Positions 1 through 64,000 of a stretch of DNA of 64,000 nt are shown here, piece after piece. The notes beneath the pieces are model-generated. The model searched no databases, was not told where the DNA came from, and was given only the letters and a program-made list of their open reading frames with translations. Origin of the DNA: a virus; the IMG/VR virus record IMGVR_UViG_3300032053_000003, positions 30,392 to 94,391 of that record. One strand, 5' to 3'. The position numbers were made by a program, and so were the translations under genes. Numbering within the stretch: position 1 is the first letter of the stretch; every line of letters begins with the position of its first letter.

Positions 1-167
1 AATACCTTCATGAGTGACTACTGGGTATCCATTTATCGGATCTTCATCTGCCTTGGTAAGACCAGTAGATTTCCATTCCACATTACCAAGAGTCAATGCT
101 TCTGTTATGGGATTATAGGTTTTGTCTTCTTCCTGTGCCTGAACAACTATACCCTTCTTTTCCTCAT
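1..167 (-). CDS. hypothetical protein, 3' end cut by window edge (N-term MDEEKKGIVVQAQEEDKTYNPITEAL)
   Basis: ATG at 167 on minus strand preceded by GAGAGGGG SD; frame stays open to position 1; 3 nt from stop of upstream gene. Confidence 0.45.
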
Positions 168-170
168 CCA

Positions 171-1262
171 TTATAACCCCTCTCTGGCAAACCTCTTTAT
201 GTAGACATTTACTTCATCATTTGACATTATATCAGGGAGTGTTGCAGTGAATGCATCGATGTTCTTGTCCATCTTGAGTTCCTCCAGGTGGATAAGAACA
301 TCGGTCTCTGTCTCAAAGAGAGCACCATCCTCCAGAACCTTGAAGGCTTTGATCTTTACATAAGCCTTGCCATTACTCTTGGGGAAGGATGCTCTTATGA
401 CTTTGTTGACTGCTGCTTGAGCTGCTATGCCGTTTTTTGCAAAGGTGTCTAACCCAAGCTTATGGCTTAACTCAGGATCAAGAGAGGTACCTATTTCCAC
501 ATTATAGAAGTCAGCTATATCCTCTTTTTTCAGCAGTTTGTTCCTGATAAGATACCTGGCTATCCTTGTCAATATACTCTTTTTGGTCTTACCTTCCTGT
601 ACACAGAGCTTGAACTTAGCAGCTAACTGCTCACTTCTTATGAGATCATCAATGATGGAAGGTCTGATTTCTCTCATAAAGTTACTCATCATCGTTCTCC
701 TACCCTGGTACCTGCCCCCATCAGTTCCCTTAATCCTTTCAAACATATCATTTTCAGATATCCATGGGTGCTCTTTCCTCATATGTTTTTCAATAATACC
801 CATGTATACCTTAGCCAAGACTCTGGAGCCTTTTATGGTGGGTCTTGTAGAAGGCTCAACTACCTTGTTCGTTCCCAAATACTCTCTAATAGAGGTCAGA
901 CTGCCAGGGTAACCTCTCCCACGGATGACCTTAAATACTTCTGCAGCTTTTACATTTGGGAACATAGATAACAAGGAATCTATGTCATCAAAGTAAGGTT
1001 TAATCAGACCAAACTTTTTGACATGTGTGTTTCGTATGGGGGTAGGATCTGCTTTGGCCCTCTGTAATATATCTTCCTCTGGCATCTTACATATCTTCTC
1101 AACCGTCTCATGGGCATGACCTGTTTTTTGTGCTATCTGGTTGAAGTTTATGCCTTCTCCGTGATGCAAGTTCCATATAACAAGCATCTTTTTTCCTGGG
1201 ATCATATTAACCCTCCATTGTAGAACTTTGTCTAACTTAGCTTTTGTTCTTATTCCAAGCAA
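171..1262 (-). CDS. hypothetical DNA-binding protein with tandem helix-turn-helix-like segments (INFNQIAQKTGHAHETVEKI; AAEVFKVIRGRGYPGSLTSIREYL)
   Basis: 363-aa ORF, codirectional packing; HTH-like patterns by eye only. Confidence 0.5.
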   Translation of the reverse strand: MLGIRTKAKLDKVLQWRVNMIPGKKMLVIWNLHHGEGINFNQIAQKTGHAHETVEKICKMPEEDILQRAKADPTPIRNTHVKKFGLIKPYFDDIDSLLSMFPNVKAAEVFKVIRGRGYPGSLTSIREYLGTNKVVEPSTRPTIKGSRVLAKVYMGIIEKHMRKEHPWISENDMFERIKGTDGGRYQGRRTMMSNFMREIRPSIIDDLIRSEQLAAKFKLCVQEGKTKKSILTRIARYLIRNKLLKKEDIADFYNVEIGTSLDPELSHKLGLDTFAKNGIAAQAAVNKVIRASFPKSNGKAYVKIKAFKVLEDGALFETETDVLIHLEELKMDKNIDAFTATLPDIMSNDEVNVYIKRFAREGL

Positions 1263-1476
1263 GGAACTTAAGTACTGTAGGTACTAATCTCTCGTCCAGG
1301 CTGTAATGCTCAGGCATCTCCAGCCTTTTATAAATGACCTTCCATTCAAAGTCTTCAGTCAGTACTTGCAGCACCTGCCACTGACCTTTGCCTGGACGGT
1401 AGGGTATGTTCCTCTCATCACAGAATCTCTTAAAATCTTCCAGCTTATCTTTCTGTAGAAAGTTTCTACTTGCCAT
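1237..1476 (-). CDS. hypothetical protein
   Basis: 79-aa ORF tightly packed in minus block. Confidence 0.4.
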   Translation of the reverse strand: MASRNFLQKDKLEDFKRFCDERNIPYRPGKGQWQVLQVLTEDFEWKVIYKRLEMPEHYSLDERLVPTVLKFLAWNKNKS

Positions 1477-2425
1477 TGTTCCTCTTTTTGGTTCTCTTAG
1501 TCAACAGTGTAGGGAACCCCTTTTCCTTGTTGTAGATCTTAAGCTGGGTCGGTTCATCTTTCATAAAGGCGTTCCACGCAACATAGATCTTATGCCTCAC
1601 TTCATCAGTAGTTACCAGCTTTTTATCCCCTCCAGAACGAGTTCCCTGTCCAAGCTTAACAGTTCTCAGATACTCTCTTACCGTCCAGGTAGCATCCTTC
1701 ATGGTAAGCTTTTCTCCATCCCTGGCTTCTAACCAGAACATTACAGCTTCTTCAGGGTTTGCTTCAAAGGTGTCTATTATAGCACAAATTACAGCTGCTT
1801 TCTCCAAGTGTCTGCCAGTTTTGCCTTTCCCTAAGAGTACATGCAGAAAGTCACCTTCGGGTATGTACTCCTCCATGAGTTCTACTTTTCTGTCTTTTGT
1901 AGCTGCAAATAAATTTTCCTTTATCACAGCTCCGCTAATAAGGAGAGAGCAGACCCTGTCAGTCCAGTCAACACCAATACCTTCTTTTCCAGCTCTTGCC
2001 ATATCTCTCAAAGTTCTAGAGTCAGTATCAAACTGCTGATAAAGCAGAGAGGCTTCCATTTCGTTACTACAATAGACCTCTATAACAAGTGCTGAAATGG
2101 GTATACCTGTTGCAATGATCATTGCAGCCTGATGCTGTCCGTTAAACAGAACCCTCAGGTTGTTTTTATAACCGAGGATAGCTATGCAGATGAACCCTAC
2201 ATGGAATTTACCTTCCATCTGTTTCTGTATGAGGATCATCAACTTAGCTGCTTTGAAGGGTCGCTGACCTTCATATGTGTTTATGGACTTTAAGTATTCA
2301 GCAACTTCCACAGTTATGTTATTCTGTTCCTTTAAGTTTGTTTTGACTACCTTAAACATTGATGCCTGGGTGACTTTTTTAACTTCCATGAGTTCCTCCT
2401 CTTTGATTAAGTAGTTGTAAATCAT
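1466..2425 (-). CDS. ParB/DndB-like (DGQHR-like motif LFNGQHQAAMII) protein
   Basis: 319-aa ORF; NGQHQ resembles the DGQHR motif of the DndB/ParB-like nuclease superfamily. Confidence 0.45.
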   Translation of the reverse strand: MIYNYLIKEEELMEVKKVTQASMFKVVKTNLKEQNNITVEVAEYLKSINTYEGQRPFKAAKLMILIQKQMEGKFHVGFICIAILGYKNNLRVLFNGQHQAAMIIATGIPISALVIEVYCSNEMEASLLYQQFDTDSRTLRDMARAGKEGIGVDWTDRVCSLLISGAVIKENLFAATKDRKVELMEEYIPEGDFLHVLLGKGKTGRHLEKAAVICAIIDTFEANPEEAVMFWLEARDGEKLTMKDATWTVREYLRTVKLGQGTRSGGDKKLVTTDEVRHKIYVAWNAFMKDEPTQLKIYNKEKGFPTLLTKRTKKRNNGK

Positions 2426-2487
2426 TTGTAAACTGTTTGTATATATTACCCTACGTTTGTAAAGTAACCCCCTTTATATTAGTGTGT

Positions 2488-3018
2488 TTATTTAAGCCCT
2501 GCTACATCTTTGAGGATCTTAACACGTTTAATAGCTTCTTTTTTGGAGGTAGTAGTCCACCCCTCTTTCTTGGTATCTTCTATTTTCTGGTAGAATATTT
2601 CAAAGGCTTCTTTATACTCACAGTTCATATCATCATAATTATATTTTTTAGGTATTCCATCTATAATACCATAGAGGTTTTCAATTGAGCTTAAAACAGT
2701 TTCCTTGGAAATAGTTACCCATCCTTTTACTTTGGCATTTCTTACCTGCCATTTAAGTACATTCCACACTTCTTTGAATTCAAGGCTAAGTAGTGTCTTA
2801 GATTTACTTTTTGGTTTCTCTGTATTTATATCTATGTCGAAGGAGTTAACATGAAGACCATTGGGTGTCCTCTCTCCATATATTAACAATTTTTGGAGTA
2901 TAGCATTCCCAAATTTATCTAGGGTGTGTTTTAAATATGCTGCTTCTTTTTTAAAGTGTTCTCTAAGTTCAGGTGAAGAATGAAATCTTATTCTGTCTTT
3001 GCTACCTCTATTAGACAT
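2488..3018 (-). CDS. hypothetical protein
   Basis: 176-aa ORF. Confidence 0.5.
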   Translation of the reverse strand: MSNRGSKDRIRFHSSPELREHFKKEAAYLKHTLDKFGNAILQKLLIYGERTPNGLHVNSFDIDINTEKPKSKSKTLLSLEFKEVWNVLKWQVRNAKVKGWVTISKETVLSSIENLYGIIDGIPKKYNYDDMNCEYKEAFEIFYQKIEDTKKEGWTTTSKKEAIKRVKILKDVAGLK

Positions 3019-3090
3019 TATAATCCCTTGTTGTCAGTGTATTATGTTGATCTACTGCTTATTTCTTATTCTATTAAGATTGTCAAGGGT

Positions 3091-3129
3091 AAAAACAGGA
3101 ACTAGCTAATTTTATGAGTTCCTGTTTTT
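3091..3129. terminator. bidirectional rho-independent terminator hairpin
   Basis: perfect 13-bp stem AAAAACAGGAACT / AGTTCCTGTTTTT with 13-nt loop; A-run and T-run flank so it reads as stem+U-tract on both strands; sits after stop of 3138..4073. Confidence 0.6.
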
Positions 3130-3137
3130 GAGATAGA

Positions 3138-4073
3138 TTAGTAGCCTCTGTCTTTTGGGTAGGGTAAAATCTTATTTTTGCTCTCAAAAAGGTTACGTAA
3201 ATATTTAGTCTCTTTAACTGTATTACCCAAGATATATGCATACTTGTGTTTAGGTTCTATCTTTCTTTTTTCGCTGCATTTTTGGTAGTACTTAGACATT
3301 CGTTTTAACTTTAGGCTTACCCGTTCTGGCATTTTGTTGAAGTGAATCCTATCACCAGTTTGCCATGTATCATCCCAGGGAATGTTGCACTCTTTGGCAA
3401 TCCTTTTGTACATAGACCTGCTTCTAAAGGATCTATCTGATGTCCATTTTCCATTAACTTTGTATTGGAATTCAGCTCCTGACTTTTTGCCAATGTAGTA
3501 AAAGTTGCAAGCTTGATATATAGTTCCAAGTTCTTTAGCTTCAGTGTCACTATAACAGGTGAACAGCCTGAATCGAGTATTCTTAACCATCCATTTAATT
3601 GAAAACATTACTAATTTACTACCTAAATTTTTTGGTGACCAGCTAATGCAAGCACCTCTTGATATCAATCTTTCCAGTTTTCTGGTGGCTATCACTTTGG
3701 TATCTTCAGTGCTTATCTTTAACTCTTCAATGGTAAAAGGGGCCAGGCTACTAGTCTCTATATTGTCACCAAGCAATTTTGAGAATGCAGTAGGCATGTC
3801 CATAATAACAACACCAGCTAAAATGCCTTTGTACCTAGCAGTAAAAAAATTGGTTGGATACAAAGACATCTTACCTAGCCACTCATGCCTCTCTATAAAA
3901 GCTTTTATTTCTTTGTAGGCTTCAGGTTCATGTTGTAGCTGAAAATCCTCACATCTTAGGTCTTTAACCTCTTCATATAAAAGTCCTTCAAATTCTAAGT
4001 CTTCTTTTAAATTTTTTAGCCTGATATCATACTGCCAACAATGGTTCTCTTCATAAGTTGAGAATCTATCCAC
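3138..4073 (-). CDS. hypothetical protein; possible Mom-like GNAT-fold acyltransferase (motif CYSDTEAKELGTIYQACNFYYIGK)
   Basis: 311-aa ORF; C-terminal SD...GTIYxAxNfYYiG pattern recalls Mom-family DNA-modification acyltransferases (recollection, unverified). Confidence 0.5.
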   Translation of the reverse strand: MDRFSTYEENHCWQYDIRLKNLKEDLEFEGLLYEEVKDLRCEDFQLQHEPEAYKEIKAFIERHEWLGKMSLYPTNFFTARYKGILAGVVIMDMPTAFSKLLGDNIETSSLAPFTIEELKISTEDTKVIATRKLERLISRGACISWSPKNLGSKLVMFSIKWMVKNTRFRLFTCYSDTEAKELGTIYQACNFYYIGKKSGAEFQYKVNGKWTSDRSFRSRSMYKRIAKECNIPWDDTWQTGDRIHFNKMPERVSLKLKRMSKYYQKCSEKRKIEPKHKYAYILGNTVKETKYLRNLFESKNKILPYPKDRGY

Positions 4074-4136
4074 ATCATTTCCTTTCTGGGAGTGGTAAAG
4101 GTTTTATCAGGATATCGGTCAATGGTACATGCCAAG

Positions 4137-4565
4137 TCATATCCTCAGCTCCTCTCTCACCTTCATCAATATCTTACCCAGGTGATTGTTACCTACTCCG
4201 TTGCAGACTCCCCAGTATTGATCATGCCAGTAATTACCTTCTATCAGCTTACTATATCCTGTGGCAAGCAACCTCTTTCTGATATAGTCATTTTGTTTGA
4301 ATTTGTTGAGTACACCAGTGTACATGATGTCAAGCTTAACCTCTTCCCAGTCTGGTCTGAGTTCGATCTCAGGGCTGTTGCCTATTCTCTTTGCCACCAT
4401 GCCGTTCTTACACAGACGGATAGTCTCATAGATAAGATGATCTAAGGTCTTGTTGGCTTGATACCAGTGTTCTACGGATATATAGAGTTTTCGGTCTATG
4501 TAGAAGAGAGCTTTGTACATATTAGACAGAAATCTGTAGTCACCCTTGAATTCTAATATATCCAT
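4137..4565 (-). CDS. NADAR (YbiA/DUF1768) domain protein, putative ADP-ribose N-glycosidase
   Basis: DYRFLSNMY...EHWYQA...LLATG...LIEGNYWHDQYWGVCNGVGNNHLGKILMKVR matches NADAR hallmarks. Confidence 0.8.
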   Translation of the reverse strand: MDILEFKGDYRFLSNMYKALFYIDRKLYISVEHWYQANKTLDHLIYETIRLCKNGMVAKRIGNSPEIELRPDWEEVKLDIMYTGVLNKFKQNDYIRKRLLATGYSKLIEGNYWHDQYWGVCNGVGNNHLGKILMKVREELRI

Positions 4566-4784
4566 TACATATCCCTAATGTGATTACTTCCAAGTAAAAG
4601 AGGATTTGAAATGTATTCTATTCCATATGTATCTGACTGTCATGCATAGAATTAACAATAGCTGTATCGATCATGTATCTGAAGGGCTCTATAACCAAGA
4701 TATATATGGGTATGTAACCCCAATAAGCAAGATGGACCAGGATACTTAGTATAAAGTTTATACCTACTCTGATCTTTTTCATAA

Positions 4785-5153
4785 CTAGTTACCCTTAGAT
4801 AGGAATTGTTTTCTCTGTTCCAACAGCTCGTTGTAGTATGTAAATACTGTCTTGGTGTCCTCTTTATTGAGCTTCTGACAGCTGATAAACATGGGATATC
4901 CATTGATACTTCTTGGCCCTGCCTTTGAGTGGTATTCAAAGATCATACCAGCATCTTTTACCCATTCTTGAGCATGATCCCATAGTGATAAAGCCATGAA
5001 GATGCTAAGTAATGTCTTACTTTCACTTTTAGGTACATGTCTGTCAGAGAAGATCTTACCATCAGCCAGATCCAAGGCTATTTGACGGAGTTCCTGGTCA
5101 GTCTTTATAGGATCTGGAGGCAACTCTTTCTCTTTACTTCTTGCTTTTGTCAT
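4785..5153 (-). CDS. hypothetical protein
   Basis: 122-aa ORF. Confidence 0.45.
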   Translation of the reverse strand: MTKARSKEKELPPDPIKTDQELRQIALDLADGKIFSDRHVPKSESKTLLSIFMALSLWDHAQEWVKDAGMIFEYHSKAGPRSINGYPMFISCQKLNKEDTKTVFTYYNELLEQRKQFLSKGN

Positions 5154-5943
5154 GTTTGGGGTCTCCCAGCAGTTTGATCTTATTTTCTATAGCTTGTTGA
5201 AGATTCTTTTCATCCTTGAAGAAATTATCGAGTTTAAGAGCTAAGCTACATAAGGATATCATGGCTTCATAGAAGAATCGAGCTGCATCCTCAGTATATT
5301 CCATTTCCTTGGTCTGATCTGAATCAGGACGTATATTAATCCCCACAAAGGCATTGAGCATCTCCATATAGTTTCTGGTAGGCTCTTCTGCATGGGCTAT
5401 TAAATACTCTTGACGATGTTTTCCTGTTCCTATTTTAGGTTTATATGTGGTTTTATCATATACTGCAGCAGCTAATCCTATGGAAAACACAGGTTTATCA
5501 TGTAGATACTGAACCGCATTACCTCCTCTCCACTTACCTTTATTACCTTCTGATCCATCTGGGTGGAGAGTACTATTCAGGCTTTCCCATATATTATAGT
5601 CTGTTTGGACCCTGTAGACAATGACTCTCTTAATCTCCTTCTCACAATCCATCTTGTATTTGATCAGCTCTCTTATGTACTTTGTACAGTTTTCAAGAGT
5701 ATTACCTGAAACTCTATGTTGGGATTTACCTGCTCCACGATGTACATAGAGGTTGATGTTGAACTTTTGAGGGCTGGGAACATCTTTATCAAAGATTGTG
5801 AAGGATTTGGTTATTTCATAGAGATCATCAGGGATTTGTAAAGTGAACAGACCTGAAGTATCAACAAAGCAAGGAGATCTGTATTCGTAGATCTCACCAG
5901 CATTGTTCTGATGTCTTATGTTTATATCCTTTATCTTTGGCAT
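5134..5943 (-). CDS. hypothetical protein
   Basis: 269-aa ORF. Confidence 0.5.
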   Translation of the reverse strand: MPKIKDINIRHQNNAGEIYEYRSPCFVDTSGLFTLQIPDDLYEITKSFTIFDKDVPSPQKFNINLYVHRGAGKSQHRVSGNTLENCTKYIRELIKYKMDCEKEIKRVIVYRVQTDYNIWESLNSTLHPDGSEGNKGKWRGGNAVQYLHDKPVFSIGLAAAVYDKTTYKPKIGTGKHRQEYLIAHAEEPTRNYMEMLNAFVGINIRPDSDQTKEMEYTEDAARFFYEAMISLCSLALKLDNFFKDEKNLQQAIENKIKLLGDPKHDKSKK

Positions 5944-6009
5944 TATTTGAACCTTATCTGACCATTTAGTCTTTTAAGCTCTGCAGAGATTTCTCTAAGA
6001 ACCACTAAG

Positions 6010-6093
6010 GTTTCATTGATCTTTAAGTACCAGCAGGTGATCTCCCTACAGATCAACATGATCACGAAAAATATCAGTAGTGCAGCTAAGGCT
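6010..6093 (-). CDS. possible 27-aa hydrophobic peptide (METALAALLIFFVIMLICREIHLLVLKDQ)
   Basis: ATG 6 nt downstream of AAGGAAA SD; single predicted TM helix; below ORF-track size cutoff. Confidence 0.25.
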
Positions 6094-6102
6094 GTTTCCA
6101 TA

Positions 6103-6432
6103 TCATTTCCTTTTTAGAAACCTTATTCCTTCTCGTGTGAGGATCACCACATGACTGTCATCTGCCCAGGCATCACTTACCTCAATATCAGGGTAGGTTA
6201 GGTACTGTAGGCATCCTGAGTGAAGTATAGGGTTATCTATCTGACTGTCATCAGTAACCCTTTCTACGTGATCTCCATTCAGACCACCTACTTTGGCAAG
6301 CATCTGGTAAAGGTAGACATTCGTTTTTCTGAGCCCCTTAACAGCTTCCTCAAACTTCTTCCAGGCTTTTTTCTGTGCAGGATTAAGCTCTATAGCCTTG
6401 TCATATTCTTCTTTGGTGAAGTCATCATTCAT
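6103..6432 (-). CDS. hypothetical protein
   Basis: 109-aa ORF. Confidence 0.45.
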   Translation of the reverse strand: MNDDFTKEEYDKAIELNPAQKKAWKKFEEAVKGLRKTNVYLYQMLAKVGGLNGDHVERVTDDSQIDNPILHSGCLQYLTYPDIEVSDAWADDSHVVILTREGIRFLKRK

Positions 6433-6628
6433 CGATTTCCACCATCTCTATAAAGGCTCTTACCTTTACTTTTTTATTACGTAGCCAGTTACATTTTGAG
6501 ATCAAACCCTGGCTTATCATGGTTTTTATAATAGGATCATAGGCATCATGATTATAAACCATAGTAGCTGCATCAATGAACCCTTCAACCTCTATTGTAG
6601 ACAATAGAACCCTTTTACCTTCAGCCAT
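6425..6628 (-). CDS. hypothetical protein
   Basis: 67-aa ORF overlapping neighbours by 8 nt. Confidence 0.4.
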   Translation of the reverse strand: MAEGKRVLLSTIEVEGFIDAATMVYNHDAYDPIIKTMISQGLISKCNWLRNKKVKVRAFIEMVEIDE

Positions 6629-6636
6629 GGTGTCTC

Positions 6637-7218
6637 CTAACCAAAGCTCTCACGAGCATCAGATTCATTGTCAAATAGTTGGCAACCCCAGTAGGACATT
6701 TCCTTTTTATTAAAGTACTCAGCAAAATTTGGATTATTAGAGGCAAAGGTGATCACAGCTTTTTTGAAAGTAGTTCCATATTCTTTTCCGTGAAGGGTTG
6801 CACCACCACTGTCTCCAGTTGCCCTAAAGCCTTCTGACCAGATCTCCCACAGAAGAACTGGGTTTCTTTTAGAGGTATCCTTTATCTCATGGAATACGTA
6901 ATTTTCAGTTTTAGTATCAATTTTCCTTCTCTTATTTTCTCTCTTAAGGGAATCTTCCTCACCCTGCTGCATGCCTCTCCTGTAAGCAAGCTCCATACTA
7001 CCTATGACATGAGGGATAAAAGAGTAGAGCATCCCAAGTAGCCCTGCATCACCTTCATGTTTACCTACCAGCAGGTTTCTTGCTCCCTCAGGTATGTCTT
7101 TCCTCATCTTTACATAGGTCCTTAGAGCTATGTGGACATGAAGCATAGTGAGCTTTCCTGTGTTGAGGTCACCCAGGAGCTGATCAAATTTGTTGATAGC
7201 CATATTACCCCAGTCCAA
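6637..7218 (-). CDS. hypothetical protein (alt start 7203)
   Basis: 193-aa ORF. Confidence 0.5.
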   Translation of the reverse strand: MDWGNMAINKFDQLLGDLNTGKLTMLHVHIALRTYVKMRKDIPEGARNLLVGKHEGDAGLLGMLYSFIPHVIGSMELAYRRGMQQGEEDSLKRENKRRKIDTKTENYVFHEIKDTSKRNPVLLWEIWSEGFRATGDSGGATLHGKEYGTTFKKAVITFASNNPNFAEYFNKKEMSYWGCQLFDNESDARESFG

Positions 7219-7455
7219 GCTCTTGACGAGTCTTGGTAGTCATAATCTCACACATACGGATCTCCCATTCCTTACTGGGTTGCCTCCCATCGAGTATGTC
7301 CCTCAGGACATCTCTCAGAGCTGCCCAGCTTTCATACATGATTTCAGGAGCCCTGAAGGTGGAATCATAGCTGACCCTCTCAAGACTCTCCCTGGCATGT
7401 TTAAGATCTGGGGACTACTTCCATGATCTGTTTTATTACTTCGGTAATTTTTCTG

Positions 7456-7935
7456 TCAGACATCTTCACGATCCTTTAAAAGTTTCTCTCCCTCTTCAGA
7501 AGCAGGATCAATCTCTACTATCTTGTCAGGGACTCTGCTTGTAGCACCAATACCACCAAGATAGATTCCAGCACCACCTGTTGGAATACCATCACTACCA
7601 GGAAAAGCATCACTACCTGGGATACCCTGTTCCTGTTCTTCCAGCTTTTCCTTTACCAGTCGGGTAGTCAGATCTTCCTCCATGGTCTTTGCTTCCTGAC
7701 GAAGTCTGGCTATGATTGTTTTTACCCTTTCTGTCTCAACAGCTTTCCAATCAATAGCTGCCTGGGCAATCTTGTGTTCATTAACATCCTCAGTTATCAA
7801 ACCAAGCCTTTCACCTACTGTCTTCATCCACCAGAGAACCCAAGACCCTATCTGTGTGGTTGTGAACCTGTCCAGTATGTGGACTAGTTCCAGAGGCATA
7901 TCTTCCGGTCTGGTGTCTATCAACTCTTGTGACAT
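7456..7935 (-). CDS. hypothetical protein
   Basis: 159-aa ORF. Confidence 0.5.
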   Translation of the reverse strand: MSQELIDTRPEDMPLELVHILDRFTTTQIGSWVLWWMKTVGERLGLITEDVNEHKIAQAAIDWKAVETERVKTIIARLRQEAKTMEEDLTTRLVKEKLEEQEQGIPGSDAFPGSDGIPTGGAGIYLGGIGATSRVPDKIVEIDPASEEGEKLLKDREDV

Positions 7936-8279
7936 TACTTACCCTCCATGGGCTCATACCCGAATTTCTCTTTGTTTAGTGCATTGGCTTTGTCTGTACA
8001 CTTTGGACACACCATCCATCCACCACCTCCATTTCCTGTATAGAGAGATCCTCCAGGTTCATGCCCACCAAAGTTATGTTTACATATAGGGCATGGTAAC
8101 CAGAAGAATCTTCCCCATACTGACCATACCCAGTTGAAAAACCGTGGACGATATGGAAGCTTTCTTCCCAGGTCTGCTACGTTACGGTAGTCCAGCAGAA
8201 GCATCATAGGTATGGTTACAGGGAAGGTAAGGAAAATGAAGGCTATCTCTTTGAGTTCGTTTTTAAATTCAGCTTCCAC
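7935..8279 (-). CDS. hypothetical protein with hydrophobic N-terminal half and Cys-rich C-terminus
   Basis: 114-aa ORF. Confidence 0.45.
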   Translation of the reverse strand: MEAEFKNELKEIAFIFLTFPVTIPMMLLLDYRNVADLGRKLPYRPRFFNWVWSVWGRFFWLPCPICKHNFGGHEPGGSLYTGNGGGGWMVCPKCTDKANALNKEKFGYEPMEGK

Positions 8280-8351
8280 TGGTGCCCCCTGATCCGCAAT
8301 TACGAATTATATCAATAGATACTAGCATAATTTATAGTATGAGATCCAGCA

Positions 8352-8603
8352 CTAAATTAAATTGATAACACATCTGCCTTCAAACCACTCACTGTCATCT
8401 CTGACACTGAAAGGTTTGGTGTAAAGGGTATGGGATTTGAACTGTTTCATAGCTTCAGGAGGTCCGTCCCACTCATGCCAGTACTCATTGAAGCCATACA
8501 GAGAAGAATTGGCTAATTGAGCAGCTTCCTTTTTGTTGTAGGCAAGAATAAGACCTTCCCTTCTTCCATCATAATTGCCTCTGTAACATTTAAGCTTTCT
8601 CAT
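8352..8603 (-). CDS. hypothetical protein
   Basis: 83-aa ORF. Confidence 0.4.
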   Translation of the reverse strand: MRKLKCYRGNYDGRREGLILAYNKKEAAQLANSSLYGFNEYWHEWDGPPEAMKQFKSHTLYTKPFSVRDDSEWFEGRCVINLI

Positions 8604-8925
8604 GGTTCTCCATTATCTTGTCCATAAGGGTATTGGTCTTTTCCACATACTCCATTAGTACAGCTTTAGGGACATAACCGTACTCTGTTCTTTTGTCCTC
8701 TTCCCAGCATTTTGCTCTGTTCCGGAAAGGGAAGGTTTTGAGATTCATGTACTGAGGGTGTCTCTTGCACTCAGGAGGCTCAGGGTAGAGATCTTCGAAG
8801 CCACGGTAGGAAGGCACATACCACCAGCAGCCTCTGCAGCCATTGGGACGTGGAGGCTTAAAACCATCCAAGGACTTTACAAGATTATGAAAGATACTAC
8901 TCATCCTTCTTTTTGGCCTCTTCAT
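8590..8925 (-). CDS. hypothetical Cys-rich protein
   Basis: 111-aa ORF. Confidence 0.45.
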   Translation of the reverse strand: MKRPKRRMSSIFHNLVKSLDGFKPPRPNGCRGCWWYVPSYRGFEDLYPEPPECKRHPQYMNLKTFPFRNRAKCWEEDKRTEYGYVPKAVLMEYVEKTNTLMDKIMENHEKA

Positions 8926-9379
8926 AAGCTTCTTTGAGGTTACTTAGAAGCTCTATTGCCTCACCCTTTGATCTCTGCTGATAATTCATTCTCATCTGAT
9001 GAGGGCAGTCATCTACCAGTTTCCGGAGAGCTTCATACAGCTCTACTACAGCTTTTTTGAAATCACCGGTTTTCATTTTGTGCAGCTCCTCTACAAGATC
9101 GTAACCTTTTATCCTGGAATCAGTGTCTACTCTCTTATGCAGCAGCTTGATCTCTTCCTCATTCATTCCTCTAGCAACCATCTTCATACCTGCAGGATTA
9201 CCCCATACCGGACAGTTCTTCTGAGTGCAGGAGTACCCTTCAGCTCCCATCTCAAAATGGAAGTGTTCATTATGAAACTTTGAATCAGCAGTGGCCTGAC
9301 TGATCTCATGATGGACACAGTTCTCAGACCACAGTACAAAGTCTTTAGTGCCTCTCCTACCAGTGCCCAGCCGGTTCAT
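8897..9379 (-). CDS. hypothetical protein
   Basis: 160-aa ORF. Confidence 0.5.
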   Translation of the reverse strand: MNRLGTGRRGTKDFVLWSENCVHHEISQATADSKFHNEHFHFEMGAEGYSCTQKNCPVWGNPAGMKMVARGMNEEEIKLLHKRVDTDSRIKGYDLVEELHKMKTGDFKKAVVELYEALRKLVDDCPHQMRMNYQQRSKGEAIELLSNLKEAYEEAKKKDE

Positions 9380-9657
9380 TCGGATAGCATCCTTGTAAGA
9401 GTATCCATGTCTGATTTGACATATGCCAGGATCATTTTGATAGCCTCTTCCTTGGCTTTGTCTATGTCATCTGATCTTCTTAATTTATTCAGGACCTGTA
9501 TATCAATATATGGATCACATCTGATGACCCACTTACCAGGGTAGTCTATATGCCTGGTAACAACCAGCCTTATACCTGATGCCAGTGTAAGTAACCAGCT
9601 CTTGGGGGTTCGGTCTACATCATTTCTAGAGAAGGAGGTAACATCGTTCCACTTCAT
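9376..9657 (-). CDS. hypothetical protein
   Basis: 93-aa ORF, 4-nt overlaps both sides. Confidence 0.45.
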   Translation of the reverse strand: MKWNDVTSFSRNDVDRTPKSWLLTLASGIRLVVTRHIDYPGKWVIRCDPYIDIQVLNKLRRSDDIDKAKEEAIKMILAYVKSDMDTLTRMLSE

Positions 9658-10157
9658 TTAACACTCTCCGTTATCTTTTTAAGTACAGGCTCAAGGAGTT
9701 CTTGTAGCTTTTTAACTCTTGGGTCTTCTAAGGCATTAGAGGAGTTAAGAACAGCCATGATCTCCTTGTGCTTCTCCTGAGGGGATAGAGCTGCATTCAG
9801 TCCCTCTGTGAGTTGTTTGAACTCTTCAGGGACACTGAAATGGAATAAAGCATAGGTAGAATCATAGCTATCATCCTCATCCTTTATGTACCCAGGAAGC
9901 TTTCTGAGATCTTCATTCCAGGGACCACGAGGAGGATCATCCTCTCCTTTGAAATATTCAGGGTAGTTCTCTTTGCAGCACTGTCTACTTTCGTAGTATT
10001 TACGATTACCACCACCAGTCCTGGTGTAGATAACTATTTGACTACCATCCCAATAACAGTCCCTGTACCTGGGGATCTGATCTTTGGTAGTACCCAGGAT
10101 GAACAGTAGCATGTTTGCAAAGCTGTTCTCTCCGTGAAACAGATTATACATGCTCAT
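9654..10157 (-). CDS. hypothetical protein (immediately downstream of rtcB)
   Basis: 167-aa ORF. Confidence 0.5.
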   Translation of the reverse strand: MSMYNLFHGENSFANMLLFILGTTKDQIPRYRDCYWDGSQIVIYTRTGGGNRKYYESRQCCKENYPEYFKGEDDPPRGPWNEDLRKLPGYIKDEDDSYDSTYALFHFSVPEEFKQLTEGLNAALSPQEKHKEIMAVLNSSNALEDPRVKKLQELLEPVLKKITESVK

Positions 10158-10299
10158 GGTTTTCCTTCTTACCTTTTCTGTAAGCAGTGTCTTCAGTGCT
10201 CTTGTAGTTGTAAATAGGAATTATCCTTTCCTTAATATATACAGTGTCTCCTATGTTGGTGATGCTTACAAACCTATTGAGGAAATTTTAGCTAGGTAT

Positions 10300-11391
10300 C
10301 TACACTACTTCTGTCAAAAAGACTTTCATCAAGAGTACTGCATCCTTCATTTCTTGCTCAAACTTTTCCATCGACAGTGTTCTCTTAGCTTCTCCTCTGC
10401 TCATAGTTCTACCGGCACCATGAGGAGCTGAGTAATTCCAGTCTTCATTGCCTTTGCCAACACACAGGAGACTACCATCTCTCATGTTGATAGGGATGAT
10501 CAGCTCTTCACCAGCCTGAGCACTTACAGCACCCTTTCTGAGAATACTATTCTGAACATCTACGTAGTTGTGAGTGGTAGTAAAAGCTTCCTTGATGCTT
10601 ATCTTCATGGATTTGGTAATTTCAGCTGCAATAGCTTCACGGTTGCATTTGGCATATGTCTCAAGGATCAGCATGTCATTGAGGTAATCCTTGGTATCCT
10701 GACCCTCAAGGTAAGCCAGTTCCTTGGGAACCTTCGGGACTACGTTCTTGAGTTTCTGAAGTTCTTCTTCGATCATATTAGCTTTTCCAGCAGCTTTTAG
10801 ATTTTTTATGGTTTTCTGAATAGTTTCCTTGGAGAAATGCAGGTTGGTATAAGCTAGATCTTGATAGTACTCACAGACCTGTTTACCTAAATACCTGCTG
10901 CCAGAATGGATCAAAAGGTACAGGTTGCCTTCACTACCCTTGTCTACTTCGATAAAGTGGTTACCACCACCCAAGGTACCAACACTCATTATGGCTCTGT
11001 TGAGGTCTATGTGTTTCTTACATTTGAGATCACTATAGTTGATCAGCTCATTGAAAGTATGAGCCTCGGATCTGATACTGGTGCCTGAAGGAATATGTTC
11101 ATGGATGAAATCATCCAGATGCTTTAGGTTGATTGTCTTATCGATGAGCCTGACAACAAGGATGCCACAGTTGATATCGACACCAACTAAGGAAGGAGTT
11201 ATTTGACTTCCTATAGTCATAGTTAGACCTATAGTGCATCCTGTACCTGTATGTACATCTGGCATTACTCTTATTTTACTTCCTTTAACAAATTCTTGAT
11301 TACATAAGGTTATTATTTGAGCTTGAGCTGATGATTCAACATCATTAGTAAATATCTTAGTAGTGTTGTATTTGCCCACCAGTATCATCAT
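10300..11391 (-). CDS. rtcB: RNA-splicing ligase RtcB (3'-phosphate/5'-OH RNA ligase)
   Basis: Motifs MPDVHTGTGCTIG, GGGNHFIEV, HSGSRYLG, NYSAPHGAGR are the canonical RtcB metal- and GTP-binding blocks. Confidence 0.85.
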   Translation of the reverse strand: MMILVGKYNTTKIFTNDVESSAQAQIITLCNQEFVKGSKIRVMPDVHTGTGCTIGLTMTIGSQITPSLVGVDINCGILVVRLIDKTINLKHLDDFIHEHIPSGTSIRSEAHTFNELINYSDLKCKKHIDLNRAIMSVGTLGGGNHFIEVDKGSEGNLYLLIHSGSRYLGKQVCEYYQDLAYTNLHFSKETIQKTIKNLKAAGKANMIEEELQKLKNVVPKVPKELAYLEGQDTKDYLNDMLILETYAKCNREAIAAEITKSMKISIKEAFTTTHNYVDVQNSILRKGAVSAQAGEELIIPINMRDGSLLCVGKGNEDWNYSAPHGAGRTMSRGEAKRTLSMEKFEQEMKDAVLLMKVFLTEVV

Positions 11392-11402
11392 ATCAAATCT
11401 CC

Positions 11403-12623
11403 CTATATGTTGCTTAAGTACTCTTGTGCATTGTGAAGTTCTTCTGCCAGCTTATCAGACAGTTCTTTCAACTTCAGGTATCTGTTATATGCATCCTTAT
11501 GTTTCTCAGCACCCAGTTCAATAATACGTTTTTCTTCTTCAAGAAGTTTAATGCTGCTTTCGATATCTTTGATCTTAGCATCAAAGATACCTTTAAGATC
11601 ATTAATTTTATCCTTAAGGATACGTTTTTCTTCTTCAGTATCATTCTTGAGGTTACTGATCTTGGCATCAATGCTGGCAACATTCCTGGTTATATTAGTA
11701 AACTTGTCTGCTCTTACTTTAAGAGAGTCAAGGATACTATTATCTACCTTAACAGGAGTCTTCATAGGAGTAGCAGTAGCACCCTTGCTTATGCTTGTAG
11801 TCTCTTCAGCTATAACTCTGTCATAAGATTTTCTGGTAGCAGATCTGATTATATCTTCCTCACTAATCGTGATTGGGGGACCCTCACTGAGTCCACTAAT
11901 CCTGGTTGGCCTGATTGGAGACTCTACAGCTTGATGGGTAGGAGCTTTAGTCCAATTTATTTTGAGTATGCCTCTTTTACTCTTTTGCACCTCTATCAGG
12001 TCTCTCCTCAAAAGGAAATTGTGGATGTGGGTAGATGGGCACTCCAGCTTTTGTGCCTCTATGATGTCTATCAGGTCTTTTCTTGGAATCTCGTTGTTTA
12101 CTGTTTTCTCACAGATGTACTCCATTAAGACTGATAAGGTAACAGGGTCCATAACTTCCTGTATTGGTCGTACCACAATTTCTTGTACTTTTGGAAGATT
12201 TGTCTTCACGATAGGCCAGGATAGTGGGTTGTAAGGTTTCTTAATGATATCACTAATGGGTACTTTTAGTGAAGGAGATTGCTCTCGTTCTTTTGTTGGA
12301 TACATTAAACTGATTGCTGTCTTGACTTTAATGTAAAAGCTATCCAGGGTTTCTTCCTTAGGTGGAAATATATAGACTTTATGTCGTGATGAGTTGTCAT
12401 CAGGTTTTATATTTAGTTCAAAACTTCCTCGTGATGTTTTAGGTCCCAAGGCAAATACAGGACTCTCCGAGCATGCTTTTATGCGTTCTCCTAGTATTAC
12501 ACCTATGACATCATCTGACCGATACCCAACTTTATAAAATAGTTTTTGTAGCAAAAGGGTAATATTCCTTGGGGTGTTAGTTGAGTGCTTACCTTTCTTA
12601 AGAATGATCGCAGGGTAATCCAT
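11403..12623 (-). CDS. hypothetical protein with C-terminal coiled coil
   Basis: 406-aa ORF; heptad-like EEEKRILKDKINDLKGIFDAKIKDIESSIKLLEEEKRIIE region. Confidence 0.5.
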   Translation of the reverse strand: MDYPAIILKKGKHSTNTPRNITLLLQKLFYKVGYRSDDVIGVILGERIKACSESPVFALGPKTSRGSFELNIKPDDNSSRHKVYIFPPKEETLDSFYIKVKTAISLMYPTKEREQSPSLKVPISDIIKKPYNPLSWPIVKTNLPKVQEIVVRPIQEVMDPVTLSVLMEYICEKTVNNEIPRKDLIDIIEAQKLECPSTHIHNFLLRRDLIEVQKSKRGILKINWTKAPTHQAVESPIRPTRISGLSEGPPITISEEDIIRSATRKSYDRVIAEETTSISKGATATPMKTPVKVDNSILDSLKVRADKFTNITRNVASIDAKISNLKNDTEEEKRILKDKINDLKGIFDAKIKDIESSIKLLEEEKRIIELGAEKHKDAYNRYLKLKELSDKLAEELHNAQEYLSNI

Positions 12624-12634
12624 AAATCCTCCTT

Positions 12635-12934
12635 TTATGCATCCATGTATTTTGGTGTGGCTTCTTTGATCTTTTCTAGGATACTTATAGTTAAATCCTT
12701 CCCCTGTAATATTTTTAAAGCATCTGGTCTATCCAGTAAAATAAAGACAAATTTACTTACAATCTTTTCCGAGTAACCGAGTATAGGATCAGTAATCAGT
12801 TGCTCCTTGAAAAATTCAATATCCTCTGGGGTCACAACACGAGTAAAACCGCAGATGTGCTCAATAGCTATACCAGAAGGGTAATGGCTAATAGCTGCTA
12901 TGAAGGATATAAATTCTTCAGGTAGATGATTCAC
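12635..12934 (-). CDS. hypothetical protein
   Basis: 99-aa ORF. Confidence 0.45.
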   Translation of the reverse strand: MNHLPEEFISFIAAISHYPSGIAIEHICGFTRVVTPEDIEFFKEQLITDPILGYSEKIVSKFVFILLDRPDALKILQGKDLTISILEKIKEATPKYMDA

Positions 12935-13377
12935 TGAGGCTCCACCTTCTTCAGACCAAAGAGCTTGGGTTCTTCCAGAGGTAACTTGACAGGTTTTATC
13001 TCTATGTGCTCAAGAATGAGGTCCAGCAGTTTGTTCATAGGGATGTAGTCTCTCCTGTACACTCTTCCTGGTTTGCCAGGTACAGGGGAAGATTGCCAAT
13101 TGGAACAACCAGATGGGTCTGAAGAGCCTGAGGTGCCTCCCACTCCCGACATATAGTAAGGATTAGGAACAGCATCTTCTTCTTCCTTCCAGTCATAGGT
13201 TACCTTATCAGCACCTAAGATGTTGTGATTGGTGGAGTCATTTTTGTGGAGGATTCCGATCTCTTTCCACAACTCTGGTACCTTACCTTTGTTGATCTGC
13301 CTTATAAACAGCTCATTCCTGGCACACCACAGGATCAATGAAAAGATTATAAAGCCTTCTATCCATTCCATGTTCAT
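12931..13377 (-). CDS. hypothetical membrane-anchored protein (N-terminal TM helix)
   Basis: 148-aa ORF; IEGFIIFSLILWCA hydrophobic segment. Confidence 0.5.
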   Translation of the reverse strand: MNMEWIEGFIIFSLILWCARNELFIRQINKGKVPELWKEIGILHKNDSTNHNILGADKVTYDWKEEEDAVPNPYYMSGVGGTSGSSDPSGCSNWQSSPVPGKPGRVYRRDYIPMNKLLDLILEHIEIKPVKLPLEEPKLFGLKKVEPQ

Positions 13378-13439
13378 AGGTTCTCCTTAGGTGTCCTTTT
13401 TTAAGTCATTATATATTTTATTAATGTCTTTTGACTATT

Positions 13440-13837
13440 TCATTTTATTAGATCCACTATATCACCCATAATATTGGCAACCTCATGGAATCCTGAGATC
13501 CCATGTCCACGATCCCATGCATAGGAGAAGGTTTTGTAACGCTTGGGGTGGTCTTCAATTTCATAATACTTGAAGAGGTCTTCTTTGAACTGGTTTATGG
13601 CAATAGCTTCCCTTTTAAGGTAGTCCTGTTTTATTGCCTTATTAGTTTCTAGTATCTTATCTACATTCTCTTTGACATTCTTACCACAGTTGGGACAGAA
13701 ACGGATTGAAGTTGTATGTACTCCATACTTAATTCCACACGGTTCTGGACATTTATAGTAGGTTAGTACCTCTCGGTTAGTACCTCTCCTCTTTTGACTT
13801 CATAAACCCCTTGCCTGATGTTATCAAAAATATCCAT
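13440..13837 (-). pseudogene. zinc-ribbon protein gene frameshifted by a 14-bp tandem duplication (restored product 127 aa: MDIFDNIRQGVYEVKRGEVLTYYKCPEPCGIKYGVHTTSIRFCPNCGKN...)
   Basis: ATG at 13837 with AGAGAGG SD gives a 24-codon ORF ending at 13763. Tandem copies of GGTTAGTACCTCTC lie at 13761-13774 and 13775-13788. Deleting one copy fuses the frame to the start-less 120-codon ORF ending 13440, giving exactly 384 nt. Confidence 0.6.
13761..13788. repeat. perfect 14-bp direct tandem duplication GGTTAGTACCTCTC x2
   Basis: read directly from sequence. Confidence 0.9.
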
Positions 13838-13851
13838 TATTTTACCTCTCT

Positions 13852-14244
13852 TCAGCTGAATTCCTCATCACAAAAGCAGTAACCTTCAGGGTCCTTCCAC
13901 ATCTCTCTTAAACGACTCTCATGGTGTTCCTGGCAGTAATCGTAGTGATTGATCATGCTCTTTCTCTCAGGAGCCTCTACGTTATCTATAAGGTCAGCAA
14001 GAGGCACTTCTGTTCCATACTCATTGAAGATCTTACCTTCTTCTGTTATTAACCAGTCTTTCCAATCCCTCCAAGACAGGATCTTAACCCCCAGATCCAC
14101 TTCTGGATCAGGTAAGCTTAGAAGATTGTCCCTGTACCCACGGAACAGGAACTGCCATCCTGCACTGGACTTTCCAATATGAGCTTCATTATACCTATCA
14201 CATAGGAGGCATATGTTGTATCTCCAATAATAATTAGTGCCCAT
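13852..14244 (-). CDS. hypothetical protein
   Basis: 130-aa ORF. Confidence 0.5.
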   Translation of the reverse strand: MGTNYYWRYNICLLCDRYNEAHIGKSSAGWQFLFRGYRDNLLSLPDPEVDLGVKILSWRDWKDWLITEEGKIFNEYGTEVPLADLIDNVEAPERKSMINHYDYCQEHHESRLREMWKDPEGYCFCDEEFS

Positions 14245-14246
14245 GG

Positions 14247-14435
14247 TTACTCCTTGTATTTTTCTACAACGTCACCGTTAAAGCATTTTCCTGGTATTTC
14301 CAAATTTTTGATAGTGTTATATAATAAAGTAGCTATGATTGGTACTCCCTGTCCTTCATAACCTGTTATTGTAATGTTGATATTCATTGGTGTCTCCTTA
14401 TTTTTTCTGAAGCAATTTTTCAATTTCCAGTGCAT
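14247..14435 (-). CDS. hypothetical protein
   Basis: 62-aa ORF. Confidence 0.35.
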   Translation of the reverse strand: MHWKLKNCFRKNKETPMNINITITGYEGQGVPIIATLLYNTIKNLEIPGKCFNGDVVEKYKE

Positions 14436-14643
14436 CCAGATCAGAAGGGGTGATCAAGCTTATTCTGAAATCAGATGCATTTGTTTCACTACTGTTTCCA
14501 GCATCTTTCACTAAGAAAAAATCTAAAGGTTGATAAGGTAGACGTACATATGGATTACCATCGTTCCAGCAGGTAATCTCATCATTACCCCTTTTTGCCT
14601 TCATCTCTTTCTTTAGGATTTCATATAGTTCTTTTACTATCAA
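14398..14643 (-). CDS. hypothetical protein
   Basis: 81-aa ORF. Confidence 0.4.
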   Translation of the reverse strand: MIVKELYEILKKEMKAKRGNDEITCWNDGNPYVRLPYQPLDFFLVKDAGNSSETNASDFRISLITPSDLDALEIEKLLQKK

Positions 14644-14936
14644 TATGGCCTCTCCTCTTCACCATTTGTTGATACTCTGGTGCCTTGCCATACACCTCTG
14701 TAGGGTACTGCTTCACCATCAATGTAATGAAAGTTCTCCTTCCACCTGCCTTGGATTCTAACCCGATCCAGTCCCAGAGTCATGATCATTCTGGACCCTG
14801 TGGATGCAGTCTGCATGCTCTTCAGCCATTTCTCAACCTGACTAATGGTCATCTTCTTAAACAGGCTTTCGATCTGACTAATGGTCGTTTTGGGGTCTTT
14901 TTTGGGGTCTTTTTTGGGGTCTATCTTATCTTCCAT
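14640..14936 (-). CDS. hypothetical protein with KDPKKDPKKDPK tripeptide-like repeat (start moved to Met at 14936)
   Basis: GGAGG SD 7 nt upstream of ATG at 14936; ORF-track start 15011 would overlap upstream gene by 86 nt. Confidence 0.45.
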   Translation of the reverse strand: MEDKIDPKKDPKKDPKTTISQIESLFKKMTISQVEKWLKSMQTASTGSRMIMTLGLDRVRIQGRWKENFHYIDGEAVPYRGVWQGTRVSTNGEEERPY

Positions 14937-16230
14937 TGGAGACCTCCTTCTGAGCAGCACGTTTCTTCCTGGGCTTTGCAACAATGGGTGGGTGGGTTTC
15001 ATTCGTCTCACGGTTAGGCTGAATCATATTGGGACCTGACTCGTGTGTGTACACAATCTTTTTGTCCCAGTAGAACGGTTCGATGTAGTTGGTATGACCC
15101 AGAACAGTCATGGCATAGGGTTTGGATACAGGGAGACCTGCTATGGACCTTGCAACACACCACCAATGAGAAAGGAAGATCTTACCTACCTCATTTTTGG
15201 CTGCATTTTTGATGTGGTTATCAGGCCACTCAGGACGTTTCTTGGTCTTTTTCTTAATCCTATCCTGGAATACAGCATAGTAAGGGCTGTGTTTGTTTGC
15301 TTCCAAACTGAGTTGGTGCCCTATTGTGTAGGCAACGGTCCTACCTTTTGTGGACCAGTTGTTCTTGATTCCCTTTGCTCTCTTGGGCTTCATCCTGGTT
15401 GTAATCTCAGTCCAAGGAGTCTTACATACAGAACAGCAGACCTCATTTTCTGCCTGTTGGATAGGTTTTTTGTAGGTGCTGCACTTAGGGCAACACTTCA
15501 CAGTATGAAGACCCAGGTAAGCATGCCATTTGGACACATTGGGAAAATCTTTAAGCTCTTGACGGTAGGTTAACAGCCCCTCGTTCTTAGCAGCTTTGCC
15601 ACATTTGCTGCATATCAAGGCACCCTTCTTTCCAGGTCTGCCTTCAAACTCGTCATCATCCAGATCTATCTCTTCCACAGCCTCCATACCTTCCTCGTTC
15701 TTCCTCTTCAGATCCCCACCACAAGTCTTACAGATGGGGATGAACCGATAGTAGAAGAGGATGATAAGGGCTGCAACGGTATTGACTCCAATACCAGGGA
15801 CCTTCTTTGCCCATTCCCAGATATCCCACTTTCCCATTCCCTCAAGGTGCCTTTCGATGTCATCAGTAATACGGCTTATGAGGGTCTTGGTACCAGGACT
15901 TTTCACCTGAATTCTCATACGATGTTGGATGATCTCACCCTTGTATTCAAAGCTGAAATCCACCCACTTCATTATGTTCTTGGACTTCAGGATGTTGTCA
16001 TCGATGTCAGTGAAGATGCTCCCTTCATCATCAGTCTCATCACTGTTTTTAGATTCACTAAGTCCAGGGATCTGATGTTGTCTTTGCAGGATGCCTTTGT
16101 TGCATTTGACATAGCTGTCACGGTTGTTGACCATGTTCTTAAGCAGGACAACATCCTGAGAATTCAGTGGGGGAATCGTGTTTCCGTAGGCATCAGGTTT
16201 TAGTGGGGGTATAGTTCTGTGGTTGTTCAT
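14926..16230 (-). CDS. HhH-motif plus four CxxC zinc-ribbon protein with IS110-family (Transposase_20-like) C-terminal signature
   Basis: WEWAKKVPGIGVNTVAALIILFYYRF resembles the IS110-family HhH block (..IPGIG..TA..LLAEIGD..RF); AYLGLHT resembles AYAGLAP; four CxxC pairs are inserted. No recognisable DEDD N-domain. Confidence 0.5.
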   Translation of the reverse strand: MNNHRTIPPLKPDAYGNTIPPLNSQDVVLLKNMVNNRDSYVKCNKGILQRQHQIPGLSESKNSDETDDEGSIFTDIDDNILKSKNIMKWVDFSFEYKGEIIQHRMRIQVKSPGTKTLISRITDDIERHLEGMGKWDIWEWAKKVPGIGVNTVAALIILFYYRFIPICKTCGGDLKRKNEEGMEAVEEIDLDDDEFEGRPGKKGALICSKCGKAAKNEGLLTYRQELKDFPNVSKWHAYLGLHTVKCCPKCSTYKKPIQQAENEVCCSVCKTPWTEITTRMKPKRAKGIKNNWSTKGRTVAYTIGHQLSLEANKHSPYYAVFQDRIKKKTKKRPEWPDNHIKNAAKNEVGKIFLSHWWCVARSIAGLPVSKPYAMTVLGHTNYIEPFYWDKKIVYTHESGPNMIQPNRETNETHPPIVAKPRKKRAAQKEVSNGR

Positions 16231-16307
16231 TGAAGGATCTCCCTTATATTGTATTTGTAAATCACGTTACATAATACAGGACAGATTTAGTATCTGTCAA
16301 GCATTTA

Positions 16308-16931
16308 TTAAATTTCTATCAGTTTCAAGTTTTTATGTGTCCATTTTGTTCCGATACTCTTTACACCATCTTTTTCAAGGACTATCTGAATACCATAAGC
16401 TCCGAAGAAGGATATAGCATCAAATCCCATGCTGTTGACCTCATCTATGGCTGCTTGGATTCTCTCCTCACCAGCAATCTCAAGAACGTATTGAAGAGTC
16501 AGGCTGGGCATCTTAGAGGTAATCATCAGATTCTCTATTAATACCTTTTTGGTGGGATGGTTCGGACTCACAGCATGTCTACGGTAAGGCAGGATAGTGA
16601 TAATGACCAGGCACCATAAGCCTTTTCGTAAGCTATCAGGTCTGTAGGCCATGACTGCACCCTGTTCAAATTTGGTATCATAGAACAGGAACTCCTGGAT
16701 CTTCTGAGGCTCATTTTGAGTTACATGCCTACAACATTTCTCGTAAAACTTCTTACGGTTCTCAGCACTACCAAGAGGGTGACCAGCTGTAAGGTGTTCA
16801 CGTTCCTCAAAGGAGTGACTGGTTTTGTAGATCTTGATGTCATATTGGGTGCTATAGTATACCTCTGCTTCCAGGGGATAAACTGTTTCTAGAAACTTCA
16901 TGAAGGTGTTTACTTTTTTAACCTTGTCCAT
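16308..16931 (-). CDS. hypothetical protein
   Basis: 207-aa ORF. Confidence 0.5.
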   Translation of the reverse strand: MDKVKKVNTFMKFLETVYPLEAEVYYSTQYDIKIYKTSHSFEEREHLTAGHPLGSAENRKKFYEKCCRHVTQNEPQKIQEFLFYDTKFEQGAVMAYRPDSLRKGLWCLVIITILPYRRHAVSPNHPTKKVLIENLMITSKMPSLTLQYVLEIAGEERIQAAIDEVNSMGFDAISFFGAYGIQIVLEKDGVKSIGTKWTHKNLKLIEI

Positions 16932-16940
16932 TTAGTCTCC

Positions 16941-17150
16941 TTAGTTTTGGTACCATCCTTTTACTTCCTTGAAGAAAAGAATGACGATATTACTTTCTCC
17001 ATTTCTCTCTCGGTTTTCTTTGAATCCCTGGATACCTTCAAGGGAGTCCATATTATATTCGGAAGTATGAGCATTTACTATAATCATATTTCCATTTTCA
17101 ATTTTGGTGTAGACTACAAAGAACGTCTTCATATTGGTTTCTCCAGCCAC
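16941..17150 (-). CDS. hypothetical protein
   Basis: 69-aa ORF. Confidence 0.4.
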   Translation of the reverse strand: MAGETNMKTFFVVYTKIENGNMIIVNAHTSEYNMDSLEGIQGFKENRERNGESNIVILFFKEVKGWYQN

Positions 17151-17470
17151 TTTTTAATAGTAAATCCATGGCATCTTTTGGGAATGCACCAGCATAATAA
17201 GGTGACTTTGTCATACCTGTCAAGGTGACTTTTTATCTGCTTTAGGTAATCCAGTACCTTTGGGTCCCTCAGTCCTACTTCGTAGAACCATACATCATAT
17301 TTTTTACATACCTCATCACGTTGAGCTTCATCATAGAGTACAAAGGGATTACCTACAGGTGTACGTCTATCGATCAAGAAGATCCCATTAACAGGATCAG
17401 GCTTCATCCCATGATGTGCATTGGCTATTATGACTATAAGGTTAGGTTCTTTCATAATTTTCTTATGCAC
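17129..17470 (-). CDS. DUF4326 family protein
   Basis: IDRRTPVGNPF ... LLCWCIPKRCHG matches the DUF4326 pattern (RxTPWGNPF ... CWCxPxxCHG). Confidence 0.6.
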   Translation of the reverse strand: MHKKIMKEPNLIVIIANAHHGMKPDPVNGIFLIDRRTPVGNPFVLYDEAQRDEVCKKYDVWFYEVGLRDPKVLDYLKQIKSHLDRYDKVTLLCWCIPKRCHGFTIKKWLEKPI

Positions 17471-17539
17471 CTGGAGGGACTTGAACCCCCAAACTCCAGC
17501 TTGAAGGGCTGGTGACTTTAACCAATTTGTCTACAGGTG
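17465..17539 (-). tRNA. tRNA, probable anticodon UUC (Glu), unusual C at position 33, no encoded CCA
   Basis: Minus-strand read GCACCTG-TA-GAC-AAATTGGTTAAA-GTC-A-CCAGC-CCTTCAA-GCTGG-AGTTT-GGGGG-TTCAAGT-CCCTC-CAGGTGC-A. Acceptor stem 7/7 bp, anticodon stem 5 bp, T-loop GTTCAAGT. Folded by hand. Confidence 0.6.
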
Positions 17540-17578
17540 CGTGTTGAGTGTAACACAATATTGCTATTAGAATAAGCA

Positions 17579-18046
17579 TTATATTTTTTCTCCTCTCTTC
17601 TTAAGCTCTTCTTCAAAGAGGTCTATGTAACCAAGAGGCTCTGCATCAATTATTCTGGCAAACTCCTGGTCAAATGTATCTAGAGCACCTTCAGCTGTAG
17701 GAGGAGTGCATGTGAGGTAGAATCTTCCTGTCTCTACTCCAATATATCCATTGTCTTTGAGCATGTTCAAAGTATTCCTGATATGCTGGGTAGTCATCTT
17801 TTCTATAGGAATTTGTCTACCATTTTTGGTTGTCCAAATTACTGTATCAGGGCCATTTAAGGAGTTGCTTTTTGTAGATCCTCCTCTTGCAGCAGTAAAT
17901 ATGTTTATGGGGTGGAACACAGTAGGAATGGTATTCTCTACCTTTTTATCTGTCTCGATGTTGGAACAGCATGCAGGGCAGATCATGTCAAAGAATTCTG
18001 AATCCTTTCCGTTGTATCCACAAGTTTTGCAGGTGTAATAGTTCAT
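17579..18046 (-). CDS. hypothetical protein with N-terminal zinc ribbon (CKTCG...CPACC)
   Basis: 155-aa ORF. Confidence 0.5.
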   Translation of the reverse strand: MNYYTCKTCGYNGKDSEFFDMICPACCSNIETDKKVENTIPTVFHPINIFTAARGGSTKSNSLNGPDTVIWTTKNGRQIPIEKMTTQHIRNTLNMLKDNGYIGVETGRFYLTCTPPTAEGALDTFDQEFARIIDAEPLGYIDLFEEELKKRGEKI

Positions 18047-18210
18047 ACAGACTTCCTTTGTTTTTTATATCTCAATTGGAGTGTGAAAATCTCATACTGA
18101 TCATCTTCAGCAGTTTGGGAATTGTAGTCAGCTATGTCCGATTTCAGATCTTCAACAATTCCTTTGATGTTGTCAATAGCTTCTCTTATCCTATCAGCTC
18201 TTGTTGACAT
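18043..18210 (-). CDS. hypothetical small coiled-coil protein (start moved to internal Met; ORF track gives 18354)
   Basis: GAGGA SD 5 nt before ATG at 18210; the long version overlaps the neighbouring 18194..18556 ORF by 161 nt. Confidence 0.35.
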   Translation of the reverse strand: MSTRADRIREAIDNIKGIVEDLKSDIADYNSQTAEDDQYEIFTLQLRYKKQRKSV

Positions 18211-18556
18211 CTTTATCCTCTTCTCTGTCCTTTGCCAGGACCAGTTCCTGTCCATTCCATTCATATTTGAGAACCTGGGCTTTGGTGTTCCATAGCCTTG
18301 GCTCATCTGTATACAGTGCATGCTCACCATCGATGTTCCAGTAAAGCTTCTCATCCTTCCTCTTCCATTGCCTTACCAGCTTGTTAATGGCAGGTGCTAT
18401 CTTCTTTGACCAGTTCTGGAGCCACCAGGGGACCCTACCATTGGGCATCCTGACAACAATAAATGCAGTGCATGCAGAGGGGGGATCAAAGGTTCCGTAG
18501 ACCATGATGTCTACATACTTTTGTCCGTCATAATCGATGAGCTTTCTTTCCATCAC
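18194..18556 (-). CDS. hypothetical protein
   Basis: 120-aa ORF. Confidence 0.45.
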   Translation of the reverse strand: MMERKLIDYDGQKYVDIMVYGTFDPPSACTAFIVVRMPNGRVPWWLQNWSKKIAPAINKLVRQWKRKDEKLYWNIDGEHALYTDEPRLWNTKAQVLKYEWNGQELVLAKDREEDKDVNKS

Positions 18557-18837
18557 AAAGTTCCCTTGCCTTCAGTAGCTCTTTTTGCATCAATGGCATC
18601 CATGGTCTTGAACAGACTTTCCAGCTCCATCTCTCTGTGGCACTTGGCACAATGGACACCACCATCATAACCCAGGTAGAAGCTGGTAGTGGTCTTGTAT
18701 TCAGGGTGATTGATACCAGTAGCCACTGGGTGCTTCTTGGCTTCTTCTTTGGTAATTCCACATCGGTCACAGGTATCCTTGTCATAGTTGTACCCATTGT
18801 GAGGGTGACCTTTGGGGTATAACAGTTTCTTCTTCAT
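18553..18837 (-). CDS. hypothetical Cys/His-rich protein
   Basis: 94-aa ORF with CDRCG and CAKCH pairs. Confidence 0.45.
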   Translation of the reverse strand: MKKKLLYPKGHPHNGYNYDKDTCDRCGITKEEAKKHPVATGINHPEYKTTTSFYLGYDGGVHCAKCHREMELESLFKTMDAIDAKRATEGKGTL

Positions 18838-19106
18838 TACTTATTACCTTTTAAGTACTTCCACTGACTCTTACTCATCAGTGCATCTTTGGTTTGACCT
18901 ACTATCTTACCAGTGATCTTGATGATCCTTCCACACCTATCACAACGGTAAATCTCACTCCAATAGTTATCAGGTTCCACATCTTTTCCGTCTGCATCAC
19001 AAGGGTGAAATCCTTCGGTGTGTGAGGTGTTTCCACAAAGACAGGTCCAGTCTTTATCACCACTAGTTTCATTGATATATAGATCTTCTTTATTTTCCAT
19101 GGTCAT
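18837..19106 (-). CDS. hypothetical zinc-ribbon protein
   Basis: 89-aa ORF, CLCG...CDRCG; GAGAGG SD; motif A upstream. Confidence 0.5.
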   Translation of the reverse strand: MTMENKEDLYINETSGDKDWTCLCGNTSHTEGFHPCDADGKDVEPDNYWSEIYRCDRCGRIIKITGKIVGQTKDALMSKSQWKYLKGNK

Positions 19107-19115
19107 CCTCTCATC

Positions 19116-19149
19116 CCTATAACGGTTTTCACCTTAGCAGTTTGTACAA
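19116..19149 (-). promoter_or_regulatory. conserved promoter-like motif A copy 1 (minus-strand read TTGTACAAACTGCTAAGGTGAAAACCGTTATAGG)
   Basis: Copy 1 of four near-identical 34-bp copies (19116, 20811, 30372, 31538). Each sits about 9-10 nt upstream of the SD/ATG of a minus-strand gene. Confidence 0.5.
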
Positions 19150-19168
19150 ATTTATTCAGCTGCTTTAA

Positions 19169-19525
19169 TTATAATATCTCTCCTGAAATATTTTTAAGAA
19201 ATGCTTTTAGATCTGCAACTTTATCTTTTGGTATTTGAACTGTAACAATAACTGCTGTTTGGGCTTTTTGCCATACCAAGAAAGTCTTTTCAAAGTCTTC
19301 AGTTATGTCTTCATCTGTTACTATGAATCCACCATCAATCTCGATGATGTCAGTATCTTTAAGATTCTCGGTTACATTGACTACAGAGACTCCATTAACT
19401 TTGAATGCTACATCATCGTGGTAGCATCCATTAACCCAGACAAGGGGATCATTATAGAACTTTTTGAATTCGGCACCATTTGTTTTAATCATGACTTCTC
19501 CTTCTTCCATCTTCAATAACCTCAA
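19169..19525 (-). CDS. hypothetical protein
   Basis: 118-aa ORF. Confidence 0.5.
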   Translation of the reverse strand: MRLLKMEEGEVMIKTNGAEFKKFYNDPLVWVNGCYHDDVAFKVNGVSVVNVTENLKDTDIIEIDGGFIVTDEDITEDFEKTFLVWQKAQTAVIVTVQIPKDKVADLKAFLKNISGEIL

Positions 19526-20807
19526 GGCTGGTTACTCTGTTCAGGGTTGTCTCTTTGGTTCCCTGATACTCAGAATGCTTCTTTACAGTAGCCTTTACCT
19601 TAACCACTTCACCAAGCTTGTACCCAGGCTCACCTGAAGCAAACCATACAGCCTTGTCCTTGCCATTCGCTATGAACTTAACAATGGTCTGAAGTCCCCA
19701 GTTACTTTCCTTAGGGTATACACCAATGACTCTTACAATCATCTCTACTCTTTTGCCAACTTCACTGATGTGCTCACTGACACCTGTTACCTGCTCAAGT
19801 CTCTTCTTCTCTTCAAGTCTGTTCTTCTCCCTGAGGTAGCTGTACACCATAGCAGAACCAAGACCAAGGTGACCCATCCCAAATGCTTCTCTCTTTGCCA
19901 GGACCCTGAGGTTGTTCAGGTAGTCACTGGTGGTGTCAGGGTCGATTTGCTTTGCCCACTCAAGGGACTCAGCAGCAGTCTGGGTATCTTCATCAGTAAG
20001 AGGGATCTCTCTACGGAGCTGTTCAGCTGATTTGCCTTTTCCAAAGACATACTCATTTGCTATGTCAGCAGTGGCAGATCCACCACCCATACCCATCTCA
20101 GACTCATTCTTTACCTGGCCTCTGGATTTCCAGCCTAAGGTCCTGATGATAGCAGCAGTCACGGTCATCCAATGTGCTGCTGAGACACTCCAAGAGAAAC
20201 CAATGCCACTACCAAAACCATCAAATTCCTCGGACTCTTTGATCAGGCTCCAAAGGTAAGCACACATCTGAGCTACGTGCTCAGGAGACTCATGACCCAA
20301 GAAGTCTCTGATACAAGAAGAACCAATCCTCTTCTCTGCACCAGACTCCATATGCCTTACGATGTAGGTATTCTTCCTGCTACGGATCTTGTGACAATGA
20401 TCACAGGTATTAGGATCTGTCCTGTACTTCATGTTAAGATCTTCTTCACCAGGAATGGTCTTTATGATGTTGTCTTCACCAAGATGCTCAATAGTAGCAA
20501 CGAACTTCCAACCTGCAAACTTCGGAGGCTGACCCTGGACTTCGATCTCAAAATACTTGATAACCAGGGGGAAGGTAAGCTTTTCATCGGTTATAGGGTG
20601 GTTAGAAAAGGATCTGGTGAACTCTTTAACAACAACATATTCAGGCTGAGTCACACCAAGCTTTACAGCCTTTTTCTGAAGTTTGGCAAAACGAGCTTTG
20701 AACTCTTCCATTCTCCATTCGGGAATAGAGATCGTGGCTACTTTCTCAAGATCTTCGTTCATGTCCACCCAGCCAGTATCGAATTCGTTAGTATTTGTTG
20801 TTACCAT
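19485..20807 (-). CDS. hypothetical protein (440 aa) with CDHCH zinc motif and possible C-terminal OB-like region
   Basis: long ORF; motif A immediately upstream. Confidence 0.55.
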   Translation of the reverse strand: MVTTNTNEFDTGWVDMNEDLEKVATISIPEWRMEEFKARFAKLQKKAVKLGVTQPEYVVVKEFTRSFSNHPITDEKLTFPLVIKYFEIEVQGQPPKFAGWKFVATIEHLGEDNIIKTIPGEEDLNMKYRTDPNTCDHCHKIRSRKNTYIVRHMESGAEKRIGSSCIRDFLGHESPEHVAQMCAYLWSLIKESEEFDGFGSGIGFSWSVSAAHWMTVTAAIIRTLGWKSRGQVKNESEMGMGGGSATADIANEYVFGKGKSAEQLRREIPLTDEDTQTAAESLEWAKQIDPDTTSDYLNNLRVLAKREAFGMGHLGLGSAMVYSYLREKNRLEEKKRLEQVTGVSEHISEVGKRVEMIVRVIGVYPKESNWGLQTIVKFIANGKDKAVWFASGEPGYKLGEVVKVKATVKKHSEYQGTKETTLNRVTSLEVIEDGRRRSHD

Positions 20808-20810
20808 GTA

Positions 20811-20844
20811 CCTATAACGGTTTTCACCCCAGCAGTTTGTACAA
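20811..20844 (-). promoter_or_regulatory. promoter-like motif A copy 2
   Basis: CCTATAACGGTTTTCACCCCAGCAGTTTGTACAA; 31/34 identical to copy 1. Confidence 0.5.
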
Positions 20845-20849
20845 CTATT

Positions 20850-21029
20850 TTACTTTAGTAGTTTCCTTGCCATCCTCTCTATATCAGGATCTAGCCAATC
20901 TCTCTTGGAAGGCAGGGAATCTATGATCTGTCCGAGCACATACTCCAGATCCTTGACCCTCTCACCATAGGTGGCTTCAACAGCTTTTATGATATCGTCC
21001 TTAGTGAGGTTCATTTTATCTCCAGCCAT
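20850..21029 (-). CDS. hypothetical 59-aa protein (MAGDKMNLTKDDIIKAVEATYGERVKDLEYVLGQ...)
   Basis: ATG overlaps the upstream stop as TAATG; fills a gap left by the ORF-track size cutoff. Confidence 0.4.
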   Translation of the reverse strand: MAGDKMNLTKDDIIKAVEATYGERVKDLEYVLGQIIDSLPSKRDWLDPDIERMARKLLK

Positions 21030-21229
21030 TATTTTGCCTCTGTCCTGTAAGGTCGTGGTGTTGTAACCTTCTCTTCAAGCCAGTAAACAAGAACTGAATT
21101 ACATTCTACATTGTATACGGTTCCACATTGTTTACAGGTTACCTTATCAAGAATATGTGGTTCCCAAACAATCCACTTACCACACTTGCACCTATCCCTA
21201 CGTTTCTCCTCACTCATCAGTCTCCTCAC
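21029..21229 (-). CDS. hypothetical zinc-ribbon protein
   Basis: 66-aa ORF, CKCG...CKQCG. Confidence 0.4.
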   Translation of the reverse strand: MRRLMSEEKRRDRCKCGKWIVWEPHILDKVTCKQCGTVYNVECNSVLVYWLEEKVTTPRPYRTEAK

Positions 21230-21446
21230 TTTTTGTTTTTATTGCAATCTTAAGACACAAAGGATGCCTAGCTATCCAACCTTTTTCATTTTCATCCACT
21301 GGTCCGAATAAATAACAATTATTTTTATTATTCAATGACCCTCTGAAGTAGACACAAAAGATCTTTGTATCTGGATTACAACAGGTTGTTTCACCACATA
21401 CTATATCAAAAGATACTTTATATTTCATCACGTTTCTCCAGACCAA
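21210..21446 (-). CDS. hypothetical protein
   Basis: 78-aa ORF. Confidence 0.4.
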   Translation of the reverse strand: MVWRNVMKYKVSFDIVCGETTCCNPDTKIFCVYFRGSLNNKNNCYLFGPVDENEKGWIARHPLCLKIAIKTKSEETDE

Positions 21447-21651
21447 TTTTGACAGCTATGCTCATGCAGTGTTTACAGATGATGCTATGTCTCTTCTGAA
21501 GCTCTATGGCCTCTTTGAAGGTGTGGAGGGTCATAACCTCCAGCCCTTCTTTCAGATGCTGTATATCTTTAACTGAGAGCTTTCTGAGCCACTTCGGTCT
21601 CTTGTCTTTACGCTCCCTTTGTTGCTTTAGAAACTCTTTCCTTGTAAGCAC
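21418..21651 (-). CDS. hypothetical protein
   Basis: 77-aa ORF. Confidence 0.4.
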   Translation of the reverse strand: MLTRKEFLKQQRERKDKRPKWLRKLSVKDIQHLKEGLEVMTLHTFKEAIELQKRHSIICKHCMSIAVKIGLEKRDEI

Positions 21652-21693
21652 TACTTTAGCTCCTTCTTGAGATTGTCATAGAATCCTATGAAG

Positions 21694-21993
21694 TTATGCT
21701 GGCACATCCTGTCCTCTTTCGTAGTAATACTGGCACCTGCCATTGGTATTTACATTGGTGCAGTACTCATCTTTTTGATCAACCTTGCCATTTATACAGT
21801 TGAAGGTAGTTATTAGTTTGCCCCTGCATCGATGGTAATACCACTCAGCATTTTCACGAGATTCGGTGACTCTTTGTTCAAATTGTTCTATGGATTCTGC
21901 CTGAGGTTTACAGGTTAATTGTAAAGAAGTGCAATAGTAGTACTTACACATGATACAAATAGTAGGATCATCTGGTACATCTTTTAAGTCCAT
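21694..21993 (-). CDS. hypothetical Cys-rich protein
   Basis: 99-aa ORF. Confidence 0.45.
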   Translation of the reverse strand: MDLKDVPDDPTICIMCKYYYCTSLQLTCKPQAESIEQFEQRVTESRENAEWYYHRCRGKLITTFNCINGKVDQKDEYCTNVNTNGRCQYYYERGQDVPA

Positions 21994-22296
21994 CTATCGT
22001 TCTCCTTCTTTTTTTGGAACTACTTCTCTATATTTGCCTGTTCCATGACATAAGTGGCAATCCTCAATAGGTTTACCAGGTCTTGTATAATTTAACTGAC
22101 CTCCTATTTGTAAACATATGCAGTTTAATTCTTCCTCTCTCGGTAGGGCATCCCACAAGTCTATTGCAGCCTTCTCAGACAATTGCATAGGACCTCTGAC
22201 ACCACATACACACTGGACAGCAAACATACCTGTAAATAGCTCTGTAACTGCCATTTCATTTGTACATCTGCATACAGTATTTGGACAATTTTTCAT
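21994..22296 (-). CDS. hypothetical Cys-rich protein
   Basis: 100-aa ORF, abuts next gene. Confidence 0.45.
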   Translation of the reverse strand: MKNCPNTVCRCTNEMAVTELFTGMFAVQCVCGVRGPMQLSEKAAIDLWDALPREEELNCICLQIGGQLNYTRPGKPIEDCHLCHGTGKYREVVPKKEGER

Positions 22297-22297
22297 G

Positions 22298-22591
22298 CTA
22301 CTCCTTCAATATGATGTTATTTTTATCAAAATCTTCCAGTTTCTGTATTAAATTTTCGTAACGATTATGAGTAGTAGCTATGTTTTGCAGCAGTCTATTT
22401 CTAACTGCTTTCAAAGCCTCACTGGATGTATCAAAGACTTCTCTATCCTTAGATACCTCTCTGCCTACAGTAGTACTTCTATCAGCACCATGGCTGAAAT
22501 GACGGATAGTACCATCAGAGAAGCACTCTACTTTCAAGATCTGAGTACCTGCAAGAGGCAGCATCCATTTAATAATAGGTTTATCTTCCAT
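22298..22591 (-). CDS. hypothetical protein
   Basis: 97-aa ORF. Confidence 0.45.
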   Translation of the reverse strand: MEDKPIIKWMLPLAGTQILKVECFSDGTIRHFSHGADRSTTVGREVSKDREVFDTSSEALKAVRNRLLQNIATTHNRYENLIQKLEDFDKNNIILKE

Positions 22592-23030
22592 AATTACTCC
22601 TTGCCCTTGCTCTTTCCTCAGGATCTCCTTTTATATAGAAGTACCATATAATGATTGCAATTAATATAAGAGAAAATGCAAATCTTAAAACTAATGCAGT
22701 AAATGCTATAGTTTTAGTAGATCTTAAAGCATCTCTGAGGCAGAGGAAACCATAAATACCTACCCAAAAAACAATAGAGATAGCCATATAGAGCCAATCA
22801 CTATGTGTGTAGTTTACCAAGGCACAAATAAAAGCTATAGCTCCAATGAATGCTGCACTCATGTTATCTATAGAGACTATTTTATGTCCATACAGATTGT
22901 ATGAGTATTCGTGTAAGCACCATAGACCTGCAAAAATACCTACTATACCACCAATAATAGCTAACAATGTTAAGAGTGCCATATCTACTCCTAAGCTTCG
23001 TAGACTGCTAAGCAGCCAGGGTTCTGCCAT
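22581..23030 (-). CDS. hypothetical integral membrane protein (about 4 TM helices)
   Basis: 149-aa ORF with four hydrophobic stretches of about 20 aa. Confidence 0.5.
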   Translation of the reverse strand: MAEPWLLSSLRSLGVDMALLTLLAIIGGIVGIFAGLWCLHEYSYNLYGHKIVSIDNMSAAFIGAIAFICALVNYTHSDWLYMAISIVFWVGIYGFLCLRDALRSTKTIAFTALVLRFAFSLILIAIIIWYFYIKGDPEERARARSNYGR

Positions 23031-23317
23031 TCGATGAATAACCCAAGTTCTCCAGCCCTTTTCTCGATCTTTTCATTGATCCAAGGGTACCCACCACGGA
23101 ATTCACCATAGTAGTCAGCAACACAGGTTTGGCTGTAGCTACACTCAGCAGATATGAACAGTCTGTCTTCTTGCCAGAAAGTAATATCAGGAAGAGTTCC
23201 CTTGAAATTATTGAGGTCACCACCATTTTCCAGCATGAATTTCTTTTCACACTCTATCATGTCCAGGATGATCTTCTGAATGAAATTCTCAAGAGCCTTC
23301 ATCTGTCTTTTAGCCAT
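22991..23317 (-). CDS. hypothetical protein
   Basis: 108-aa ORF; GGAG SD; motif B upstream. Confidence 0.5.
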   Translation of the reverse strand: MAKRQMKALENFIQKIILDMIECEKKFMLENGGDLNNFKGTLPDITFWQEDRLFISAECSYSQTCVADYYGEFRGGYPWINEKIEKRAGELGLFIEWQNPGCLAVYEA

Positions 23318-23336
23318 TTGTTTTGTTCTCCTAATA

Positions 23337-23377
23337 CCTATATGCTTTTCACTTCAACAATTACTACACTTATTTTA
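23337..23377 (-). promoter_or_regulatory. promoter-like motif B copy 1 (ATATGCTTTTCACTTCAACAATTACTACACTTATTTT)
   Basis: Two copies, 36/37 identical (23337 and 23827). Minus-strand core GTGAAAAGCATAT(AGG) resembles motif A core GTGAAAACCGTTATAGG. Confidence 0.45.
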
Positions 23378-23830
23378 CCAAGAGTAATAAAAAACAACAC
23401 TTTCTCCTCTTGGCAGTGTTCCAAGTCTGATTAGGAGTTCAATGATGTCATGATAAGTTAAAGAAATGGCATGGATAGAGTTAGGGAATCTTTCTTCATA
23501 GATACTTTTCCCAAATTTATCTAGAAATTTATTGATATTTACTGGGTTTCCTAAATCTTCCCAAGGATCATATGTGACATACTTGTTGCTGTTTTCGTCT
23601 ATTTTTCTGTACCAAGGTTCATCCAGATATGTGAATATAGAAAAGCACTCTTCTCCCCTCATGTAGCCACATGACCCATCGAGAGCCTTAAAGTCTATTA
23701 CGAGATGTTTCTTTGTTGGGGAATTCCATATTCCCATATGATTAAATTCTAAGCCGGTAAGATCTTCAATCTCGTGCATCATATCTTCTATGTCTATATA
23801 CAAACGATTTTCTGTCTTCATGATATACAT
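23375..23830 (-). CDS. hypothetical protein
   Basis: 151-aa ORF; first gene of minus block; motif B copy 2 spans its start. Confidence 0.5.
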   Translation of the reverse strand: MYIMKTENRLYIDIEDMMHEIEDLTGLEFNHMGIWNSPTKKHLVIDFKALDGSCGYMRGEECFSIFTYLDEPWYRKIDENSNKYVTYDPWEDLGNPVNINKFLDKFGKSIYEERFPNSIHAISLTYHDIIELLIRLGTLPRGESVVFYYSW

Positions 23831-23866
23831 ATGCTTTTCACTTCAACAATTACTACACTTATTTTT
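23827..23866 (-). promoter_or_regulatory. promoter-like motif B copy 2
   Basis: near-identical to 23337..23377; lies in divergent intergenic region. Confidence 0.45.
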
Positions 23867-23923
23867 AGTTTTATTTCCATAAGGCTTGTGTTATAAGGAC
23901 AAATCTTTTGAGGGAGGCTTGTT

Positions 23924-24490
23924 ATGGGTGGTCTGAATTTCTTTAATTTAAGCAATTATCAGTCTGATATACTTATTGAAACAGGTACTGGTGTTGCTCA
24001 TGGTCTGTCATATGCTTTGAAATTTGGTTTTGAAGTATACTTTTCCTGTGAGATTAATGAACAACTGTATACTTCTAATGTAGCAATATTCAAGGGAATA
24101 CCTCATGTTAAACTGTTTAATTGTGATAGTTTGACATTTCTTAATACCATCCTTCCAGTAGTACCCAAGGAAAAGAAGATAGTTTTCTGGTTAGATGCAC
24201 ATTTCCCAGGTGCTGACTTCTTAAATCATGAGAGATCCAGTGAGGATAATAAGATTAATCTACCCCTTACTCATGAAGTAGGTTTGATCTATGAGTATAG
24301 GAAGGGGTGCAAAGATACTATTCTGATAGATGATTTACGTATCTTAATACCCTATGAAAGAGAAAAACTGGAAGAATTAGGTATCTTTTTAAATTATCCA
24401 GGATTGGGCTTCTTGGATTGTTTCAGGGATACACACACCATAAGTGAACATTATGTAGATGAAGGTTATTTGGAGATAGTGCCTATATGA
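23924..24490 (+). CDS. class I SAM-dependent methyltransferase-like protein (Methyltransf_24-like)
   Basis: ILIETGTGVAHG glycine-rich motif I; FWLDAH resembles the LFIDGDH motif of the macrocin/TylF O-MTase family; GAGGGAGG SD. Confidence 0.45.
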   Translation: MGGLNFFNLSNYQSDILIETGTGVAHGLSYALKFGFEVYFSCEINEQLYTSNVAIFKGIPHVKLFNCDSLTFLNTILPVVPKEKKIVFWLDAHFPGADFLNHERSSEDNKINLPLTHEVGLIYEYRKGCKDTILIDDLRILIPYEREKLEELGIFLNYPGLGFLDCFRDTHTISEHYVDEGYLEIVPI

Positions 24491-24993
24491 AAACAAAACA
24501 CATAGAGGTTCTATTTCCTCTTCCAGTAGAGGTTCCACAGGAATTTCACGATAAGTTGGATGTATTATTGAAGCCTCTATCTGAAAGTTCTACTATGGTT
24601 TTTGGAGATCCAGTAAAGAAAAATATCATCACTAAGATAGAGATTACATTCCCTATACCTCTTAATCTCCCTTCTGAGGTTCAGAGGGGCTTAGAAGATC
24701 TCTTACAACCTATCTGTAATAAGTATATGCAGGAACATCCGGATAAGGTGATGTGGTTGTTTGGTAGAGGTTCTAAACCTCTTTGGAGAGAGCCTGAGGA
24801 GCCTGATTGGGATGACTCCATATATTGTATAGAGATTGCTGAGAGGAAAGCTCATCCTAAGGAATTGAAAGCTCACGAGCATCTTCATGTTTGTGCTAAG
24901 TGTAAGGGAGAGGTTGAGGTAATCCCTGAGTCTCAATGTACTGCTGTTTTAAAGTGTAAGAAGTGTGGTCACTGGGATGTGGTGTTATTTTGA
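24487..24993 (+). CDS. hypothetical protein with C-terminal zinc ribbon
   Basis: 168-aa ORF; CAKCKG...CKKCGHW. Confidence 0.5.
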   Translation: MKTKHIEVLFPLPVEVPQEFHDKLDVLLKPLSESSTMVFGDPVKKNIITKIEITFPIPLNLPSEVQRGLEDLLQPICNKYMQEHPDKVMWLFGRGSKPLWREPEEPDWDDSIYCIEIAERKAHPKELKAHEHLHVCAKCKGEVEVIPESQCTAVLKCKKCGHWDVVLF

Positions 24994-25232
24994 AAGGTAC
25001 TGATCATTACCTTCTAAATTTGTTTGTTGTAGGTGATCTTGAGGGAGACTTAATATCTCCTGAAAAATGGCAGGAGCTTTATGCTGAGATGCCTAAAATA
25101 TGTCAAGAGGTAGTAGATCAATCTTCTGATCAATGTATTGGTATAGGAAAAAATGATAAGCTTGGTTGGTTTATTATGGGTTCTGGTCAGGGTCCTGTTT
25201 TATTATGGTCAGAGCATGAGCTAAAGAGATAG
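24963..25232 (+). CDS. hypothetical protein
   Basis: 89-aa ORF. Confidence 0.4.
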   Translation: MWSLGCGVILKGTDHYLLNLFVVGDLEGDLISPEKWQELYAEMPKICQEVVDQSSDQCIGIGKNDKLGWFIMGSGQGPVLLWSEHELKR

Positions 25233-25241
25233 AGGGGATCT

Positions 25242-25517
25242 ATGATACAATCATGTTTGGATCAGTTGAATAAATGGGTAGAAGGTGAGCCTACACACAA
25301 TACTGAAAGAGACGAGTGTTGTCCGGACTTCAGCTGTTGCCATCCTTCAGCCTTTACTAAAGATAAGGTAGAACGTATTAAATTTAGGGATGCTTACCTT
25401 GCAGGGGATACAGAGCTTCAGGAAAAGATGCTGATGATGTTTCTGGCAGGGAGCCTACCAAAGATGACAGATGCCAAGGTTTACATAGCTGGAGATGTAG
25501 ACACTCCTGAAGTGTAA
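25242..25517 (+). CDS. hypothetical protein
   Basis: 91-aa ORF. Confidence 0.45.
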   Translation: MIQSCLDQLNKWVEGEPTHNTERDECCPDFSCCHPSAFTKDKVERIKFRDAYLAGDTELQEKMLMMFLAGSLPKMTDAKVYIAGDVDTPEV

Positions 25518-25520
25518 ATA

Positions 25521-25694
25521 TCAAGGGGCAAGATAGAAGCAGCATACAAGCTGTTTTAGGAGTACTTCCATCTCATTGAACCACTTCTCTTCATCAGGAT
25601 CATGAAGACCTAGAGTGCATTCAGCTTCTTTATAGGCACATTCTTTGAATTTATTTATTATCTCTTTGGCTTCTTGCATTCTAGGATTACCCAT
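25521..25694 (-). CDS. hypothetical 57-aa protein (MGNPRMQEAKEIINKFKECAYKEAECTLGLHDPDEEKW...)
   Basis: AAGGAGAAG SD; ATG overlaps upstream stop as ATGGGTAA; ends 3 nt from the convergent plus-strand gene. Confidence 0.4.
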   Translation of the reverse strand: MGNPRMQEAKEIINKFKECAYKEAECTLGLHDPDEEKWFNEMEVLLKQLVCCFYLAP

Positions 25695-26037
25695 TGTACT
25701 TCTCCTTTAGGAACCTGGTAGCCTCTTTCTCTAAGAAGTCCAGTACTTCAGGAAGCTGCTTGTCTTCCATTTCATCTTTTTTGATGACTGCCTGGAAGAA
25801 TTCTCTGAAGAGTGCTGGGTTCGGAGCTTCATTACAAGGGCATGTTTTATCTTCAGATTCCAGAGCCAAGGATATCAGACCTGCACTGTATCCACGTTTT
25901 TTCATGATGTCATACAGCTGAACCCAGTATCGAGGATTACCTCCTACCAGAGTGTGGAGCACTTTGATCCTGGTTCTCATCTGGCTCTTGAGCTGATCAT
26001 ACCTGTCACAACAGGAACCTCTTTTTGAATAATCCAT
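25687..26037 (-). CDS. hypothetical protein
   Basis: 116-aa ORF. Confidence 0.5.
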   Translation of the reverse strand: MDYSKRGSCCDRYDQLKSQMRTRIKVLHTLVGGNPRYWVQLYDIMKKRGYSAGLISLALESEDKTCPCNEAPNPALFREFFQAVIKKDEMEDKQLPEVLDFLEKEATRFLKEKYNG

Positions 26038-26417
26038 TACTCTACCTCATATGATCTTTCAAGAAGATCATTGTTCTTCTGTTTAGTAATGGCCCTGGAT
26101 ATAACCAGTTCGATAAGGTTAAGGGTACCATCTCTTAGGTAGACATCATGTCCTGTGAGGATCTCATTGATTTTTTCAACAGCTGTTTCTATTATTTTTG
26201 TTTCCTCTTTGGTAAAACCTTCTTTATCATCATATGCTTTGTCCATATAACCCTCCATCCCTTTAGGTAGGTTCTTGCCAGTGATCATTCTGTCAACCGT
26301 GGTTGTGGACAGCCTCAAAGCACGAGCTATCTGAGCTATATTCATATTGGTTGTATGATAGAGATCAAGAGCTGCTTCCCTGTTCTCTTTCCACTTCTTG
26401 ATCTTTTCAGGAGTCAT
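26037..26417 (-). CDS. helix-turn-helix DNA-binding protein
   Basis: NIAQIARALRLSTTTVDRMITGK is a classic HTH. Confidence 0.55.
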   Translation of the reverse strand: MTPEKIKKWKENREAALDLYHTTNMNIAQIARALRLSTTTVDRMITGKNLPKGMEGYMDKAYDDKEGFTKEETKIIETAVEKINEILTGHDVYLRDGTLNLIELVISRAITKQKNNDLLERSYEVE

Positions 26418-26842
26418 TTCTTCAGAGAGATTGAGAAGAGGAAGGTATTGAGGTCCTCAATTAGTTCCTTACATCTTCCAACAGCCTCTTTAACCCTATC
26501 CAGAGACTCACTGGCAACAAGTATTCCCCTGTCATTCCATTTGTCCCAGTAAAGCCTAGAGTAGCCACTATCAGACAGGTAGTACAAATCACCACCTATC
26601 AGCTCCTCAGGAGAGTGAGGCACACATATAAAAGTATGGATGCAGTCACTATAAGGCTTGTTTGTAAGAGCACAATCCAGGAAAGTTATCAGCTCTTTGA
26701 ACTTTTCATTTTTGAACATCTCTACGTTATCAGTAGTCATAGGCTCACCACAAGTTCCACAATTAGCAGGGGTGACCTTGGTTACTGTGAGATCCCTGCA
26801 TCTGTGACATAAATAGGTCTTATCGTGCTTTAATACCTTCAT
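26414..26842 (-). CDS. hypothetical protein with N-terminal zinc ribbon
   Basis: 142-aa ORF; CHRC...CGTCG. Confidence 0.5.
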   Translation of the reverse strand: MKVLKHDKTYLCHRCRDLTVTKVTPANCGTCGEPMTTDNVEMFKNEKFKELITFLDCALTNKPYSDCIHTFICVPHSPEELIGGDLYYLSDSGYSRLYWDKWNDRGILVASESLDRVKEAVGRCKELIEDLNTFLFSISLKK

Positions 26843-27174
26843 GATGTTCTTACCTTTTCCAGGGTAGCATAAATGGAGTGGAGTAAATCACCTTCTGCAT
26901 TCACAATAACAGCCAAGGTGTTCTTCTTTAGCCATACAATTACATCATCTGACAGCATCTCTTCTCTGAGTTTGTTTGATGCTGCATTCATTGCCTGTCT
27001 TTTGGTCATGACAGAGGAGTGCTCCCACATCTTTTTTGAGCTGTCTCTGCTTGTCCTTTCCAGCATAGTTATGTGCCAATTTGCTGGGGACTGCTTAACA
27101 AACTCTATGTGATCACACTCAGAACCACACGGTCTACCTGGGCATGTCTTGGCTGTATGTTGGATTTTTCTCAT
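26839..27174 (-). CDS. hypothetical protein
   Basis: 111-aa ORF. Confidence 0.45.
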   Translation of the reverse strand: MRKIQHTAKTCPGRPCGSECDHIEFVKQSPANWHITMLERTSRDSSKKMWEHSSVMTKRQAMNAASNKLREEMLSDDVIVWLKKNTLAVIVNAEGDLLHSIYATLEKVRTS

Positions 27175-27530
27175 TGCTTCACCATAAAGTCACTGTGATG
27201 ACCTTCTTTATCATTCGGGTACTCTTCATTGTCCATGCCGTGCATCTCACCTTGATCAATCAGATCAATAACCTTGGTACCATCATCCAGTATGTTAGGG
27301 ACTAGTTCACCATACTTTTTATCAATGACCATCCTCACACGTTTAGTGATGAGACTTTTATCAATCATGTGGACTATCTGAACAAGAACATCTTCTTTAT
27401 TGTAGAAATCCTTATCCTCACCTTCTTTGTCAACCTCTCTGGCAAAAAGAAGGATAGGAGTCTCACTGATCACCTGGTAAAGCTTGGTGTGGTGCTGTTT
27501 GAGAGTTATTTTTTCATATGTCTTCATCAT
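27171..27530 (-). CDS. hypothetical protein
   Basis: 119-aa ORF. Confidence 0.45.
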   Translation of the reverse strand: MMKTYEKITLKQHHTKLYQVISETPILLFAREVDKEGEDKDFYNKEDVLVQIVHMIDKSLITKRVRMVIDKKYGELVPNILDDGTKVIDLIDQGEMHGMDNEEYPNDKEGHHSDFMVKQ

Positions 27531-27535
27531 TTTTC

Positions 27536-27862
27536 CTATTCATTAATTTCTATGGAAATGAAATCCTTTCTTGTTTTCTTACAGAGTTTTATAGCTTTAA
27601 TAATGTCTTCATCAGAGACACTCTTCAGATCGTATGCATAGTTGAAATGCCTTATGACACTGCTCAGTTTGCCTTTCTCTTCATATACAGTGGCAAAATT
27701 TCCTGCTGTCCCCATGCTGGAGGCTGTCCATTCTATGACTTTGGTTTCAGAGACTGCCTGATTCATAATCAAATGCTGGGTTTCATTAGGTACTTGATTC
27801 ATAGTCACTCTTTGGGTTTCAACCTTATCTTCATTCATATGTTCCTCGTGGGTTTCAGACAA
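27536..27862 (-). CDS. hypothetical protein
   Basis: 108-aa ORF. Confidence 0.45.
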   Translation of the reverse strand: MSETHEEHMNEDKVETQRVTMNQVPNETQHLIMNQAVSETKVIEWTASSMGTAGNFATVYEEKGKLSSVIRHFNYAYDLKSVSDEDIIKAIKLCKKTRKDFISIEINE

Positions 27863-27903
27863 AAAGGTTTATGAAGGAATTGGGTTTCATTATCCTTGTG
27901 ATT

Positions 27904-28494
27904 TCACTTCATCTGCTCTAATATCCTCCTTGCCTTTGATAAAGGCCAATCCTTAGATACGTGTGCCTTGAGTGCTTCTTCAAGGTCCAGGTCCTCTTCG
28001 ATAACCAACGTGCCATCTGCTACAGCCTGTTTCAGGGTCTCATAGAACTTGCCTGAGAGGATATCCCCAAACGAGGCTGTTACCGAGTTGTTCCCAGCTT
28101 TCAATTCCATCAGAAACAAACCAGAGTTCTTATAAACCTTCTTGGCTCCTTTGAAGGCTCCATCAATCATCTTGTAAGCCCAATCAAAGAGGTTATCTTT
28201 GATCTTCTTACTAAGGGTCCATACTTGCAAGACCCATTCACGTTGCCGATCATACCTTACCCTGATCCATCCTTTCTTAAGCAGGTCTGTCATAACTTGG
28301 TTTCGGGACTTGCCTTCATCCTCAAGCCTATCCCCATGCTCCTTTTCAATAGCCTTGAGGTCATCTAGGGAGTAACCAAACATCTCAGGGTTTTTCATCA
28401 CATAGGCAATATGAGAGTTAGGAATTTCAACCATCTTTCCATTTGGGGAGATCCAGTATCCTTCTAACATTGTTGTCTTCTCCTCAGCCCACAA
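27904..28494 (-). CDS. hypothetical protein
   Basis: 196-aa ORF. Confidence 0.5.
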   Translation of the reverse strand: MWAEEKTTMLEGYWISPNGKMVEIPNSHIAYVMKNPEMFGYSLDDLKAIEKEHGDRLEDEGKSRNQVMTDLLKKGWIRVRYDRQREWVLQVWTLSKKIKDNLFDWAYKMIDGAFKGAKKVYKNSGLFLMELKAGNNSVTASFGDILSGKFYETLKQAVADGTLVIEEDLDLEEALKAHVSKDWPLSKARRILEQMK

Positions 28495-29107
28495 GCTCTT
28501 GGGGACTCTTTTTAGCCAATAGCATCATGCCCCATACCCCAAAACCTGTGGCAGGATAATTAATAACAGATCCGATATCTTCAAAGATGTACGGTCTTCC
28601 TTTAACGTAGCTGGTGTAGATAGGAGAGTCATAACCCAGCCTTCCTTTACTGAAGACTGACTTCTCACCCTTGCCGATCCAGCTGTCTTTGTTGTCACTG
28701 GTTCCTACCAGGTAAGCTTGGGCTTTGTTGTCAATGGCACCCTTGGGGATGAACAAGATGCTGTCTTGGTCGAATTCAACACCGAGATGGATAAGATCCT
28801 TTTCCAGGGTCCCCTGATCCTTGGCATCCACAATAAAGTAGCTCTCTTCCTGTACAGGCTCACCACCCTCAGGATAGGTACCGTGGATACGAGTAAGACT
28901 GTATCCCTTGGACATGAGCTTTGATGCCAGAAGGGTATTACGAGCCTGTTTCTCTTTTTTGCTGTAAGGCTGGGTGTTCCCCTCATCCTTATACCTACGG
29001 AAGGCAGTCATTGCACCACAGTCATGTGCCTGATTGTGTTTCCACAACCTTGACAGGCTGGATTCGTTGACTTCCATGCTATCAATCATTTCCTTTGCTT
29101 TACTCAT
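28484..29107 (-). CDS. hypothetical protein carrying the N-terminal MSKAKEMIDSMEV tag
   Basis: 207-aa ORF; TATAGG-containing motif 30 nt upstream. Confidence 0.5.
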   Translation of the reverse strand: MSKAKEMIDSMEVNESSLSRLWKHNQAHDCGAMTAFRRYKDEGNTQPYSKKEKQARNTLLASKLMSKGYSLTRIHGTYPEGGEPVQEESYFIVDAKDQGTLEKDLIHLGVEFDQDSILFIPKGAIDNKAQAYLVGTSDNKDSWIGKGEKSVFSKGRLGYDSPIYTSYVKGRPYIFEDIGSVINYPATGFGVWGMMLLAKKSPQELVG

Positions 29108-29156
29108 CTCGTACTCCTTATCGGGATATCCTTTAATCCCTATAATACGTTCTTAC

Positions 29157-30353
29157 TTAACCAATCTCAATCAAATACTTGATACTGCACTGGTCGGCAT
29201 CATAAACGATCAGTTCATCATTACGAAGATCAACTCCACCCTCACAAAACAGGGAGTCATACTGTCCCTTGGCCTGGAGAGTGCTGTGGTTACAATTAGA
29301 CATCCATGACTCTCTGCTCTTGGTTCTGTACTCAATGCCTGAATTTACTTCATACAGAGCCAGAAAAGCTTTTCCATCCCTGCCACCTGCCCAATAAGAA
29401 CCAGTGATAGAGGTATAACCCATGCTCTTGGCTGCTTTGTTAGCAAAATATACACCGTTTCCAAACATGGCACCAGTAAGAACAACACCTGAAGGTCTGA
29501 TTAAGAGACCAGTCTTGAGGATGTTCAACCAGTTTTCGTTCCTGGAGCCATGCCACAATAACTTCGTCCAATGCTTATGGGATCTGGTTTTCCTGACTTC
29601 AAGTTTCTTCTGGGTACCATGGTTGACAACCTTGAAAGCCCTCTTGAACTTACCTGCATCAGAACCCATCATCTTTTTGATGGTATCGATATCTTCATTA
29701 GCAGCATGCTCTACTTTGATACCAAGGGCATCTTCAAGAGTCTGGGCACCACTGGTACCATCACTGCCCTGCATGGACACCTGCTGTCTCATGACATCGA
29801 TATTATCCTGTTCTTGGGCAATGAACTTCTTAGCCTCTTTCCTCTGATCTGTAACGTCTCCTGACTGCTCAAGCAGATGATATTGGGTCTTCTTCATTCT
29901 ACGAGGAATGACTGTGTACAACTTGAGGAGCATAGTATTGATTTCATACCCATTCATGTTACAGATATTCAAGGAAAGCTCATCAATGATCCTCTGAGCC
30001 TCATCTACCTGGAGCATGGTGACTTCATTGGCAGACACTGTATATGTTTCGGCAATGTGCTGCTTACTATACTTTTGGAGGGTGTTAAGGAGTTCACGGA
30101 TCTGGGGATCAGTCATATCCTTGAAAGAGGTAGCAACCTTGTCAACCCTGAGAGCCGTGATGTCTTTGTAGCCTTTACGGATCTTTTCGTTGTACTTGGA
30201 GTCCCACTGCTTCATAGGGTAAACCTTTGTAGAAGCTGTGACACCGATCCTGCCCCAAGTGGCTAACCAGTTGCCGTTATCCTGATCTTCCATGTAGTAA
30301 TATTTGTTGTTATTGACATCAGAAACATTAATGAGTTCAACTTTTCGTCCCAT
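29157..30353 (-). CDS. poly(ADP-ribose) polymerase-like ADP-ribosyltransferase (WGR domain + PARP catalytic domain)
   Basis: WGR motif WLATWGRIGV; catalytic blocks LLWHGSRNENWLNILKTGL, GAMFGNGVYFANKAAKS, NDELIVYDADQCSIKYLIEI give an H-Y-E triad. Confidence 0.8.
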   Translation of the reverse strand: MGRKVELINVSDVNNNKYYYMEDQDNGNWLATWGRIGVTASTKVYPMKQWDSKYNEKIRKGYKDITALRVDKVATSFKDMTDPQIRELLNTLQKYSKQHIAETYTVSANEVTMLQVDEAQRIIDELSLNICNMNGYEINTMLLKLYTVIPRRMKKTQYHLLEQSGDVTDQRKEAKKFIAQEQDNIDVMRQQVSMQGSDGTSGAQTLEDALGIKVEHAANEDIDTIKKMMGSDAGKFKRAFKVVNHGTQKKLEVRKTRSHKHWTKLLWHGSRNENWLNILKTGLLIRPSGVVLTGAMFGNGVYFANKAAKSMGYTSITGSYWAGGRDGKAFLALYEVNSGIEYRTKSRESWMSNCNHSTLQAKGQYDSLFCEGGVDLRNDELIVYDADQCSIKYLIEIG

Positions 30354-30371
30354 TTTAGTTAGCTCCCTATC

Positions 30372-30405
30372 CCTATAACGGTTTTCACCTTAGCAGTTTG
30401 TACAA
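30372..30405 (-). promoter_or_regulatory. promoter-like motif A copy 3
   Basis: CCTATAACGGTTTTCACCTTAGCAGTTTGTACAA, identical to copy 1 over 33 nt; upstream of PARP gene. Confidence 0.5.
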
Positions 30406-31194
30406 TTATTTTTTAAGTTTCCAAGAGTTCTTAAAGCCTTTGAATTTCTTGGGTACTACAGTATCTCTGGGTCCCTTTGGCAGTCTCGGTAGAGGTGCAG
30501 TAGGAGTAAATAACTCCAGCTGTTCCAGCTGCTTTACTAAGTGGGAAATAGAAGGATCTCCCTCTGATATCATCTTTTTTATAATAGGTGATGGGCTTAA
30601 GTCAATCTTAGTGCAATGTTTTAAATAAAGACCCAGCCTAACCATATTGACATCCACATGTATCTCTTTCATAAGTTTCCTCTGGTCTTTCAGCCACTGT
30701 TTGTCTTTCTTGTCTGTGTACTTCTTATCCAGTATCTTTTTATCAGCAGAGGATACCGTTAACAGCTCACGATAGATAAAAGTCTGTAAATACCTCTTAC
30801 GAGATGGGTATCTGAGCCTGTTAAGAGCTAGTTTTTCCTTCTGCCTTATTCTCTCCCTGGTGACATTTTGTATTATACCTACCTCTTCTAGTGTCCTTTC
30901 ATCACCTTCATCAAGACCAAATCTCTGGATGATAGTCATAGCCAGGCTGGGAGGTATAGTCTCAAGTACATCAACTATTCCTATAAACAACTCCTTAGCC
31001 ATTAACAGTTCTTCAGGTGTAGGGTCATCAGAGGCCACATGGTCCAGTATGGACATGGAGTCATAGGTTTGATCAATGAGTTCATTCCACAGATCTCTCT
31101 GTAATAGCCAGGCATAGAGACCCTGCTCCCTTCTTATCTTATCCTTCTCTTTGCCCCATCCGAGTCTTTTATTATCAAACTTATCATTCTTCAT
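30406..31194 (-). CDS. RNA polymerase sigma factor, sigma-70 family (regions 3/4) with C-terminal extension
   Basis: LAMTIIQRFGLDEGDERTLEEVGIIQNVTRERIRQKEKLALNRLR is a region-4 HTH; upstream ELLMAKELFIGIVDVLETIPP is region-3-like. Confidence 0.7.
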   Translation of the reverse strand: MKNDKFDNKRLGWGKEKDKIRREQGLYAWLLQRDLWNELIDQTYDSMSILDHVASDDPTPEELLMAKELFIGIVDVLETIPPSLAMTIIQRFGLDEGDERTLEEVGIIQNVTRERIRQKEKLALNRLRYPSRKRYLQTFIYRELLTVSSADKKILDKKYTDKKDKQWLKDQRKLMKEIHVDVNMVRLGLYLKHCTKIDLSPSPIIKKMISEGDPSISHLVKQLEQLELFTPTAPLPRLPKGPRDTVVPKKFKGFKNSWKLKK

Positions 31195-31277
31195 ACTTTA
31201 CATCAATGTTTATTATGATAATCCGTTTTTGTCTAATGTTAAATATGTTTTAGTCCAGTGTTTATTGATGTAATGGG

Positions 31278-31517
31278 TTAGTATTCGTTCTCATAAAACC
31301 TTATATCGGCATTTTTTATCTTATATTCAAATATAGAAGGTGGATCAGGGTAAGAGAGTCCAGGTATGGCTTCATGGTTACTGAGAGCTTTGGTTAGAAC
31401 CTCATCCCTGGTTGCTTTCTTATGCATCCTTACAGATGTTAGAACCTGTTCATTATAATAAAGCCAGTAGGTTCTTTTTATGCTTGTTACATTAGTCATT
31501 GTAGTCACCTGATCCAT
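31278..31517 (-). CDS. hypothetical protein
   Basis: 79-aa ORF; motif A copy 4 upstream. Confidence 0.45.
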   Translation of the reverse strand: MDQVTTMTNVTSIKRTYWLYYNEQVLTSVRMHKKATRDEVLTKALSNHEAIPGLSYPDPPSIFEYKIKNADIRFYENEY

Positions 31518-31537
31518 ATAGTTTTCTCCTTAACATT

Positions 31538-31570
31538 CCTATAACGGTTTTCACCCTACTTGTTTGTACA
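31538..31570 (-). promoter_or_regulatory. promoter-like motif A copy 4 (diverged)
   Basis: CCTATAACGGTTTTCACCCTACTTGTTTGTACAA. Confidence 0.45.
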
Positions 31571-31593
31571 AAATAATTGTATTTGTGGATGAT

Positions 31594-31618
31594 AGGTTTC
31601 GGTTTTCTTAATAGATCA
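31594..31618 (+). promoter_or_regulatory. promoter-like motif C copy 1 (GGTTTCGGTTTTCTTAATAGATCAG)
   Basis: 25/25 identical second copy at 60808..60832; both upstream of plus-strand genes. Confidence 0.45.
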
Positions 31619-31653
31619 GGTTACCTTTTTCTTGAAAATTCTGGAGATACTAA

Positions 31654-32940
31654 ATGAATTATAAACTCAATAAGCTGCTGGAGATATTGAACCTTGTCGA
31701 GGATGACAAGGTTAGGATGGGTACGTTCATTAACAAAGATGTTTTTGGAAATATTTCAGATGAGGAGAGGAAAAAGTGGGCAAGGAAGGCTTCTGAAGCT
31801 GATGATGAGTACCACCAGCTTTATTTTGCTAACAGAGCTTTAGGGTATGATAGGGTCACAGCTCTAAATTATGCTAGGCATCATATTTATAAAGAGACTA
31901 AGAAGATAAAGGGAAAGGGTGGAAAGGAACAACCAAGGCAGGAGAGTGAGCACTCAGTATTCAGGGGACACTCTGGGGAAAAGGAGACTGGAAGTGGGTT
32001 TGAGAAGGCATCAGGACATAAGACAGTATCTGTTGAACGTAAGGAAGCTATAACTAACCTCATTGATAAAGCTAAGACCAAGTTTGAAAAGAACCCTGAT
32101 GCTATAAAGGTTCTGGCTGTCACACTCATTCAACATGGGTTTGATGAGATTATCCCTCCAGCCAAGATTCCTTTTTATGATAATATCATTCAGCTGATAA
32201 AGAAGGCTGAAGCTGATGCTGAAGTTGATACTGGAGCTAAAGGTAAGCGTATGAGAGGGAAGTCCACAGACTTTGCTTTGGTAACTGATGCTCCTCCTAA
32301 TGGTCTCGGTATCACCAGGAGGCTCTACTACGATGTGATGGGCTTCCTTAAGGATAATGCAAAGAGTCTCCAGCACAATGAAGCTTTTATGGCAGGATTG
32401 AAGTCTATCTTTGGTGGGAAGCCCAGTGAGTTCAAACTCTCAAATCTTGAACCTATGATAGATGTCATTAAGAGAGATCTTAATAATAATAAATTCAAGA
32501 GCTATGGTCTTCACCTTCAGGGGGTTACCAAGGAAGAAGGAGAAGATATGCTTAAGGATGTTCCAAGCATCAAACACCAGTATCAGGGTGACGCACTTCT
32601 TATTCCTTTGGAGCCTAAAACCAATTTGAAGTCTGTTCTTAAGAAGGCTATCCCTGGTAAGAAGGTTATCCTGTTTGGTTTTGATTCAAAGCCTCACCCA
32701 CTTCGTAAGGGGTGGGAAGGTTTTCCATATAAGTTGGTCAATAATCCCACTGTTGTTGGGTCTTATTCTCTTTCTACCGAAAGCAAATCCGAGTCCCTTC
32801 TAAAACTCCTTTCTGAAGGTTTTCAGTGTCAGAATTATGATCATTCTACACTATCTTGTGGGCTGAATAGAGAGTGTGGGTGGAAAGGTTTTGCAGGGAT
32901 GGGTGAGGATATGAAGAGAGAGTGTTTAGACTTCAAATGA
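31654..32940 (+). CDS. hypothetical protein (428 aa), first gene of the plus-strand structural block
   Basis: long ORF. Confidence 0.55.
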   Translation: MNYKLNKLLEILNLVEDDKVRMGTFINKDVFGNISDEERKKWARKASEADDEYHQLYFANRALGYDRVTALNYARHHIYKETKKIKGKGGKEQPRQESEHSVFRGHSGEKETGSGFEKASGHKTVSVERKEAITNLIDKAKTKFEKNPDAIKVLAVTLIQHGFDEIIPPAKIPFYDNIIQLIKKAEADAEVDTGAKGKRMRGKSTDFALVTDAPPNGLGITRRLYYDVMGFLKDNAKSLQHNEAFMAGLKSIFGGKPSEFKLSNLEPMIDVIKRDLNNNKFKSYGLHLQGVTKEEGEDMLKDVPSIKHQYQGDALLIPLEPKTNLKSVLKKAIPGKKVILFGFDSKPHPLRKGWEGFPYKLVNNPTVVGSYSLSTESKSESLLKLLSEGFQCQNYDHSTLSCGLNRECGWKGFAGMGEDMKRECLDFK

Positions 32941-33245
32941 TACGTACCAGTTCCTCTGATCTGTGTAGAGTTGTTCTAGTCCACCAGATAGATAGAGGGA
33001 GGTATAAACTAAAGCACCCTATTAAGGTTTGGTATGTAAAAGAGGCTGATGGGTCCTACAGTGGGATTATTCATGAGCTTGAGATTCTTTGTAAGGGTAG
33101 AGATTCTGATGAAGCTCTATACAATGCATTTTCTGAAATGTTAACCCTTTACGAGTTTATAACCAGAGTACCTTTGTCTTATGTATTTAATGATGAGATC
33201 TTGTTTTACAGATATTTTTTGAACAGTCATATCATAAAAATATGA
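32922..33245 (+). CDS. hypothetical protein
   Basis: 107-aa ORF. Confidence 0.45.
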   Translation: MFRLQMIRTSSSDLCRVVLVHQIDRGRYKLKHPIKVWYVKEADGSYSGIIHELEILCKGRDSDEALYNAFSEMLTLYEFITRVPLSYVFNDEILFYRYFLNSHIIKI

Positions 33246-33252
33246 GGTGATC

Positions 33253-33531
33253 ATGTCAAAGGCCAAAAGTTTGATTAGTGTCCTGGAGGTAATACAGGGG
33301 AAAAAAGAGTGGGAAGGGACCACTGATAAAGGACAGGAGGTATCTTACGGGCAGAGAGATAATGGTATGTTCTATGCCCAGCTGAAGGATGATGAGGGTA
33401 ATATTTCGTCTACTATAGGGCAGGTACCCAAAGATATATGGAGCTGGATGTATAACCAGGGGATAAGAAAGATTTCGTGGTCTGATGGAAGAAAAGGTAC
33501 CATCACAGCACTTGGGGGAATTAATATATGA
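33253..33531 (+). CDS. MSKA-tag family small protein (MSKAKSLISVLEV...)
   Basis: ATG at 33253 with GAGGTGA SD; ORF-track start 33247 is a GTG. Confidence 0.5.
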   Translation: MSKAKSLISVLEVIQGKKEWEGTTDKGQEVSYGQRDNGMFYAQLKDDEGNISSTIGQVPKDIWSWMYNQGIRKISWSDGRKGTITALGGINI

Positions 33532-33815
33532 ACTCAAAAGCATCCAAATTCATAACTTTGTTTGAAATGCTGGAGGCACTTGGGTTGGATATGCTCAAGG
33601 CAGACCTGGCTGGTAATCTGAAGAGAGTTGGTTTTTCTCCTGAGGAGGTACAGAAGATCGTTGCTGAGGCTCCTGCTTTTATTGCAGGTGAGGAGGAATG
33701 GACAGAGTTTCTTAAAAAGGTAGGGTTTGAGTGGGGCCTGTCTCGTACCAAAATGCAGACAGATAAGATGAAGAAGCTTTCTTACTTTATGGCTAGGCTT
33801 AAACATCAAGTATGA
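33528..33815 (+). CDS. MSKA-tag family small protein (MNSKASKFITLFEMLE...)
   Basis: 95-aa ORF, 4-nt overlap. Confidence 0.5.
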   Translation: MNSKASKFITLFEMLEALGLDMLKADLAGNLKRVGFSPEEVQKIVAEAPAFIAGEEEWTEFLKKVGFEWGLSRTKMQTDKMKKLSYFMARLKHQV

Positions 33816-34255
33816 GTAGAGCTAAGGCATTCTTACATTTTCTTGAGGGGTATACAATTACTGTAGCCCTTCATAACCCTGGATCTCCTGATCAAAAAGA
33901 ATATTATGTAAACACACATATTTTTAATTTTGAACTTTGGGATGTTCCTTCTGAAGATCCTATTGTTAAAGGCAATAGAAAGGTAACCAGCTATATTGGT
34001 CTGTTCAACAATATAGCTGTTATTAATAAAAAAGACATTCGTAAGTACAACTCAACAAAGCAACGAATCAGTATTGAACGAAGTACAGCAGAGAAGATTT
34101 ATATACCTGACAGTGTTTGGGTGAGGCTCAAGATAACCAATCCTAGAAAAGATCAAGTGTTACTCCTTCAGTGTCTCGACATCCTTTATAAGCAGTATAA
34201 GGTGAGGATCTTTGGGATGGAGGATTCTGCCAACATCATCAAGTTCTGGGATTGA
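33812..34255 (+). CDS. MSKA-tag family protein (MSRAKAFLHFLEG...)
   Basis: 147-aa ORF. Confidence 0.5.
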   Translation: MSRAKAFLHFLEGYTITVALHNPGSPDQKEYYVNTHIFNFELWDVPSEDPIVKGNRKVTSYIGLFNNIAVINKKDIRKYNSTKQRISIERSTAEKIYIPDSVWVRLKITNPRKDQVLLLQCLDILYKQYKVRIFGMEDSANIIKFWD

Positions 34256-34298
34256 TCCGTAGCACATTCCACAGGTTTTAATACAGGAGAAGACCACA

Positions 34299-35759
34299 AT
34301 GTCTAAGTTTATTCCAGTATCTGGACCTTTAACCACTACAAGCCCTACTATCGATTCTCTTGATAATGTGAGGGTTAATGGTGTTCCAGGATATTACCCT
34401 GCTCTACTTGAAGGTGATGCTATCTTCGTTATTACTCCTGATGAAAGAACTTTCACCTATCGGGTAGAAATTAGATCCCCCAAGCCACCTGAAGATGTTC
34501 CTAATGTAATTTACCCTAAGTATTCCTCTGGTAATACTCCATATACTGGCAATATTTGTTTTATTCTTGCTGGTACTTCGGGTGGTACAGGCTCTTCTGG
34601 AACGAGTGGTTCATCTGGAATGGGTACATCAGGTTCTTCGGGCACCTCATTTTCTGGAATTACATCAGGGACTAGTGGTAGCTCAGGGGAGGGTGCAGAT
34701 GGAACTTCTGGTACCTCTGGCAATGGGTCTTCAGGGACTTCTGGGTCTTCAGGATCAAGGGGATCTAGTGGCACTAGTGGATCGTCTGGTATTGGCTCTT
34801 CTGGTACTTCTGGCTCTTCTGGTCTTTCGGGAATAGATGGTTATGATGGTACATCTGGCACCAGTGGCTCAAAAGGTGATGTAGGGTCCAGTGGAACCAG
34901 TGGGTCTTCAGGTTCAAGTGGTTCAAGGGGCACCTCAGGCACTAGTGGTTTAAGCGGTTCCTCAGGCACCAGTGGTACAGGATCTTCGGGGACTAGTGGT
35001 ACAGGATCTTCGGGGACATCAGGATTAAGTGGTTCTTCAGGGACTTCAAGTGTTGGCTCCTCTGGTACATCAGGTAATAGTGGGTCTTCTGGCACCAGTG
35101 GTTCAAGAGGCACTAGTGGGTCTTCAGGAACATCTGGATTAGGGTCTTCAGGAACCAGTGGCTTTGGTACTTCTGGTACGTCAGGCTTTGGAACTTCAGG
35201 TACATCAGGGTCTGGGACTTCAGGAACCTCTGGATCAGGTACCAGTGGAACCTCTGGAGTCAATGGTACTTCTGGGACAAGTAGTACTGGCTCTTCAGGA
35301 ACTAGTGGTTTAAGTGGGTCAAGTGGAACATCTGGTTTTGGTTCATCTGGTACATCAGGTCTCTCACCTCTTAATTATTATAATATTGACTCCACTACTG
35401 GTTATGAAACTCAGGTTTGCGCCACAGGTTCAGGGGTTACAATAAGTAAAGTAGGAAGTCTTTACACTTGGAGTATACCTTCAGGGGTACGTCTCATTTC
35501 TTGTAGCATAAGAGTTCCTGGAAGTTCACTCACTAGTGGTCAGATAATAATGGACTACTCTACTTTGGGGACTATGACCTGGACTAACAGGTTACTGGTA
35601 GGACCCATAAAGGCTTGGAGAGAGGACTCTGGTGCTCAGGTTACTATAACAGTCCAAGATCCAGATATTGAGCTGAATAGATGGTACCTTAGTGGAATGA
35701 GTGTCACTACTACATCATATGATTTGCTCATTTATTTCCATCAGAGAGTAACCTCATAA
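34299..35759 (+). CDS. Ser/Thr-rich Gly-X-Y (collagen-like) repeat fibre protein with C-terminal globular domain
   Basis: about 270 residues of GSS/GTS triplets (GTSGSSGTSGS...) then a non-repetitive C-terminal domain; AGGAGA SD. Confidence 0.7.
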   Translation: MSKFIPVSGPLTTTSPTIDSLDNVRVNGVPGYYPALLEGDAIFVITPDERTFTYRVEIRSPKPPEDVPNVIYPKYSSGNTPYTGNICFILAGTSGGTGSSGTSGSSGMGTSGSSGTSFSGITSGTSGSSGEGADGTSGTSGNGSSGTSGSSGSRGSSGTSGSSGIGSSGTSGSSGLSGIDGYDGTSGTSGSKGDVGSSGTSGSSGSSGSRGTSGTSGLSGSSGTSGTGSSGTSGTGSSGTSGLSGSSGTSSVGSSGTSGNSGSSGTSGSRGTSGSSGTSGLGSSGTSGFGTSGTSGFGTSGTSGSGTSGTSGSGTSGTSGVNGTSGTSSTGSSGTSGLSGSSGTSGFGSSGTSGLSPLNYYNIDSTTGYETQVCATGSGVTISKVGSLYTWSIPSGVRLISCSIRVPGSSLTSGQIIMDYSTLGTMTWTNRLLVGPIKAWREDSGAQVTITVQDPDIELNRWYLSGMSVTTTSYDLLIYFHQRVTS

Positions 35760-35771
35760 GGGGGATATGGC

Positions 35772-38700
35772 ATGTCATTAGCATTTGCTGCCAGGTTAGT
35801 AATAAATAATGTCGTAGACCTGGGGTCCAATATTTATGAAATAACAGGTAGGGTTTACGATTTTTCTATTTCTGGATATCTTGCTTCAGATGTTCAACTT
35901 GGGGATGTTATAATAGATGAGAATTCAGAGACTGGTGTAGTTAATAGGTGGAAGATTACTAATATAGTTTTAGCCAGTATTCGTAATCTTGTTTGTCATG
36001 TCGTATGGGACGATGAAGGTATAGAAGACCCAGCTGGTCCTCAGATTTGCCCAGCTGCTATTTGTAGTACATCTATTAATGTAAAGCTGGCTGAAGTACC
36101 TACTAGTACGTATTCCTTGCTTAGTGAGACCATCCTAACCAGAATTAATAATATCAATAATAGAGTCTTTATTGATCCTGCTATTACAGCAGGAACTAGT
36201 GGGTCCAGTGGTACATCTGGAGAGGGAGGAGGAACCAGTGGTTCTGGGTCGTCCTCTGGGACTAGTGGGATTTCTGGAGCCGATGGCTCCAGTGGTACTA
36301 GTGGTATTGGTCTTGATGGGTCTTCAGGTACGAGTGGAGCCGATGGGTCAAGTGGAACTAGTGGAGCCGATGGGTCAAGTGGAACCAGTGGAGCCGATGG
36401 AGTTGATGGGTCTTCAGGAACCAGTGGTATTGGTCTTGATGGTACATCAGGAACAAGTGGTGATTGGAGAAATGGGGTATATAACGAAATAATATCTGCT
36501 GATTCTGATGATTGTTATGTTACTCCAAATGATTCTGCAATTGATATAGGTCCTAGCCTAGTGGCTATGGGGAAGGGGGAGTTTAGTTTAGGTGCTGGTT
36601 TCAGATGGAATGGTTTGAATATACCGCAAGGTTCTCTTATTACAACTGCTTATGTGTCTTTAACCTCTGCTGATGATATTTCTAATGAAGACTGTATTAT
36701 TCAAATAAAAGGTGAAGCATCTGATAATGCAATTACTTTTTCTACCTATGAAGATTATGCTGCTCGATCTTTAACTGCAGCATCAGTAGCTTTTATTTTT
36801 CCTCCATCTACAGGAGATGTTGTTTATACTACTCCTGAATTAAAAACAATTATTCAAGAGATTGTGAATAGATCTAGTTGGCAAGTAGGGAATTCTATTG
36901 TTTTGTTTTTTGATGATAATGGTTCAACAGCATATGCACAACGAAATGTGTGTGATTTTGGGGCAAATCCTACAAAAGCTGCTAAACTTTATTTGCAATG
37001 GGACTCTTCTAATGGGCCTCAAGGATTACCTGGTGTTGATGGCACCTCAGGTTCAAGTGGGTCTTCAGGTACCAGTGGAGCCGATGGAGCTGATGGGTCA
37101 AGTGGAACCAGTGGGATCGATGGAGCTGATGGGTCTTCGGGAACCAGTGGTATTGGTCTTGATGGGTCTTCAGGAACCAGTGGAGTTGATGGAGCCGATG
37201 GGTCAAGTGGTACATCAGGTTTTGGGTCTTCAGGGACCAGTGGTATTGGTCTTGATGGGTCTTCAGGTACGAGTGGAGCCGATGGCTCCAGTGGGACCAG
37301 TGGTATTGGTCTTGATGGGTCTTCAGGTACGAGTGGAGCCGATGGGTCTTCAGGTACGAGTGGAGCCGATGGGTCAAGTGGAACTAGTGGAGCCGATGGG
37401 TCAAGTGGGACTTCAGGATCTTCAGGTACTTCAGGAGTAGATGCTCAGGCTACTAATTCTGTCTATGTTGATAGGGCTAGGGGTGACACATACACTCCTA
37501 CAGGAAGTGTAACCAAACCTTTTAAGACCCTCCAGGCTGCATTTGATTATATCGGACAGCCAACATTACCAGCTGACTTTAATGATGCTGCTAAATTCGG
37601 TTATAATGTTTATGTAGCTCCTGGGATATATACTGAGACACTAACTATTCCAGCTCGTCCTTCCATTAATGTATTTGTTGATGGTGTAAAAATAGTAGGT
37701 AATGTCACTTGGAATTTTGATGGCACTACGTTAACAGGTGCTTTAACACATCCAGAATTAGCTTTTATTGGTGATAATTTCCGTAATGCCTACAATACAG
37801 ATGGGCATCCTTTGACATGTACTATTGTAGGAAACCTTACAATAACACAGATTGCTGGTAGTTCAGGGAGTGGTGCTAGAGGACCCATTCTTATGCTTCG
37901 TGGTGCAGGTGTTGTTGGTAACATTACTTATAATACTAGTGGTACAGCAACAGGTTATAAATCTTTTACACAAATGCGTGATAGTATCTATACTGGTACT
38001 TTATCTACTGTGGGAGCAGGAGTTTCTAATTTACTGTACATTAGCAATTGTGATACCTCATCTTCCTATGCTGTAGGAGCCATTTCTGGAAATGTTTCTT
38101 TATATGTCCTTAGGAATGTACGGTTAGTTGGTACAGTAGTTTCTACTTCTAATAATGGTGGTAGGTGGTTTAATGTAACTTTTGGTGCTGTTGCTCATGA
38201 TTTTACAAATTGTTCTGGTACATTTAGTTGTGATGCCAATTCATATTCTAGTTTTTATGCTAATGTAACCAATAAGGGAGCAGGGGTATTCACGCTGATA
38301 GATGAAGCTAAAGGTGTGAAGAATGATTCAAATGTAACTGGTGTTTCTGTTAAAGATGCATTGAATAATCTGTTAGCTTTGGTAGGTACAAGTGGAACTT
38401 CAGGTACCTCTGGTTCCAGAGGTGTTGATGGATCAAGTGGGACTTCAGGGGCTGGGTTACCTGGAACTTCAGGTACCAGTGGAGCTGATGGGTCAAGTGG
38501 AACCAGTGGAGCCGATGGAGCTGATGGGTCTTCGGGAACCAGTGGGATCGATGGAGCTGATGGGTCTTCGGGAACCAGTGGTATTGGTCTTGATGGGTCT
38601 TCAGGAACCAGTGGAGTTGATGGAGCCGATGGAGCTGATGGGTCTTCGGGAACCAGTGGTATTGGTCTTGATGGGTCTTCAGGAACCAGTGGTATTGGTC

Positions 38701-40511
38701 TTGATGGGTCTTCAGGAACCAGTGGTATTGGTCTTGATGGGTCTTCAGGTACGAGTGGTATTGGTCTTGATGGGTCTTCAGGTACGAGTGGTATTGGTCT
38801 TGATGGGTCTTCAGGTACGAGTGGTATTGGTCTTGATGGGTCTTCAGGTACGAGTGGTATTGGTCTTGATGGGTCTTCAGGAACCAGTGGAGCTGATGGA
38901 GCCGATGGGTCTTCAGGAACCAGTGGAGCTGATGGGTCTTCAGGAACCAGTGGATTTGGAACTTCTGGTACGTCAGGAATTTCAGGCTCCAGTGGCACCT
39001 CAGCTACTTCTGGAGGAGGGGCAGGGGATGGTACTATTCTTCTTGGAGAACTTCCTTCAGGACAGATCTATGATGGTTTGATAACCCTTACGGAGACTGA
39101 TCAGGTGAATGAATCTATCAATTGGATTAATGAGATGCTTATTCTGATCTCCCCTGCAAAGCCTGAGATGCTCACAGGGGATGCTCTTGTTCTTACTGGT
39201 ACTGCTAAATATAGTGCTAAGGTGCCTTCTGGTCTTGTTGCAGCTTGGTATCTTGGTGGTGTGTCAGCTGGGGATACCATCACTGATTACGTTACAGACA
39301 ATACATTCCGTCTGACAACACCATCAACTTCAACAGAGTTTTATAACGGGATGTATACAGCTCCTGGTGGGACTTTGAATCTGTATGCAGGTGCCTCTAT
39401 TATCGATACCATCTCTACTGCAACAGCTGGCTCTTCTACGATGTTGACAGTATCTGATGTTGCAACTTACAACTCTATCTGGAGCAAAGCTAATGCTTAT
39501 GCAGATATCACTCAGACTGCTGAGGGCTATCTGTATTACAATTTTAATCACTCACTTGCTGGTGTAACAAACAATCTTGTAGTCAGGTATGATGATGTTC
39601 ATTCCACTCCTTCATTCTCATCAGCTCTTTCCATTGCTGAGAATACACCAGTCTGGAAGTATTTGTCAGGCATTCAGTATTATGGTCAGGGAACTACTCT
39701 AAATATTTCTTATACAGCTGCTGCTGGTATATTTACAAAATGTTATCATCCAACAGCAGTGGCAGTTATTTCCCAGAATGCTGTTGCCTTTGCAACCTTC
39801 AACTACAATCCTGCATCAATACCTGCTTATAACGATAACTGGATAGTGACTGGTTACACAGTGACATTGAGTGTGGCAAATAAGTCTTCTAATTCACCTA
39901 CTATTTCAGTAACCTTACAGAAGCCCACAGGTACCCAGGTTGTCTCTACTGCAAGCCTTGCTAAGAAACTTTGTACTTATGGTAACTATTCCACAACAAC
40001 TATAGAGTATTTCTTTGATGAGGCTTACAGGCTTGAGATAGGTACTGACACTGCTTGGACTTCATCAGCTACTTTGATAGATGACAATGCTCAGGTTCGT
40101 AATGGCTTTTTGCAGTGGCCTGATTCAGGGGATTACCCTACTGGGTTCTCAGGTGATCAGGAGTACCAGAGAAAGTTTACAAAAGTATCAGCATCCACTG
40201 GTACTTTAACCTTCTCAGGTATTACTTATTCTCAGATTTCTGCTTACGGTACTGGGGACCTCAATATTCTCCTTTATCTTGATACTGATGCCATATGGTT
40301 TGATCTTGGTCAGCTTGTTGGTTTTGGTGGGAATGGTTCTACACGAGCTTTGGCTATAGGTGCTCAGGGTTCAGGTTCAGGTGGACTTGTTAATTGGTCA
40401 ATAGGTACTTACAGTACAGGACCTTCTGGTTCAGGAAACTTCGGTAAATATAGGCTTGTCATTATCTTTAGGAACACCAACAGAACAATTACCCAGATAG
40501 TGTCTGCATAA
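35772..40511 (+). CDS. giant fibre/tailspike protein (1579 aa): collagen-like GXY blocks + right-handed beta-helix (pectate-lyase-fold-like) domain + C-terminal domains
   Basis: Multiple GSSGTSG[AI]DG blocks. The segment KPFKTLQAAFDYIGQPT...YNVYVAPGIYTETLTIPARPSINVFVDGVKIVGNV matches the N-terminal cap of pectin-lyase-fold depolymerases. Confidence 0.7.
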   Translation: MSLAFAARLVINNVVDLGSNIYEITGRVYDFSISGYLASDVQLGDVIIDENSETGVVNRWKITNIVLASIRNLVCHVVWDDEGIEDPAGPQICPAAICSTSINVKLAEVPTSTYSLLSETILTRINNINNRVFIDPAITAGTSGSSGTSGEGGGTSGSGSSSGTSGISGADGSSGTSGIGLDGSSGTSGADGSSGTSGADGSSGTSGADGVDGSSGTSGIGLDGTSGTSGDWRNGVYNEIISADSDDCYVTPNDSAIDIGPSLVAMGKGEFSLGAGFRWNGLNIPQGSLITTAYVSLTSADDISNEDCIIQIKGEASDNAITFSTYEDYAARSLTAASVAFIFPPSTGDVVYTTPELKTIIQEIVNRSSWQVGNSIVLFFDDNGSTAYAQRNVCDFGANPTKAAKLYLQWDSSNGPQGLPGVDGTSGSSGSSGTSGADGADGSSGTSGIDGADGSSGTSGIGLDGSSGTSGVDGADGSSGTSGFGSSGTSGIGLDGSSGTSGADGSSGTSGIGLDGSSGTSGADGSSGTSGADGSSGTSGADGSSGTSGSSGTSGVDAQATNSVYVDRARGDTYTPTGSVTKPFKTLQAAFDYIGQPTLPADFNDAAKFGYNVYVAPGIYTETLTIPARPSINVFVDGVKIVGNVTWNFDGTTLTGALTHPELAFIGDNFRNAYNTDGHPLTCTIVGNLTITQIAGSSGSGARGPILMLRGAGVVGNITYNTSGTATGYKSFTQMRDSIYTGTLSTVGAGVSNLLYISNCDTSSSYAVGAISGNVSLYVLRNVRLVGTVVSTSNNGGRWFNVTFGAVAHDFTNCSGTFSCDANSYSSFYANVTNKGAGVFTLIDEAKGVKNDSNVTGVSVKDALNNLLALVGTSGTSGTSGSRGVDGSSGTSGAGLPGTSGTSGADGSSGTSGADGADGSSGTSGIDGADGSSGTSGIGLDGSSGTSGVDGADGADGSSGTSGIGLDGSSGTSGIGLDGSSGTSGIGLDGSSGTSGIGLDGSSGTSGIGLDGSSGTSGIGLDGSSGTSGIGLDGSSGTSGADGADGSSGTSGADGSSGTSGFGTSGTSGISGSSGTSATSGGGAGDGTILLGELPSGQIYDGLITLTETDQVNESINWINEMLILISPAKPEMLTGDALVLTGTAKYSAKVPSGLVAAWYLGGVSAGDTITDYVTDNTFRLTTPSTSTEFYNGMYTAPGGTLNLYAGASIIDTISTATAGSSTMLTVSDVATYNSIWSKANAYADITQTAEGYLYYNFNHSLAGVTNNLVVRYDDVHSTPSFSSALSIAENTPVWKYLSGIQYYGQGTTLNISYTAAAGIFTKCYHPTAVAVISQNAVAFATFNYNPASIPAYNDNWIVTGYTVTLSVANKSSNSPTISVTLQKPTGTQVVSTASLAKKLCTYGNYSTTTIEYFFDEAYRLEIGTDTAWTSSATLIDDNAQVRNGFLQWPDSGDYPTGFSGDQEYQRKFTKVSASTGTLTFSGITYSQISAYGTGDLNILLYLDTDAIWFDLGQLVGFGGNGSTRALAIGAQGSGSGGLVNWSIGTYSTGPSGSGNFGKYRLVIIFRNTNRTITQIVSA
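38658..38888 (+). repeat. perfect 33-bp x 7 coding tandem repeat (GIGLDGSSGTS G units)
   Basis: GGTATTGGTCTTGATGGGTCTTCAGG(A/T)AC(C/G)AGT repeated 7 times head to tail. Confidence 0.9.
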
Positions 40512-40512
40512 T

Positions 40513-40845
40513 ATGAGTAAGGCATACCAACTTCTTTTTGAAATATTGAACCCTCACTACCATCTTCGTTTACGAGAGGGGATAGAGGTTAGGAAGGTTC
40601 TTAAATCTACTGATAATGGTAGTTGGGTAGAGAAGGAAGAGATCTGGGGTCTTAATGGTAATACAGATGATGACACCCCAATGATTACTGCATACACTCC
40701 TTCTGGTGATTATCTCGGTGATCCTGATTTTGCTAAAATGTTAGTTAAGAAAGGGATCACTCAGTTTGAGAATACTGAGCCAGATCACTGTGTTTGCTCC
40801 ATAGGTTTTAATCCTGAGAAAAGAATGGAGTGGGTGGAGTCATAG
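40513..40845 (+). CDS. MSKA-tag family protein (MSKAYQLLFEILNP...)
   Basis: 110-aa ORF starting 1 nt after the fibre stop. Confidence 0.5.
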   Translation: MSKAYQLLFEILNPHYHLRLREGIEVRKVLKSTDNGSWVEKEEIWGLNGNTDDDTPMITAYTPSGDYLGDPDFAKMLVKKGITQFENTEPDHCVCSIGFNPEKRMEWVES

Positions 40846-40886
40846 GGCTATATTTTCTTTTGGTATAGGATCAAAAGTTAAAAAAG

Positions 40887-41273
40887 GTGACTGTGGCTAC
40901 ACTCCTGAAAAAGGTGAGTGGGAAGCAAAAACCATTGAAGATGCCAAACTTATGGCTACAGAGTTTGCAAAAGGAGTGTCGTGATATGAGTAAAGCTATT
41001 GGTCTTCTTATGTTGCTTGAGGATGCATCTATTGTAGATAAGTACAAAGACTCCTTAGCCAAACTTAATTCACCCAAAAGAAAAGAGATTATTAAGGCTG
41101 CTTTTGCCAAGGGTGAGAAGTTTGCTGTGAAGCAGGGCTTGATGAAGATGAACAAAGAAGAGCCACTGGACCCTAAAGAGTATAATGCTCTTCTGGACTA
41201 TATGAGTGACCTTGAAAGAAAACCAACTGCTGTTAAGTCAAAGAGTTTTGCAAGTCGTTTCCTGGCCTTTTAA
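40887..41273 (+). CDS. hypothetical protein
   Basis: 128-aa ORF. Confidence 0.45.
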   Translation: MTVATLLKKVSGKQKPLKMPNLWLQSLQKECRDMSKAIGLLMLLEDASIVDKYKDSLAKLNSPKRKEIIKAAFAKGEKFAVKQGLMKMNKEEPLDPKEYNALLDYMSDLERKPTAVKSKSFASRFLAF

Positions 41274-41293
41274 CTAGATCCTGTGAGGCAATA

Positions 41294-41494
41294 ATGAATC
41301 GTTCAAAAAGACTCTTGGTTCTTCTGCGTGAAGAGAACGAAGATAAAGATGGGTGGGTAGGAGTGGATCTTGATTCAACCTTAGCCTTTTATGATGAGTG
41401 GAAAGGTAATGACTATATAGGGAAGCCAATTCCTGAGATGGTCAAGAAAGTTAAGAGTCTTTTGGATCAGGGTAAGCAAGTTAAGATCATATGA
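41294..41494 (+). CDS. hypothetical protein
   Basis: 66-aa ORF. Confidence 0.4.
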   Translation: MNRSKRLLVLLREENEDKDGWVGVDLDSTLAFYDEWKGNDYIGKPIPEMVKKVKSLLDQGKQVKII

Positions 41495-41682
41495 CTGCAC
41501 GAGTTCATCCTGACAATGAAGATGTAGAAGGTATCAGGGAACTTATTCAGAAATGGTGTGAAGAACATCTTGGTCAGGTTCTCCCTGTTACCCATGAGAA
41601 AGACCACAAAATGATTGAACTTTGGGATGACCGATGCAGACAAGTTATTAAAAATACTGGCAGGTTCATTGATGAGGATTAA
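41491..41682 (+). CDS. hypothetical protein
   Basis: 63-aa ORF. Confidence 0.4.
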   Translation: MTARVHPDNEDVEGIRELIQKWCEEHLGQVLPVTHEKDHKMIELWDDRCRQVIKNTGRFIDED

Positions 41683-41720
41683 TCTCTATAGAATTTACCC
41701 TCATATGGAGGATTTTTTAA

Positions 41721-44700
41721 ATGTGGACTAAGGAAGATCGAAGCTTCAAGACCCTGATTAATCGTAGGACAACTGATTCTACAGGTAAATATTGGTATAA
41801 TGAAGTTTCTGATTCTACGTTAAATGTCCATATCAGTGAGATATGGTCTGACACTATCAATGAATCTCCTGCCCAGGCAGTTATTGATGGTGTTGCAGAG
41901 TTAAGAACTCTTTTCACCTTAACTGAAGATACCACAGTACCTCTTCAGTACTGTTACTACGCATACTCTGGTGATAGGCTTAAAGACTGGATTTCTACAA
42001 AATATGGTAGTGGGTACACTGTTCACCTTTTTGACAATAACAATGTAGAGATAGGTCCTACAAATGCTTGTCAGTGGTTTTTTGACAATCAAACTGGAAT
42101 TTTAACCTTCAATGCTTCTGTTGCTGCTTTTGCCAAGCCTTTTAAGATTACTGGTTATAGGTACATAGGAGCCAAAGGTGTGGGCACCTCAGGTGCTGGC
42201 ACATCTGGTACATCGGGTATCAATGGGTCAAGTGGTACATCTGGTATAGGTTTTTCTGGCACCTCAGGTACATCTGGTGTGGGCACTTCTGGAACTTCAA
42301 GTATTGGTGTCGATGGCTCTTCAGGTACATCAGGTCTTAGTGGCTCAAGTGGTACTTCGGGACCAGGGGGGTCAAGTGGAACCTCAGGTTTCAGTGGTAC
42401 AGCAGGACAGGGATTCAGTTGGGAGAGTCAGTGGACAGCAAGTAAAGTTTACCAAGCTTATGATGTTGTAAAGACTGATTACAATTCTTACGTTTGTCAC
42501 TTGGGTCATACATCAACTTATAATGATCAACCTGGTGTAGGTCCTAATTGGGGTAATTACTGGGATACTTTTACTGAGGGTGGAATAGGATCTTCAGGTA
42601 CATCTGGATCAGGATCTTCAGGAACCAGTGGTTCTGGCTCCAGTGGCTCAAGTGGGTCTTCGGGCACAAGTGGCTCTTCAGGCTCTTCAGGAACCTCAGG
42701 TTCAAGTGGATCTTCAGGGACTGGTTTTTACTGGGATGACATGTGGCAGTATGATCATGCCTATGGAGTAAATGCTGTAGTTGAAAGTCTTAAAAGTTGC
42801 TACATTTGTAAGATATCTCATATCTCAACTTATGAAGATGAGCCAGGTGTTGATGCCTCTGGTCATGACTGGGAAACCTATTGGGATCTTATGGTTCCTG
42901 GTGGTGTTGGGTCTTCAGGTACGAGTGGGTCCAGTGGTTCAAGTGGTTCAAATGGTTCTTCAGGATCAAGTGGGACTTCAGGCTCTAGTGGTAAAGGTTT
43001 CATATGGGGAGGGGAATGGTCTACTTATCGTACTTTTTATACTTATAATGTAGTATCTCATTTGCATCATGGTACTTTTGTTTGTATTCAAGATCATATA
43101 TCTGATCCTATGTATCATGCTTATGAGCCTATGGGTAACGAAGATTGGCAGTCTTACTGGCAACCTTTTGCATTAAGTGGTACATCAGGTTCATCGGGTG
43201 CTAATGGGTCTTCAGGAACCTCAGGCTCAAGTGGAAAAGGATTCACATGGACAGGTGCTTGGATCATAAGTCATGTATATGATGAGACTCAAATGGTGGA
43301 GAATGGTTCAGACAGTTATGTCTGTACTGTATCCCATACTTCAGATGCCCTCAATGAACCTGGTAATGAACTTACAGGTAATGATTGGGAAGATTACTGG
43401 GATCGTTTCCTTCCTGGTGGGAATCCTGGATCTTCTGGCTCTAGTGGCTCAAGTGGTACAAGTGGCTCCAGTGGGTCATCAGGAACCTCAGGCTCCAGTG
43501 GTACAGGTGGATTTAAGTGGGCAGGTGGTTGGTATGAATATCCAAGTCATCTTTATCAGGTTCATGATGTAGTATCTCATAATCCGTGGGGAACTTTCGT
43601 ATGTATTCAGCAGCATCTTTCTGAATATAATCATGAGCCAGAGGTAGATGGTGACTGGCAGTCATACTGGCAGTATTTTGCTCCTGCTGGCACATCGGGT
43701 TCATCAGGTGTTAATGGGTCTTCAGGTACAAGTGGAGTTTCACCTGCATTTACTAGTATTCTCAGTCAGGATCTTGATGCCAATGAATGGAGTATTGTCC
43801 ATCTTAATTCTGTATCATGGAATTCAGAGTACAACTATGGTGATGCTGGAACTTCAGCTACTATTAATTGGACAGAAGGTCAGATCCAGAAGGTAATTCT
43901 TACTAAGCCTAGTATCATAAATTTTAGTAATCCTGTAGGTGTTGGGTATTATCTGATCAGGTTGGTTACTGGTGGCTATAATGCAGTATTTCCAAGTGTG
44001 ATTTGGGCAGGTGGTTTAACTCCTACTTTTGGTGCTGAGGCTGTAAACCTAGTTTACATTTATTTTAATGGTGTTACCTATTATGGTCATGTTTGGGGTC
44101 AGGGAGGCACTTCAGGCACGAGTGGGTCTTGTACGTTTACCAGTACTCTTGAGACTGATCTTGATGCAAATAATCACAATATTATTCATCTTAACTCAGT
44201 TTGTTATAATGCAGAGTATAATTATGGGGACTCAGGCTCGATAGCTACTATAGATTGGACAGAAGGTCAGTTACAGAAGATAGATCTCACTGATGATTGT
44301 GAGATTTCTCTCTCTAATCCTAAGGGTGTTGGATATTATCTGATCAGGTTGGTTACAGGACTTGGTTCAGGTTATGGTTACAATGCAACATTCCCTGATG
44401 TAGTTTGGACGGGTCCTACTCCTGTTTTTGGTGATGATCTTGAGAATGTAATCTATTTTTACTTCAACGGTATTAATTATTATGGTCATGTTTGGGGTAC
44501 AGGTGGGACTGGTGGAACCAGTGGTTCTGGCACCAGTGGGACTTCAGGTGTATCTGGGTCTTCAGGGACTAGTGGGGAGGCTGGAACCTCTGGAGTAGCT
44601 GGCACCAGTGGGACTTCTGGTTCCAATGGTTCTTCAGGGACTTCAGGCTTGATTTCAACTTATCAGTACTCAAATACATATTCTGCTTCTACATCCTGGG

Positions 44701-44870
44701 AAGTTGCTCATAATCTTGCAGCTGATCTTGTGATGGTACAGTGTTTCAGTGATGACTCTCCTAAGAAAGTAATAATGCCCTATGATATTACATTGGATAC
44801 TACCAATCAGTGTACTGTTAATTGGGGTGATTCATCTGTTGCTGGTAGTGTTTGTGTTTTGAAGTTTTAG
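41721..44870 (+). CDS. fibre protein with six CBM5/12-like (chitin-binding type 3-like) carbohydrate-binding repeats separated by GSSGTSG linkers, and duplicated C-terminal domains
   Basis: Six copies of W...Y.aYDVV......YVC...HTS....PG....W..YW (e.g. QWTASKVYQAYDVVKTDYNSYVCHLGHTSTYNDQPGVGPNWGNYWDTF). Two approximately 120-aa C-terminal repeats (DLDANEWSIVHLNSV... / DLDANNHNIIHLNSV...). Confidence 0.7.
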   Translation: MWTKEDRSFKTLINRRTTDSTGKYWYNEVSDSTLNVHISEIWSDTINESPAQAVIDGVAELRTLFTLTEDTTVPLQYCYYAYSGDRLKDWISTKYGSGYTVHLFDNNNVEIGPTNACQWFFDNQTGILTFNASVAAFAKPFKITGYRYIGAKGVGTSGAGTSGTSGINGSSGTSGIGFSGTSGTSGVGTSGTSSIGVDGSSGTSGLSGSSGTSGPGGSSGTSGFSGTAGQGFSWESQWTASKVYQAYDVVKTDYNSYVCHLGHTSTYNDQPGVGPNWGNYWDTFTEGGIGSSGTSGSGSSGTSGSGSSGSSGSSGTSGSSGSSGTSGSSGSSGTGFYWDDMWQYDHAYGVNAVVESLKSCYICKISHISTYEDEPGVDASGHDWETYWDLMVPGGVGSSGTSGSSGSSGSNGSSGSSGTSGSSGKGFIWGGEWSTYRTFYTYNVVSHLHHGTFVCIQDHISDPMYHAYEPMGNEDWQSYWQPFALSGTSGSSGANGSSGTSGSSGKGFTWTGAWIISHVYDETQMVENGSDSYVCTVSHTSDALNEPGNELTGNDWEDYWDRFLPGGNPGSSGSSGSSGTSGSSGSSGTSGSSGTGGFKWAGGWYEYPSHLYQVHDVVSHNPWGTFVCIQQHLSEYNHEPEVDGDWQSYWQYFAPAGTSGSSGVNGSSGTSGVSPAFTSILSQDLDANEWSIVHLNSVSWNSEYNYGDAGTSATINWTEGQIQKVILTKPSIINFSNPVGVGYYLIRLVTGGYNAVFPSVIWAGGLTPTFGAEAVNLVYIYFNGVTYYGHVWGQGGTSGTSGSCTFTSTLETDLDANNHNIIHLNSVCYNAEYNYGDSGSIATIDWTEGQLQKIDLTDDCEISLSNPKGVGYYLIRLVTGLGSGYGYNATFPDVVWTGPTPVFGDDLENVIYFYFNGINYYGHVWGTGGTGGTSGSGTSGTSGVSGSSGTSGEAGTSGVAGTSGTSGSNGSSGTSGLISTYQYSNTYSASTSWEVAHNLAADLVMVQCFSDDSPKKVIMPYDITLDTTNQCTVNWGDSSVAGSVCVLKF

Positions 44871-44955
44871 AATTACCTTACTCTTGGATGGTCTAGGGGT
44901 AAGTCACTTAATACCAAACGCATAATTGGTATCTATCAAATAACGAGGTGAAATA

Positions 44956-46413
44956 ATGAGGTACTATGGTGTGGAGATGAAGGGTATCCTTCTAATCCAA
45001 AAGGTAGCTGAAAAGCCAGTGTGGGGAACTTCAGATGAGGGTCGTTTCATATATGATCTGGATACCAAGAAGACCTACTATGGTGATAATACCGATTGGA
45101 AAGAGTGGGGTACTTCGGGTACCTCTGGCTCCAGTGGGTCTTCAGGTACTTCTGGCTCAAGTGGTACCTCTGGCTCCAGTGGGTCTGATGGCTCCAGTGG
45201 TACAAGTGGCTCTAGTGGGTCTTCAGGAACCAGTGGCTCCAGTGGGTCTGATGGCTCATCGGGTACCAGTGGCTCTAGTGGATCTTCAGGTACAAGTGGC
45301 TCAAGTGGGTCTTCAGGTACCAGTGGCTCCAGTGGGTCTGATGGCTCATCGGGTACCAGTGGCTCTAGTGGGTCTTCAGGTACAAGTGGCTCAAGTGGGT
45401 CTTCAGGTACCAGTGGCTCCAGTGGGTCTGATGGCTCATCGGGTACCAGTGGCTCTAGTGGGTCTTCAGGTACAAGTGGCTCAAGTGGGTCTGATGGCTC
45501 ATCGGGTACCAGTGGGTCTTCAGGTACAAGTGGCTCTAGTGGTTCTTCAGGAACCAGTGGGTCTTCAGGTACAAGTGGCTCCAGTGGGTCTTCAGGTACA
45601 AGTGGCTCCAGTGGGTCTTCAGGTACAAGTGGCTCCAGTGGGTCTGATGGCTCATCGGGTACCAGTGGCTCCAGTGGTTCATCGGGTACAAGTGGTTCTA
45701 GTGGGTCTTCAGGTACGAGTGGGTCTGATGGCTCCAGTGGTACAAGTGGCTCAAGTGGGTCTTCAGGAACCAGTGGCTCAAGTGGGTCTGATGGCTCCAG
45801 TGGTACTTCTGGCTCAAGTGGGTCTGATGGCTCAAGTGGTACTTCTGGCTCAAGTGGGTCTTCAGGTACCAGTGGTTCTTCAGGCTCCAGTGGTACAAGT
45901 GGCTCCAGTGGGTCTGATGGTTCTTCAGGTACCAGTGGCTCCAGTGGTACAAGTGGCTCTAGTGGGTCTTCAGGAACCAGTGGCTCCAGTGGGTCTGATG
46001 GCTCATCGGGTACCAGTGGCTCTAGTGGGTCTTCAGGTACAAGTGGCTCAAGTGGGTCTTCAGGAACCAGTGGCTCCAGTGGGTCTGATGGCTCATCGGG
46101 TACCAGTGGCTCTAGTGGGTCTTCAGGTACAAGTGGCTCAAGTGGGTCTAGTGGGTCTTCAGGAACCAGTGGCTCCAGTGGTACTTCTCCTATTGAGACC
46201 TATTCCAATACTTATGCTGCTTCCACTTCATGGACAGTAGAACATGCTCTTAACAGTAGTACTCTTCTGGTGCAGTGTTGGGATGCCTCAACTTCAGGGG
46301 TACAGATGATCATTCCTAACTCAATTGTAATCGATACTGTTAACCAGATCATTGTTAACTGGGGTGATTCGGTGGTGGATGGAAGAGTTTGTGTTATTAA
46401 GCTTCTTCCGTAG
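44956..46413 (+). CDS. collagen-like GXY repeat fibre with conserved N-terminal anchor domain (MRYYGVEMKGILL...)
   Basis: about 360 uninterrupted residues of GSSGTSGSSGSDG; N-terminus paralogous to those of 46503 and 51553 genes; C-terminus similar to that of 41721 gene (NWGDSVVDGRVCVIK vs NWGDSSVAGSVCVLK). Confidence 0.7.
   Translation: MRYYGVEMKGILLIQKVAEKPVWGTSDEGRFIYDLDTKKTYYGDNTDWKEWGTSGTSGSSGSSGTSGSSGTSGSSGSDGSSGTSGSSGSSGTSGSSGSDGSSGTSGSSGSSGTSGSSGSSGTSGSSGSDGSSGTSGSSGSSGTSGSSGSSGTSGSSGSDGSSGTSGSSGSSGTSGSSGSDGSSGTSGSSGTSGSSGSSGTSGSSGTSGSSGSSGTSGSSGSSGTSGSSGSDGSSGTSGSSGSSGTSGSSGSSGTSGSDGSSGTSGSSGSSGTSGSSGSDGSSGTSGSSGSDGSSGTSGSSGSSGTSGSSGSSGTSGSSGSDGSSGTSGSSGTSGSSGSSGTSGSSGSDGSSGTSGSSGSSGTSGSSGSSGTSGSSGSDGSSGTSGSSGSSGTSGSSGSSGSSGTSGSSGTSPIETYSNTYAASTSWTVEHALNSSTLLVQCWDASTSGVQMIIPNSIVIDTVNQIIVNWGDSVVDGRVCVIKLLP
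45115..46190 (+). repeat. about 1.1-kb low-complexity coding tandem array (9/18/90-bp periodicities, GSSGTSGSSGSDG)
   Basis: e.g. 90-bp units at 45241-45330, 45331-45420, 45421-45510 are near-identical. Confidence 0.85.
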
Positions 46414-46434
46414 GTAGTCAACATTTGAAGTACA

Positions 46435-46482
46435 GTGGTGGAGTCTTCGGACTCCACCACATATTCGTCTTTATTCATTCTT
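46435..46482 (+). terminator. rho-independent terminator
   Basis: 11-bp perfect stem GTGGTGGAGTC-TTCG-GACTCCACCAC followed by T-rich tract ATATTCGTCTTTATTCATTCTT. Confidence 0.6.
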
Positions 46483-46502
46483 AAACTTCAGAGGAGTACA
46501 TA

Positions 46503-49500
46503 ATGAAGCATTATGGTATTGACTCTCAATATCTGCTTACAGCTGAAAGTTCTCAGTCTTTGCCTACCTGGGATACCAAATACAAGAGGTCTTTCATCTA
46601 TTCTGAAGGAGATAGTAGAATGTATTATGGTACGAATACTGGGTGGGCTGCATGGGGAACCTCAGGAACCAGTGGTATTAAAGGAGAAGTAGGAACTTCA
46701 GGCACCAGTGGGTTAGCTGGGTCCAGTGGGACTTCAGGGTCAAAAGGAGAAGTAGGAACCTCAGGCACCAGTGGGTTAGCAGGATCTTCAGGTACTTCTC
46801 CTACAAGTGTTGGAGCATGGGCTACTACAACTGCTCTCAATGCCAGCAGGACTCAGTTTGGTGGGTGTGGTTCAATAGCTTCTGCTCTTGCTTTTGGAGG
46901 TCACACAGGTGGTGGTGCAGCCTTAAATACTACTGAAATCTGGACAGGATCTTCCTGGATGACAGCTTCAGCTACTCTGACTCAAAGTAAAACTTATTTG
47001 TTAGGTATAGGTGATTCTTCTTCAGCCTTGTGTGTGGGTGGTAGTACTTCAGTTACTGAAAAGTGGTCTGGTACAGGCTGGTCAACCACAGGTAGCTTCC
47101 CTATGGTTATTCATGGTCTTTCTGGTGGTGGTTCAACAACTGCAGCTATTGCCTTTGGTGGTTATACAAGCAATTATTCAAACCAGACAAGTACCTGGAA
47201 TGGTGTAGCTTGGTCTGCTGCTAATACTCTAAATCAGGTAAGAGGCTATGGTTCTGGTTGTGGTAATACAACAACTGCCTTGGCAATTGGTGGATTCTCA
47301 GGAGCAAATCTTAATACTGTTGAGAAGTGGGGTAACTCTTCTTGGAGTACCACTACAGCTATACCTACGGCTACCTGGGGTGCAGGTGCTGCTGGGGGTG
47401 CTAGTTTAGCCATTATCTTTGGTGGAAATACAGGTTCAGGTGCTGCTGCTTGCATTAGTTCTTCTTATGCATGGAATGGATCAGCATGGTCTATTACAAC
47501 TTCTTTGAATGCTGTAGTGGTTAATAATGGTGGAGTTGGTGATAAATCCAATGCCCTTTCTTTTGGTGGGGACACTCAGGGAAGTGTGGCAAGAATAGGT
47601 ACTGAGAAATGGGTGGATGGTACCTCAATTACCTCAGGATCATCTGGCTCCAGTGGGACTTCTAGCTCCAGTGGTACTTCAGGGAGTAGTGGATCTTCTG
47701 GTAGTGGTTCTTCAGGTACCAGTGGCTCAAGTGGCTTAAGTGGTTCTTCGGGGACTAGTGGCTCCAGTGGTTCTTCAGGAACCAGTGGCTCAAAAGGTGA
47801 TGCAGGTTCTAGTGGAACCAGTGGGTCTAGTGGAACCAGTGGCTCTACTGGTGCTGATGGTGCTTTTTCAGGCTTAATTTTATATTTTGATCATGTGGAT
47901 TCTGATCTTACCTTGCCTTCAATTACATTAAGTACATTGGCTTTTGTAAATTCTAATCCTGATACATTAGTCCGTTCTGATGTTGGTAGTTTTATAACTG
48001 ATGGGTATATACCAGGACAAAAACTTAAAATAACAGGTGGGGTTAATGATGGATTGGAATTTCCAATTTTATCAGTAGTTGCTAAAACGATTACTTTTAT
48101 TTATTCGGCTGCAGTGACTGCCCAGGCAGAAGGTATATCTATAACTTTGTCAGTTCAAAGAGAGACTCTTACAAGGGTACCCGTATCAGGAACACAGGTG
48201 ATTGAAAGTGTTGAAGTAAAGAGTACATCTCCAGAAGATGTTGTGGGTGCAACATTAGATTCTTATGCAACTGTGCTGACCGTACCGGGATCAACACGAG
48301 TTCCTTCTGGTGTTTGGACCTTCAGATTTTGGGCATATGCAAGTAATTTGGGATCTGAATCTTATATACATTTTGTTATTGCTAAAAAATCAACGTCTGG
48401 AATTGTTACTGATCTATTTAGCACAATTGAGGGTAAATCAGTAATGGTGTCTCTTGCAGGGGATTCAAACGATCAAAAGAGGTATATTCAGACACATGTA
48501 GAGCCTACAGAGTATTCACTGGCAACCACAGATAGGATAATAGTAAGGGTTGTTGCTACTGCAAAAACTACGACAAGAACTGTATCGTTTATCTATCAAG
48601 GTACAGCAATGGCATCATTTATTGAGACACCGTTTAGTGTATCAGCTCCATCTGGAACATCAGGTACCAGTGGTTCTTCAGGCTCCAGTGGTTCTTCAGG
48701 CTCCAGTGGTACTTCTGGCTCAAGTGGTACCTCTGGCTCCAGTGGGTCTGATGGCTCCAGTGGTACAAGTGGCTCTAGTGGGTCTTCAGGAACCAGTGGG
48801 TCTTCAGGAACCAGTGGCTCCAGTGGGTCTGATGGCTCATCAGGTACAAGTGGCTCAAGTGGGTCTTCAGGAACCAGTGGGTCTTCAGGAACCAGTGGGT
48901 CTTCAGGAACCAGTGGCTCCAGTGGTTCTGGTACTGATGTTACTAAAACTTTCTCTCAAGCTGTTAATACTACTTATATTGCAAGTGTTAGTACAGGTAT
49001 AGTTGTAACAGATAATGATAATATTGATTTTGGAACTGGAGATTTTACTTTAGTCTGGAGAGGGAGTTTACCTGATTGGACTCCAAGTATTTATGGGCAG
49101 ATTATACGACATTATGACAGTAATTTGGGTGTTGGATGGGTATTTAGTACTGATACTGGAAGTACTGGTAAGTTAAGACTTAGAAGAAGTACTAATGTTG
49201 CAACTTCTACAGTCTTTTCTAATATTGTTGATGGATCAGTAGCAGAAGTAGCTGTTGTGGTAGATTCTACTAATGCTACCTTTTATGTTAACGGAGTACA
49301 ATTAGGAAATGCTGTTGCTTGTGGAGCAGTAGATGTTTCTAATACTGGGATACTTGAAATACTTGGAGATCAGAATGGTGCACAACATGCAGGAATCTGT
49401 TTATTTGCTGCTACTTACAATCGTGCTTTAACATCTACAGAAGTATTAGATTTATATAAAAATGGTATCAATTATGCTGATAAATGGGGAAGTCAGACAG

Positions 49501-50879
49501 CACAGTTATCTGGTACTATGTCAGGAGGAGCGTATGATACAATAGACGAGACGACAACTACAGGGTTTCATGCAGTTAATTTAACTTCACACGGAGGATA
49601 TGCAGGAACTACTGATGCGATGTCTGTTGTTGCGGGGAAGAGGTATCGAATATCTTATATAATAGCTCTATCCAGTGGAACATTACCCCAATCTGTTCAA
49701 TTCAGTGAGTCCTTGGGAGGAGGAAGCGTTATTGGTTTTACTAATGTCCCCGTAAATGGTGTTAATTCCACTGAATTTACAGCCTTGTTAACAGGCACTG
49801 GGGTGTTTTGGTGGTATAATAATTCTGGGGCTGTGGACTATACTGTGTCTAATTTTCTCTTTGTCGAAGTTGGGGCAACTCTTGCCCTCGAATCAGAAGG
49901 AATTCATACTGATAAATGGTATGATTCTTCAATAAATGCTTTAGATGCAACTTATCCAACAACAGGAAGTAGCCTAGTCAGGAATCCTTTTTTACCTATG
50001 ATTGTGGGAGGAGATAAAACAACATCTGATCTTACATTAAAAACTACTATTGGAGTAGGTACAACTGGTGCAGATATGCACTTTTTAGTGGGTAATAATG
50101 GTGCAACTGAGGCTATGACTATTTTAAATAATGGTAATATTGGTATGTTTACAACTGATATTGAAGCCTGGTCTGCTAGTTATTGGGCTATTCAATTTCC
50201 AGTTGGGGCATTACAGATAGCCAAAACAAGTCCTGTTATAGGTGTTACAGATAATTCATATTATACTGCCACTGGGTATAAACGTAGAATAGAAGCAGCA
50301 GCAGCACAATATATAATAAATAGTGGAACACATAGCTTTCGAGTAGTAGCATCAAATACTATTGATAGTGTAATAACTTGGATATCTGCAATGAGGGTTG
50401 ATAATACAGGCAACGTAGGCATTGGGAATTTTGAATTGGGAATAGAACCTGCAACTAAGCTTGATGTAGCAGGTTCAATGCAGGTTTCATCTGCTGTGGC
50501 TCTCAGTTTAGGTGGTTATGTAAGAACATTTGCAGAGGCTACAGGCACTCCTTCTGGTTCAACTACATATTTTGATATAGCTGTTAACGTACCCACTGGA
50601 TGTAAATTATTAGGTTGTCAATTAAGAGTGGATGCTACTCTTGCAACTGGGGAAACCTGGGGAGCTGCCTATATTACTGGCTCTACAACTGTGATAGCAG
50701 CAGCAGGTCAGGCTGTTGCAGCAAATACTAAAGTAAATAAAATGCATCTTGATGAGATAACCTCAGCAACTACTAAAGTAAGGATTACCAGAGATTCAGG
50801 TAATTTTTCAAATGGATATGGGATTATACGAGCAATAGTTTATTATGAAACATTTACGGCAATGGGCAACGCCAATTGA
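46503..50879 (+). CDS. giant fibre protein (1458 aa): N-terminal anchor domain + Kelch-type beta-propeller + GXY linkers + LamG/concanavalin-like lectin domain + C-terminal domains
   Basis: Six repeats of about 50 aa with GG...W...W (ALAFGGHTGGGAALNTTEIWTGSSW...). LamG-like segment DFGTGDFTLVWRGSL...ATFYVNGVQLG...; two GSSGTSG blocks. Confidence 0.7.
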   Translation: MKHYGIDSQYLLTAESSQSLPTWDTKYKRSFIYSEGDSRMYYGTNTGWAAWGTSGTSGIKGEVGTSGTSGLAGSSGTSGSKGEVGTSGTSGLAGSSGTSPTSVGAWATTTALNASRTQFGGCGSIASALAFGGHTGGGAALNTTEIWTGSSWMTASATLTQSKTYLLGIGDSSSALCVGGSTSVTEKWSGTGWSTTGSFPMVIHGLSGGGSTTAAIAFGGYTSNYSNQTSTWNGVAWSAANTLNQVRGYGSGCGNTTTALAIGGFSGANLNTVEKWGNSSWSTTTAIPTATWGAGAAGGASLAIIFGGNTGSGAAACISSSYAWNGSAWSITTSLNAVVVNNGGVGDKSNALSFGGDTQGSVARIGTEKWVDGTSITSGSSGSSGTSSSSGTSGSSGSSGSGSSGTSGSSGLSGSSGTSGSSGSSGTSGSKGDAGSSGTSGSSGTSGSTGADGAFSGLILYFDHVDSDLTLPSITLSTLAFVNSNPDTLVRSDVGSFITDGYIPGQKLKITGGVNDGLEFPILSVVAKTITFIYSAAVTAQAEGISITLSVQRETLTRVPVSGTQVIESVEVKSTSPEDVVGATLDSYATVLTVPGSTRVPSGVWTFRFWAYASNLGSESYIHFVIAKKSTSGIVTDLFSTIEGKSVMVSLAGDSNDQKRYIQTHVEPTEYSLATTDRIIVRVVATAKTTTRTVSFIYQGTAMASFIETPFSVSAPSGTSGTSGSSGSSGSSGSSGTSGSSGTSGSSGSDGSSGTSGSSGSSGTSGSSGTSGSSGSDGSSGTSGSSGSSGTSGSSGTSGSSGTSGSSGSGTDVTKTFSQAVNTTYIASVSTGIVVTDNDNIDFGTGDFTLVWRGSLPDWTPSIYGQIIRHYDSNLGVGWVFSTDTGSTGKLRLRRSTNVATSTVFSNIVDGSVAEVAVVVDSTNATFYVNGVQLGNAVACGAVDVSNTGILEILGDQNGAQHAGICLFAATYNRALTSTEVLDLYKNGINYADKWGSQTAQLSGTMSGGAYDTIDETTTTGFHAVNLTSHGGYAGTTDAMSVVAGKRYRISYIIALSSGTLPQSVQFSESLGGGSVIGFTNVPVNGVNSTEFTALLTGTGVFWWYNNSGAVDYTVSNFLFVEVGATLALESEGIHTDKWYDSSINALDATYPTTGSSLVRNPFLPMIVGGDKTTSDLTLKTTIGVGTTGADMHFLVGNNGATEAMTILNNGNIGMFTTDIEAWSASYWAIQFPVGALQIAKTSPVIGVTDNSYYTATGYKRRIEAAAAQYIINSGTHSFRVVASNTIDSVITWISAMRVDNTGNVGIGNFELGIEPATKLDVAGSMQVSSAVALSLGGYVRTFAEATGTPSGSTTYFDIAVNVPTGCKLLGCQLRVDATLATGETWGAAYITGSTTVIAAAGQAVAANTKVNKMHLDEITSATTKVRITRDSGNFSNGYGIIRAIVYYETFTAMGNAN

Positions 50880-50911
50880 TCTGAATGTAATCTGTAATTT
50901 CTGAGGTATCT

Positions 50912-51535
50912 ATGAACCTTTTTGCACCCAAACCCAAAAGTTTGATTCTTGATCCTTATTCTGGGACACCAGTGGAACTTCAAAATTTCCACATTGAGCC
51001 TTGTGACCTCTTTTTTACCCATGGTGATAAACTTTTTAGTAAGATTATTAGGCTTGGTGAAAAACATCTAGGTGATTGGATCTCTGTTATAAATCATACA
51101 GGGATAGTAGTTGAGCAAGGAACCATAGGGTCTGCTGATGTGATTGAAGCATTGGCTACAGTAAAGAAGCATACTTTATGGGAACAGTATCATGGTCAAT
51201 CAGATCAGGTAGCCGTATTTAGGCCCCTTGGCCTTACTGATGAGCAAAAGAAAATCATTGTTGATAAGGCTATTGATTATGAGGGTAGAACATATGGGTA
51301 TGCAAAGATAGCCACTAATGCTTTAGATTTCTTTACTGGTGGTCATTATATCTTCAGAAGACTAACAAATAGTGATCAGTATCCTATTTGTAGTTGGGTA
51401 GTAGCCCACTCATATTCCAAGGTGGGTCTGACATTCGGTTGTGATCCAGGACAGGCAAATCCAGATGATATATGGGATTACTGCTTGGGTCATCCAGATA
51501 AATATCAACTTATTTTCAGCCTACAAAAAGTATAA
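50912..51535 (+). CDS. putative cell-wall hydrolase, permuted NlpC/P60 (YiiX/DUF830-like) papain-fold peptidase
   Basis: H..G (NHTGIVV) precedes the Cys motif (YPICSWVV), the order typical of permuted NlpC/P60; lies between fibre genes like a tail-associated lysin. Confidence 0.45.
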   Translation: MNLFAPKPKSLILDPYSGTPVELQNFHIEPCDLFFTHGDKLFSKIIRLGEKHLGDWISVINHTGIVVEQGTIGSADVIEALATVKKHTLWEQYHGQSDQVAVFRPLGLTDEQKKIIVDKAIDYEGRTYGYAKIATNALDFFTGGHYIFRRLTNSDQYPICSWVVAHSYSKVGLTFGCDPGQANPDDIWDYCLGHPDKYQLIFSLQKV

Positions 51536-51552
51536 ACAGGAGGTAAGACCAA

Positions 51553-52382
51553 TGAGGCATTATGGTATTGATGATCAATATTTACTGCAAGCGGAGACAT
51601 GTGACCCTCTTCCTTCTTGGGAAGCAAAGTACACCAGGAGCTTCATTTATGACCTTGATACTAAGACAATGTACTATGCTACGGATACAAAGTGGGTAGC
51701 TGTCAGTGCTAACGTACTTGCTGGCTATATTCATCCTCAGGCATCAGCATCAGCAACTTGGAGTGTTGTTCATGATCTGGGTGTCCAGGATGTAAGTGTC
51801 ACCGTCTATGGTGAGGACAACAAGGTCATGATGCCTATCGACATTGAGACAATCAGTGTCAATGCTCTCACAATTACCTTTGGTGAGGCTGTGGCAGGTA
51901 AGGCTGTCATCGTTACAGGTAACCCTGGCACAGTGACCTACAGTCAGCAGAAGGTTACACTTGCCAAAGGGACCTCTCTTGCTGATGGTGATTGGAAGGG
52001 TCTGGCTATTACAGGTGCAGTAGGTGGTTCAATAACCAAGGGAGACCTCTGCTACTGCAAACTTAATTTGGGTGCTTGGAAGTACTATCGTTATGATGCT
52101 GATGCTACTGATAAGCTAATTCTCCCCTCAGCCTTAGCTCTTGATTCTTACATATCAGGGGATGGTAGCTTCTTAATCGATGGTGAGATGAGGAATGATG
52201 CTTGGACAGGGCTTGCTGGGACTGCTGATGCATCAACTACAGTCTATGCAAGTACGGCTACAGGTAACCTTACCATGACTGCCCCAGCTGTCTCAGGTAA
52301 CGAAGTTGTTGTTGTAGGTGTACTCATTGCTGCTTACACCCTTCAGCTAAAGATCGGGTATGCTTGGCTTGAGGTGAAGTAA
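51553..52382 (+). CDS. short fibre protein with conserved N-terminal anchor domain (MRHYGIDDQYLLQAETCDPLPSWEAKYTRSFIY...)
   Basis: GGAGG SD before ATG 51553; N-terminus paralogous to 44956 and 46503 genes. ORF-track start 51441 would overlap the upstream gene. Confidence 0.6.
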
Positions 52383-52406
52383 CCAACAGCTCTAACCTCC
52401 TGGTAT

Positions 52407-52440
52407 AGAGGGAGTCTGTCTTTGGGCTCCCTCTTTGTAC
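52407..52440 (+). terminator. candidate terminator hairpin
   Basis: AGAGGGAGTC-TGTCTTTG-GGCTCCCTCT 10-bp stem (one G-U) followed by TTTG. Confidence 0.4.
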
Positions 52441-52546
52441 CTAAACTTAGAGGTTGAAAAACTTGATATCATTGCTTTAGGGTATTAACATTATGGGGCA
52501 AGAGTGTAGAGAAGAGTGTGATATTCCTATAGATAAGGGGGGTAGT

Positions 52547-54211
52547 ATGCCTGTAATCAGCAAATATGGATCAGATGAGCCTCAGAAGATCCAGGAGTTC
52601 CTAGAAGTATCTAAGCCTTTTGATGTGTCAGAAGTAATTCAAGGGACCTCTCTTTTAAAGTTGGAGGATATAGATTTTCTTAATGAGCATGCTAGTCAAT
52701 TTGAGCAAAGATTTAATGCTAGATCTATATTTAGGTCAAAATTTGAAATGGAAGCTTCTGTTCTTAATGATGATGTTCATCCTACTCCTGATAGCAAATA
52801 TTTCCAGGCAATTGGGGAGCAGAATGTCCACCTTACAGAGTTGATATCTCTTATTTATAATGTAAAAAAAGGTGGTAAGGATATCGAACTGAAAGGGATA
52901 GATCTTGATGAGGTCAACCTTCAGCTCAAACGTCTGCATAGAGAGAATGTTGAGCTGTGTGAGAGGATATCAAAACCTGATGCCGTAGCTTCCAGAGAGG
53001 ATGCTGACAGGTTAGATGAATTGCCTATTCTTATTAATAGGAAAGAAAAAGAGATCGAAAAACTTGAGTTGGAACTTGATGAGCTGAAGTTCAATATCAA
53101 GCAGTCCAATAAGGTAGCTCAGGAGCGTATCCGTGAGGTTAAACAGTGGGAAGCTATTATTGCCAAGCTTGTTCCTCAACTTGAGTTTGGGATCGAAGAC
53201 TTTGAGCTGCATCACCCAAAACGATATGTTCAGAGATATGGTCGTAGGGCTATGCATCTCGATATTCTTAATCCTGAAGATAAGGAGAATGTAGTCAGTC
53301 ATTTCTTATCTTTTGCAGGTCATACAGATAACAAAGAGGAAGCCAAGAAGTTTCTTAAGGATATGGTGACTGTAGGTGGCATGCCAATGAATCATGGATT
53401 GGTTAAGGCTCTTCAGGCATCTATAGGACAACCCAACTTGCAACAGTTGTCAGCTCCTGATGTTAAGAGGCTAGATCAGGATTACCCCAGTAAGGAAATA
53501 GCTAACCTGGATGATCCTGTTGTGAAGAGCTTCTTTATCAGGAAGACTCTCAAGATCTTGGTGTGTTCTCCTCATCGTCTTCCTACAGATAAGATTATTA
53601 TGAATATGTGGGCACTCCAGACACCTGCTGCTTTTGATTGTCAGCTGTGGGAACCTCATGGGATGTCAGTTGCTGAGGCTCGTACCTCATCTATTAAGAA
53701 AGCTATTGCAGAAGGGTACCAGTTCATTCAGTGGATTGATGATGATATGATTCTACCCAGGAATGCCTTAGTGCAGCTTATCAGTCACGTTGCTGACATC
53801 GTAGGTGGTTTCTACTATCGTAAGTATGAGCCTATTGAGTCCTGTGGTATGCATGAGTATGTTATCAACAATGAGATGGTGCCAAGACCTATTAAGGATT
53901 TTAAGATAGGTGAGGTTATTCATCATACTTTGGTTCTTCCCTCTGGTTGTACTCTTCTTAATCTTGATATCTTTAAGAATGAGAAGATGGAGGAGCCTTG
54001 GTATAGGACTGTTACAATAACAGGTGCACCAGCAATTACAGAGGACACCTATTTTTGCCAAAAGGCACGGTTGGCTGGGTATGATGTGCTTACCGATACA
54101 GGTGTTCAATGTATCCATGTTGATCTGGCAAGTAATAGGATCTTCGGGCATCCTGAAGTAGTTGATATGAGTAAGAATATTATTCTTAATCCGTATAATT
54201 ATTGCTTATAA
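52547..54211 (+). CDS. coiled-coil + GT-A fold glycosyltransferase (GT2-like); alt start 52493
   Basis: GGGGGG SD before ATG 52547; C-terminal half has FIQWIDDDMILP (DxD) and GGFYYRKYE typical of GT-A; central ELELDELKFNIKQ coiled coil. Confidence 0.55.
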   Translation: MPVISKYGSDEPQKIQEFLEVSKPFDVSEVIQGTSLLKLEDIDFLNEHASQFEQRFNARSIFRSKFEMEASVLNDDVHPTPDSKYFQAIGEQNVHLTELISLIYNVKKGGKDIELKGIDLDEVNLQLKRLHRENVELCERISKPDAVASREDADRLDELPILINRKEKEIEKLELELDELKFNIKQSNKVAQERIREVKQWEAIIAKLVPQLEFGIEDFELHHPKRYVQRYGRRAMHLDILNPEDKENVVSHFLSFAGHTDNKEEAKKFLKDMVTVGGMPMNHGLVKALQASIGQPNLQQLSAPDVKRLDQDYPSKEIANLDDPVVKSFFIRKTLKILVCSPHRLPTDKIIMNMWALQTPAAFDCQLWEPHGMSVAEARTSSIKKAIAEGYQFIQWIDDDMILPRNALVQLISHVADIVGGFYYRKYEPIESCGMHEYVINNEMVPRPIKDFKIGEVIHHTLVLPSGCTLLNLDIFKNEKMEEPWYRTVTITGAPAITEDTYFCQKARLAGYDVLTDTGVQCIHVDLASNRIFGHPEVVDMSKNIILNPYNYCL

Positions 54212-54252
54212 GCAGTAGAGTAGTATCACATAAACACTACCAAATGTGAGGG

Positions 54253-57200
54253 GTGTGCATGCCTGATAAATTTGAAAATATATTGGCTGTTTGTAGCTTT
54301 CTGGGCACTTCTGGTTATAACTATCATGCTCGTGGGTTTTTTACAGCACTCAATAAGCTTCTCCCTGTAGCTATCAAGAATTGGTCCTATGATGATAATC
54401 CTTATTATCTGACCAATGAGCAAAAGGTTATGATGGCTGCTGCCTCTGGGAAGAGCTTTTCCTTCGGTGAGTGCATTACTGTATGTCTTCACGAATCCAA
54501 TCATGAAGATTGGTATAAACATGCTTACAAGTCACCTAAGATAGCCTTTAATGTATGGGAATCTACCAGACAGACTGAGAGGTTTTTTCAGAAGCTTCTT
54601 GAGTTTGACCAGATCTGGGTCCCCAGTGAATGGCAGAAGAAGTATACGGTTGAACAGGGTGCCCCTGCTGATAAGGTATTTGTTATACCTGAAGGAATAG
54701 ATACAGATCGTTTCAAGGTTACAGAGCCTACTATTAACTACCATTTTGCAGATAAGGATAAGTTTACTTTTACTATTGCAGGTAGGTGGGAATATCGAAA
54801 AGCTACAACAGAGATGATCCGGACATTCAATGAGACTTTTAGAGATGTAGATGATGTTGAGTTACTTATCCTGGTAGATAATCCTTTTGATAGACAGAAA
54901 ATGTCTACAGAGGACAAACTATTACAGAATGGCTTAGGTAATAAAAAGATCAAAATCCTTCATAAACTCTCACAAGAGGATTATGACCAGCTGATATGTG
55001 AAACAAATTGTTTCTTATCTTGTAGTAGGGCTGAGGGCTGGAACCTTCCATTATGTTTTCCAGTAGGTACAGAGATTATTACTCCTAGTGGTTTTAAGCT
55101 TATAGAGACTATTAAACAGGGTGATGATGTATTTTCTCATAAGGGATTATCTAGAAAAGTTAAAGGTGTAATGACCAGGGAGTACAGAGGTGATTTAATT
55201 AATGTTGATATTTATAATAATATAAATACTCTCTCTGCTACTCCTGAACATCCTGTGAGGGTTATTAAACGAAATAGGATGTCTACTATGTATGGTGGTT
55301 CCTTATTGGAGTATATTCAAAAGAGAAAGTTGGAACCTGAGTGGATTCCAATAAAAGAGATAGAAAAAGGGGATCTTCTTGTTCAGGCTATTCCTTGTAC
55401 TTTATTAAAGAATAATATTACTATAGATTTATTGAATTATCTACCAAATATGCAGTTTGATTCTGAATATATTTGGAGCAAATATAGTAATAATCCAAAG
55501 GAAAAGGGGAGTAATGTTAAAAAAGTTAATAGATTTGTTAAGTTAAAGGATCTAACCTTTTTGATAGGTTGGTATCTTGCTGAAGGTAATTCTTATAAAA
55601 CTAGGTTGGACTTTACAGTTAACTCTATTACAGAACAAGGAGTTGCAGCTAGGATTAAGGATGATTTTAATAGGTTGTTTGGTGTTGACTCTGTTTTTAA
55701 GGAAGACTCTGATAAAGATGCATTGCACATAAGGATCAGCTCCTCAATATTGGCTACTTTTTTTAAGCTTTATTGTGGGGGCAAGCAAAGTTTCAGGTTT
55801 ATCCCTAATGAAGTTTTATATGGTAATATTGACATCCTACAAGAAGTCATATCAAATTTATTCTTAGGTGATGGGTGTCATCAGCAGGAGAGGGATAGGA
55901 ATCTACTTACTACATGTTCCGAAGTGCTTGCTAATCAGGTTGTAATAGCATTGCATAGATTAGGTTACAAGGCAGGAACTCAGAAAGTAAAAAGAAATAG
56001 AAAATGTAAGCATTATGTAGTTAGTTTTGCTTATGATTCTTTTAATGGTACACATAGTAACAAACAGTATGTTTTTGAGAAAGAGGTATGGCATTTTGTT
56101 AAAAAAGTAACAAAGACTTCTTATGAGGGCATTGTATACAATTTTGAAGTAGAGAAAGATAATTCGTATCTTACTCATACAGCTTCTGTGCATAATTGTG
56201 AGTTCATGGCTTGTGGAGTCCCTGCTATATGCTCAAACTGGTCAGGTCATCTGGAATTTGCTAAGGATTATGCCAGTCTTGTTAATACAGATTATCTAAA
56301 AGCTGCATGGTCAGAGTTTGGTGACTTTCCTGGAGAGTATGCTGAGCCTGATTTTAAGCATCTTGGTCAGTTGATGTTGGCACACTATGCTGATCATTCA
56401 AACTTTACTACTAGAGCAGTAGAAGGGGCTGAGTACCTAAAGGGCTTTACTTGGGAGAATGCAGCTAAAATAGCTCTGAGTACCATGAAGCCCTTGATGA
56501 TAAGGACTACACCTATAAACATTGTAGAGCCTAAAGGTGAGAAACCTCCTGTTAAGGTTGAGGTTACTGAGCCTATTGTAATCAAAAAGTCTGAGATAAA
56601 GGCTGAGGTCAGTAAGAAGGTGAAAAGTAAGGACATCATCGTTATTGACTGCTTTCCTAATACTGAAAATAAGTTAAAAAAGCTTGTTGACACTATTTAT
56701 TTTGTAAAGAAGTTTGAAAAACCAATAGCACTGGTATCTCATCTTCCTATCCCAGAAAGTGTACAGGTCCTTGTAGATTACTACATCTTTGATGTTGACA
56801 ATACCCTGCCTGATTACAGGTTGCCTATATACTATACCTTCAGTGATTTAAAGTTGTTAGGCAGACTTGATCGTCCTTATCATAGTCTCCCTATTGTGAA
56901 GTCCCTTCAGAATATCTGTAAGATGTTCTCTAATTTTGAGAGGATACACTTCATTGAATACGATATAAACATTGATTTTGAGAAGCACCTTTCAAATGTA
57001 GCAACCCATAAGGACAAGGATCTGGTTAGCTACTTCTATGAGGGCACTGGTATCTATACCAATATCATGACCTTTAAGCCTTCTCTGATGCTTGAGGTTC
57101 TCACAACCCAGACTCTTAATTGGGAAGACTACAAGAAGATGGCTTCTCCTGTGATACTGGAGAGAGATCTCATCTTTGAAAATTGGATGTTCAAGATCCT

Positions 57201-58713
57201 TACCAGTGCTGGAAAGACAGATAACATGGTCGTTCTTAAGTCTGATACTATCAATATGAAGTTAGATGAGTTCAAGGAAATGCCTGTAGTCAACTTTGTG
57301 GTTTGTGAGACAGAGGATGACAAGAATGTCCTGTTTGTAATCCATAGGAATATCGATCCTAAAGAGTTCATATTTGACCCAGCAGGGTTAAAGCTTATCA
57401 GTAATGGTGCTGATCCCTACTCATATGTCATTTTTGACAGAGATATAACAAATGTGACAGTTCACGGTATGGGTAAGACTTTTGATGTCGATGTTGTTAA
57501 TGAATACAAGGGTGAATTCCTCTTCTTTGATGGGTGTCCTGCTGCTGATATCAAATGTAAGAAGTCTGAGTTCTGGAGGGGAATAAGCTCCAAGCACAAT
57601 ATTCAATACAGAAATTTTTTCATTGATGGTGCTTTTATGGAGCTTCTGGGTCCTACTACTGATGATAAGTACAAAGTGACTTTTACTGATCGTCACTCTG
57701 GTCAGATAGTTCATTCAACAGAGATTGGGATCAACTGTTGGACAAAGACCAATAGGAAGTACTACACAGATTGGAACGTAAAGGTCACTTCTAATGATGA
57801 AGAGCTTTACAACCAGGACATATCCTACTTTCAGAGAAGGGTTTTTGTTGTTCTTGACTCTAAGGCTATGGGAGATACCCTAGCTTGGTTCCCCATGGTG
57901 GAAGAATTCAGAAAGAAGCATAATGCTCATGTAATATGTTCCTCCTTCTGGAATAAGTTCTTCAAGTCCAAGTACCCTGAGATAGATTTCATAGAGCCAG
58001 GGCAGTCGGTTCCAGATATCTTTGCTCAGTTCAATGTGGGTTGTTATGATAATGATCTCAATAGGAATAGGTTCAATTGGAGGATCACCCCTCTTCAGAA
58101 GGTGGCTGCTGATATTCTGGGGATTACAAGATATGTGGAGGTTCTTCCTAATGTAGCCTATAAAGTTCTGGATAGACCAATAAAAGAGAAGTATGTGGCT
58201 ATCTCAGAACACTCGACTTTTATGTGTAAATACTGGTTGAATTCTGGAGGGTGGTCTACAGTAATAAACTACCTCAATGATCTGGGTTATGTTGTGGCTG
58301 CTATATCCAAAGAAACTACCCAGCTTCCTGGTATAGTAGACCTCACAGGAAAGCCTATTGAGGAGACCATCAGTAACATCCATCACTCTTCCATGTTCAT
58401 TGGCATGTCCTCTGGTCCTTCATGGCTCTCTTGGGCTCTCAAGAAGCCCCTGGTACTTATCTCAGGATATTCTAAAGAGTGGGCTGAGATGGATTTCAAG
58501 AATCCTCTTGTGAGCAGGGTTATTAACAAGGATGTCTGTCATGGATGCTTTAATGATCCTTCTCTTCCTCTTGAACGTGGTAGTTGGAGATGGTGTCCTC
58601 GTGGAAGGGATTTTGAGTGCAGTAAGATGATCTCCCCTGAGATGGTGATGGAGGGTATCAATAAGTTCTTTGGTATGAATAAGAATAGTGCAGGGTACGG
58701 AAGGTTATTATGA
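54253..58713 (+). CDS. multi-domain glycosyltransferase (1486 aa): N-terminal GT4-like domain interrupted by an intein, central domain of unknown function, C-terminal GT9 (heptosyltransferase-like) domain
   Basis: The two extein halves, AEGWNLPL and CEFMACGVPAICS, join to give the GT4 motif (EGFGLPVLEAMACGVPVIAS-like). C-terminus VVLDSKAMGDTLAWFPMVEEFRKKHNAHVICSS ... GMSSGPSWLSWALKKPLVLISG matches GT9 N- and C-terminal blocks. Confidence 0.7.
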   Translation: MCMPDKFENILAVCSFLGTSGYNYHARGFFTALNKLLPVAIKNWSYDDNPYYLTNEQKVMMAAASGKSFSFGECITVCLHESNHEDWYKHAYKSPKIAFNVWESTRQTERFFQKLLEFDQIWVPSEWQKKYTVEQGAPADKVFVIPEGIDTDRFKVTEPTINYHFADKDKFTFTIAGRWEYRKATTEMIRTFNETFRDVDDVELLILVDNPFDRQKMSTEDKLLQNGLGNKKIKILHKLSQEDYDQLICETNCFLSCSRAEGWNLPLCFPVGTEIITPSGFKLIETIKQGDDVFSHKGLSRKVKGVMTREYRGDLINVDIYNNINTLSATPEHPVRVIKRNRMSTMYGGSLLEYIQKRKLEPEWIPIKEIEKGDLLVQAIPCTLLKNNITIDLLNYLPNMQFDSEYIWSKYSNNPKEKGSNVKKVNRFVKLKDLTFLIGWYLAEGNSYKTRLDFTVNSITEQGVAARIKDDFNRLFGVDSVFKEDSDKDALHIRISSSILATFFKLYCGGKQSFRFIPNEVLYGNIDILQEVISNLFLGDGCHQQERDRNLLTTCSEVLANQVVIALHRLGYKAGTQKVKRNRKCKHYVVSFAYDSFNGTHSNKQYVFEKEVWHFVKKVTKTSYEGIVYNFEVEKDNSYLTHTASVHNCEFMACGVPAICSNWSGHLEFAKDYASLVNTDYLKAAWSEFGDFPGEYAEPDFKHLGQLMLAHYADHSNFTTRAVEGAEYLKGFTWENAAKIALSTMKPLMIRTTPINIVEPKGEKPPVKVEVTEPIVIKKSEIKAEVSKKVKSKDIIVIDCFPNTENKLKKLVDTIYFVKKFEKPIALVSHLPIPESVQVLVDYYIFDVDNTLPDYRLPIYYTFSDLKLLGRLDRPYHSLPIVKSLQNICKMFSNFERIHFIEYDINIDFEKHLSNVATHKDKDLVSYFYEGTGIYTNIMTFKPSLMLEVLTTQTLNWEDYKKMASPVILERDLIFENWMFKILTSAGKTDNMVVLKSDTINMKLDEFKEMPVVNFVVCETEDDKNVLFVIHRNIDPKEFIFDPAGLKLISNGADPYSYVIFDRDITNVTVHGMGKTFDVDVVNEYKGEFLFFDGCPAADIKCKKSEFWRGISSKHNIQYRNFFIDGAFMELLGPTTDDKYKVTFTDRHSGQIVHSTEIGINCWTKTNRKYYTDWNVKVTSNDEELYNQDISYFQRRVFVVLDSKAMGDTLAWFPMVEEFRKKHNAHVICSSFWNKFFKSKYPEIDFIEPGQSVPDIFAQFNVGCYDNDLNRNRFNWRITPLQKVAADILGITRYVEVLPNVAYKVLDRPIKEKYVAISEHSTFMCKYWLNSGGWSTVINYLNDLGYVVAAISKETTQLPGIVDLTGKPIEETISNIHHSSMFIGMSSGPSWLSWALKKPLVLISGYSKEWAEMDFKNPLVSRVINKDVCHGCFNDPSLPLERGSWRWCPRGRDFECSKMISPEMVMEGINKFFGMNKNSAGYGRLL
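55054..56196 (+). other. intein (381 aa) with LAGLIDADG homing-endonuclease domain, inserted in the GT4 catalytic motif
   Basis: Begins at Cys1 (CFPVGTEIITPSGFKLIETIKQGDDVF, Hint block A). LAGLIDADG blocks LIGWYLAEGNS and LFLGDGC. Ends ...ASVHN followed by +1 Cys at 56197. Confidence 0.75.
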
Positions 58714-58907
58714 TTAGTACAATTATTGCCAGGGAAACAGAGTTACTGGATAAAGTTCTGGAGAAAATGAGAGAAGGACAGTCACTATTTCCTATTACTC
58801 CCTTCAATATCAGGGAGGTTACAAAAAAGATGAGGGAAGCTAGTGAGGTATTGGGAGTTGGTATAGACCGATTGCATCAGGAGGCAGATTATGGCAGAGT
58901 TTTATAA
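58710..58907 (+). CDS. hypothetical protein
   Basis: 65-aa ORF, ATGA overlap. Confidence 0.4.
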   Translation: MISTIIARETELLDKVLEKMREGQSLFPITPFNIREVTKKMREASEVLGVGIDRLHQEADYGRVL

Positions 58908-59070
58908 TACTCCTCATACAAGTTGGAAGAACCAGCCTTTGAGTTACTGGATTCCTATTCGGGGTATTGCTCGTGCCTTGGCCTATATCCATACAGTAGT
59001 TGTGAAGGCAGTGCTTAAGGTTGGTAGGAAATGGACTAAATATGATGTCACCAGTGAGAGAGTAGACTAG
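58891..59070 (+). CDS. hypothetical 59-aa protein (MAEFYNTPHTSWKNQPLSYWIPIRGIARALAYIH...)
   Basis: GGAGG SD; fills gap; below track cutoff. Confidence 0.35.
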   Translation: MAEFYNTPHTSWKNQPLSYWIPIRGIARALAYIHTVVVKAVLKVGRKWTKYDVTSERVD

Positions 59071-59793
59071 ATGAAAGAGAAGTTCTGGATTAATCAAGGT
59101 GGTACCCTAACTATTAGGGACCTATTAGGGGAAAGTAGAAATTGGGATCGTGATAGATTTCTCAGGAGAGAAGGTCTCGATCTCTACAACTTTCAATGGG
59201 AAGAGAACATAAACTTCTATGACTTCTCTGCTGGTGGTAGTATGTACGGGGTTGGTGGTCTCAGAGTATCTCCTGGTGACGTTGTAGTAGATATTGGTGC
59301 CAATATTGGGTTGTGGTCACTCATAGCTCTTGATGCTGGTGCTTCTTCTGTACTTAGTTTTGAGCCTGTAAGACTGAATTACATATGTCTTTGCTTGAAT
59401 ACCTTTGGTTCTCATGTTCGTCCATATAACTTGGCTATAGGTGATAGAGTAATTAAATCATCATTGAATATCCATGACAGTATGGGTTTTTTTGATGATA
59501 ACCCTGATGATCCTGCTGAGGATATTCTCACTGTAACAGTGGACTGGCTGTTTGATGTTGGCCTGGTATCTGAGATAGACTTTCTTAAGATCGACATTGA
59601 AGGCTATGAGGATCGTGTGCTTTACAATGTCAGTAAGGATAGGATGGCTAAGATTAATAAAATATCCATGGAGTATCATAACTCTTGTCCAACAGATTAT
59701 GAGGATCTCATAAGATATCTTGCTACTCATGGAATCAAACTCAAATTCAGGTTGGATCTTGTGAATGAGAGAATGTTGACGTTTGAACGATAA
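59071..59793 (+). CDS. FkbM-family SAM-dependent methyltransferase
   Basis: VVDIGANIGLWS (motif I) and DFLKIDIEGYE are the FkbM (Methyltransf_21) hallmarks. Confidence 0.75.
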   Translation: MKEKFWINQGGTLTIRDLLGESRNWDRDRFLRREGLDLYNFQWEENINFYDFSAGGSMYGVGGLRVSPGDVVVDIGANIGLWSLIALDAGASSVLSFEPVRLNYICLCLNTFGSHVRPYNLAIGDRVIKSSLNIHDSMGFFDDNPDDPAEDILTVTVDWLFDVGLVSEIDFLKIDIEGYEDRVLYNVSKDRMAKINKISMEYHNSCPTDYEDLIRYLATHGIKLKFRLDLVNERMLTFER

Positions 59794-59802
59794 GGAGGTT
59801 CC

Positions 59803-60561
59803 ATGTCTTTCCTCAGCTTTTATTGCAGAAATAAGCTTTATGGATGTCTCCTTGGTATGGATGCCTTCCCTAAGCCTCAAACCTTTATAGGGTTTGGAAG
59901 AACTGCACCTGTTGATCCTCCTGGTACTGTTGAAGAGCCTGTTAATGACGATTACAATAGAATCTTTTATACACACTGGAAGATAGCAGGTAGGGACGTA
60001 TCAAATGATACTACCATAACTGCCTATACCAGAACTGACTGGGGGACCCTCACACACTTCCTTATCTGGGATGCTCTTGAAGGTGGAAACCTCTTGGCAT
60101 ATGGTGTTCTTCCTGATCCTGTTGTTGCTCCAAGTGGACGAGTTCTCTCATTCTCAAAGAATAAGCTGCAACTTCAGATCATACCAGGTACAATTACTAA
60201 CTACCTTACTAACAGATTCCTTGAGCATCTCTTTGGGATTGTAACCTTGGCATCCATTCATAGCTACATAGGTCTTTCCTATACCAATCCTGGAGATGCA
60301 GGGACTCCTGTACATCCTATTAGTGCAGATTATCATGATGTGGCTTTTCTGGGATGGGAGATCTCTGATCTTAGTGAGCTTGTAAACATTGCAGCAATCA
60401 ATTTTATTCCTAGAACTGACTGGGGTGCTCTTCCTTATGTGTATGTAAGGGATGCTGAAGGTAGAACCCTCTTTTACTCTGCTTTTGAGAGTCCTATAGT
60501 AGCCGATCAGTATAGTCCTGTGGTTATTGAACCAAACCAGCTTACTATAGTTTTTGATTAA
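59803..60561 (+). CDS. hypothetical protein with internal duplication (TDWGTLTHFLIWDALEGGNLLAYG / TDWGALPYVYVRDAEGRTLFYS)
   Basis: 252-aa ORF; GGAGG SD. Confidence 0.5.
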   Translation: MSFLSFYCRNKLYGCLLGMDAFPKPQTFIGFGRTAPVDPPGTVEEPVNDDYNRIFYTHWKIAGRDVSNDTTITAYTRTDWGTLTHFLIWDALEGGNLLAYGVLPDPVVAPSGRVLSFSKNKLQLQIIPGTITNYLTNRFLEHLFGIVTLASIHSYIGLSYTNPGDAGTPVHPISADYHDVAFLGWEISDLSELVNIAAINFIPRTDWGALPYVYVRDAEGRTLFYSAFESPIVADQYSPVVIEPNQLTIVFD

Positions 60562-60573
60562 GGAGTATGGTCT

Positions 60574-60786
60574 ATGGAGAAGGCAAAATCGTTGTTGAAA
60601 AAGATGGGTAAAAAGATCCTAACTGAGGGGGACCTGAAAGTACTAGCAAAACAGTTTATCACAGAAAATCCTTACCCAAAGGATGAACAGCTCCATGATT
60701 TCTGTGATAAACAAGGCATTTCCCCTCATGATCTTGAGACAGCAGTTTATGCAGTGCTGTCTGATTATATCACAGGTAAGGTGTAA
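60574..60786 (+). CDS. MSKA-tag-like small protein (MEKAKSLLKKMGKK...)
   Basis: 70-aa ORF. Confidence 0.45.
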   Translation: MEKAKSLLKKMGKKILTEGDLKVLAKQFITENPYPKDEQLHDFCDKQGISPHDLETAVYAVLSDYITGKV

Positions 60787-60807
60787 AAATAAGGAAATCT
60801 CTTGTTG

Positions 60808-60832
60808 GGTTTCGGTTTTCTTAATAGATCAG
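60808..60832 (+). promoter_or_regulatory. promoter-like motif C copy 2
   Basis: identical to 31594..31618. Confidence 0.45.
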
Positions 60833-60879
60833 CTATTGTATTTTTAAAGATATAAGCCTATACTTTCTGAGGAGTTCTT

Positions 60880-61233
60880 GTGAAATTCTACGATGATGTT
60901 TACATTGGTAGGGATAACTATATCGCAAGGAGAGTTGAGACATTACTGAATAATGTCACTGTCGATATCTCTAACCTTACCCGATGTACTCTTGAAGCTG
61001 TAGATACCAACCCCCCTTATATCATTGATTCTGATACTGAAGGATATGATGATGTTTTTGATTGGACTACCTACGGTACTCAAGGATTACTAGGTTTAAG
61101 GTTAGGTCTGGTTCAAGATCTTCCTCTTGGTTTTATTACCTTTAAACTAGTAGTATACTCTGATGACTTTCCCAGTGGATTGGATGACCTTAGACCTGTT
61201 TATTTTCGGGTGTGGAATTTATCTAATGGGTAA
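60880..61233 (+). CDS. hypothetical protein
   Basis: 117-aa ORF downstream of motif C. Confidence 0.45.
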   Translation: MKFYDDVYIGRDNYIARRVETLLNNVTVDISNLTRCTLEAVDTNPPYIIDSDTEGYDDVFDWTTYGTQGLLGLRLGLVQDLPLGFITFKLVVYSDDFPSGLDDLRPVYFRVWNLSNG

Positions 61234-61242
61234 ATGGGATAA

Positions 61243-61446
61243 ATGGGGAGTTATAAATCGCTCATATGGAGAAAACCAATGAGGATTATAAGAGAGATAG
61301 TGAGATTCTTAAAAGCTCTCAACAGATGGTTTCCACCTCCACCAATTCCCAGACCTCCAGAGAGACGGATAGGTCACAGGAGATATTGGAGTGATGAAGA
61401 ATGGGGTAAGTTCAAAGAGGATACTCTTAGGAAGCATTCAAAGTAG
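61243..61446 (+). CDS. hypothetical protein
   Basis: 67-aa ORF. Confidence 0.35.
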   Translation: MGSYKSLIWRKPMRIIREIVRFLKALNRWFPPPPIPRPPERRIGHRRYWSDEEWGKFKEDTLRKHSK

Positions 61447-61460
61447 TCGAGGAGAACACT

Positions 61461-62384
61461 ATGGCAAAAGGAAACTGGCAGGGTACTGATGCAGATCTGG
61501 AAACTTCTCTTTTTGAGTATAACTTCGTAGCCAAACAGAGAGCTGAAAAGGATCATCCTGATGAGTGGTTTGTTCTCTACAAGATAAGTAATAATGCTTT
61601 TGGTACAGGTCATATTCGTGAAAGTGAACTGGATGACTTGATCAATGGCAAAGAATGGATGAAAGAGGAAGATATTAAAAAGACCCTTTCTTATGTAGGT
61701 ATGACAAAGGAAGAGTGGCTCAAAGAGAATTTCATCAATAAGCTCAGTGATCTCCTTGGTTATTGGGGATATGAAGAGATAATGGGTAGTGACTATAATC
61801 CTCTGGATAAGAAAGGAGCCCTCAAGATGATGGGTATAGAAAGTGAAGAAAAAGAGAATGAGTCCAAAGCCAGGAGACTTATTGAGGAACTTAAATCCAC
61901 AGAGGGTCCTGAACAGCCTGGTTCCAGTGATATTATCGATGATAAGCTGAATAAAGAAATTACCATCCTTCAGGGTGTTCTTGGAGGTAAGAAGTTAGGT
62001 ACAAATGCTACTTTTCAGACTGCCAATGGTGCCATGGTGAACATCCTTGCTTTGGGTGCCAAAAATGATGAGGTTGCTACAGAACCTAAAACGGATGTTG
62101 CTGTGCCTGGTGGTGAAGTTGCTAAGAAGTCTACAACGGCTGCTGATGTGATCAGTGCTGCTGGTGCTATAGGTGCTACTGAGAGTTACAAGGTTTCCAA
62201 GAAGGAGTTTGATATAGCTCAGAAAATGAAGGCTAAAGGTTACAAATATGCATTGAAGGTACCTGGTGATGAACGGTTACTGACCTTCAAAAGTAGTAAG
62301 GATATGAGTTCCTATCTCTGGGATGAGAAAGGTCTTAAACCTGAGTGGAATGGGAACATTGACGATCTAATTGTAGAAGACTGA
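61461..62384 (+). CDS. hypothetical protein
   Basis: 307-aa ORF. Confidence 0.5.
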   Translation: MAKGNWQGTDADLETSLFEYNFVAKQRAEKDHPDEWFVLYKISNNAFGTGHIRESELDDLINGKEWMKEEDIKKTLSYVGMTKEEWLKENFINKLSDLLGYWGYEEIMGSDYNPLDKKGALKMMGIESEEKENESKARRLIEELKSTEGPEQPGSSDIIDDKLNKEITILQGVLGGKKLGTNATFQTANGAMVNILALGAKNDEVATEPKTDVAVPGGEVAKKSTTAADVISAAGAIGATESYKVSKKEFDIAQKMKAKGYKYALKVPGDERLLTFKSSKDMSSYLWDEKGLKPEWNGNIDDLIVED

Positions 62385-62394
62385 GGAGTAGGAT

Positions 62395-62607
62395 ATGTCG
62401 AAAGCTGCTGAAGTTCTCAAAATGATATCTGAGGCTGCTGGGTTTAGAGGTGTGATTACGAATGACATCTCTCACGCCTATATTCCTTCTCAGATTTTTG
62501 ATACTCGTGAGGAAGCAGCAGCTCAGGCTAAGAAAAATGCTGCAAGCAGGGGCAAGCATTGGAGTGCTTTTGTAGTGGATCTGGATGGGAAATCTTATGA
62601 CATCTAA
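62395..62607 (+). CDS. MSKA-tag family small protein (MSKAAEVLKMISEA...)
   Basis: 70-aa ORF; GGAG SD. Confidence 0.45.
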   Translation: MSKAAEVLKMISEAAGFRGVITNDISHAYIPSQIFDTREEAAAQAKKNAASRGKHWSAFVVDLDGKSYDI

Positions 62608-62830
62608 GGCCCAGTACATAATCCACCTGGTTGAGTGTGATTGTGATTGTGAGGAGGGTGACAAGTGCCCTAAGTGTGGCAAGACCTTTGAAGACAATAC
62701 CCCTCGTGTGATGCAGGGTGCTCAAATGGATATACTTCCAGCAGATGACGATGATGAGGACACTGCAAGACGTTTCAGTAGTGATCAGATTCCTCTCAGA
62801 AATGTGAAGAGTAACAGGTTGGGGTGGTAG
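62585..62830 (+). CDS. hypothetical zinc-ribbon protein (CDCDCEEGDKCPKCG)
   Basis: 81-aa ORF. Confidence 0.4.
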   Translation: MGNLMTSKAQYIIHLVECDCDCEEGDKCPKCGKTFEDNTPRVMQGAQMDILPADDDDEDTARRFSSDQIPLRNVKSNRLGW

Positions 62831-62838
62831 GAGAGTAT

Positions 62839-63225
62839 ATGGGAAAAGCCAGATCACTAATCAATCTTATGGAACAGGAAGATCATTTGCTAAGCTCAGG
62901 TTTGAAGGGTTTCAGCAAAGAGAAGGCTAAGAAAATGGTTAATAAGCTTCTTAGTAGTTCTTCCAAGGGTTTTTTCCGTGATGATGCTTGGCAAGCAGTC
63001 AACCATGTCTGGAAGGAACTGGAAAAAGCCGACATTGAAGCAGTGATCACAGATGCCAAGTATAACGGTAGTATGCCTCCCTCCTCAAAGATGTGGAAGT
63101 TTGAGATCTACTTCACTAATAACAATGGTAGGAGGACTATATTATACGGTGTACTAACGGCAAGTGGGGCTGGAAGTGTAGAAAATCCTCTGGATAAATA
63201 TGATATTATAACCTACGTGGGATAA
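62839..63225 (+). CDS. MSKA-tag family protein (MGKARSLINLMEQ...)
   Basis: GGAGAG SD before ATG 62839; track start 62824. Confidence 0.5.
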   Translation: MGKARSLINLMEQEDHLLSSGLKGFSKEKAKKMVNKLLSSSSKGFFRDDAWQAVNHVWKELEKADIEAVITDAKYNGSMPPSSKMWKFEIYFTNNNGRRTILYGVLTASGAGSVENPLDKYDIITYVG

Positions 63226-63236
63226 AGGAGCTTGAT

Positions 63237-63509
63237 ATGTCAAAAGCCAGCAAGTTTATTAATGAAGCAGAGATGACTGAAGATCAGATCAAGAATGCTT
63301 TTGATCGGTTGAAGGAATCGGTTGCAAGGGATTTTGACAACCTGTTCAAGAAGGCATTGAGATCAGGTGCTCTCGATGTTGAAAGCTATGACAATCCTGT
63401 GGTGTTGGCAAAGGTTATCATGAAGGCTGCTTTGATCGATGAGGCAGATCAGTTTGCAGTTACTGATAAGATGAAGAAAGATGCTAAGAATCTCAGTCTC
63501 AGTCTCTAG
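63237..63509 (+). CDS. MSKA-tag family small protein (MSKASKFINEAEM...)
   Basis: 90-aa ORF; AAGGAG SD. Confidence 0.5.
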   Translation: MSKASKFINEAEMTEDQIKNAFDRLKESVARDFDNLFKKALRSGALDVESYDNPVVLAKVIMKAALIDEADQFAVTDKMKKDAKNLSLSL

Positions 63510-63534
63510 GAAGACTTATTAATAAGGAGCTTAG

Positions 63535-63795
63535 ATGTCAAAAGCCAGACAGTTTATTTCCTTAGTTGAAGCCGATGTTACTAAAGAAGGGCATAGTGTT
63601 AAGTACAAGCCTAATAAGGATCTAAGCAATCACGAGGCTGATGTTTTACACTATGCTGTTGACTCTTATAGCCATGTTCTCGATTCAGGAAGTTATAGCT
63701 ATAAGCAGTTTGCTAATGAGATCTCTCAGGTCTATGATGTTAAGGAACCAAGGAACAAAGCTGTTGTAGACCTGCTTAATAAAATTTCTTCTTAG
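63535..63795 (+). CDS. MSKA-tag family small protein (MSKARQFISLVEA...)
   Basis: 86-aa ORF; AAGGAG SD. Confidence 0.5.
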   Translation: MSKARQFISLVEADVTKEGHSVKYKPNKDLSNHEADVLHYAVDSYSHVLDSGSYSYKQFANEISQVYDVKEPRNKAVVDLLNKISS

Positions 63796-63803
63796 GAGGC
63801 ATT

Positions 63804-64000
63804 ATGTCAAAGGCTGGAAAATTCCTTCAGAATATAAATGAAGATACCAAGAAAGATCGGATGAATACTCAGATTGAGAGGCATGGTAATAACCTCAATA
63901 AGATCTTCAAAACAGATATGGACCCTGTAGCCTTGTCTAAGAAGCTTTTCAGTCTTGAGATCAAAATGAGAAAGGCTGCTATGGATTATAACAATGGGGA
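63804..64000 (+). CDS. MSKA-tag family protein (MSKAGKFLQNINE...), 3' end cut by window edge
   Basis: GGAGG SD; frame open to window end. Confidence 0.45.
   Translation, partial: MSKAGKFLQNINEDTKKDRMNTQIERHGNNLNKIFKTDMDPVALSKKLFSLEIKMRKAAMDYNNG

Follow-up and report, generated by a model that had tools for sequence, protein, structure and literature searches.

Collagen-like stalks are a common and little-studied building block of phage fibres. As recounted in two later papers (PMC5601072, PMC7242381), the antireceptors of S. thermophilus phages (DT1 ORF18 / VR2; Duplessis & Moineau 2001) contain G-X-Y repeats between domains of the host-recognition protein, and these repeats are proposed to be hot spots where recombination exchanges the variable domain. 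Spontaneous loss of a collagen-repeat region has been reported for phage Sfi21 (PMC7242381). The EPclA-type side-tail-fibre proteins of E. coli O157:H7 prophages are trimeric and form a collagen triple helix, 111 residues of which span about 30 nm by electron microscopy, a measured rise of 2.9 Å per residue; their modular domain make-up is suggestive of recombination (PMC3368898).

Collagen repeats of variable number are also known from bacterial surface proteins and from a virophage. BclA of the Bacillus anthracis exosporium nap has a strain-specific number of triplets in a Thr-rich, glycosylated collagen region (PMC10470788), and in the account given there, which cites Sylvestre 2003, repeat number sets filament length. 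In Lcl, an adhesin of Legionella pneumophila, isolates differ in the number of in-frame tandem G-X-Y repeats, and this number correlates with the strength of binding (PMC6460258). ORF8 of the Guarani virophage consists in part of 27-nt collagen repeats, and when the virophage replicated with a new host virus, so that its host range expanded, a mutant arose that had lost 81 nt in frame from within these repeats; the same paper cites collagen repeats as phage recombination hot spots (PMC7242381).

The locus described here lies in a 64,000-nt stretch (the window) of a phage genome of about 237 kb, IMG/VR record IMGVR_UViG_3300032053_000003. Where the S. thermophilus phages have short arrays of typical collagen residues in one gene of a siphophage of about 35 kb, this phage has five collagen-bearing paralogues, one with a proline-free Ser/Thr array of 120 triplets. 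EPclA differs in its flanking domains (PfN, PfC, coiled coil) and in its shorter, conventional collagen. The gene with the long array, g44956, resembles BclA in having a short N-terminal domain (anchoring in BclA), central collagen and a C-terminal domain (which in BclA promotes trimerisation), but BclA is a bacterial spore protein with Pro-containing GPT-type repeats and has no homology to it outside G-X-Y. Lcl is a bacterial adhesin with 11–18 repeat units and a proven triple helix, whereas the stalks described here are predicted from sequence. Guarani ORF8 is the best experimental precedent for a change in repeat number associated with host range, although it belongs to a eukaryotic virophage, has five repeats only, and encodes a protein whose role in the virion is not established.

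Results

The five collagen-bearing genes are adjacent on the + strand at 34299–50879, and each matches the Pfam Collagen family (PF01391) with 44–180 bits against a gathering cutoff of 27.2. Besides the run of 120 triplets in g44956, there are 26 further G-X-Y runs of at least 6 triplets, every one inside this interval. The first gene, g34299 (34299–35759; 486 aa; Collagen E=2.3e-12), encodes many short interrupted runs and a distinct C-terminal domain. In g35772 (35772–40511; 1579 aa; E=2.7e-30), three collagen regions (36192–36434, 37014–37442 and 38385–38960) alternate with globular parts, and stretches of the gene are repeated exactly elsewhere in it, over 98 nt (37104 vs 38535) and over 68 nt (36315 vs 37341). 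The product of g41721 (41721–44870; 1049 aa) has an N-domain, five Trp-rich modules of about 60 aa with collagen segments between them, further collagen-flanked globular parts, and a C-terminal β domain that is 53% identical in amino acid sequence to that of g44956. Two of the five Trp-rich modules give weak CBM_5_12 matches.

The gene g44956 (44956–46413; 485 aa) consists of a 51-aa N-domain, the 120 triplets and a 74-aa C-domain (Collagen E=7.3e-54, 180 bits). Its N-domain is common to g46503 and g51552, and its C-domain to g41721 and g51552. In g46503 (46503–50879; 1458 aa), an N-domain is followed by three collagen segments with globular domains between them: collagen 1 (46656–46799) precedes a Kelch-like "FGG" repeat region, collagen 2 (47706–47867) a middle domain, and collagen 3 (48654–48932; 31 triplets) a lectin-like Laminin_G_3 domain (32 bits, cutoff 27.6). 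The C-terminal part of g46503 has 378 homologues, and 3 among the 120 matches listed contain collagen. A further paralogue on the same strand, g51552 (51552–52382; 276 aa), is collagen-less; its N-domain leads directly into the shared β domain, and the domain that follows at the C-terminus has a gpD-like, capsid-decoration fold. A Gp80 fibre gene lies in the neighbourhood of the cluster. Glycosyltransferase genes, one of them with an intein, and a gene for an FkbM-type methyltransferase are found directly downstream (52493–59793).

The uninterrupted array of g44956 occupies 45109–46188 (1,080 nt) and is written with 18 distinct 9-mers. Its triplets are GSS (69), GTS (39) and GSD (12), so that X is Ser (81) or Thr (39), Y is Ser (108) or Asp (12), and Pro is absent from all 360 residues. 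GSD closes each of a series of blocks of 4, 7, 9, 10 or 17 triplets, irregular sizes of the kind expected from past register shifts. TRF finds periods of 27, 63 and 90 nt with 68–78% matches, and when the array is compared with itself at an offset of 9, 27 or 90 nt, the proportion of identical bases is 0.53, 0.70 and 0.73, respectively. Exact matches within the array reach 120 nt (45283 vs 45373), 99 nt (45961 vs 46051) and 93 nt (45189 vs 45936). The sequence-only reading had described about 1.1 kb of near-perfect tandem units in this gene; the length holds, but at short period the identity is 53–73%, and perfection is confined to blocks.

These blocks are not a consequence of the encoded protein. 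When synonymous codons, or whole 9-mers, were permuted among positions encoding the same residues (60 permutations each), the longest exact match in any permutation was 66 nt within the array, compared with the 120 nt observed, and 65 nt between g44956 and g46503, compared with 92 nt observed. The DNA homology thus goes beyond codon constraint, on a background of collagen-type periodicity. The stabilising residues of collagens (Pro/Hyp, charged pairs) are nearly absent from the g44956 array, which is Pro-free and has 12 Asp in 360 residues. Because there is no Pro and there are few charged residues, it is uncertain whether a triple helix would be stable here without glycosylation or other stabilisers.

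A second tandem array, in g35772 (+ strand, 38658–38888), encodes IGLDGSSGTSG seven times. It had been described as a perfect sevenfold repeat of 33 bp. The copy number, position and protein sequence are as described, but the DNA alternates between two synonymous variants, A (GGAACCAGT) and B (GGTACGAGT), in the order AABBBBA, with an exact match of 128 nt at offset 33. As in a coding VNTR, the locus thus has head-to-tail units of 27, 33, 63 and 90 nt and exact repeats of 99–128 nt at offsets 33 and 90.

The 92-nt block common to g44956 and g46503 (+ strand) extends over 45145–45236 and 48708–48799, the latter inside collagen 3, and is identical in the two genes. An identical stretch shared by the two genes had been noticed earlier and is real, although the register first given for it was 7 nt off; in that register (48721–48800 vs 45151–45230) only 19 of 80 bases agree. 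In all, 39 stretches of 24 nt or more match exactly between the two genes, while the DNA of their N-domains is 58% identical (85/146). The homology extends through collagen 3, where 28 of 30 9-mers are drawn from the vocabulary of g44956; collagen 2 takes 10 of its 12 from it. Most other segments with the same encoded triplets take 14–62% of their 9-mers from that vocabulary.

An independent assembly of the same phage, ENA ERZ27247916, is 100% identical to the window over 24299–45490 (21 kb) and 99.98% identical over 46189–62382 (16 kb), where three clustered SNPs are found (51364, 51378 and 51379). Between these regions, the window has two identical 90-nt units in tandem (45961–46140, + strand; DJCGKLIDHF twice in 9-mer code), and alignment of the 9-mer codes and comparison of the proteins show that ERZ27247916 lacks exactly one of them, the unit being bounded by the 99-nt perfect repeat. 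Closely related genomes thus differ in copy number, in a single comparison of two short-read metagenome assemblies. The difference could be an assembly error, because all short-read contigs break inside the arrays. Contigs of the same phage break in collagen segments at 36329, 38773/38867, 38906, 45174, 45387/45490 and 48897; three of these ends lie at or near the 33-nt array (L020 ends at 38867, L009 starts at 38773 and L010 at 38906). Sequence searches found no near-identical genomes beyond ERZ27247916.

A related phage (L012) has an orthologous array at 7461–8270 of its contig. The array encodes the same GSS/GTS/GSD type of protein with 90 triplets, compared with 120 in the window, yet it uses 61 distinct 9-mers in 90 units, compared with 18 in 120, and its longest internal exact repeat is 34 nt, compared with 120 nt. 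The missing unit of ERZ27247916 and the shorter L012 array bear out the expectation that stalk length varies. Because the L012 orthologue encodes the same protein type nearly without DNA repetition, the array in the window is a recent amplification. Of the proposal that the repeats are recent or actively maintained, the first half therefore stands and the second is not supported, as repeat purity is not conserved.

The same two phages differ in how their fibre modules are joined. An 889-aa protein of L012 consists of the g35772 N-domain, collagen and the g41721 body, and the first gene of L012 joins the g41721 N-domain through collagen to the C-terminal 490 aa of g35772. The N-domains of g35772 and g41721 have thus exchanged distal parts, and the point of joining lies within collagen. 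A 341-aa protein combines the g41721 N-domain, collagen and the g34299 C-domain, and in one g51552 orthologue collagen is inserted at a domain boundary. Module shuffling, also anticipated by the sequence-only reading, is therefore observed between phages, with N-domains and distal bodies re-assorted at collagen segments.

Discussion

The locus is probably best explained as recently amplified coding repeats of collagen-like stalks, which change length in frame and recombine between modular fibre paralogues. The repeats encode collagen-like (Gly-X-Y)n stalks in a cluster of six or more paralogous fibre proteins, which are presumably trimers. Each protein is modular: after a short N-terminal domain come collagen segments, one or several, that would serve as rigid spacers, and the distal domains are globular, among them lectin-like, Kelch-like and small β domains. 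The g44956 stalk, which would presumably fold as a triple helix, was probably built up or homogenised recently in this lineage by duplication of 27-, 63- and 90-nt units, and these duplications would have left the exact repeats of 90–130 nt in the array. Such repeats are likely substrates for replication slippage and for unequal or ectopic homologous recombination, by which stalk length could be gained or lost in frame, since the units come in multiples of 9 nt. At 2.9 Å per residue, a 90-nt unit would correspond to about 8.7 nm and the whole array to about 104 nm. Recombination among collagen segments of different fibre genes may convert sequence, as the 92-nt block of g44956 and g46503 suggests, and over longer times would re-assort N-terminal domains with distal bodies.

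It might be argued that the repeats are static, imposed by the need for Gly-X-Y at fixed copy number, and that assembling short reads across repeats produced both the contig breaks and the apparent 90-nt difference. All short-read contigs of this phage do stop inside collagen segments, and the deleted unit sits between perfect repeats, where collapse is likeliest. Several observations make this explanation quite improbable. The exact DNA blocks are longer than those in permutations preserving both the protein sequence and its codon usage, and DNA repetition is not a requirement of the protein, because the L012 orthologue encodes the same protein type without it; the orthologues, with 120 and 90 triplets, do not have a fixed copy number. 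The two assemblies agree unit by unit over the other ~110 triplets, and the ENA strain also has real SNPs (51364, 51378 and 51379). Moreover, the single-copy junction (left flank, 90 nt and right flank) is 108 nt long, short enough for a single 141-mer of the k141 assembly to contain it, so that, judging from the behaviour of de Bruijn assemblers, it would be expected to be present in the reads. At the other extreme, the sequence-only reading had likened the locus to contingency loci. A true contingency locus would have hypermutable repeats, maintained by selection, that switch fibre expression or specificity at high frequency, as in the SSR phase variation of Haemophilus or Neisseria. In classical contingency loci, units of 1–8 nt shift the frame or promoter spacing and give reversible ON/OFF switching. 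The likeness lies in slippage-prone repetitive DNA in genes for surface structures: long exact tandem repeats are found in adhesin-like genes predicted to be surface-exposed, and one unit-sized indel separates near-identical genomes. Here, however, the units (9, 27, 33, 63 and 90 nt) are all multiples of 9 and keep the frame, as does the 90-nt indel, and TRF found no arrays of period below 9 nt in these fibre genes. Slippage would therefore change length alone and could not switch the ORF on or off. The L012 array has lost, or never had, repetition at the DNA level, and this lack of conserved purity argues against long-term selection for mutability. The locus is thus very unlikely to be a true contingency locus. 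Because the L012 orthologue kept no DNA repetition over long-term evolution, the high variability may be a transient state rather than a maintained property.

Two further alternatives concern the proteins rather than the DNA. The Ser/Thr/Gly arrays could be flexible, mucin-like and heavily O-glycosylated linkers instead of collagen helices, with the DNA dynamics unchanged. The 360-residue array is Pro-free, with only Ser or Thr at X and Ser or Asp at Y, and genes for glycosyltransferases and an FkbM-type methyltransferase lie directly downstream (52493–59793). A disordered linker, however, would not need Gly at strictly each third position, which is kept here through 120 uninterrupted triplets; g44956 scores 180 bits against Pfam Collagen, and hydroxyproline is missing from known bacterial and phage collagens too. 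A mucin-like linker is therefore unlikely, and the collagen and glycosylated readings need not exclude each other, because BclA combines both (PMC10470788). The second alternative concerns the position of the fibres on the virion. The terms "tail fibre" and "receptor-binding head", used in the sequence-only reading, were assumptions: the PHROG tail-fibre matches map to the collagen stretches, only Laminin_G_3 and the weak CBM_5_12 matches lie outside collagen, and the paralogue g51552 has a capsid-decoration fold. The proteins might instead be capsid (head) fibres or decoration-linked filaments, in which case length would tune a capsid "nap" and not the reach of a receptor-binding tip. This placement is rather doubtful. 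The structure model is moderate (mean pLDDT 71) and Foldseek gave no significant match, the collagen-bearing genes themselves have no decoration-like domain, and the Laminin_G_3 and CBM-like modules and the nearby Gp80 fibre gene fit tail adhesins equally well.

A more elaborate proposal would join these ideas. It is conceivable, though unlikely, that the collagens of g44956 and its paralogues are O-glycosylated by the downstream glycosyltransferases and clothe the capsid or tail of this jumbo phage in a hair-like nap, whose length varies in natural populations through gain and loss of units. Such a nap would be the phage equivalent of the one formed by BclA, or of the fibrils of Mimivirus; glycosylation is known for BclA, whereas here it is suggested by the neighbouring genes. 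If this proposal were true, the helix would represent a type of collagen stabilised by glycosylation, and the nap a tunable adhesion layer that has yet to be described in phages.

On the reading preferred here, in-frame change in recently amplified collagen stalks, the g44956 array adds a well-documented case to a kind of variable repeat that is already known, and the idea that collagen-like repeats are recombination hot spots in phage antireceptor genes is not new (PMC7242381, PMC5601072). The locus displays three evolutionary time-scales: unit-sized change between near-identical assemblies, 120 vs 90 triplets between orthologues, and re-assortment of modules at collagen junctions. It also provides a clean internal control: the same type of protein occurs with and without DNA repetition, so the repetitive state is a recent one that the protein does not need. 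Because all short-read assemblies of this phage are broken at the arrays, metagenomes systematically split or mis-call such fibre genes. Should fibre length or the combination of heads affect adsorption, a phage could draw host-range variation from such loci at little cost.

A cluster of collagen-like fibre genes

Five adjacent genes on the plus strand (34299–35759, 35772–40511, 41721–44870, 44956–46413 and 46503–50879; hereafter g34299 and so on, by start position) all match the Pfam Collagen family PF01391 in a profile search, with scores of 44–180 bits against a cutoff of 27.2. All five also hit PHROG families whose annotation is tail fibre or collagen-like minor tail protein, the matches being confined to the collagen stretches. 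Translation of the window reveals 27 runs of at least six Gly-X-Y triplets; all 27 lie within 34299–50879, and there are none elsewhere in the window.

The most extreme collagen gene of the cluster is g44956. Its product comprises a 51-residue N-terminal domain, 120 unbroken Gly-X-Y triplets (residues 52–411, nucleotides 45109–46188; here called the array) and a 74-residue C-terminal domain. The triplets are GSS (69), GTS (39) and GSD (12) and nothing else, and proline is absent. This proline-free Ser/Thr array may form a triple helix. Downstream of the cluster are glycosyltransferases, an FkbM methyltransferase and a Gp80 fibre protein; because the glycosyltransferase genes at 52493–58713 sit immediately downstream, putative O-glycosylation of the fibre collagen by their products is plausible.

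The other genes join collagen to different modules. In g41721, five Trp-rich modules of about 60 residues each (G-F-x-W ... Y-W; 42414–43690, plus strand) are strung out like beads, with collagen segments between them, and two of the five match CBM_5_12 weakly (E 0.002–0.006, under the cutoff). The lectin-like head of g46503 has 378 homologous proteins at E ≤ 1e-5. Collagen is carried by 3 of 120 of these homologues among the matches listed, which means that such heads move between stalks of many kinds.

Between two of the fibre genes lies a 110-residue open reading frame (40513–40845, plus strand) that matches Pfam PF25188, Tad6, a family of Type I Thoeris inhibitors, at 48 bits (cutoff 27; E=1.8e-12) and has no PHROG match. 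An identical gene occurs in two other assemblies, where the Tad6 family is precomputed for it. This is a candidate anti-defence gene within the fibre cluster.

Repetition at the DNA level

A sequence-only reading had described 1.1 kb of near-perfect tandem repeats in g44956. The array is real, and it is perfect within blocks: exact repeats span 120 nt (45283 versus 45373), 99 nt (45961 versus 46051) and 93 nt (45189 versus 45936), and 18 distinct 9-mers suffice for the 120 triplets. At short periods, however, the identity is far from perfect, with 0.53 of bases identical at an offset of 9, 0.70 at 27 and 0.73 at 90, and with 68–78% matches reported by TRF for periods of 27, 63 and 90. The blocks from one GSD to the next are irregular, measuring 4, 7, 9, 10 and 17 triplets. 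A second array, in g35772 and described earlier as a perfect 33-bp repeat, is indeed exactly 7 × 33 nt (38658–38888) and is perfect in protein, coding IGLDGSSGTSG seven times, but its DNA consists of two synonymous unit variants in the order AABBBBA.

The repetition of the array DNA exceeds what the protein sequence would impose. Shuffling synonymous codons between equivalent positions gave exact matches no longer than 38 nt inside the array and 33 nt between genes. Shuffling whole 9-mers between positions that code the same triplet raised these maxima to 66 and 65 nt, against 120 and 92 nt in the actual sequence.

A related phage of about 247 kb (L012; JGI contig Ga0501914_00005) carries an orthologue of g44956, with 65% protein identity in the N-domain, 73% in the C-domain and the GSS/GTS/GSD composition common to both. 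Its array contains 61 distinct 9-mers, and its longest internal exact repeat is 34 nt. Here a like protein is made without repetitive DNA, and the protein therefore does not need repetitive DNA. In the window the array was recently amplified or homogenised.

The source annotation of L012 places a 281-aa minus-strand gene (7430–8275) over the orthologous collagen array and leaves out the true plus-strand gene (7308–8495). In the window, overlapping reading frames at 45035–46240 (+), 38255–38998 (−), 38392–39081 (+) and 48550–49002 (+) were considered as genes and rejected, having no family support; they are by-products of repeats that lack stop codons.

A copy-number difference between near-identical assemblies

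Looking up exact proteins brought to light further assemblies of the same phage. Contigs of one of these, the independent assembly ENA ERZ27247916, are 100% identical to the window over 24299–45490 and differ from it over 46189–62382 by three SNPs, at 51364, 51378 and 51379. In this comparison of short-read assemblies, which break inside collagen segments, the array agrees unit for unit save in two places, a single base in the contig's first unit and one 90-nt unit. The block DJCGKLIDHF, in which each letter codes for a 9-mer, is present in two copies in the window (45961–46140) and in one in the ENA contig. The missing unit is bounded by a 99-nt perfect repeat, at which slippage or unequal exchange would act. 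The ENA contig that begins inside the array seems to lack 27 nt at its start, but this was rejected as a difference in count, since a single A-to-T substitution in its first unit explains it equally well.

The contig ends of this phage in the ENA and Logan short-read assemblies (36329, 38773/38867, 38906, 45174, 45387/45490 and 48897) all fall in collagen segments. It is nevertheless unlikely that the 90-nt difference arose by collapse of the repeat during assembly: the one-copy junction, at 108 nt, fits inside one 141-mer of the ENA assembly, and the ENA strain has real SNPs elsewhere. We infer that the unit difference is real.

Those three SNPs lie within 16 nt of each other and are the sole non-array differences across 16 kb. 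The gene that holds them (50912–51535) has a weak Peptidase_C92 match, and five other contigs agree with the window at the SNP sites.

Variation in fibre length, proposed from the sequence alone, is largely borne out by the 90-nt unit indel and by the 120 triplets of the window array versus 90 in its L012 orthologue, and the irregular sizes of the GSD-bounded blocks point the same way. Elsewhere, one orthologue of g51552, a paralogue that has no collagen of its own, carries a Gly-X-Y insert of about 63 residues at a domain boundary, and all 12 other full-length orthologues are without it. The term contingency locus fails, because there is no frame-shifting unit and the purity of the repeats is not kept in the L012 orthologue. 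The locus is accurately described as a coding VNTR within a fibre gene.

Exchange between fibre genes

A block of about 80 nt had been reported as common to g44956 and g46503. The shared block is real and longer, at 92 nt (45145–45236 = 48708–48799), but the alignment first proposed was off register by 7 and matches at 19 of 80 bases. There are 39 exact matches of 24 nt or more between the two genes. In the third collagen segment of g46503, 28 of 30 9-mers come from the vocabulary of the g44956 array, as do 10 of 12 in its second segment; for other cluster segments coding the same triplets the proportion is mostly 14–62%. The 51-residue N-domain common to both genes has diverged to 33% identity in protein and 58% in DNA. 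Exact sharing of collagen DNA despite such divergence indicates that gene conversion or ectopic recombination took place once the paralogues had drifted apart.

Comparison with L012 shows that whole modules have been re-assorted between the two phages, with junctions in collagen. An 889-aa protein of L012 joins the N-domain of g35772 (aa 1–131, 57%) through collagen to the body of g41721 (aa 232–1049, 55–67%). The preceding gene joins the g41721 N-domain (74%) through collagen to the C-terminal 490 residues of g35772 (66%), and a 341-aa protein combines the g41721 N-domain (80%), collagen and the g34299 C-domain (40%). These mosaics largely confirm the suggestion that modules are shuffled.

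Six contigs (L013–L018, the P0124 lineage) carry an identical 278-aa homologue of g51552. In the adjacent upstream fibre gene, which is Kelch-like (651–660 aa), the first 100 or so residues are identical and are followed by two diverged types, a case of strain-level mosaicism without collagen. The lineage was considered as a second experiment in repeat number and rejected, its fibre gene being Kelch-like and collagen-free.

Genome and relatives

Two overlapping junctions suggest that the ENA contigs of 230,776 and 6,718 nt together cover the entire genome, and a 237,444-nt contig of this phage is on record. This puts the genome at about 237 kb.

No near-identical genome came up in a megablast search of 50,697 phage records, and tblastn with the g46503 head found no match. 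IMG/VR yielded nothing beyond a 53%-identical partial relative and had no match to exact DNA patterns taken from both arrays; a single metagenome scan yielded a 30% relative and no near-identical genome. Exact-protein look-ups of g44956 and g35772 found no match in protein collections, which fits with every assembly found breaking inside these genes. A protein search with full g44956 gave no close variant, low-complexity collagen matches being dominant. A 735-kb uncultured phage has stretches with 64% similarity to the repeat DNA. Because the short-read contigs end inside collagen segments, such fibre genes are found in pieces in public assemblies.

The neighbouring genes are a large-phage set. 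On the minus strand, two transposase-like genes, a Mom-like DNA-modification gene, an RtcB tRNA-splicing ligase (E=1.9e-113) and one tRNA-Glu(ttc) jointly occupy 171–1262, 3138–4073, 10300–11391, 14926–16230 and 17466–17540. Also on this strand, at 28484–30353 and 30406–31194, are a PARP-like protein, an adjoining 207-aa gene with a precomputed S-AdoMet lyase family match, and a sigma-70 region-4 protein. The PARP-like protein (398 aa, PHROG 'polymerase') is closest to one from a 462-kb uncultured phage, at 37.6% identity.

A 1,486-aa protein with GT1/GT4 and GT9 glycosyltransferase parts is encoded at 54253–58713 (plus strand). It shows Hint/intein-splicing and LAGLIDADG matches at about residues 268–648, most of them below curated cutoffs. 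Since homologous glycosyltransferases of related phages (L013, L014, L019) have 1,099–1,109 residues, the additional 380 or so resemble an intein that carries a homing endonuclease.

Mechanism and known counterparts

The analysis establishes collagen-type periodicity, recent DNA repetition, a unit-sized in-frame indel and mosaic junctions in collagen. Replication slippage and homologous recombination act readily on exact repeats of 90–130 nt. Since every unit is a multiple of 9 nt, the products of repeat gain or loss would remain in frame and would differ in stalk length only. At 2.9 Å per residue, as measured on a prophage collagen fibre (PMC3368898), the predicted length of the array is about 104 nm and that of one 90-nt unit about 8.7 nm.

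In the antireceptors of S. thermophilus phages, domains are set apart by collagen-like repeats (PMC5601072), and these repeats have been proposed as recombination hot spots (PMC7242381). Spontaneous loss of a collagen-repeat region has been reported for phage Sfi21, and a Guarani virophage mutant that had lost 81 nt from its 27-nt collagen repeats arose during replication with a new host virus (PMC7242381). In the collagen-like surface proteins BclA and Lcl the number of triplets is strain-dependent, and it determines how long the filament is in BclA and how strongly Lcl binds (PMC10470788, PMC6460258). Like BclA, g44956 has a short N-domain, collagen and a C-domain. That collagen repeats serve as length-variable or recombining phage modules is an idea already established. 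The observation made in the sequence-only reading is real, its details overstated, and the locus is a well-documented further example of a known phenomenon.

Follow-up and report, generated by a model that had tools for sequence, protein, structure and literature searches.

An intein splits the EX7E motif, which binds sugar nucleotides, in a giant phage glycosyltransferase

Introduction

Inteins in which a two-motif LAGLIDADG endonuclease splits the Hint domain are known from archaea and yeast, including TliVMA and PhoVMA (PDB 7qsu and 7qst), PI-SceI (1vde), PI-PkoII (2cw7) and PI-PfuI (1dq3), and their hosts are V-ATPases or DNA polymerases. In phages, the described hosts are terminase, RNR, helicase, portal, DNA methylase and similar proteins (Kelley et al. 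2016, PMC5050341; Novikova et al. 2016, PMC4760082). These phage inteins are mobile and patchily distributed among related phages, and they occupy conserved motifs through which the active centre binds a substrate with a nucleotide moiety. Glycosyltransferases are absent from the intein hosts of both surveys, and neither text contains the string ‘glycosyl’. Our literature searches for inteins in GT4 or other glycosyltransferases returned nothing relevant and turned up no account of an intein in a GT4 enzyme. A precedent for a sugar-transferring enzyme in this role is fungal chitin synthase (CHS, GT2), a known intein host (Green et al. 2018, PMC5784728). However, CHS is a GT-A-like GT2 enzyme rather than a GT-B GT4 enzyme, belongs to another domain of life and carries its intein in another motif, and no site homology is implied.

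The intein described here lies in a glycosyltransferase gene of an uncultivated jumbo phage, within the window, the whole 64,000-nucleotide stretch of DNA that was analyzed. It shares the split-Hint architecture of the archaeal and yeast LAGLIDADG inteins, as well as their junction residues Cys1, TxxH, HN and +1 Cys, and structure comparison ranks them first (E 6e-19 to 7e-11, TMq 0.51–0.64; by sequence, PI-PkoII at 5.5e-5). It differs from them in its phage GT4 host, in an Asn at position F:4 and in sequence, with identities of only 13–16%. It also has only 381 aa, against 454 in PI-SceI and 537 in PI-PkoII. Its position at a substrate-binding motif and its patchy occurrence resemble those of known phage inteins. 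The mechanism is that of an ordinary intein, but the host family and the insertion site are new.

Results

Anatomy and identity of the intein

The host gene is a single open frame (54253/54259–58713) that contains the insert in frame. Its ATG at 54259 is preceded by the Shine-Dalgarno-like GAGGGG, and homologues share the same start Met. A sequence-only reading had placed a 381-aa LAGLIDADG intein at 55054–56196, and these boundaries are correct to the base. The translation matches exactly, running for 381 residues from CFPVGTEIITPSG to ASVHN and continuing with TGT, the codon of the +1 Cys. The Cys start with Hint block A, the terminal HN, the +1 Cys and the two LAGLIDADG blocks of that reading were all located in the translation (Table 1).

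Table 1. Coordinates of the precursor, its exteins and the intein elements within the window
Feature	Position	Strand	Description
Precursor ORF	54259–58713	+	1484 aa + stop; GT4 domain split by intein, middle region, C-terminal TibC/Aah-type heptosyltransferase domain
N-extein	54259–55053	+	aa 1–265; GT-B N-terminal domain and first part of C-terminal Rossmann domain
Intein	55054–56196	+	381 aa, class 1, with LAGLIDADG homing endonuclease (probable assignment)
Block A with Cys1 nucleophile	55054–55092	+	CFPVGTEIITPSG, aa 1–13; C1 invariant in 47 GT4-hosted inteins
Block B	55240–55251	+	T63-P-E-H66 (TPEH, aa 63–66); Thr B:7, His B:10
Homing-endonuclease domain	55516–56058	+	about aa 155–335; from PF14528 match, PI-PkoII alignment and model
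LAGLIDADG motif 1	55561–55590	+	LIGWYLAEGN, aa 170–179; acidic residue E177
LAGLIDADG motif 2	55858–55878	+	LFLGDGC, aa 269–275; acidic residue D273
Blocks F and G	56128–56196	+	GIVYNFEVEKDNSYL (aa 359–373) ... ASVHN (aa 377–381); His380 penultimate, Asn381 terminal
C-extein	56197–58710	+	+1 Cys (56197–56199) becomes X7; second Glu 56200–56202; remainder of GT4 domain (CEFMACGVPAICS...)
Aah/TibC autotransporter-type O-heptosyltransferase domain	57619–58665	+	C-terminal; TIGR04414 match

The insert frame is free of stops, compared with 16–64 stops in the other five frames and a mean of 32.6 (minimum 15) in 2000 shuffles. The chance of such an open frame is about 1.6e-15 at the composition of the insert. 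Both nucleophiles of a class 1 intein are in place, with Cys1 at 55054–55056 and Cys+1 at 56197–56199. The block B Thr-x-x-His, the penultimate His and the terminal Asn are all present (T63, H66, H380, N381), with the residue roles described in PMC4031507. Block F carries Asn363 at F:4 instead of the usual Asp. This position has been termed ‘less conserved’, with Asp as the norm (PMC4031507), the commonest but not an obligatory residue, so the Asn departs from the usual pattern without barring the insert from class 1.

Profile searches with the insert matched Pfam LAGLIDADG_3 (PF14528) at 27.4 bits against a cut-off of 22.5, a score that passes only when the insert is searched alone. Pfam Intein_splicing and Hint_2 matched below their curated cut-offs, and TIGR01445 (intein_Nterm) reached 23.7 bits, just below its 24.5-bit cut-off. 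phmmer retrieved PI-PkoII at 5.5e-5, along with a VMA intein, and E177 and D273 align with the SEG and GDG motifs of PI-PkoII. A word-indexed search with the intein was insensitive, returning only a SufB intein and one unnamed protein, and exhaustive phmmer was used in its place. In a representative library, 5628 proteins matched the insert at E≤1e-3; together with the LAGLIDADG_3 score, this places the insert far beyond chance. With this intein as query, no further intein was found in the 64-kb window.

The sequence-only reading had held that a failure to predict a Hint fold would speak against an intein. The AlphaFold2 (AF2) model of the insert is compact (pLDDT 83.6, pTM 0.76), with just 12 residues below pLDDT 50, and together with Foldseek it shows a Hint fold, favouring an intein. 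The best match was the TliVMA intein (E 6e-19, TMq 0.64), followed by PI-SceI, PI-PkoII and PI-PfuI (to E 7e-11). The endonuclease lobe matches I-DmoI (TMt 0.62–0.70, E about 4e-6), and its secondary structure runs alpha-beta-beta-alpha-beta-beta-alpha twice, the pseudo-dimeric LAGLIDADG fold. The insert is thus very probably a genuine class 1 intein with a monomeric, two-motif LAGLIDADG homing endonuclease, located between X6 and X7 of the GT4 EX7E motif in a multi-domain phage glycosyltransferase, and predicted both to splice and to home.

Insertion site and host glycosyltransferase

The N-extein matches PF00534 and PF13439. Glycos_transf_1 (PF00534) scores above its Pfam cut-off of 26.4 both in the unspliced (27.9 bits) and in the spliced (49.2 bits) sequence. 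In the precursor model, every ten-residue block up to residue 260 has a pLDDT of at least 73, and the extein parts form the two-Rossmann GT-B fold with block means mostly above 88. Foldseek matched the precursor model to the GT4 enzymes GlgM, HepE, MshA, PimA and BshA, and to PglA. By Pfam score, EX7E motif and modeled fold, the host domain is a GT4 (GT-B, retaining) glycosyltransferase, for which transfer activity is predicted. The C-terminal domain matches the equivalog model TIGR04414 over aa 1121–1469 with 246.7 bits, above the cut-off of 200 (E 3.4e-73), and a heptosyltransferase role is predicted. PF01075 matches the same domain weakly, and a four-Cys stretch is found there (VCHGCFND ... 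WCPRGRDFECSK). The gene sits in a tail-fibre module, near collagen-like fibre proteins, and adjoins an FkbM methyltransferase.

The intein splits the sugar-nucleotide-binding EX7E motif of this giant glycosyltransferase, a stretch that is contiguous in every solved GT4. The N-extein ends with E259-GWNLPL (55033–55053), the first Glu and X1–X6, and the +1 Cys occupies X7, immediately before the second Glu, E648; the flanks read ...SRAEGWNLPL and CEFMACGVPAICS. Removal of the intein rebuilds E-GWNLPLC-E, so that E259-GWNLPL-[intein]-C-E648 reads E-X7-E, in keeping with the earlier proposal that excision would reconstitute the GT4 motif. In silico splicing raises the PF00534 score from 27.9 to 49.2 bits and makes the alignment continuous across the junction, where the spliced sequence aligns with the EX7E motif of BshA (ESFGLVLLEAMACGVP; ESFGLVLLE). 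Among 64 homologues, R257, E259, G260, P264, L265 and G653 are invariant and E648 nearly so. The location of the intein among invariant family residues makes it reasonable to suppose that the glycosyltransferase is under strong purifying selection.

Empty and occupied alleles

The closest orthologues (P0003–P0008 and P0010), 67–81% identical in the N-extein, lack the insert. They are 1064–1105 aa long, except P0004 (771 aa), and the spliced product of the window gene is predicted to be 1103 aa. These orthologues have H, M, I or Q in place of the +1 Cys, and apart from X7 no residue is gained or lost at the empty site. Homologues without the insert, and a host motif restored upon its removal, mark the element as an in-frame insertion. 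Four more distant homologues (P0009 and P0011–P0013; extein identity about 40–48%) carry a homologous 372–374-aa intein at the identical point, with a +1 Cys. Independent contigs from other samples carry homologous inteins at the same codon, and an assembly chimera was rejected on this ground. Among the motif-carrying homologues listed, 113 of 117 have no intein.

The composition of the intein is also distinctive. Its GC content is 0.325, compared to 0.39–0.40 in the exteins and a window mean of 0.412, and is the minimum of all 1143-bp segments in the 64 kb. GC3 is 0.25, against 0.36 and 0.43 in the exteins. A related locus (L002) shows the same bias. This extreme outlier status suggests a foreign origin. 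The window copy shows no trace of a recent homing event, because its nearest intein shares only about 41% identity with it, and the closest allele free of the intein, at locus L005, matches its DNA at only 75% in the N-extein and at 70% across the 90-nt junction. We had considered defining the homing site by DNA comparison with L005, and dropped this approach because these identities are too distant for inference of a recent event.

A family of inteins in GT4 EX7E motifs

Of the 150 intein clusters found to be closest among 1.84 billion proteins, 47 or more lie in an EX7E-type motif or adjoin one, and together they use at least six insertion points. The identical point, after X6 with the +1 Cys as X7, is occupied in 12 of the 50%-identity cluster representatives among the 150 best matches, the window protein included, and likewise in P0009, P0012 and P0013 from the family search. 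At least 35 further representatives carry the intein at neighbouring points of the motif. Every cluster member that was looked up comes from a metagenome, and each of the four contexts inspected has a phage-like appearance. These metagenomic inteins (P0009, P0011–P0013, P0124–P0129, P0132 and others) are true relatives, with 34–41% identity over the full intein and none above 41%. Their exteins have a different architecture, with FkbM, methyltransferase or GT9 fusions, and some carry a second intein. The claim that the insertion site is unusual therefore stands for the searchable literature, where no glycosyltransferase appears among the hosts surveyed in 2016, but not for sequence space, since GT4 EX7E inteins are common in metagenomes. 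Fungal chitin synthase, a eukaryotic glycosyltransferase, is moreover a known host.

Alignments of 7 and 47 homologues show invariance, or conservation of at least 90%, at C1, T63, H66, N363, H380, N381, the +1 Cys, the LAGLIDADG glycines and D273. Among the 47, C1, T63 and N381 are invariant, while H66, H380, the +1 Cys and the GDG of motif 2 are at least 90% conserved. E177 is invariant in the 7-sequence alignment and falls outside the columns at least 90% conserved in the 47. Since the Asn at F:4 is invariant across all 47 GT4-hosted relatives, it looks like a family trait more than a sign of decay. Related family pairs gave dN/dS of about 0.15–0.35 in the Hint half and the endonuclease half alike, values that are rough because dS is near saturation; with the window intein itself dS is saturated and the ratio unusable, and only closer family pairs gave values. 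Some inteins are closer to each other than are their exteins, as for P0125 (44–48% in the intein, 23–27% in the extein).

Relatives among isolated phages are distant. When the whole gene was compared by megablast with 50,697 phage genomes, nothing matched, and by this search no close relative of the phage has been sequenced. With the intein as tblastn query, isolated phages yielded six records with 21–27% identity, in RNR, ‘tRNA synthetase’ and hypothetical genes, and no glycosyltransferase was among them. The strict DNA pattern EGWNLPLC[FLIV]P proved too narrow for a census: it hit one IMG/VR contig, one MAG contig and, by chance, one sequence with in-frame stops (L010).

Alternative explanations

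That the insert is no intein but an accessory domain native to this lineage of glycosyltransferases is scarcely credible. Nothing specific favours it, although multi-domain glycosyltransferases of the family do carry variable extras (FkbM, methyltransferase, GT9). It is contradicted by the closest orthologues, which precisely lack the insert with X7 as the sole change, by the Hint fold with every splice-junction residue present, and by the splitting of a catalytic motif that solved GT4 structures keep contiguous. More could be said for a decayed remnant that no longer splices, with the GT4 domain dead and only downstream domains, such as the TibC-like heptosyltransferase, at work. The Asn at F:4, several Pfam and NCBIfam intein scores under their cut-offs and the lack of a close relative in the word-indexed search are in line with decay. 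However, the nucleophiles and assisting residues are all intact and conserved in 47 divergent relatives, Asn F:4 included, the 381 codons are stop-free at 32% GC, and the flanking EX7E residues are still canonical. Selection in family members (dN/dS <1) and the confident, compact Hint-plus-LAGLIDADG model, with its 12 low-confidence residues, also argue against it, and we regard such decay as very improbable.

The two remaining alternatives accept splicing. The divergence of the window intein (34–41%) is about that of its extein, which fits old co-divergence, and no near-identical intein was seen in a different extein background. Both observations agree with an intein that splices but is immobile, its endonuclease inactive or without a target, and that is inherited vertically with sporadic loss. 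This is possible but doubtful, given that the acidic E177 and D273 of both motifs are present, that GDG is at least 90% conserved in the 47 relatives and that the endonuclease half shows dN/dS of about 0.15–0.35 in related pairs. The extreme low GC, suggestive of foreign origin, and the family pairs whose inteins are clearly more alike than their exteins also point away from immobility. A co-opted, regulatory intein is unlikely; here conditional splicing, through a redox Cys1/Cys+1 disulfide, temperature or substrate, would switch the GT4 domain on at a certain infection stage. Cys residues do occupy both splice-junction nucleophile positions, the precursor should be inactive because its catalytic motif is split, and conditional splicing has been discussed for other inteins, with RadA as an example (PMC4760082). 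The present data nevertheless hold no pointer to regulation, and the 113 of 117 listed motif-carrying homologues that manage without an intein, together with its absence from the closest orthologues, form the pattern expected of a selfish element.

Discussion

With its anatomy, homology, fold, exact site, empty and occupied alleles, compositional anomaly and catalytic-residue conservation established, the insert is best read as a splicing and homing class 1 intein. We infer its splicing steps from established intein chemistry; splicing itself, endonuclease activity, the homing target and glycosyltransferase activity are likewise predictions. The 1484-aa precursor would be translated with EX7E, and hence the GT4 catalytic centre, split. 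Cys1 would undergo an N-S acyl shift, the resulting thioester would be attacked by the +1 Cys, and cyclization of Asn381, assisted by His380, would release the 43-kDa intein. An S-N shift would then form a normal peptide bond, ...EGWNLPL-C-EFMACG..., and the ligated peptide expected across the splice junction is ...AEGWNLPLCEFMACGVPAICS... The mature 1103-aa enzyme would have an intact EX7E motif with Cys at X7. During co-infection, the freed endonuclease would cleave alleles that lack the intein, at the conserved sequence encoding EX7E, and repair would copy the intein in. Such homing would explain the patchy distribution as well as the AT-rich, foreign-looking composition.

Whether the GT4 EX7E motif is a major, hitherto undescribed intein hot spot in uncultivated phages is, in our judgment, evenly balanced. 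Under this proposal, a stretch of about 13 residues holds six or more separate insertion points, the motif accounts for roughly a third of the 150 closest intein clusters, and inteins have moved between very divergent GT4 genes. If it holds, the rule that inteins target the nucleotide-binding centres of replication proteins would extend to glycan-modifying enzymes. In surveys of intein hosts, the emphasis is on ATPases and on enzymes that act in DNA and RNA metabolism, and inteins in a sugar-transferring catalytic motif widen this picture. The GT4 inteins still fit the underlying rule, by which the DNA of the homing target stays constant because it encodes an active-site peptide that contacts a substrate with a nucleotide moiety.

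Inteins also lead to misannotation of these genes, as in ‘RNR alpha chain’, ‘tRNA synthetase’ and RNA polymerase A'' matches. The neighbouring insertion points within one motif form a natural test bed for how inteins colonize or shift sites, and a compact 381-aa Cys1/Cys+1 intein of a mesophilic phage could become a part for protein engineering. For the phage, the intein would mark the GT4 domain as indispensable, and if the hot-spot proposal is true, the glycosylation of virion or host by these phages would depend on protein splicing.

An intein in an uninterrupted reading frame

The sequence-only reading placed the insert exactly: translated in frame, window positions 55054–56196 give 381 residues within a single long ORF. 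The insert starts CFPVGTEIITPSG and ends ASVHN, with ...SRAEGWNLPL before it and CEFMACGVPAICS... after it, and the next codon, TGT (56197–56199), encodes Cys. The precursor ORF may open at GTG 54253 or ATG 54259 and stops at 58713. ATG appears the more likely start, since a Shine-Dalgarno-like sequence, GAGGGG, precedes it by five bases and homologues begin at the corresponding Met. The precursor is then 1484 aa long and the insert spans residues 266–646. The insert frame has no stops, compared to 16–64 in the other five frames and a mean of 32.6 (minimum 15) in 2000 shuffled inserts; at this base composition, the probability of an open 381-codon frame by chance is ~1.6e-15. On the opposite strand, no ORF of ≥80 aa was found inside the insert.

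Searched alone against Pfam, the insert matches Intein_splicing (5.3e-7), LAGLIDADG_3 (4e-6, 27.4 bits, cut-off 22.5), Hint_2 and Vint, of which only LAGLIDADG_3 passes its curated cut-off, the others falling below theirs. NCBIfam intein_Nterm scores 23.7 bits, slightly under its 24.5-bit cut-off. The window protein also matches NCBIfam models for archaeal RNA polymerase A'', DNA polymerase II and V-ATPase, because inteins are embedded in those models. The PI-PkoII intein endonuclease (5.5e-5) and a VMA intein match best among PDB sequences. Alignment to PI-PkoII sets LIGWYLAEG on LLGYYVSEG and LFLGDG on FIGDGD, so that E177 and D273 occupy the catalytic acidic positions.

An AlphaFold2 model of the insert, built on seven sequences, has a mean pLDDT of 83.6 and a pTM of 0.76. 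In a Foldseek comparison with the PDB, the top-ranking structures are without exception inteins that contain an endonuclease: TliVMA (E 6e-19, TMq 0.64), PI-SceI, PI-PkoII, PhoVMA and PI-PfuI. The next match, the free-standing LAGLIDADG enzyme I-DmoI, fits the central lobe (TMt 0.62–0.70). By these intein matches the Hint fold, on which the sequence-only reading had staked its claim, is present in the model, favouring an intein. The junctions carry the class 1 set, as that chemistry is summarized in PMC4031507: Cys1, block B Thr63 and His66, block G His380 and Asn381, and Cys+1, the first residue of the C-extein. In a 47-sequence alignment Cys1, Thr63 and Asn381 never vary, and conservation is ≥90% at His66, His380 and Cys+1. 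Block F position 4, most often Asp (PMC4031507), is Asn363 here and Asn in 47 of 47 glycosyltransferase-hosted relatives; given this alignment, we take it for a family trait rather than a mark of decay. Altogether, the insert is very probably, if not almost certainly, a genuine intein.

Position within the GT4 EX7E motif

The precursor runs E259-G-W-N-L-P-L-[intein]-C-E648, and removal of the intein restores the EX7E sugar-nucleotide-binding motif, bearing out the proposal that the intein sits inside the GT4 motif. With the intein left in, PF00534 (Glycos_transf_1) scores 27.9 bits and its match stops at residue 263. After in silico removal, it scores 49.2 bits (E 5.8e-13) with an alignment continuous across the junction, and Glyco_trans_1_4, Glyco_trans_1_2 and GT4-conflict reach significance. 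Spliced SRAEGWNLPLCEFMACGVP likewise aligns across the junction with SEKESFGLVLLEAMACGVP of BshA, the solved GT4 enzyme of Bacillus anthracis and B. subtilis. The intein lies between X6 and X7, the sixth and seventh residues between the two Glu, such that the +1 Cys is X7, immediately ahead of the second Glu. Across a 64-sequence family alignment R257, E259, G260, P264, L265 and G653 are invariant and E648 nearly so, placing the intein within the most conserved patch of the GT4 domain. A model of precursor residues 1–764 matches inteins as well as the GT4 structures GlgM, HepE, MshA, PimA, BshA and PglA. Its extein pLDDT, averaged over ten-residue blocks, is mostly >88 and is <50 at residues 259–265, just before the intein.

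Empty and occupied alleles

A word-indexed search with the GT4-plus-intein region returned 521 relatives. The closest homologues (P0003 to P0008 and P0010; 67–81% N-extein identity) have no insert and carry a single H, M, I or Q in place of the +1 Cys. Except for P0004 (771 aa), they are 1064–1105 aa long, in agreement with the 1103 aa predicted for the spliced window product. The phage contig that carries P0003 is syntenic: collagen-like fibre genes precede the gene and a Gp80-like gene follows it. More distant homologues (P0009, P0011–13; 41–48% extein identity) contain a homologous 372–374-aa intein at the identical insertion point, with a +1 Cys and 38–41% identity to the window intein. 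P0009 lies within a sugar-modification gene cluster on a 140-kb phage-like contig.

Among the 117 listed members whose motif is recognizable, X7 is Ile in 95, Met in 8, Leu in 3, His in 2, Ser in 2 and Gln in 1. Four have an intein plus Cys, and two, P0027 (EGWNLPLCEAAACG) and P0097 (EGWNIPLCEAIACG), have Cys and no intein. This Cys may be the footprint of precise intein loss, or may mark a site pre-adapted for invasion.

EX7E motifs as recurrent insertion sites

An exhaustive phmmer search with the intein over 1.84 billion cluster representatives gave 5628 relatives at E≤1e-3, of which 58 reach E≤1e-30, and recovered the window's own protein at 100% identity (P0123, on a 237-kb metagenomic contig). 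Among the best 150, 19 (the window's own included) have exteins detectably homologous to the window GT4 and are split at the same alignment position. Their junction flanks show that at least 47 of the 150 lie in or beside an EX7E-type motif and that these occupy no fewer than six different insertion points. An unspliced scan of these 47 found PF00534 in 37 and Intein_splicing in 42.

Intein insertion points at EX7E-type motifs among the best 150 matches (slash, intein)
Insertion point	Junction	n
Before first Glu	...VQYSV/CEGFGMPxxEA	9
After position 3	EGF/CLPxLEAM	6
After position 5	EGFGL/CxxEAM	7
After position 6	EGFGIP/CLEAM	10
After position 7 (window's site)	EGWNLPL/CEAM	12
After position 12	LEAMA/CG	3

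The cluster members looked up all proved to be metagenomic, with none from NCBI, and the two gene contexts inspected besides P0003 and P0009 are phage-like. A strict DNA pattern of the exact junction matched one contig in IMG/VR and another that had been binned into a Promethearchaeota MAG. The latter, 37.7 kb long and assigned by binning to this Asgard archaeon (JAFGOA010000025.1; locus L011, 2661–2689), encodes a GT4 with an intein at the same codon. Its intein is 61% identical to that of the IMG/VR viral contig L009 (IMGVR_UViG_3300009502_001526). Because of this resemblance, L011 may be a mis-binned viral contig or a virus associated with a Promethearchaeota host.

Some glycosyltransferases (P0126, P0136; P0134, P0135, P0138, P0143, P0163, P0191, P0197, P0224; L008 10001–13816) contain two related inteins, one in or beside EX7E and a second in the N-terminal region. 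The second-intein flank ...CLDFKPDIV/C... recurs in about a dozen ~1300-aa proteins. The L008 gene forms part of a replication module of a phage, together with split Pol III alpha, SSB, UDG and PhoH.

Composition, selection and mobility

The intein has a GC content of 32.5%, lower than either extein (38.7% and 40.3%) or the window as a whole (41.2%), a sign of foreign origin; its GC3 is 0.25 against 0.36 and 0.43 in the exteins. No 1143-bp window in the 64 kb has a lower GC content than the intein, and only 0.03% of positions are equally low. The related locus L002 has a similar bias (intein 26%, exteins 32–34%). The sole other stretches with 1143-bp windows at ≤34% GC, 2095–3742 and 23253–24398, may be other acquired segments; the former overlaps a Mom-like DNA-modification ORF (3138–4073).

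Nei–Gojobori dN/dS is ~0.15–0.35 in the Hint and endonuclease parts alike for family members with DNA available, values that point to selection and are rough because dS is 0.8–2. The P0125 intein is 44–48% identical to those of P0009, P0011, P0128 and P0129, with exteins only 23–27% identical; conversely, P0126, P0136 and P0164 have exteins 67–69% identical and inteins only 39–44%. Repeated transfer, loss and replacement would produce such incongruence. For the window's own intein nothing points to a recent event: the most similar intein is 41% identical, and the nearest empty allele 75% identical in DNA.

Host gene and neighbourhood

Features of the host gene and the surrounding window
Feature	Coordinates	Strand	Evidence
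Aah/TibC-type autotransporter strand-loop-strand O-heptosyltransferase domain, C-terminal in intein-bearing protein	57619–58665	+	NCBIfam equivalog, 246.7 bits vs 200, E 3.4e-73
364-aa middle region between GT4 and TibC-like domains	56527–57618	+	Conserved in close orthologues P0003–P0007
FkbM-family methyltransferase, directly downstream of glycosyltransferase gene	59071–59793	+	PF05050, 6.6e-11
Gp80 fibre-like protein, after FkbM gene	59803–60561	+	PF23140, 2.4e-25
Four consecutive large ORFs (1579, 1049, 485, 1458 aa), upstream of glycosyltransferase gene	35772–50879	+	Tail-fibre and collagen-like PHROG families
313-aa ORF, HNH-endonuclease-like	51441–52382	+	PHROG match, 3.1e-11
207-aa ORF overlapping 313-aa ORF	50912–51535	+	Weak Peptidase_C92 match
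Transposase-like ORF	14926–16230	-	phrog_4285
RtcB tRNA-splicing ligase	10300–11391	-	3.3e-113
Sigma-factor-like ORF	30406–31194	-	

The TibC-like domain contains a four-Cys stretch, VCHGCFND...WCPRGRDFECSK, and no Pfam family matches the middle region at E≤0.01. In the last fibre ORF, Pfam additionally detects Collagen repeats (92.4 bits). Because a protein-O-heptosyltransferase is fused to GT4 in a phage tail-fibre module, the arrangement suggests that the protein could glycosylate virion fibre proteins. FkbM is fused to GT4 in many relatives, and the two neighbouring genes therefore probably act together. The HNH-like ORF, which precedes the intein by ~2.7 kb, could encode a free-standing homing endonuclease. 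The transposase-like, RtcB and sigma-factor-like ORFs are typical jumbo-phage accessory genes. No close cultured relative of the window phage was found; among isolates with an intein-free copy of the gene, Microcystis phage Mel-JY01 is the nearest (36.8% identity).

Discussion

From established intein biology, the precursor, lacking a contiguous EX7E, would have an inactive GT4 domain. Four-step class 1 splicing would yield the 1103-aa enzyme with Cys at X7, a residue shared with two intein-free relatives. As LAGLIDADG biology predicts, the freed 43-kDa intein would cut intein-less EX7E-coding DNA of co-infecting relatives, and repair would copy the intein in. We consider it likely that the intein is splicing-competent at present, and lean, with less assurance, towards its endonuclease being active.

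Inteins mislead annotation. P0279, which belongs to a GT4-intein cluster, carries the name 'ribonucleoside-diphosphate reductase alpha chain', and a related intein sequence in Eggerthella phage LE2-3 (H1, MW679026.1 45636–46799) lies in a gene annotated 'tRNA synthetase'. The polymerase-model matches of the window protein are a further example.

The sequence-only reading called the insertion site unusual. This holds in that the host surveys of Novikova 2016 (PMC4760082) and Kelley 2016 (PMC5050341) do not mention glycosyltransferases, nor does the Anaeramoeba study; but with at least 47 of the best 150 relatives at EX7E-type motifs, the site is not a one-off. We found no description of glycosyltransferase or GT4 inteins in the open-access literature, and an earlier mention elsewhere is possible. 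Fungal chitin synthase, a eukaryotic glycosyltransferase, is an established intein host (PMC5784728), but differs in fold from GT4. The mechanism of the window intein is wholly conventional; the apparent novelty lies in the GT4 host family and insertion site, together with the heavy colonization of the EX7E motif in phage metagenomes.
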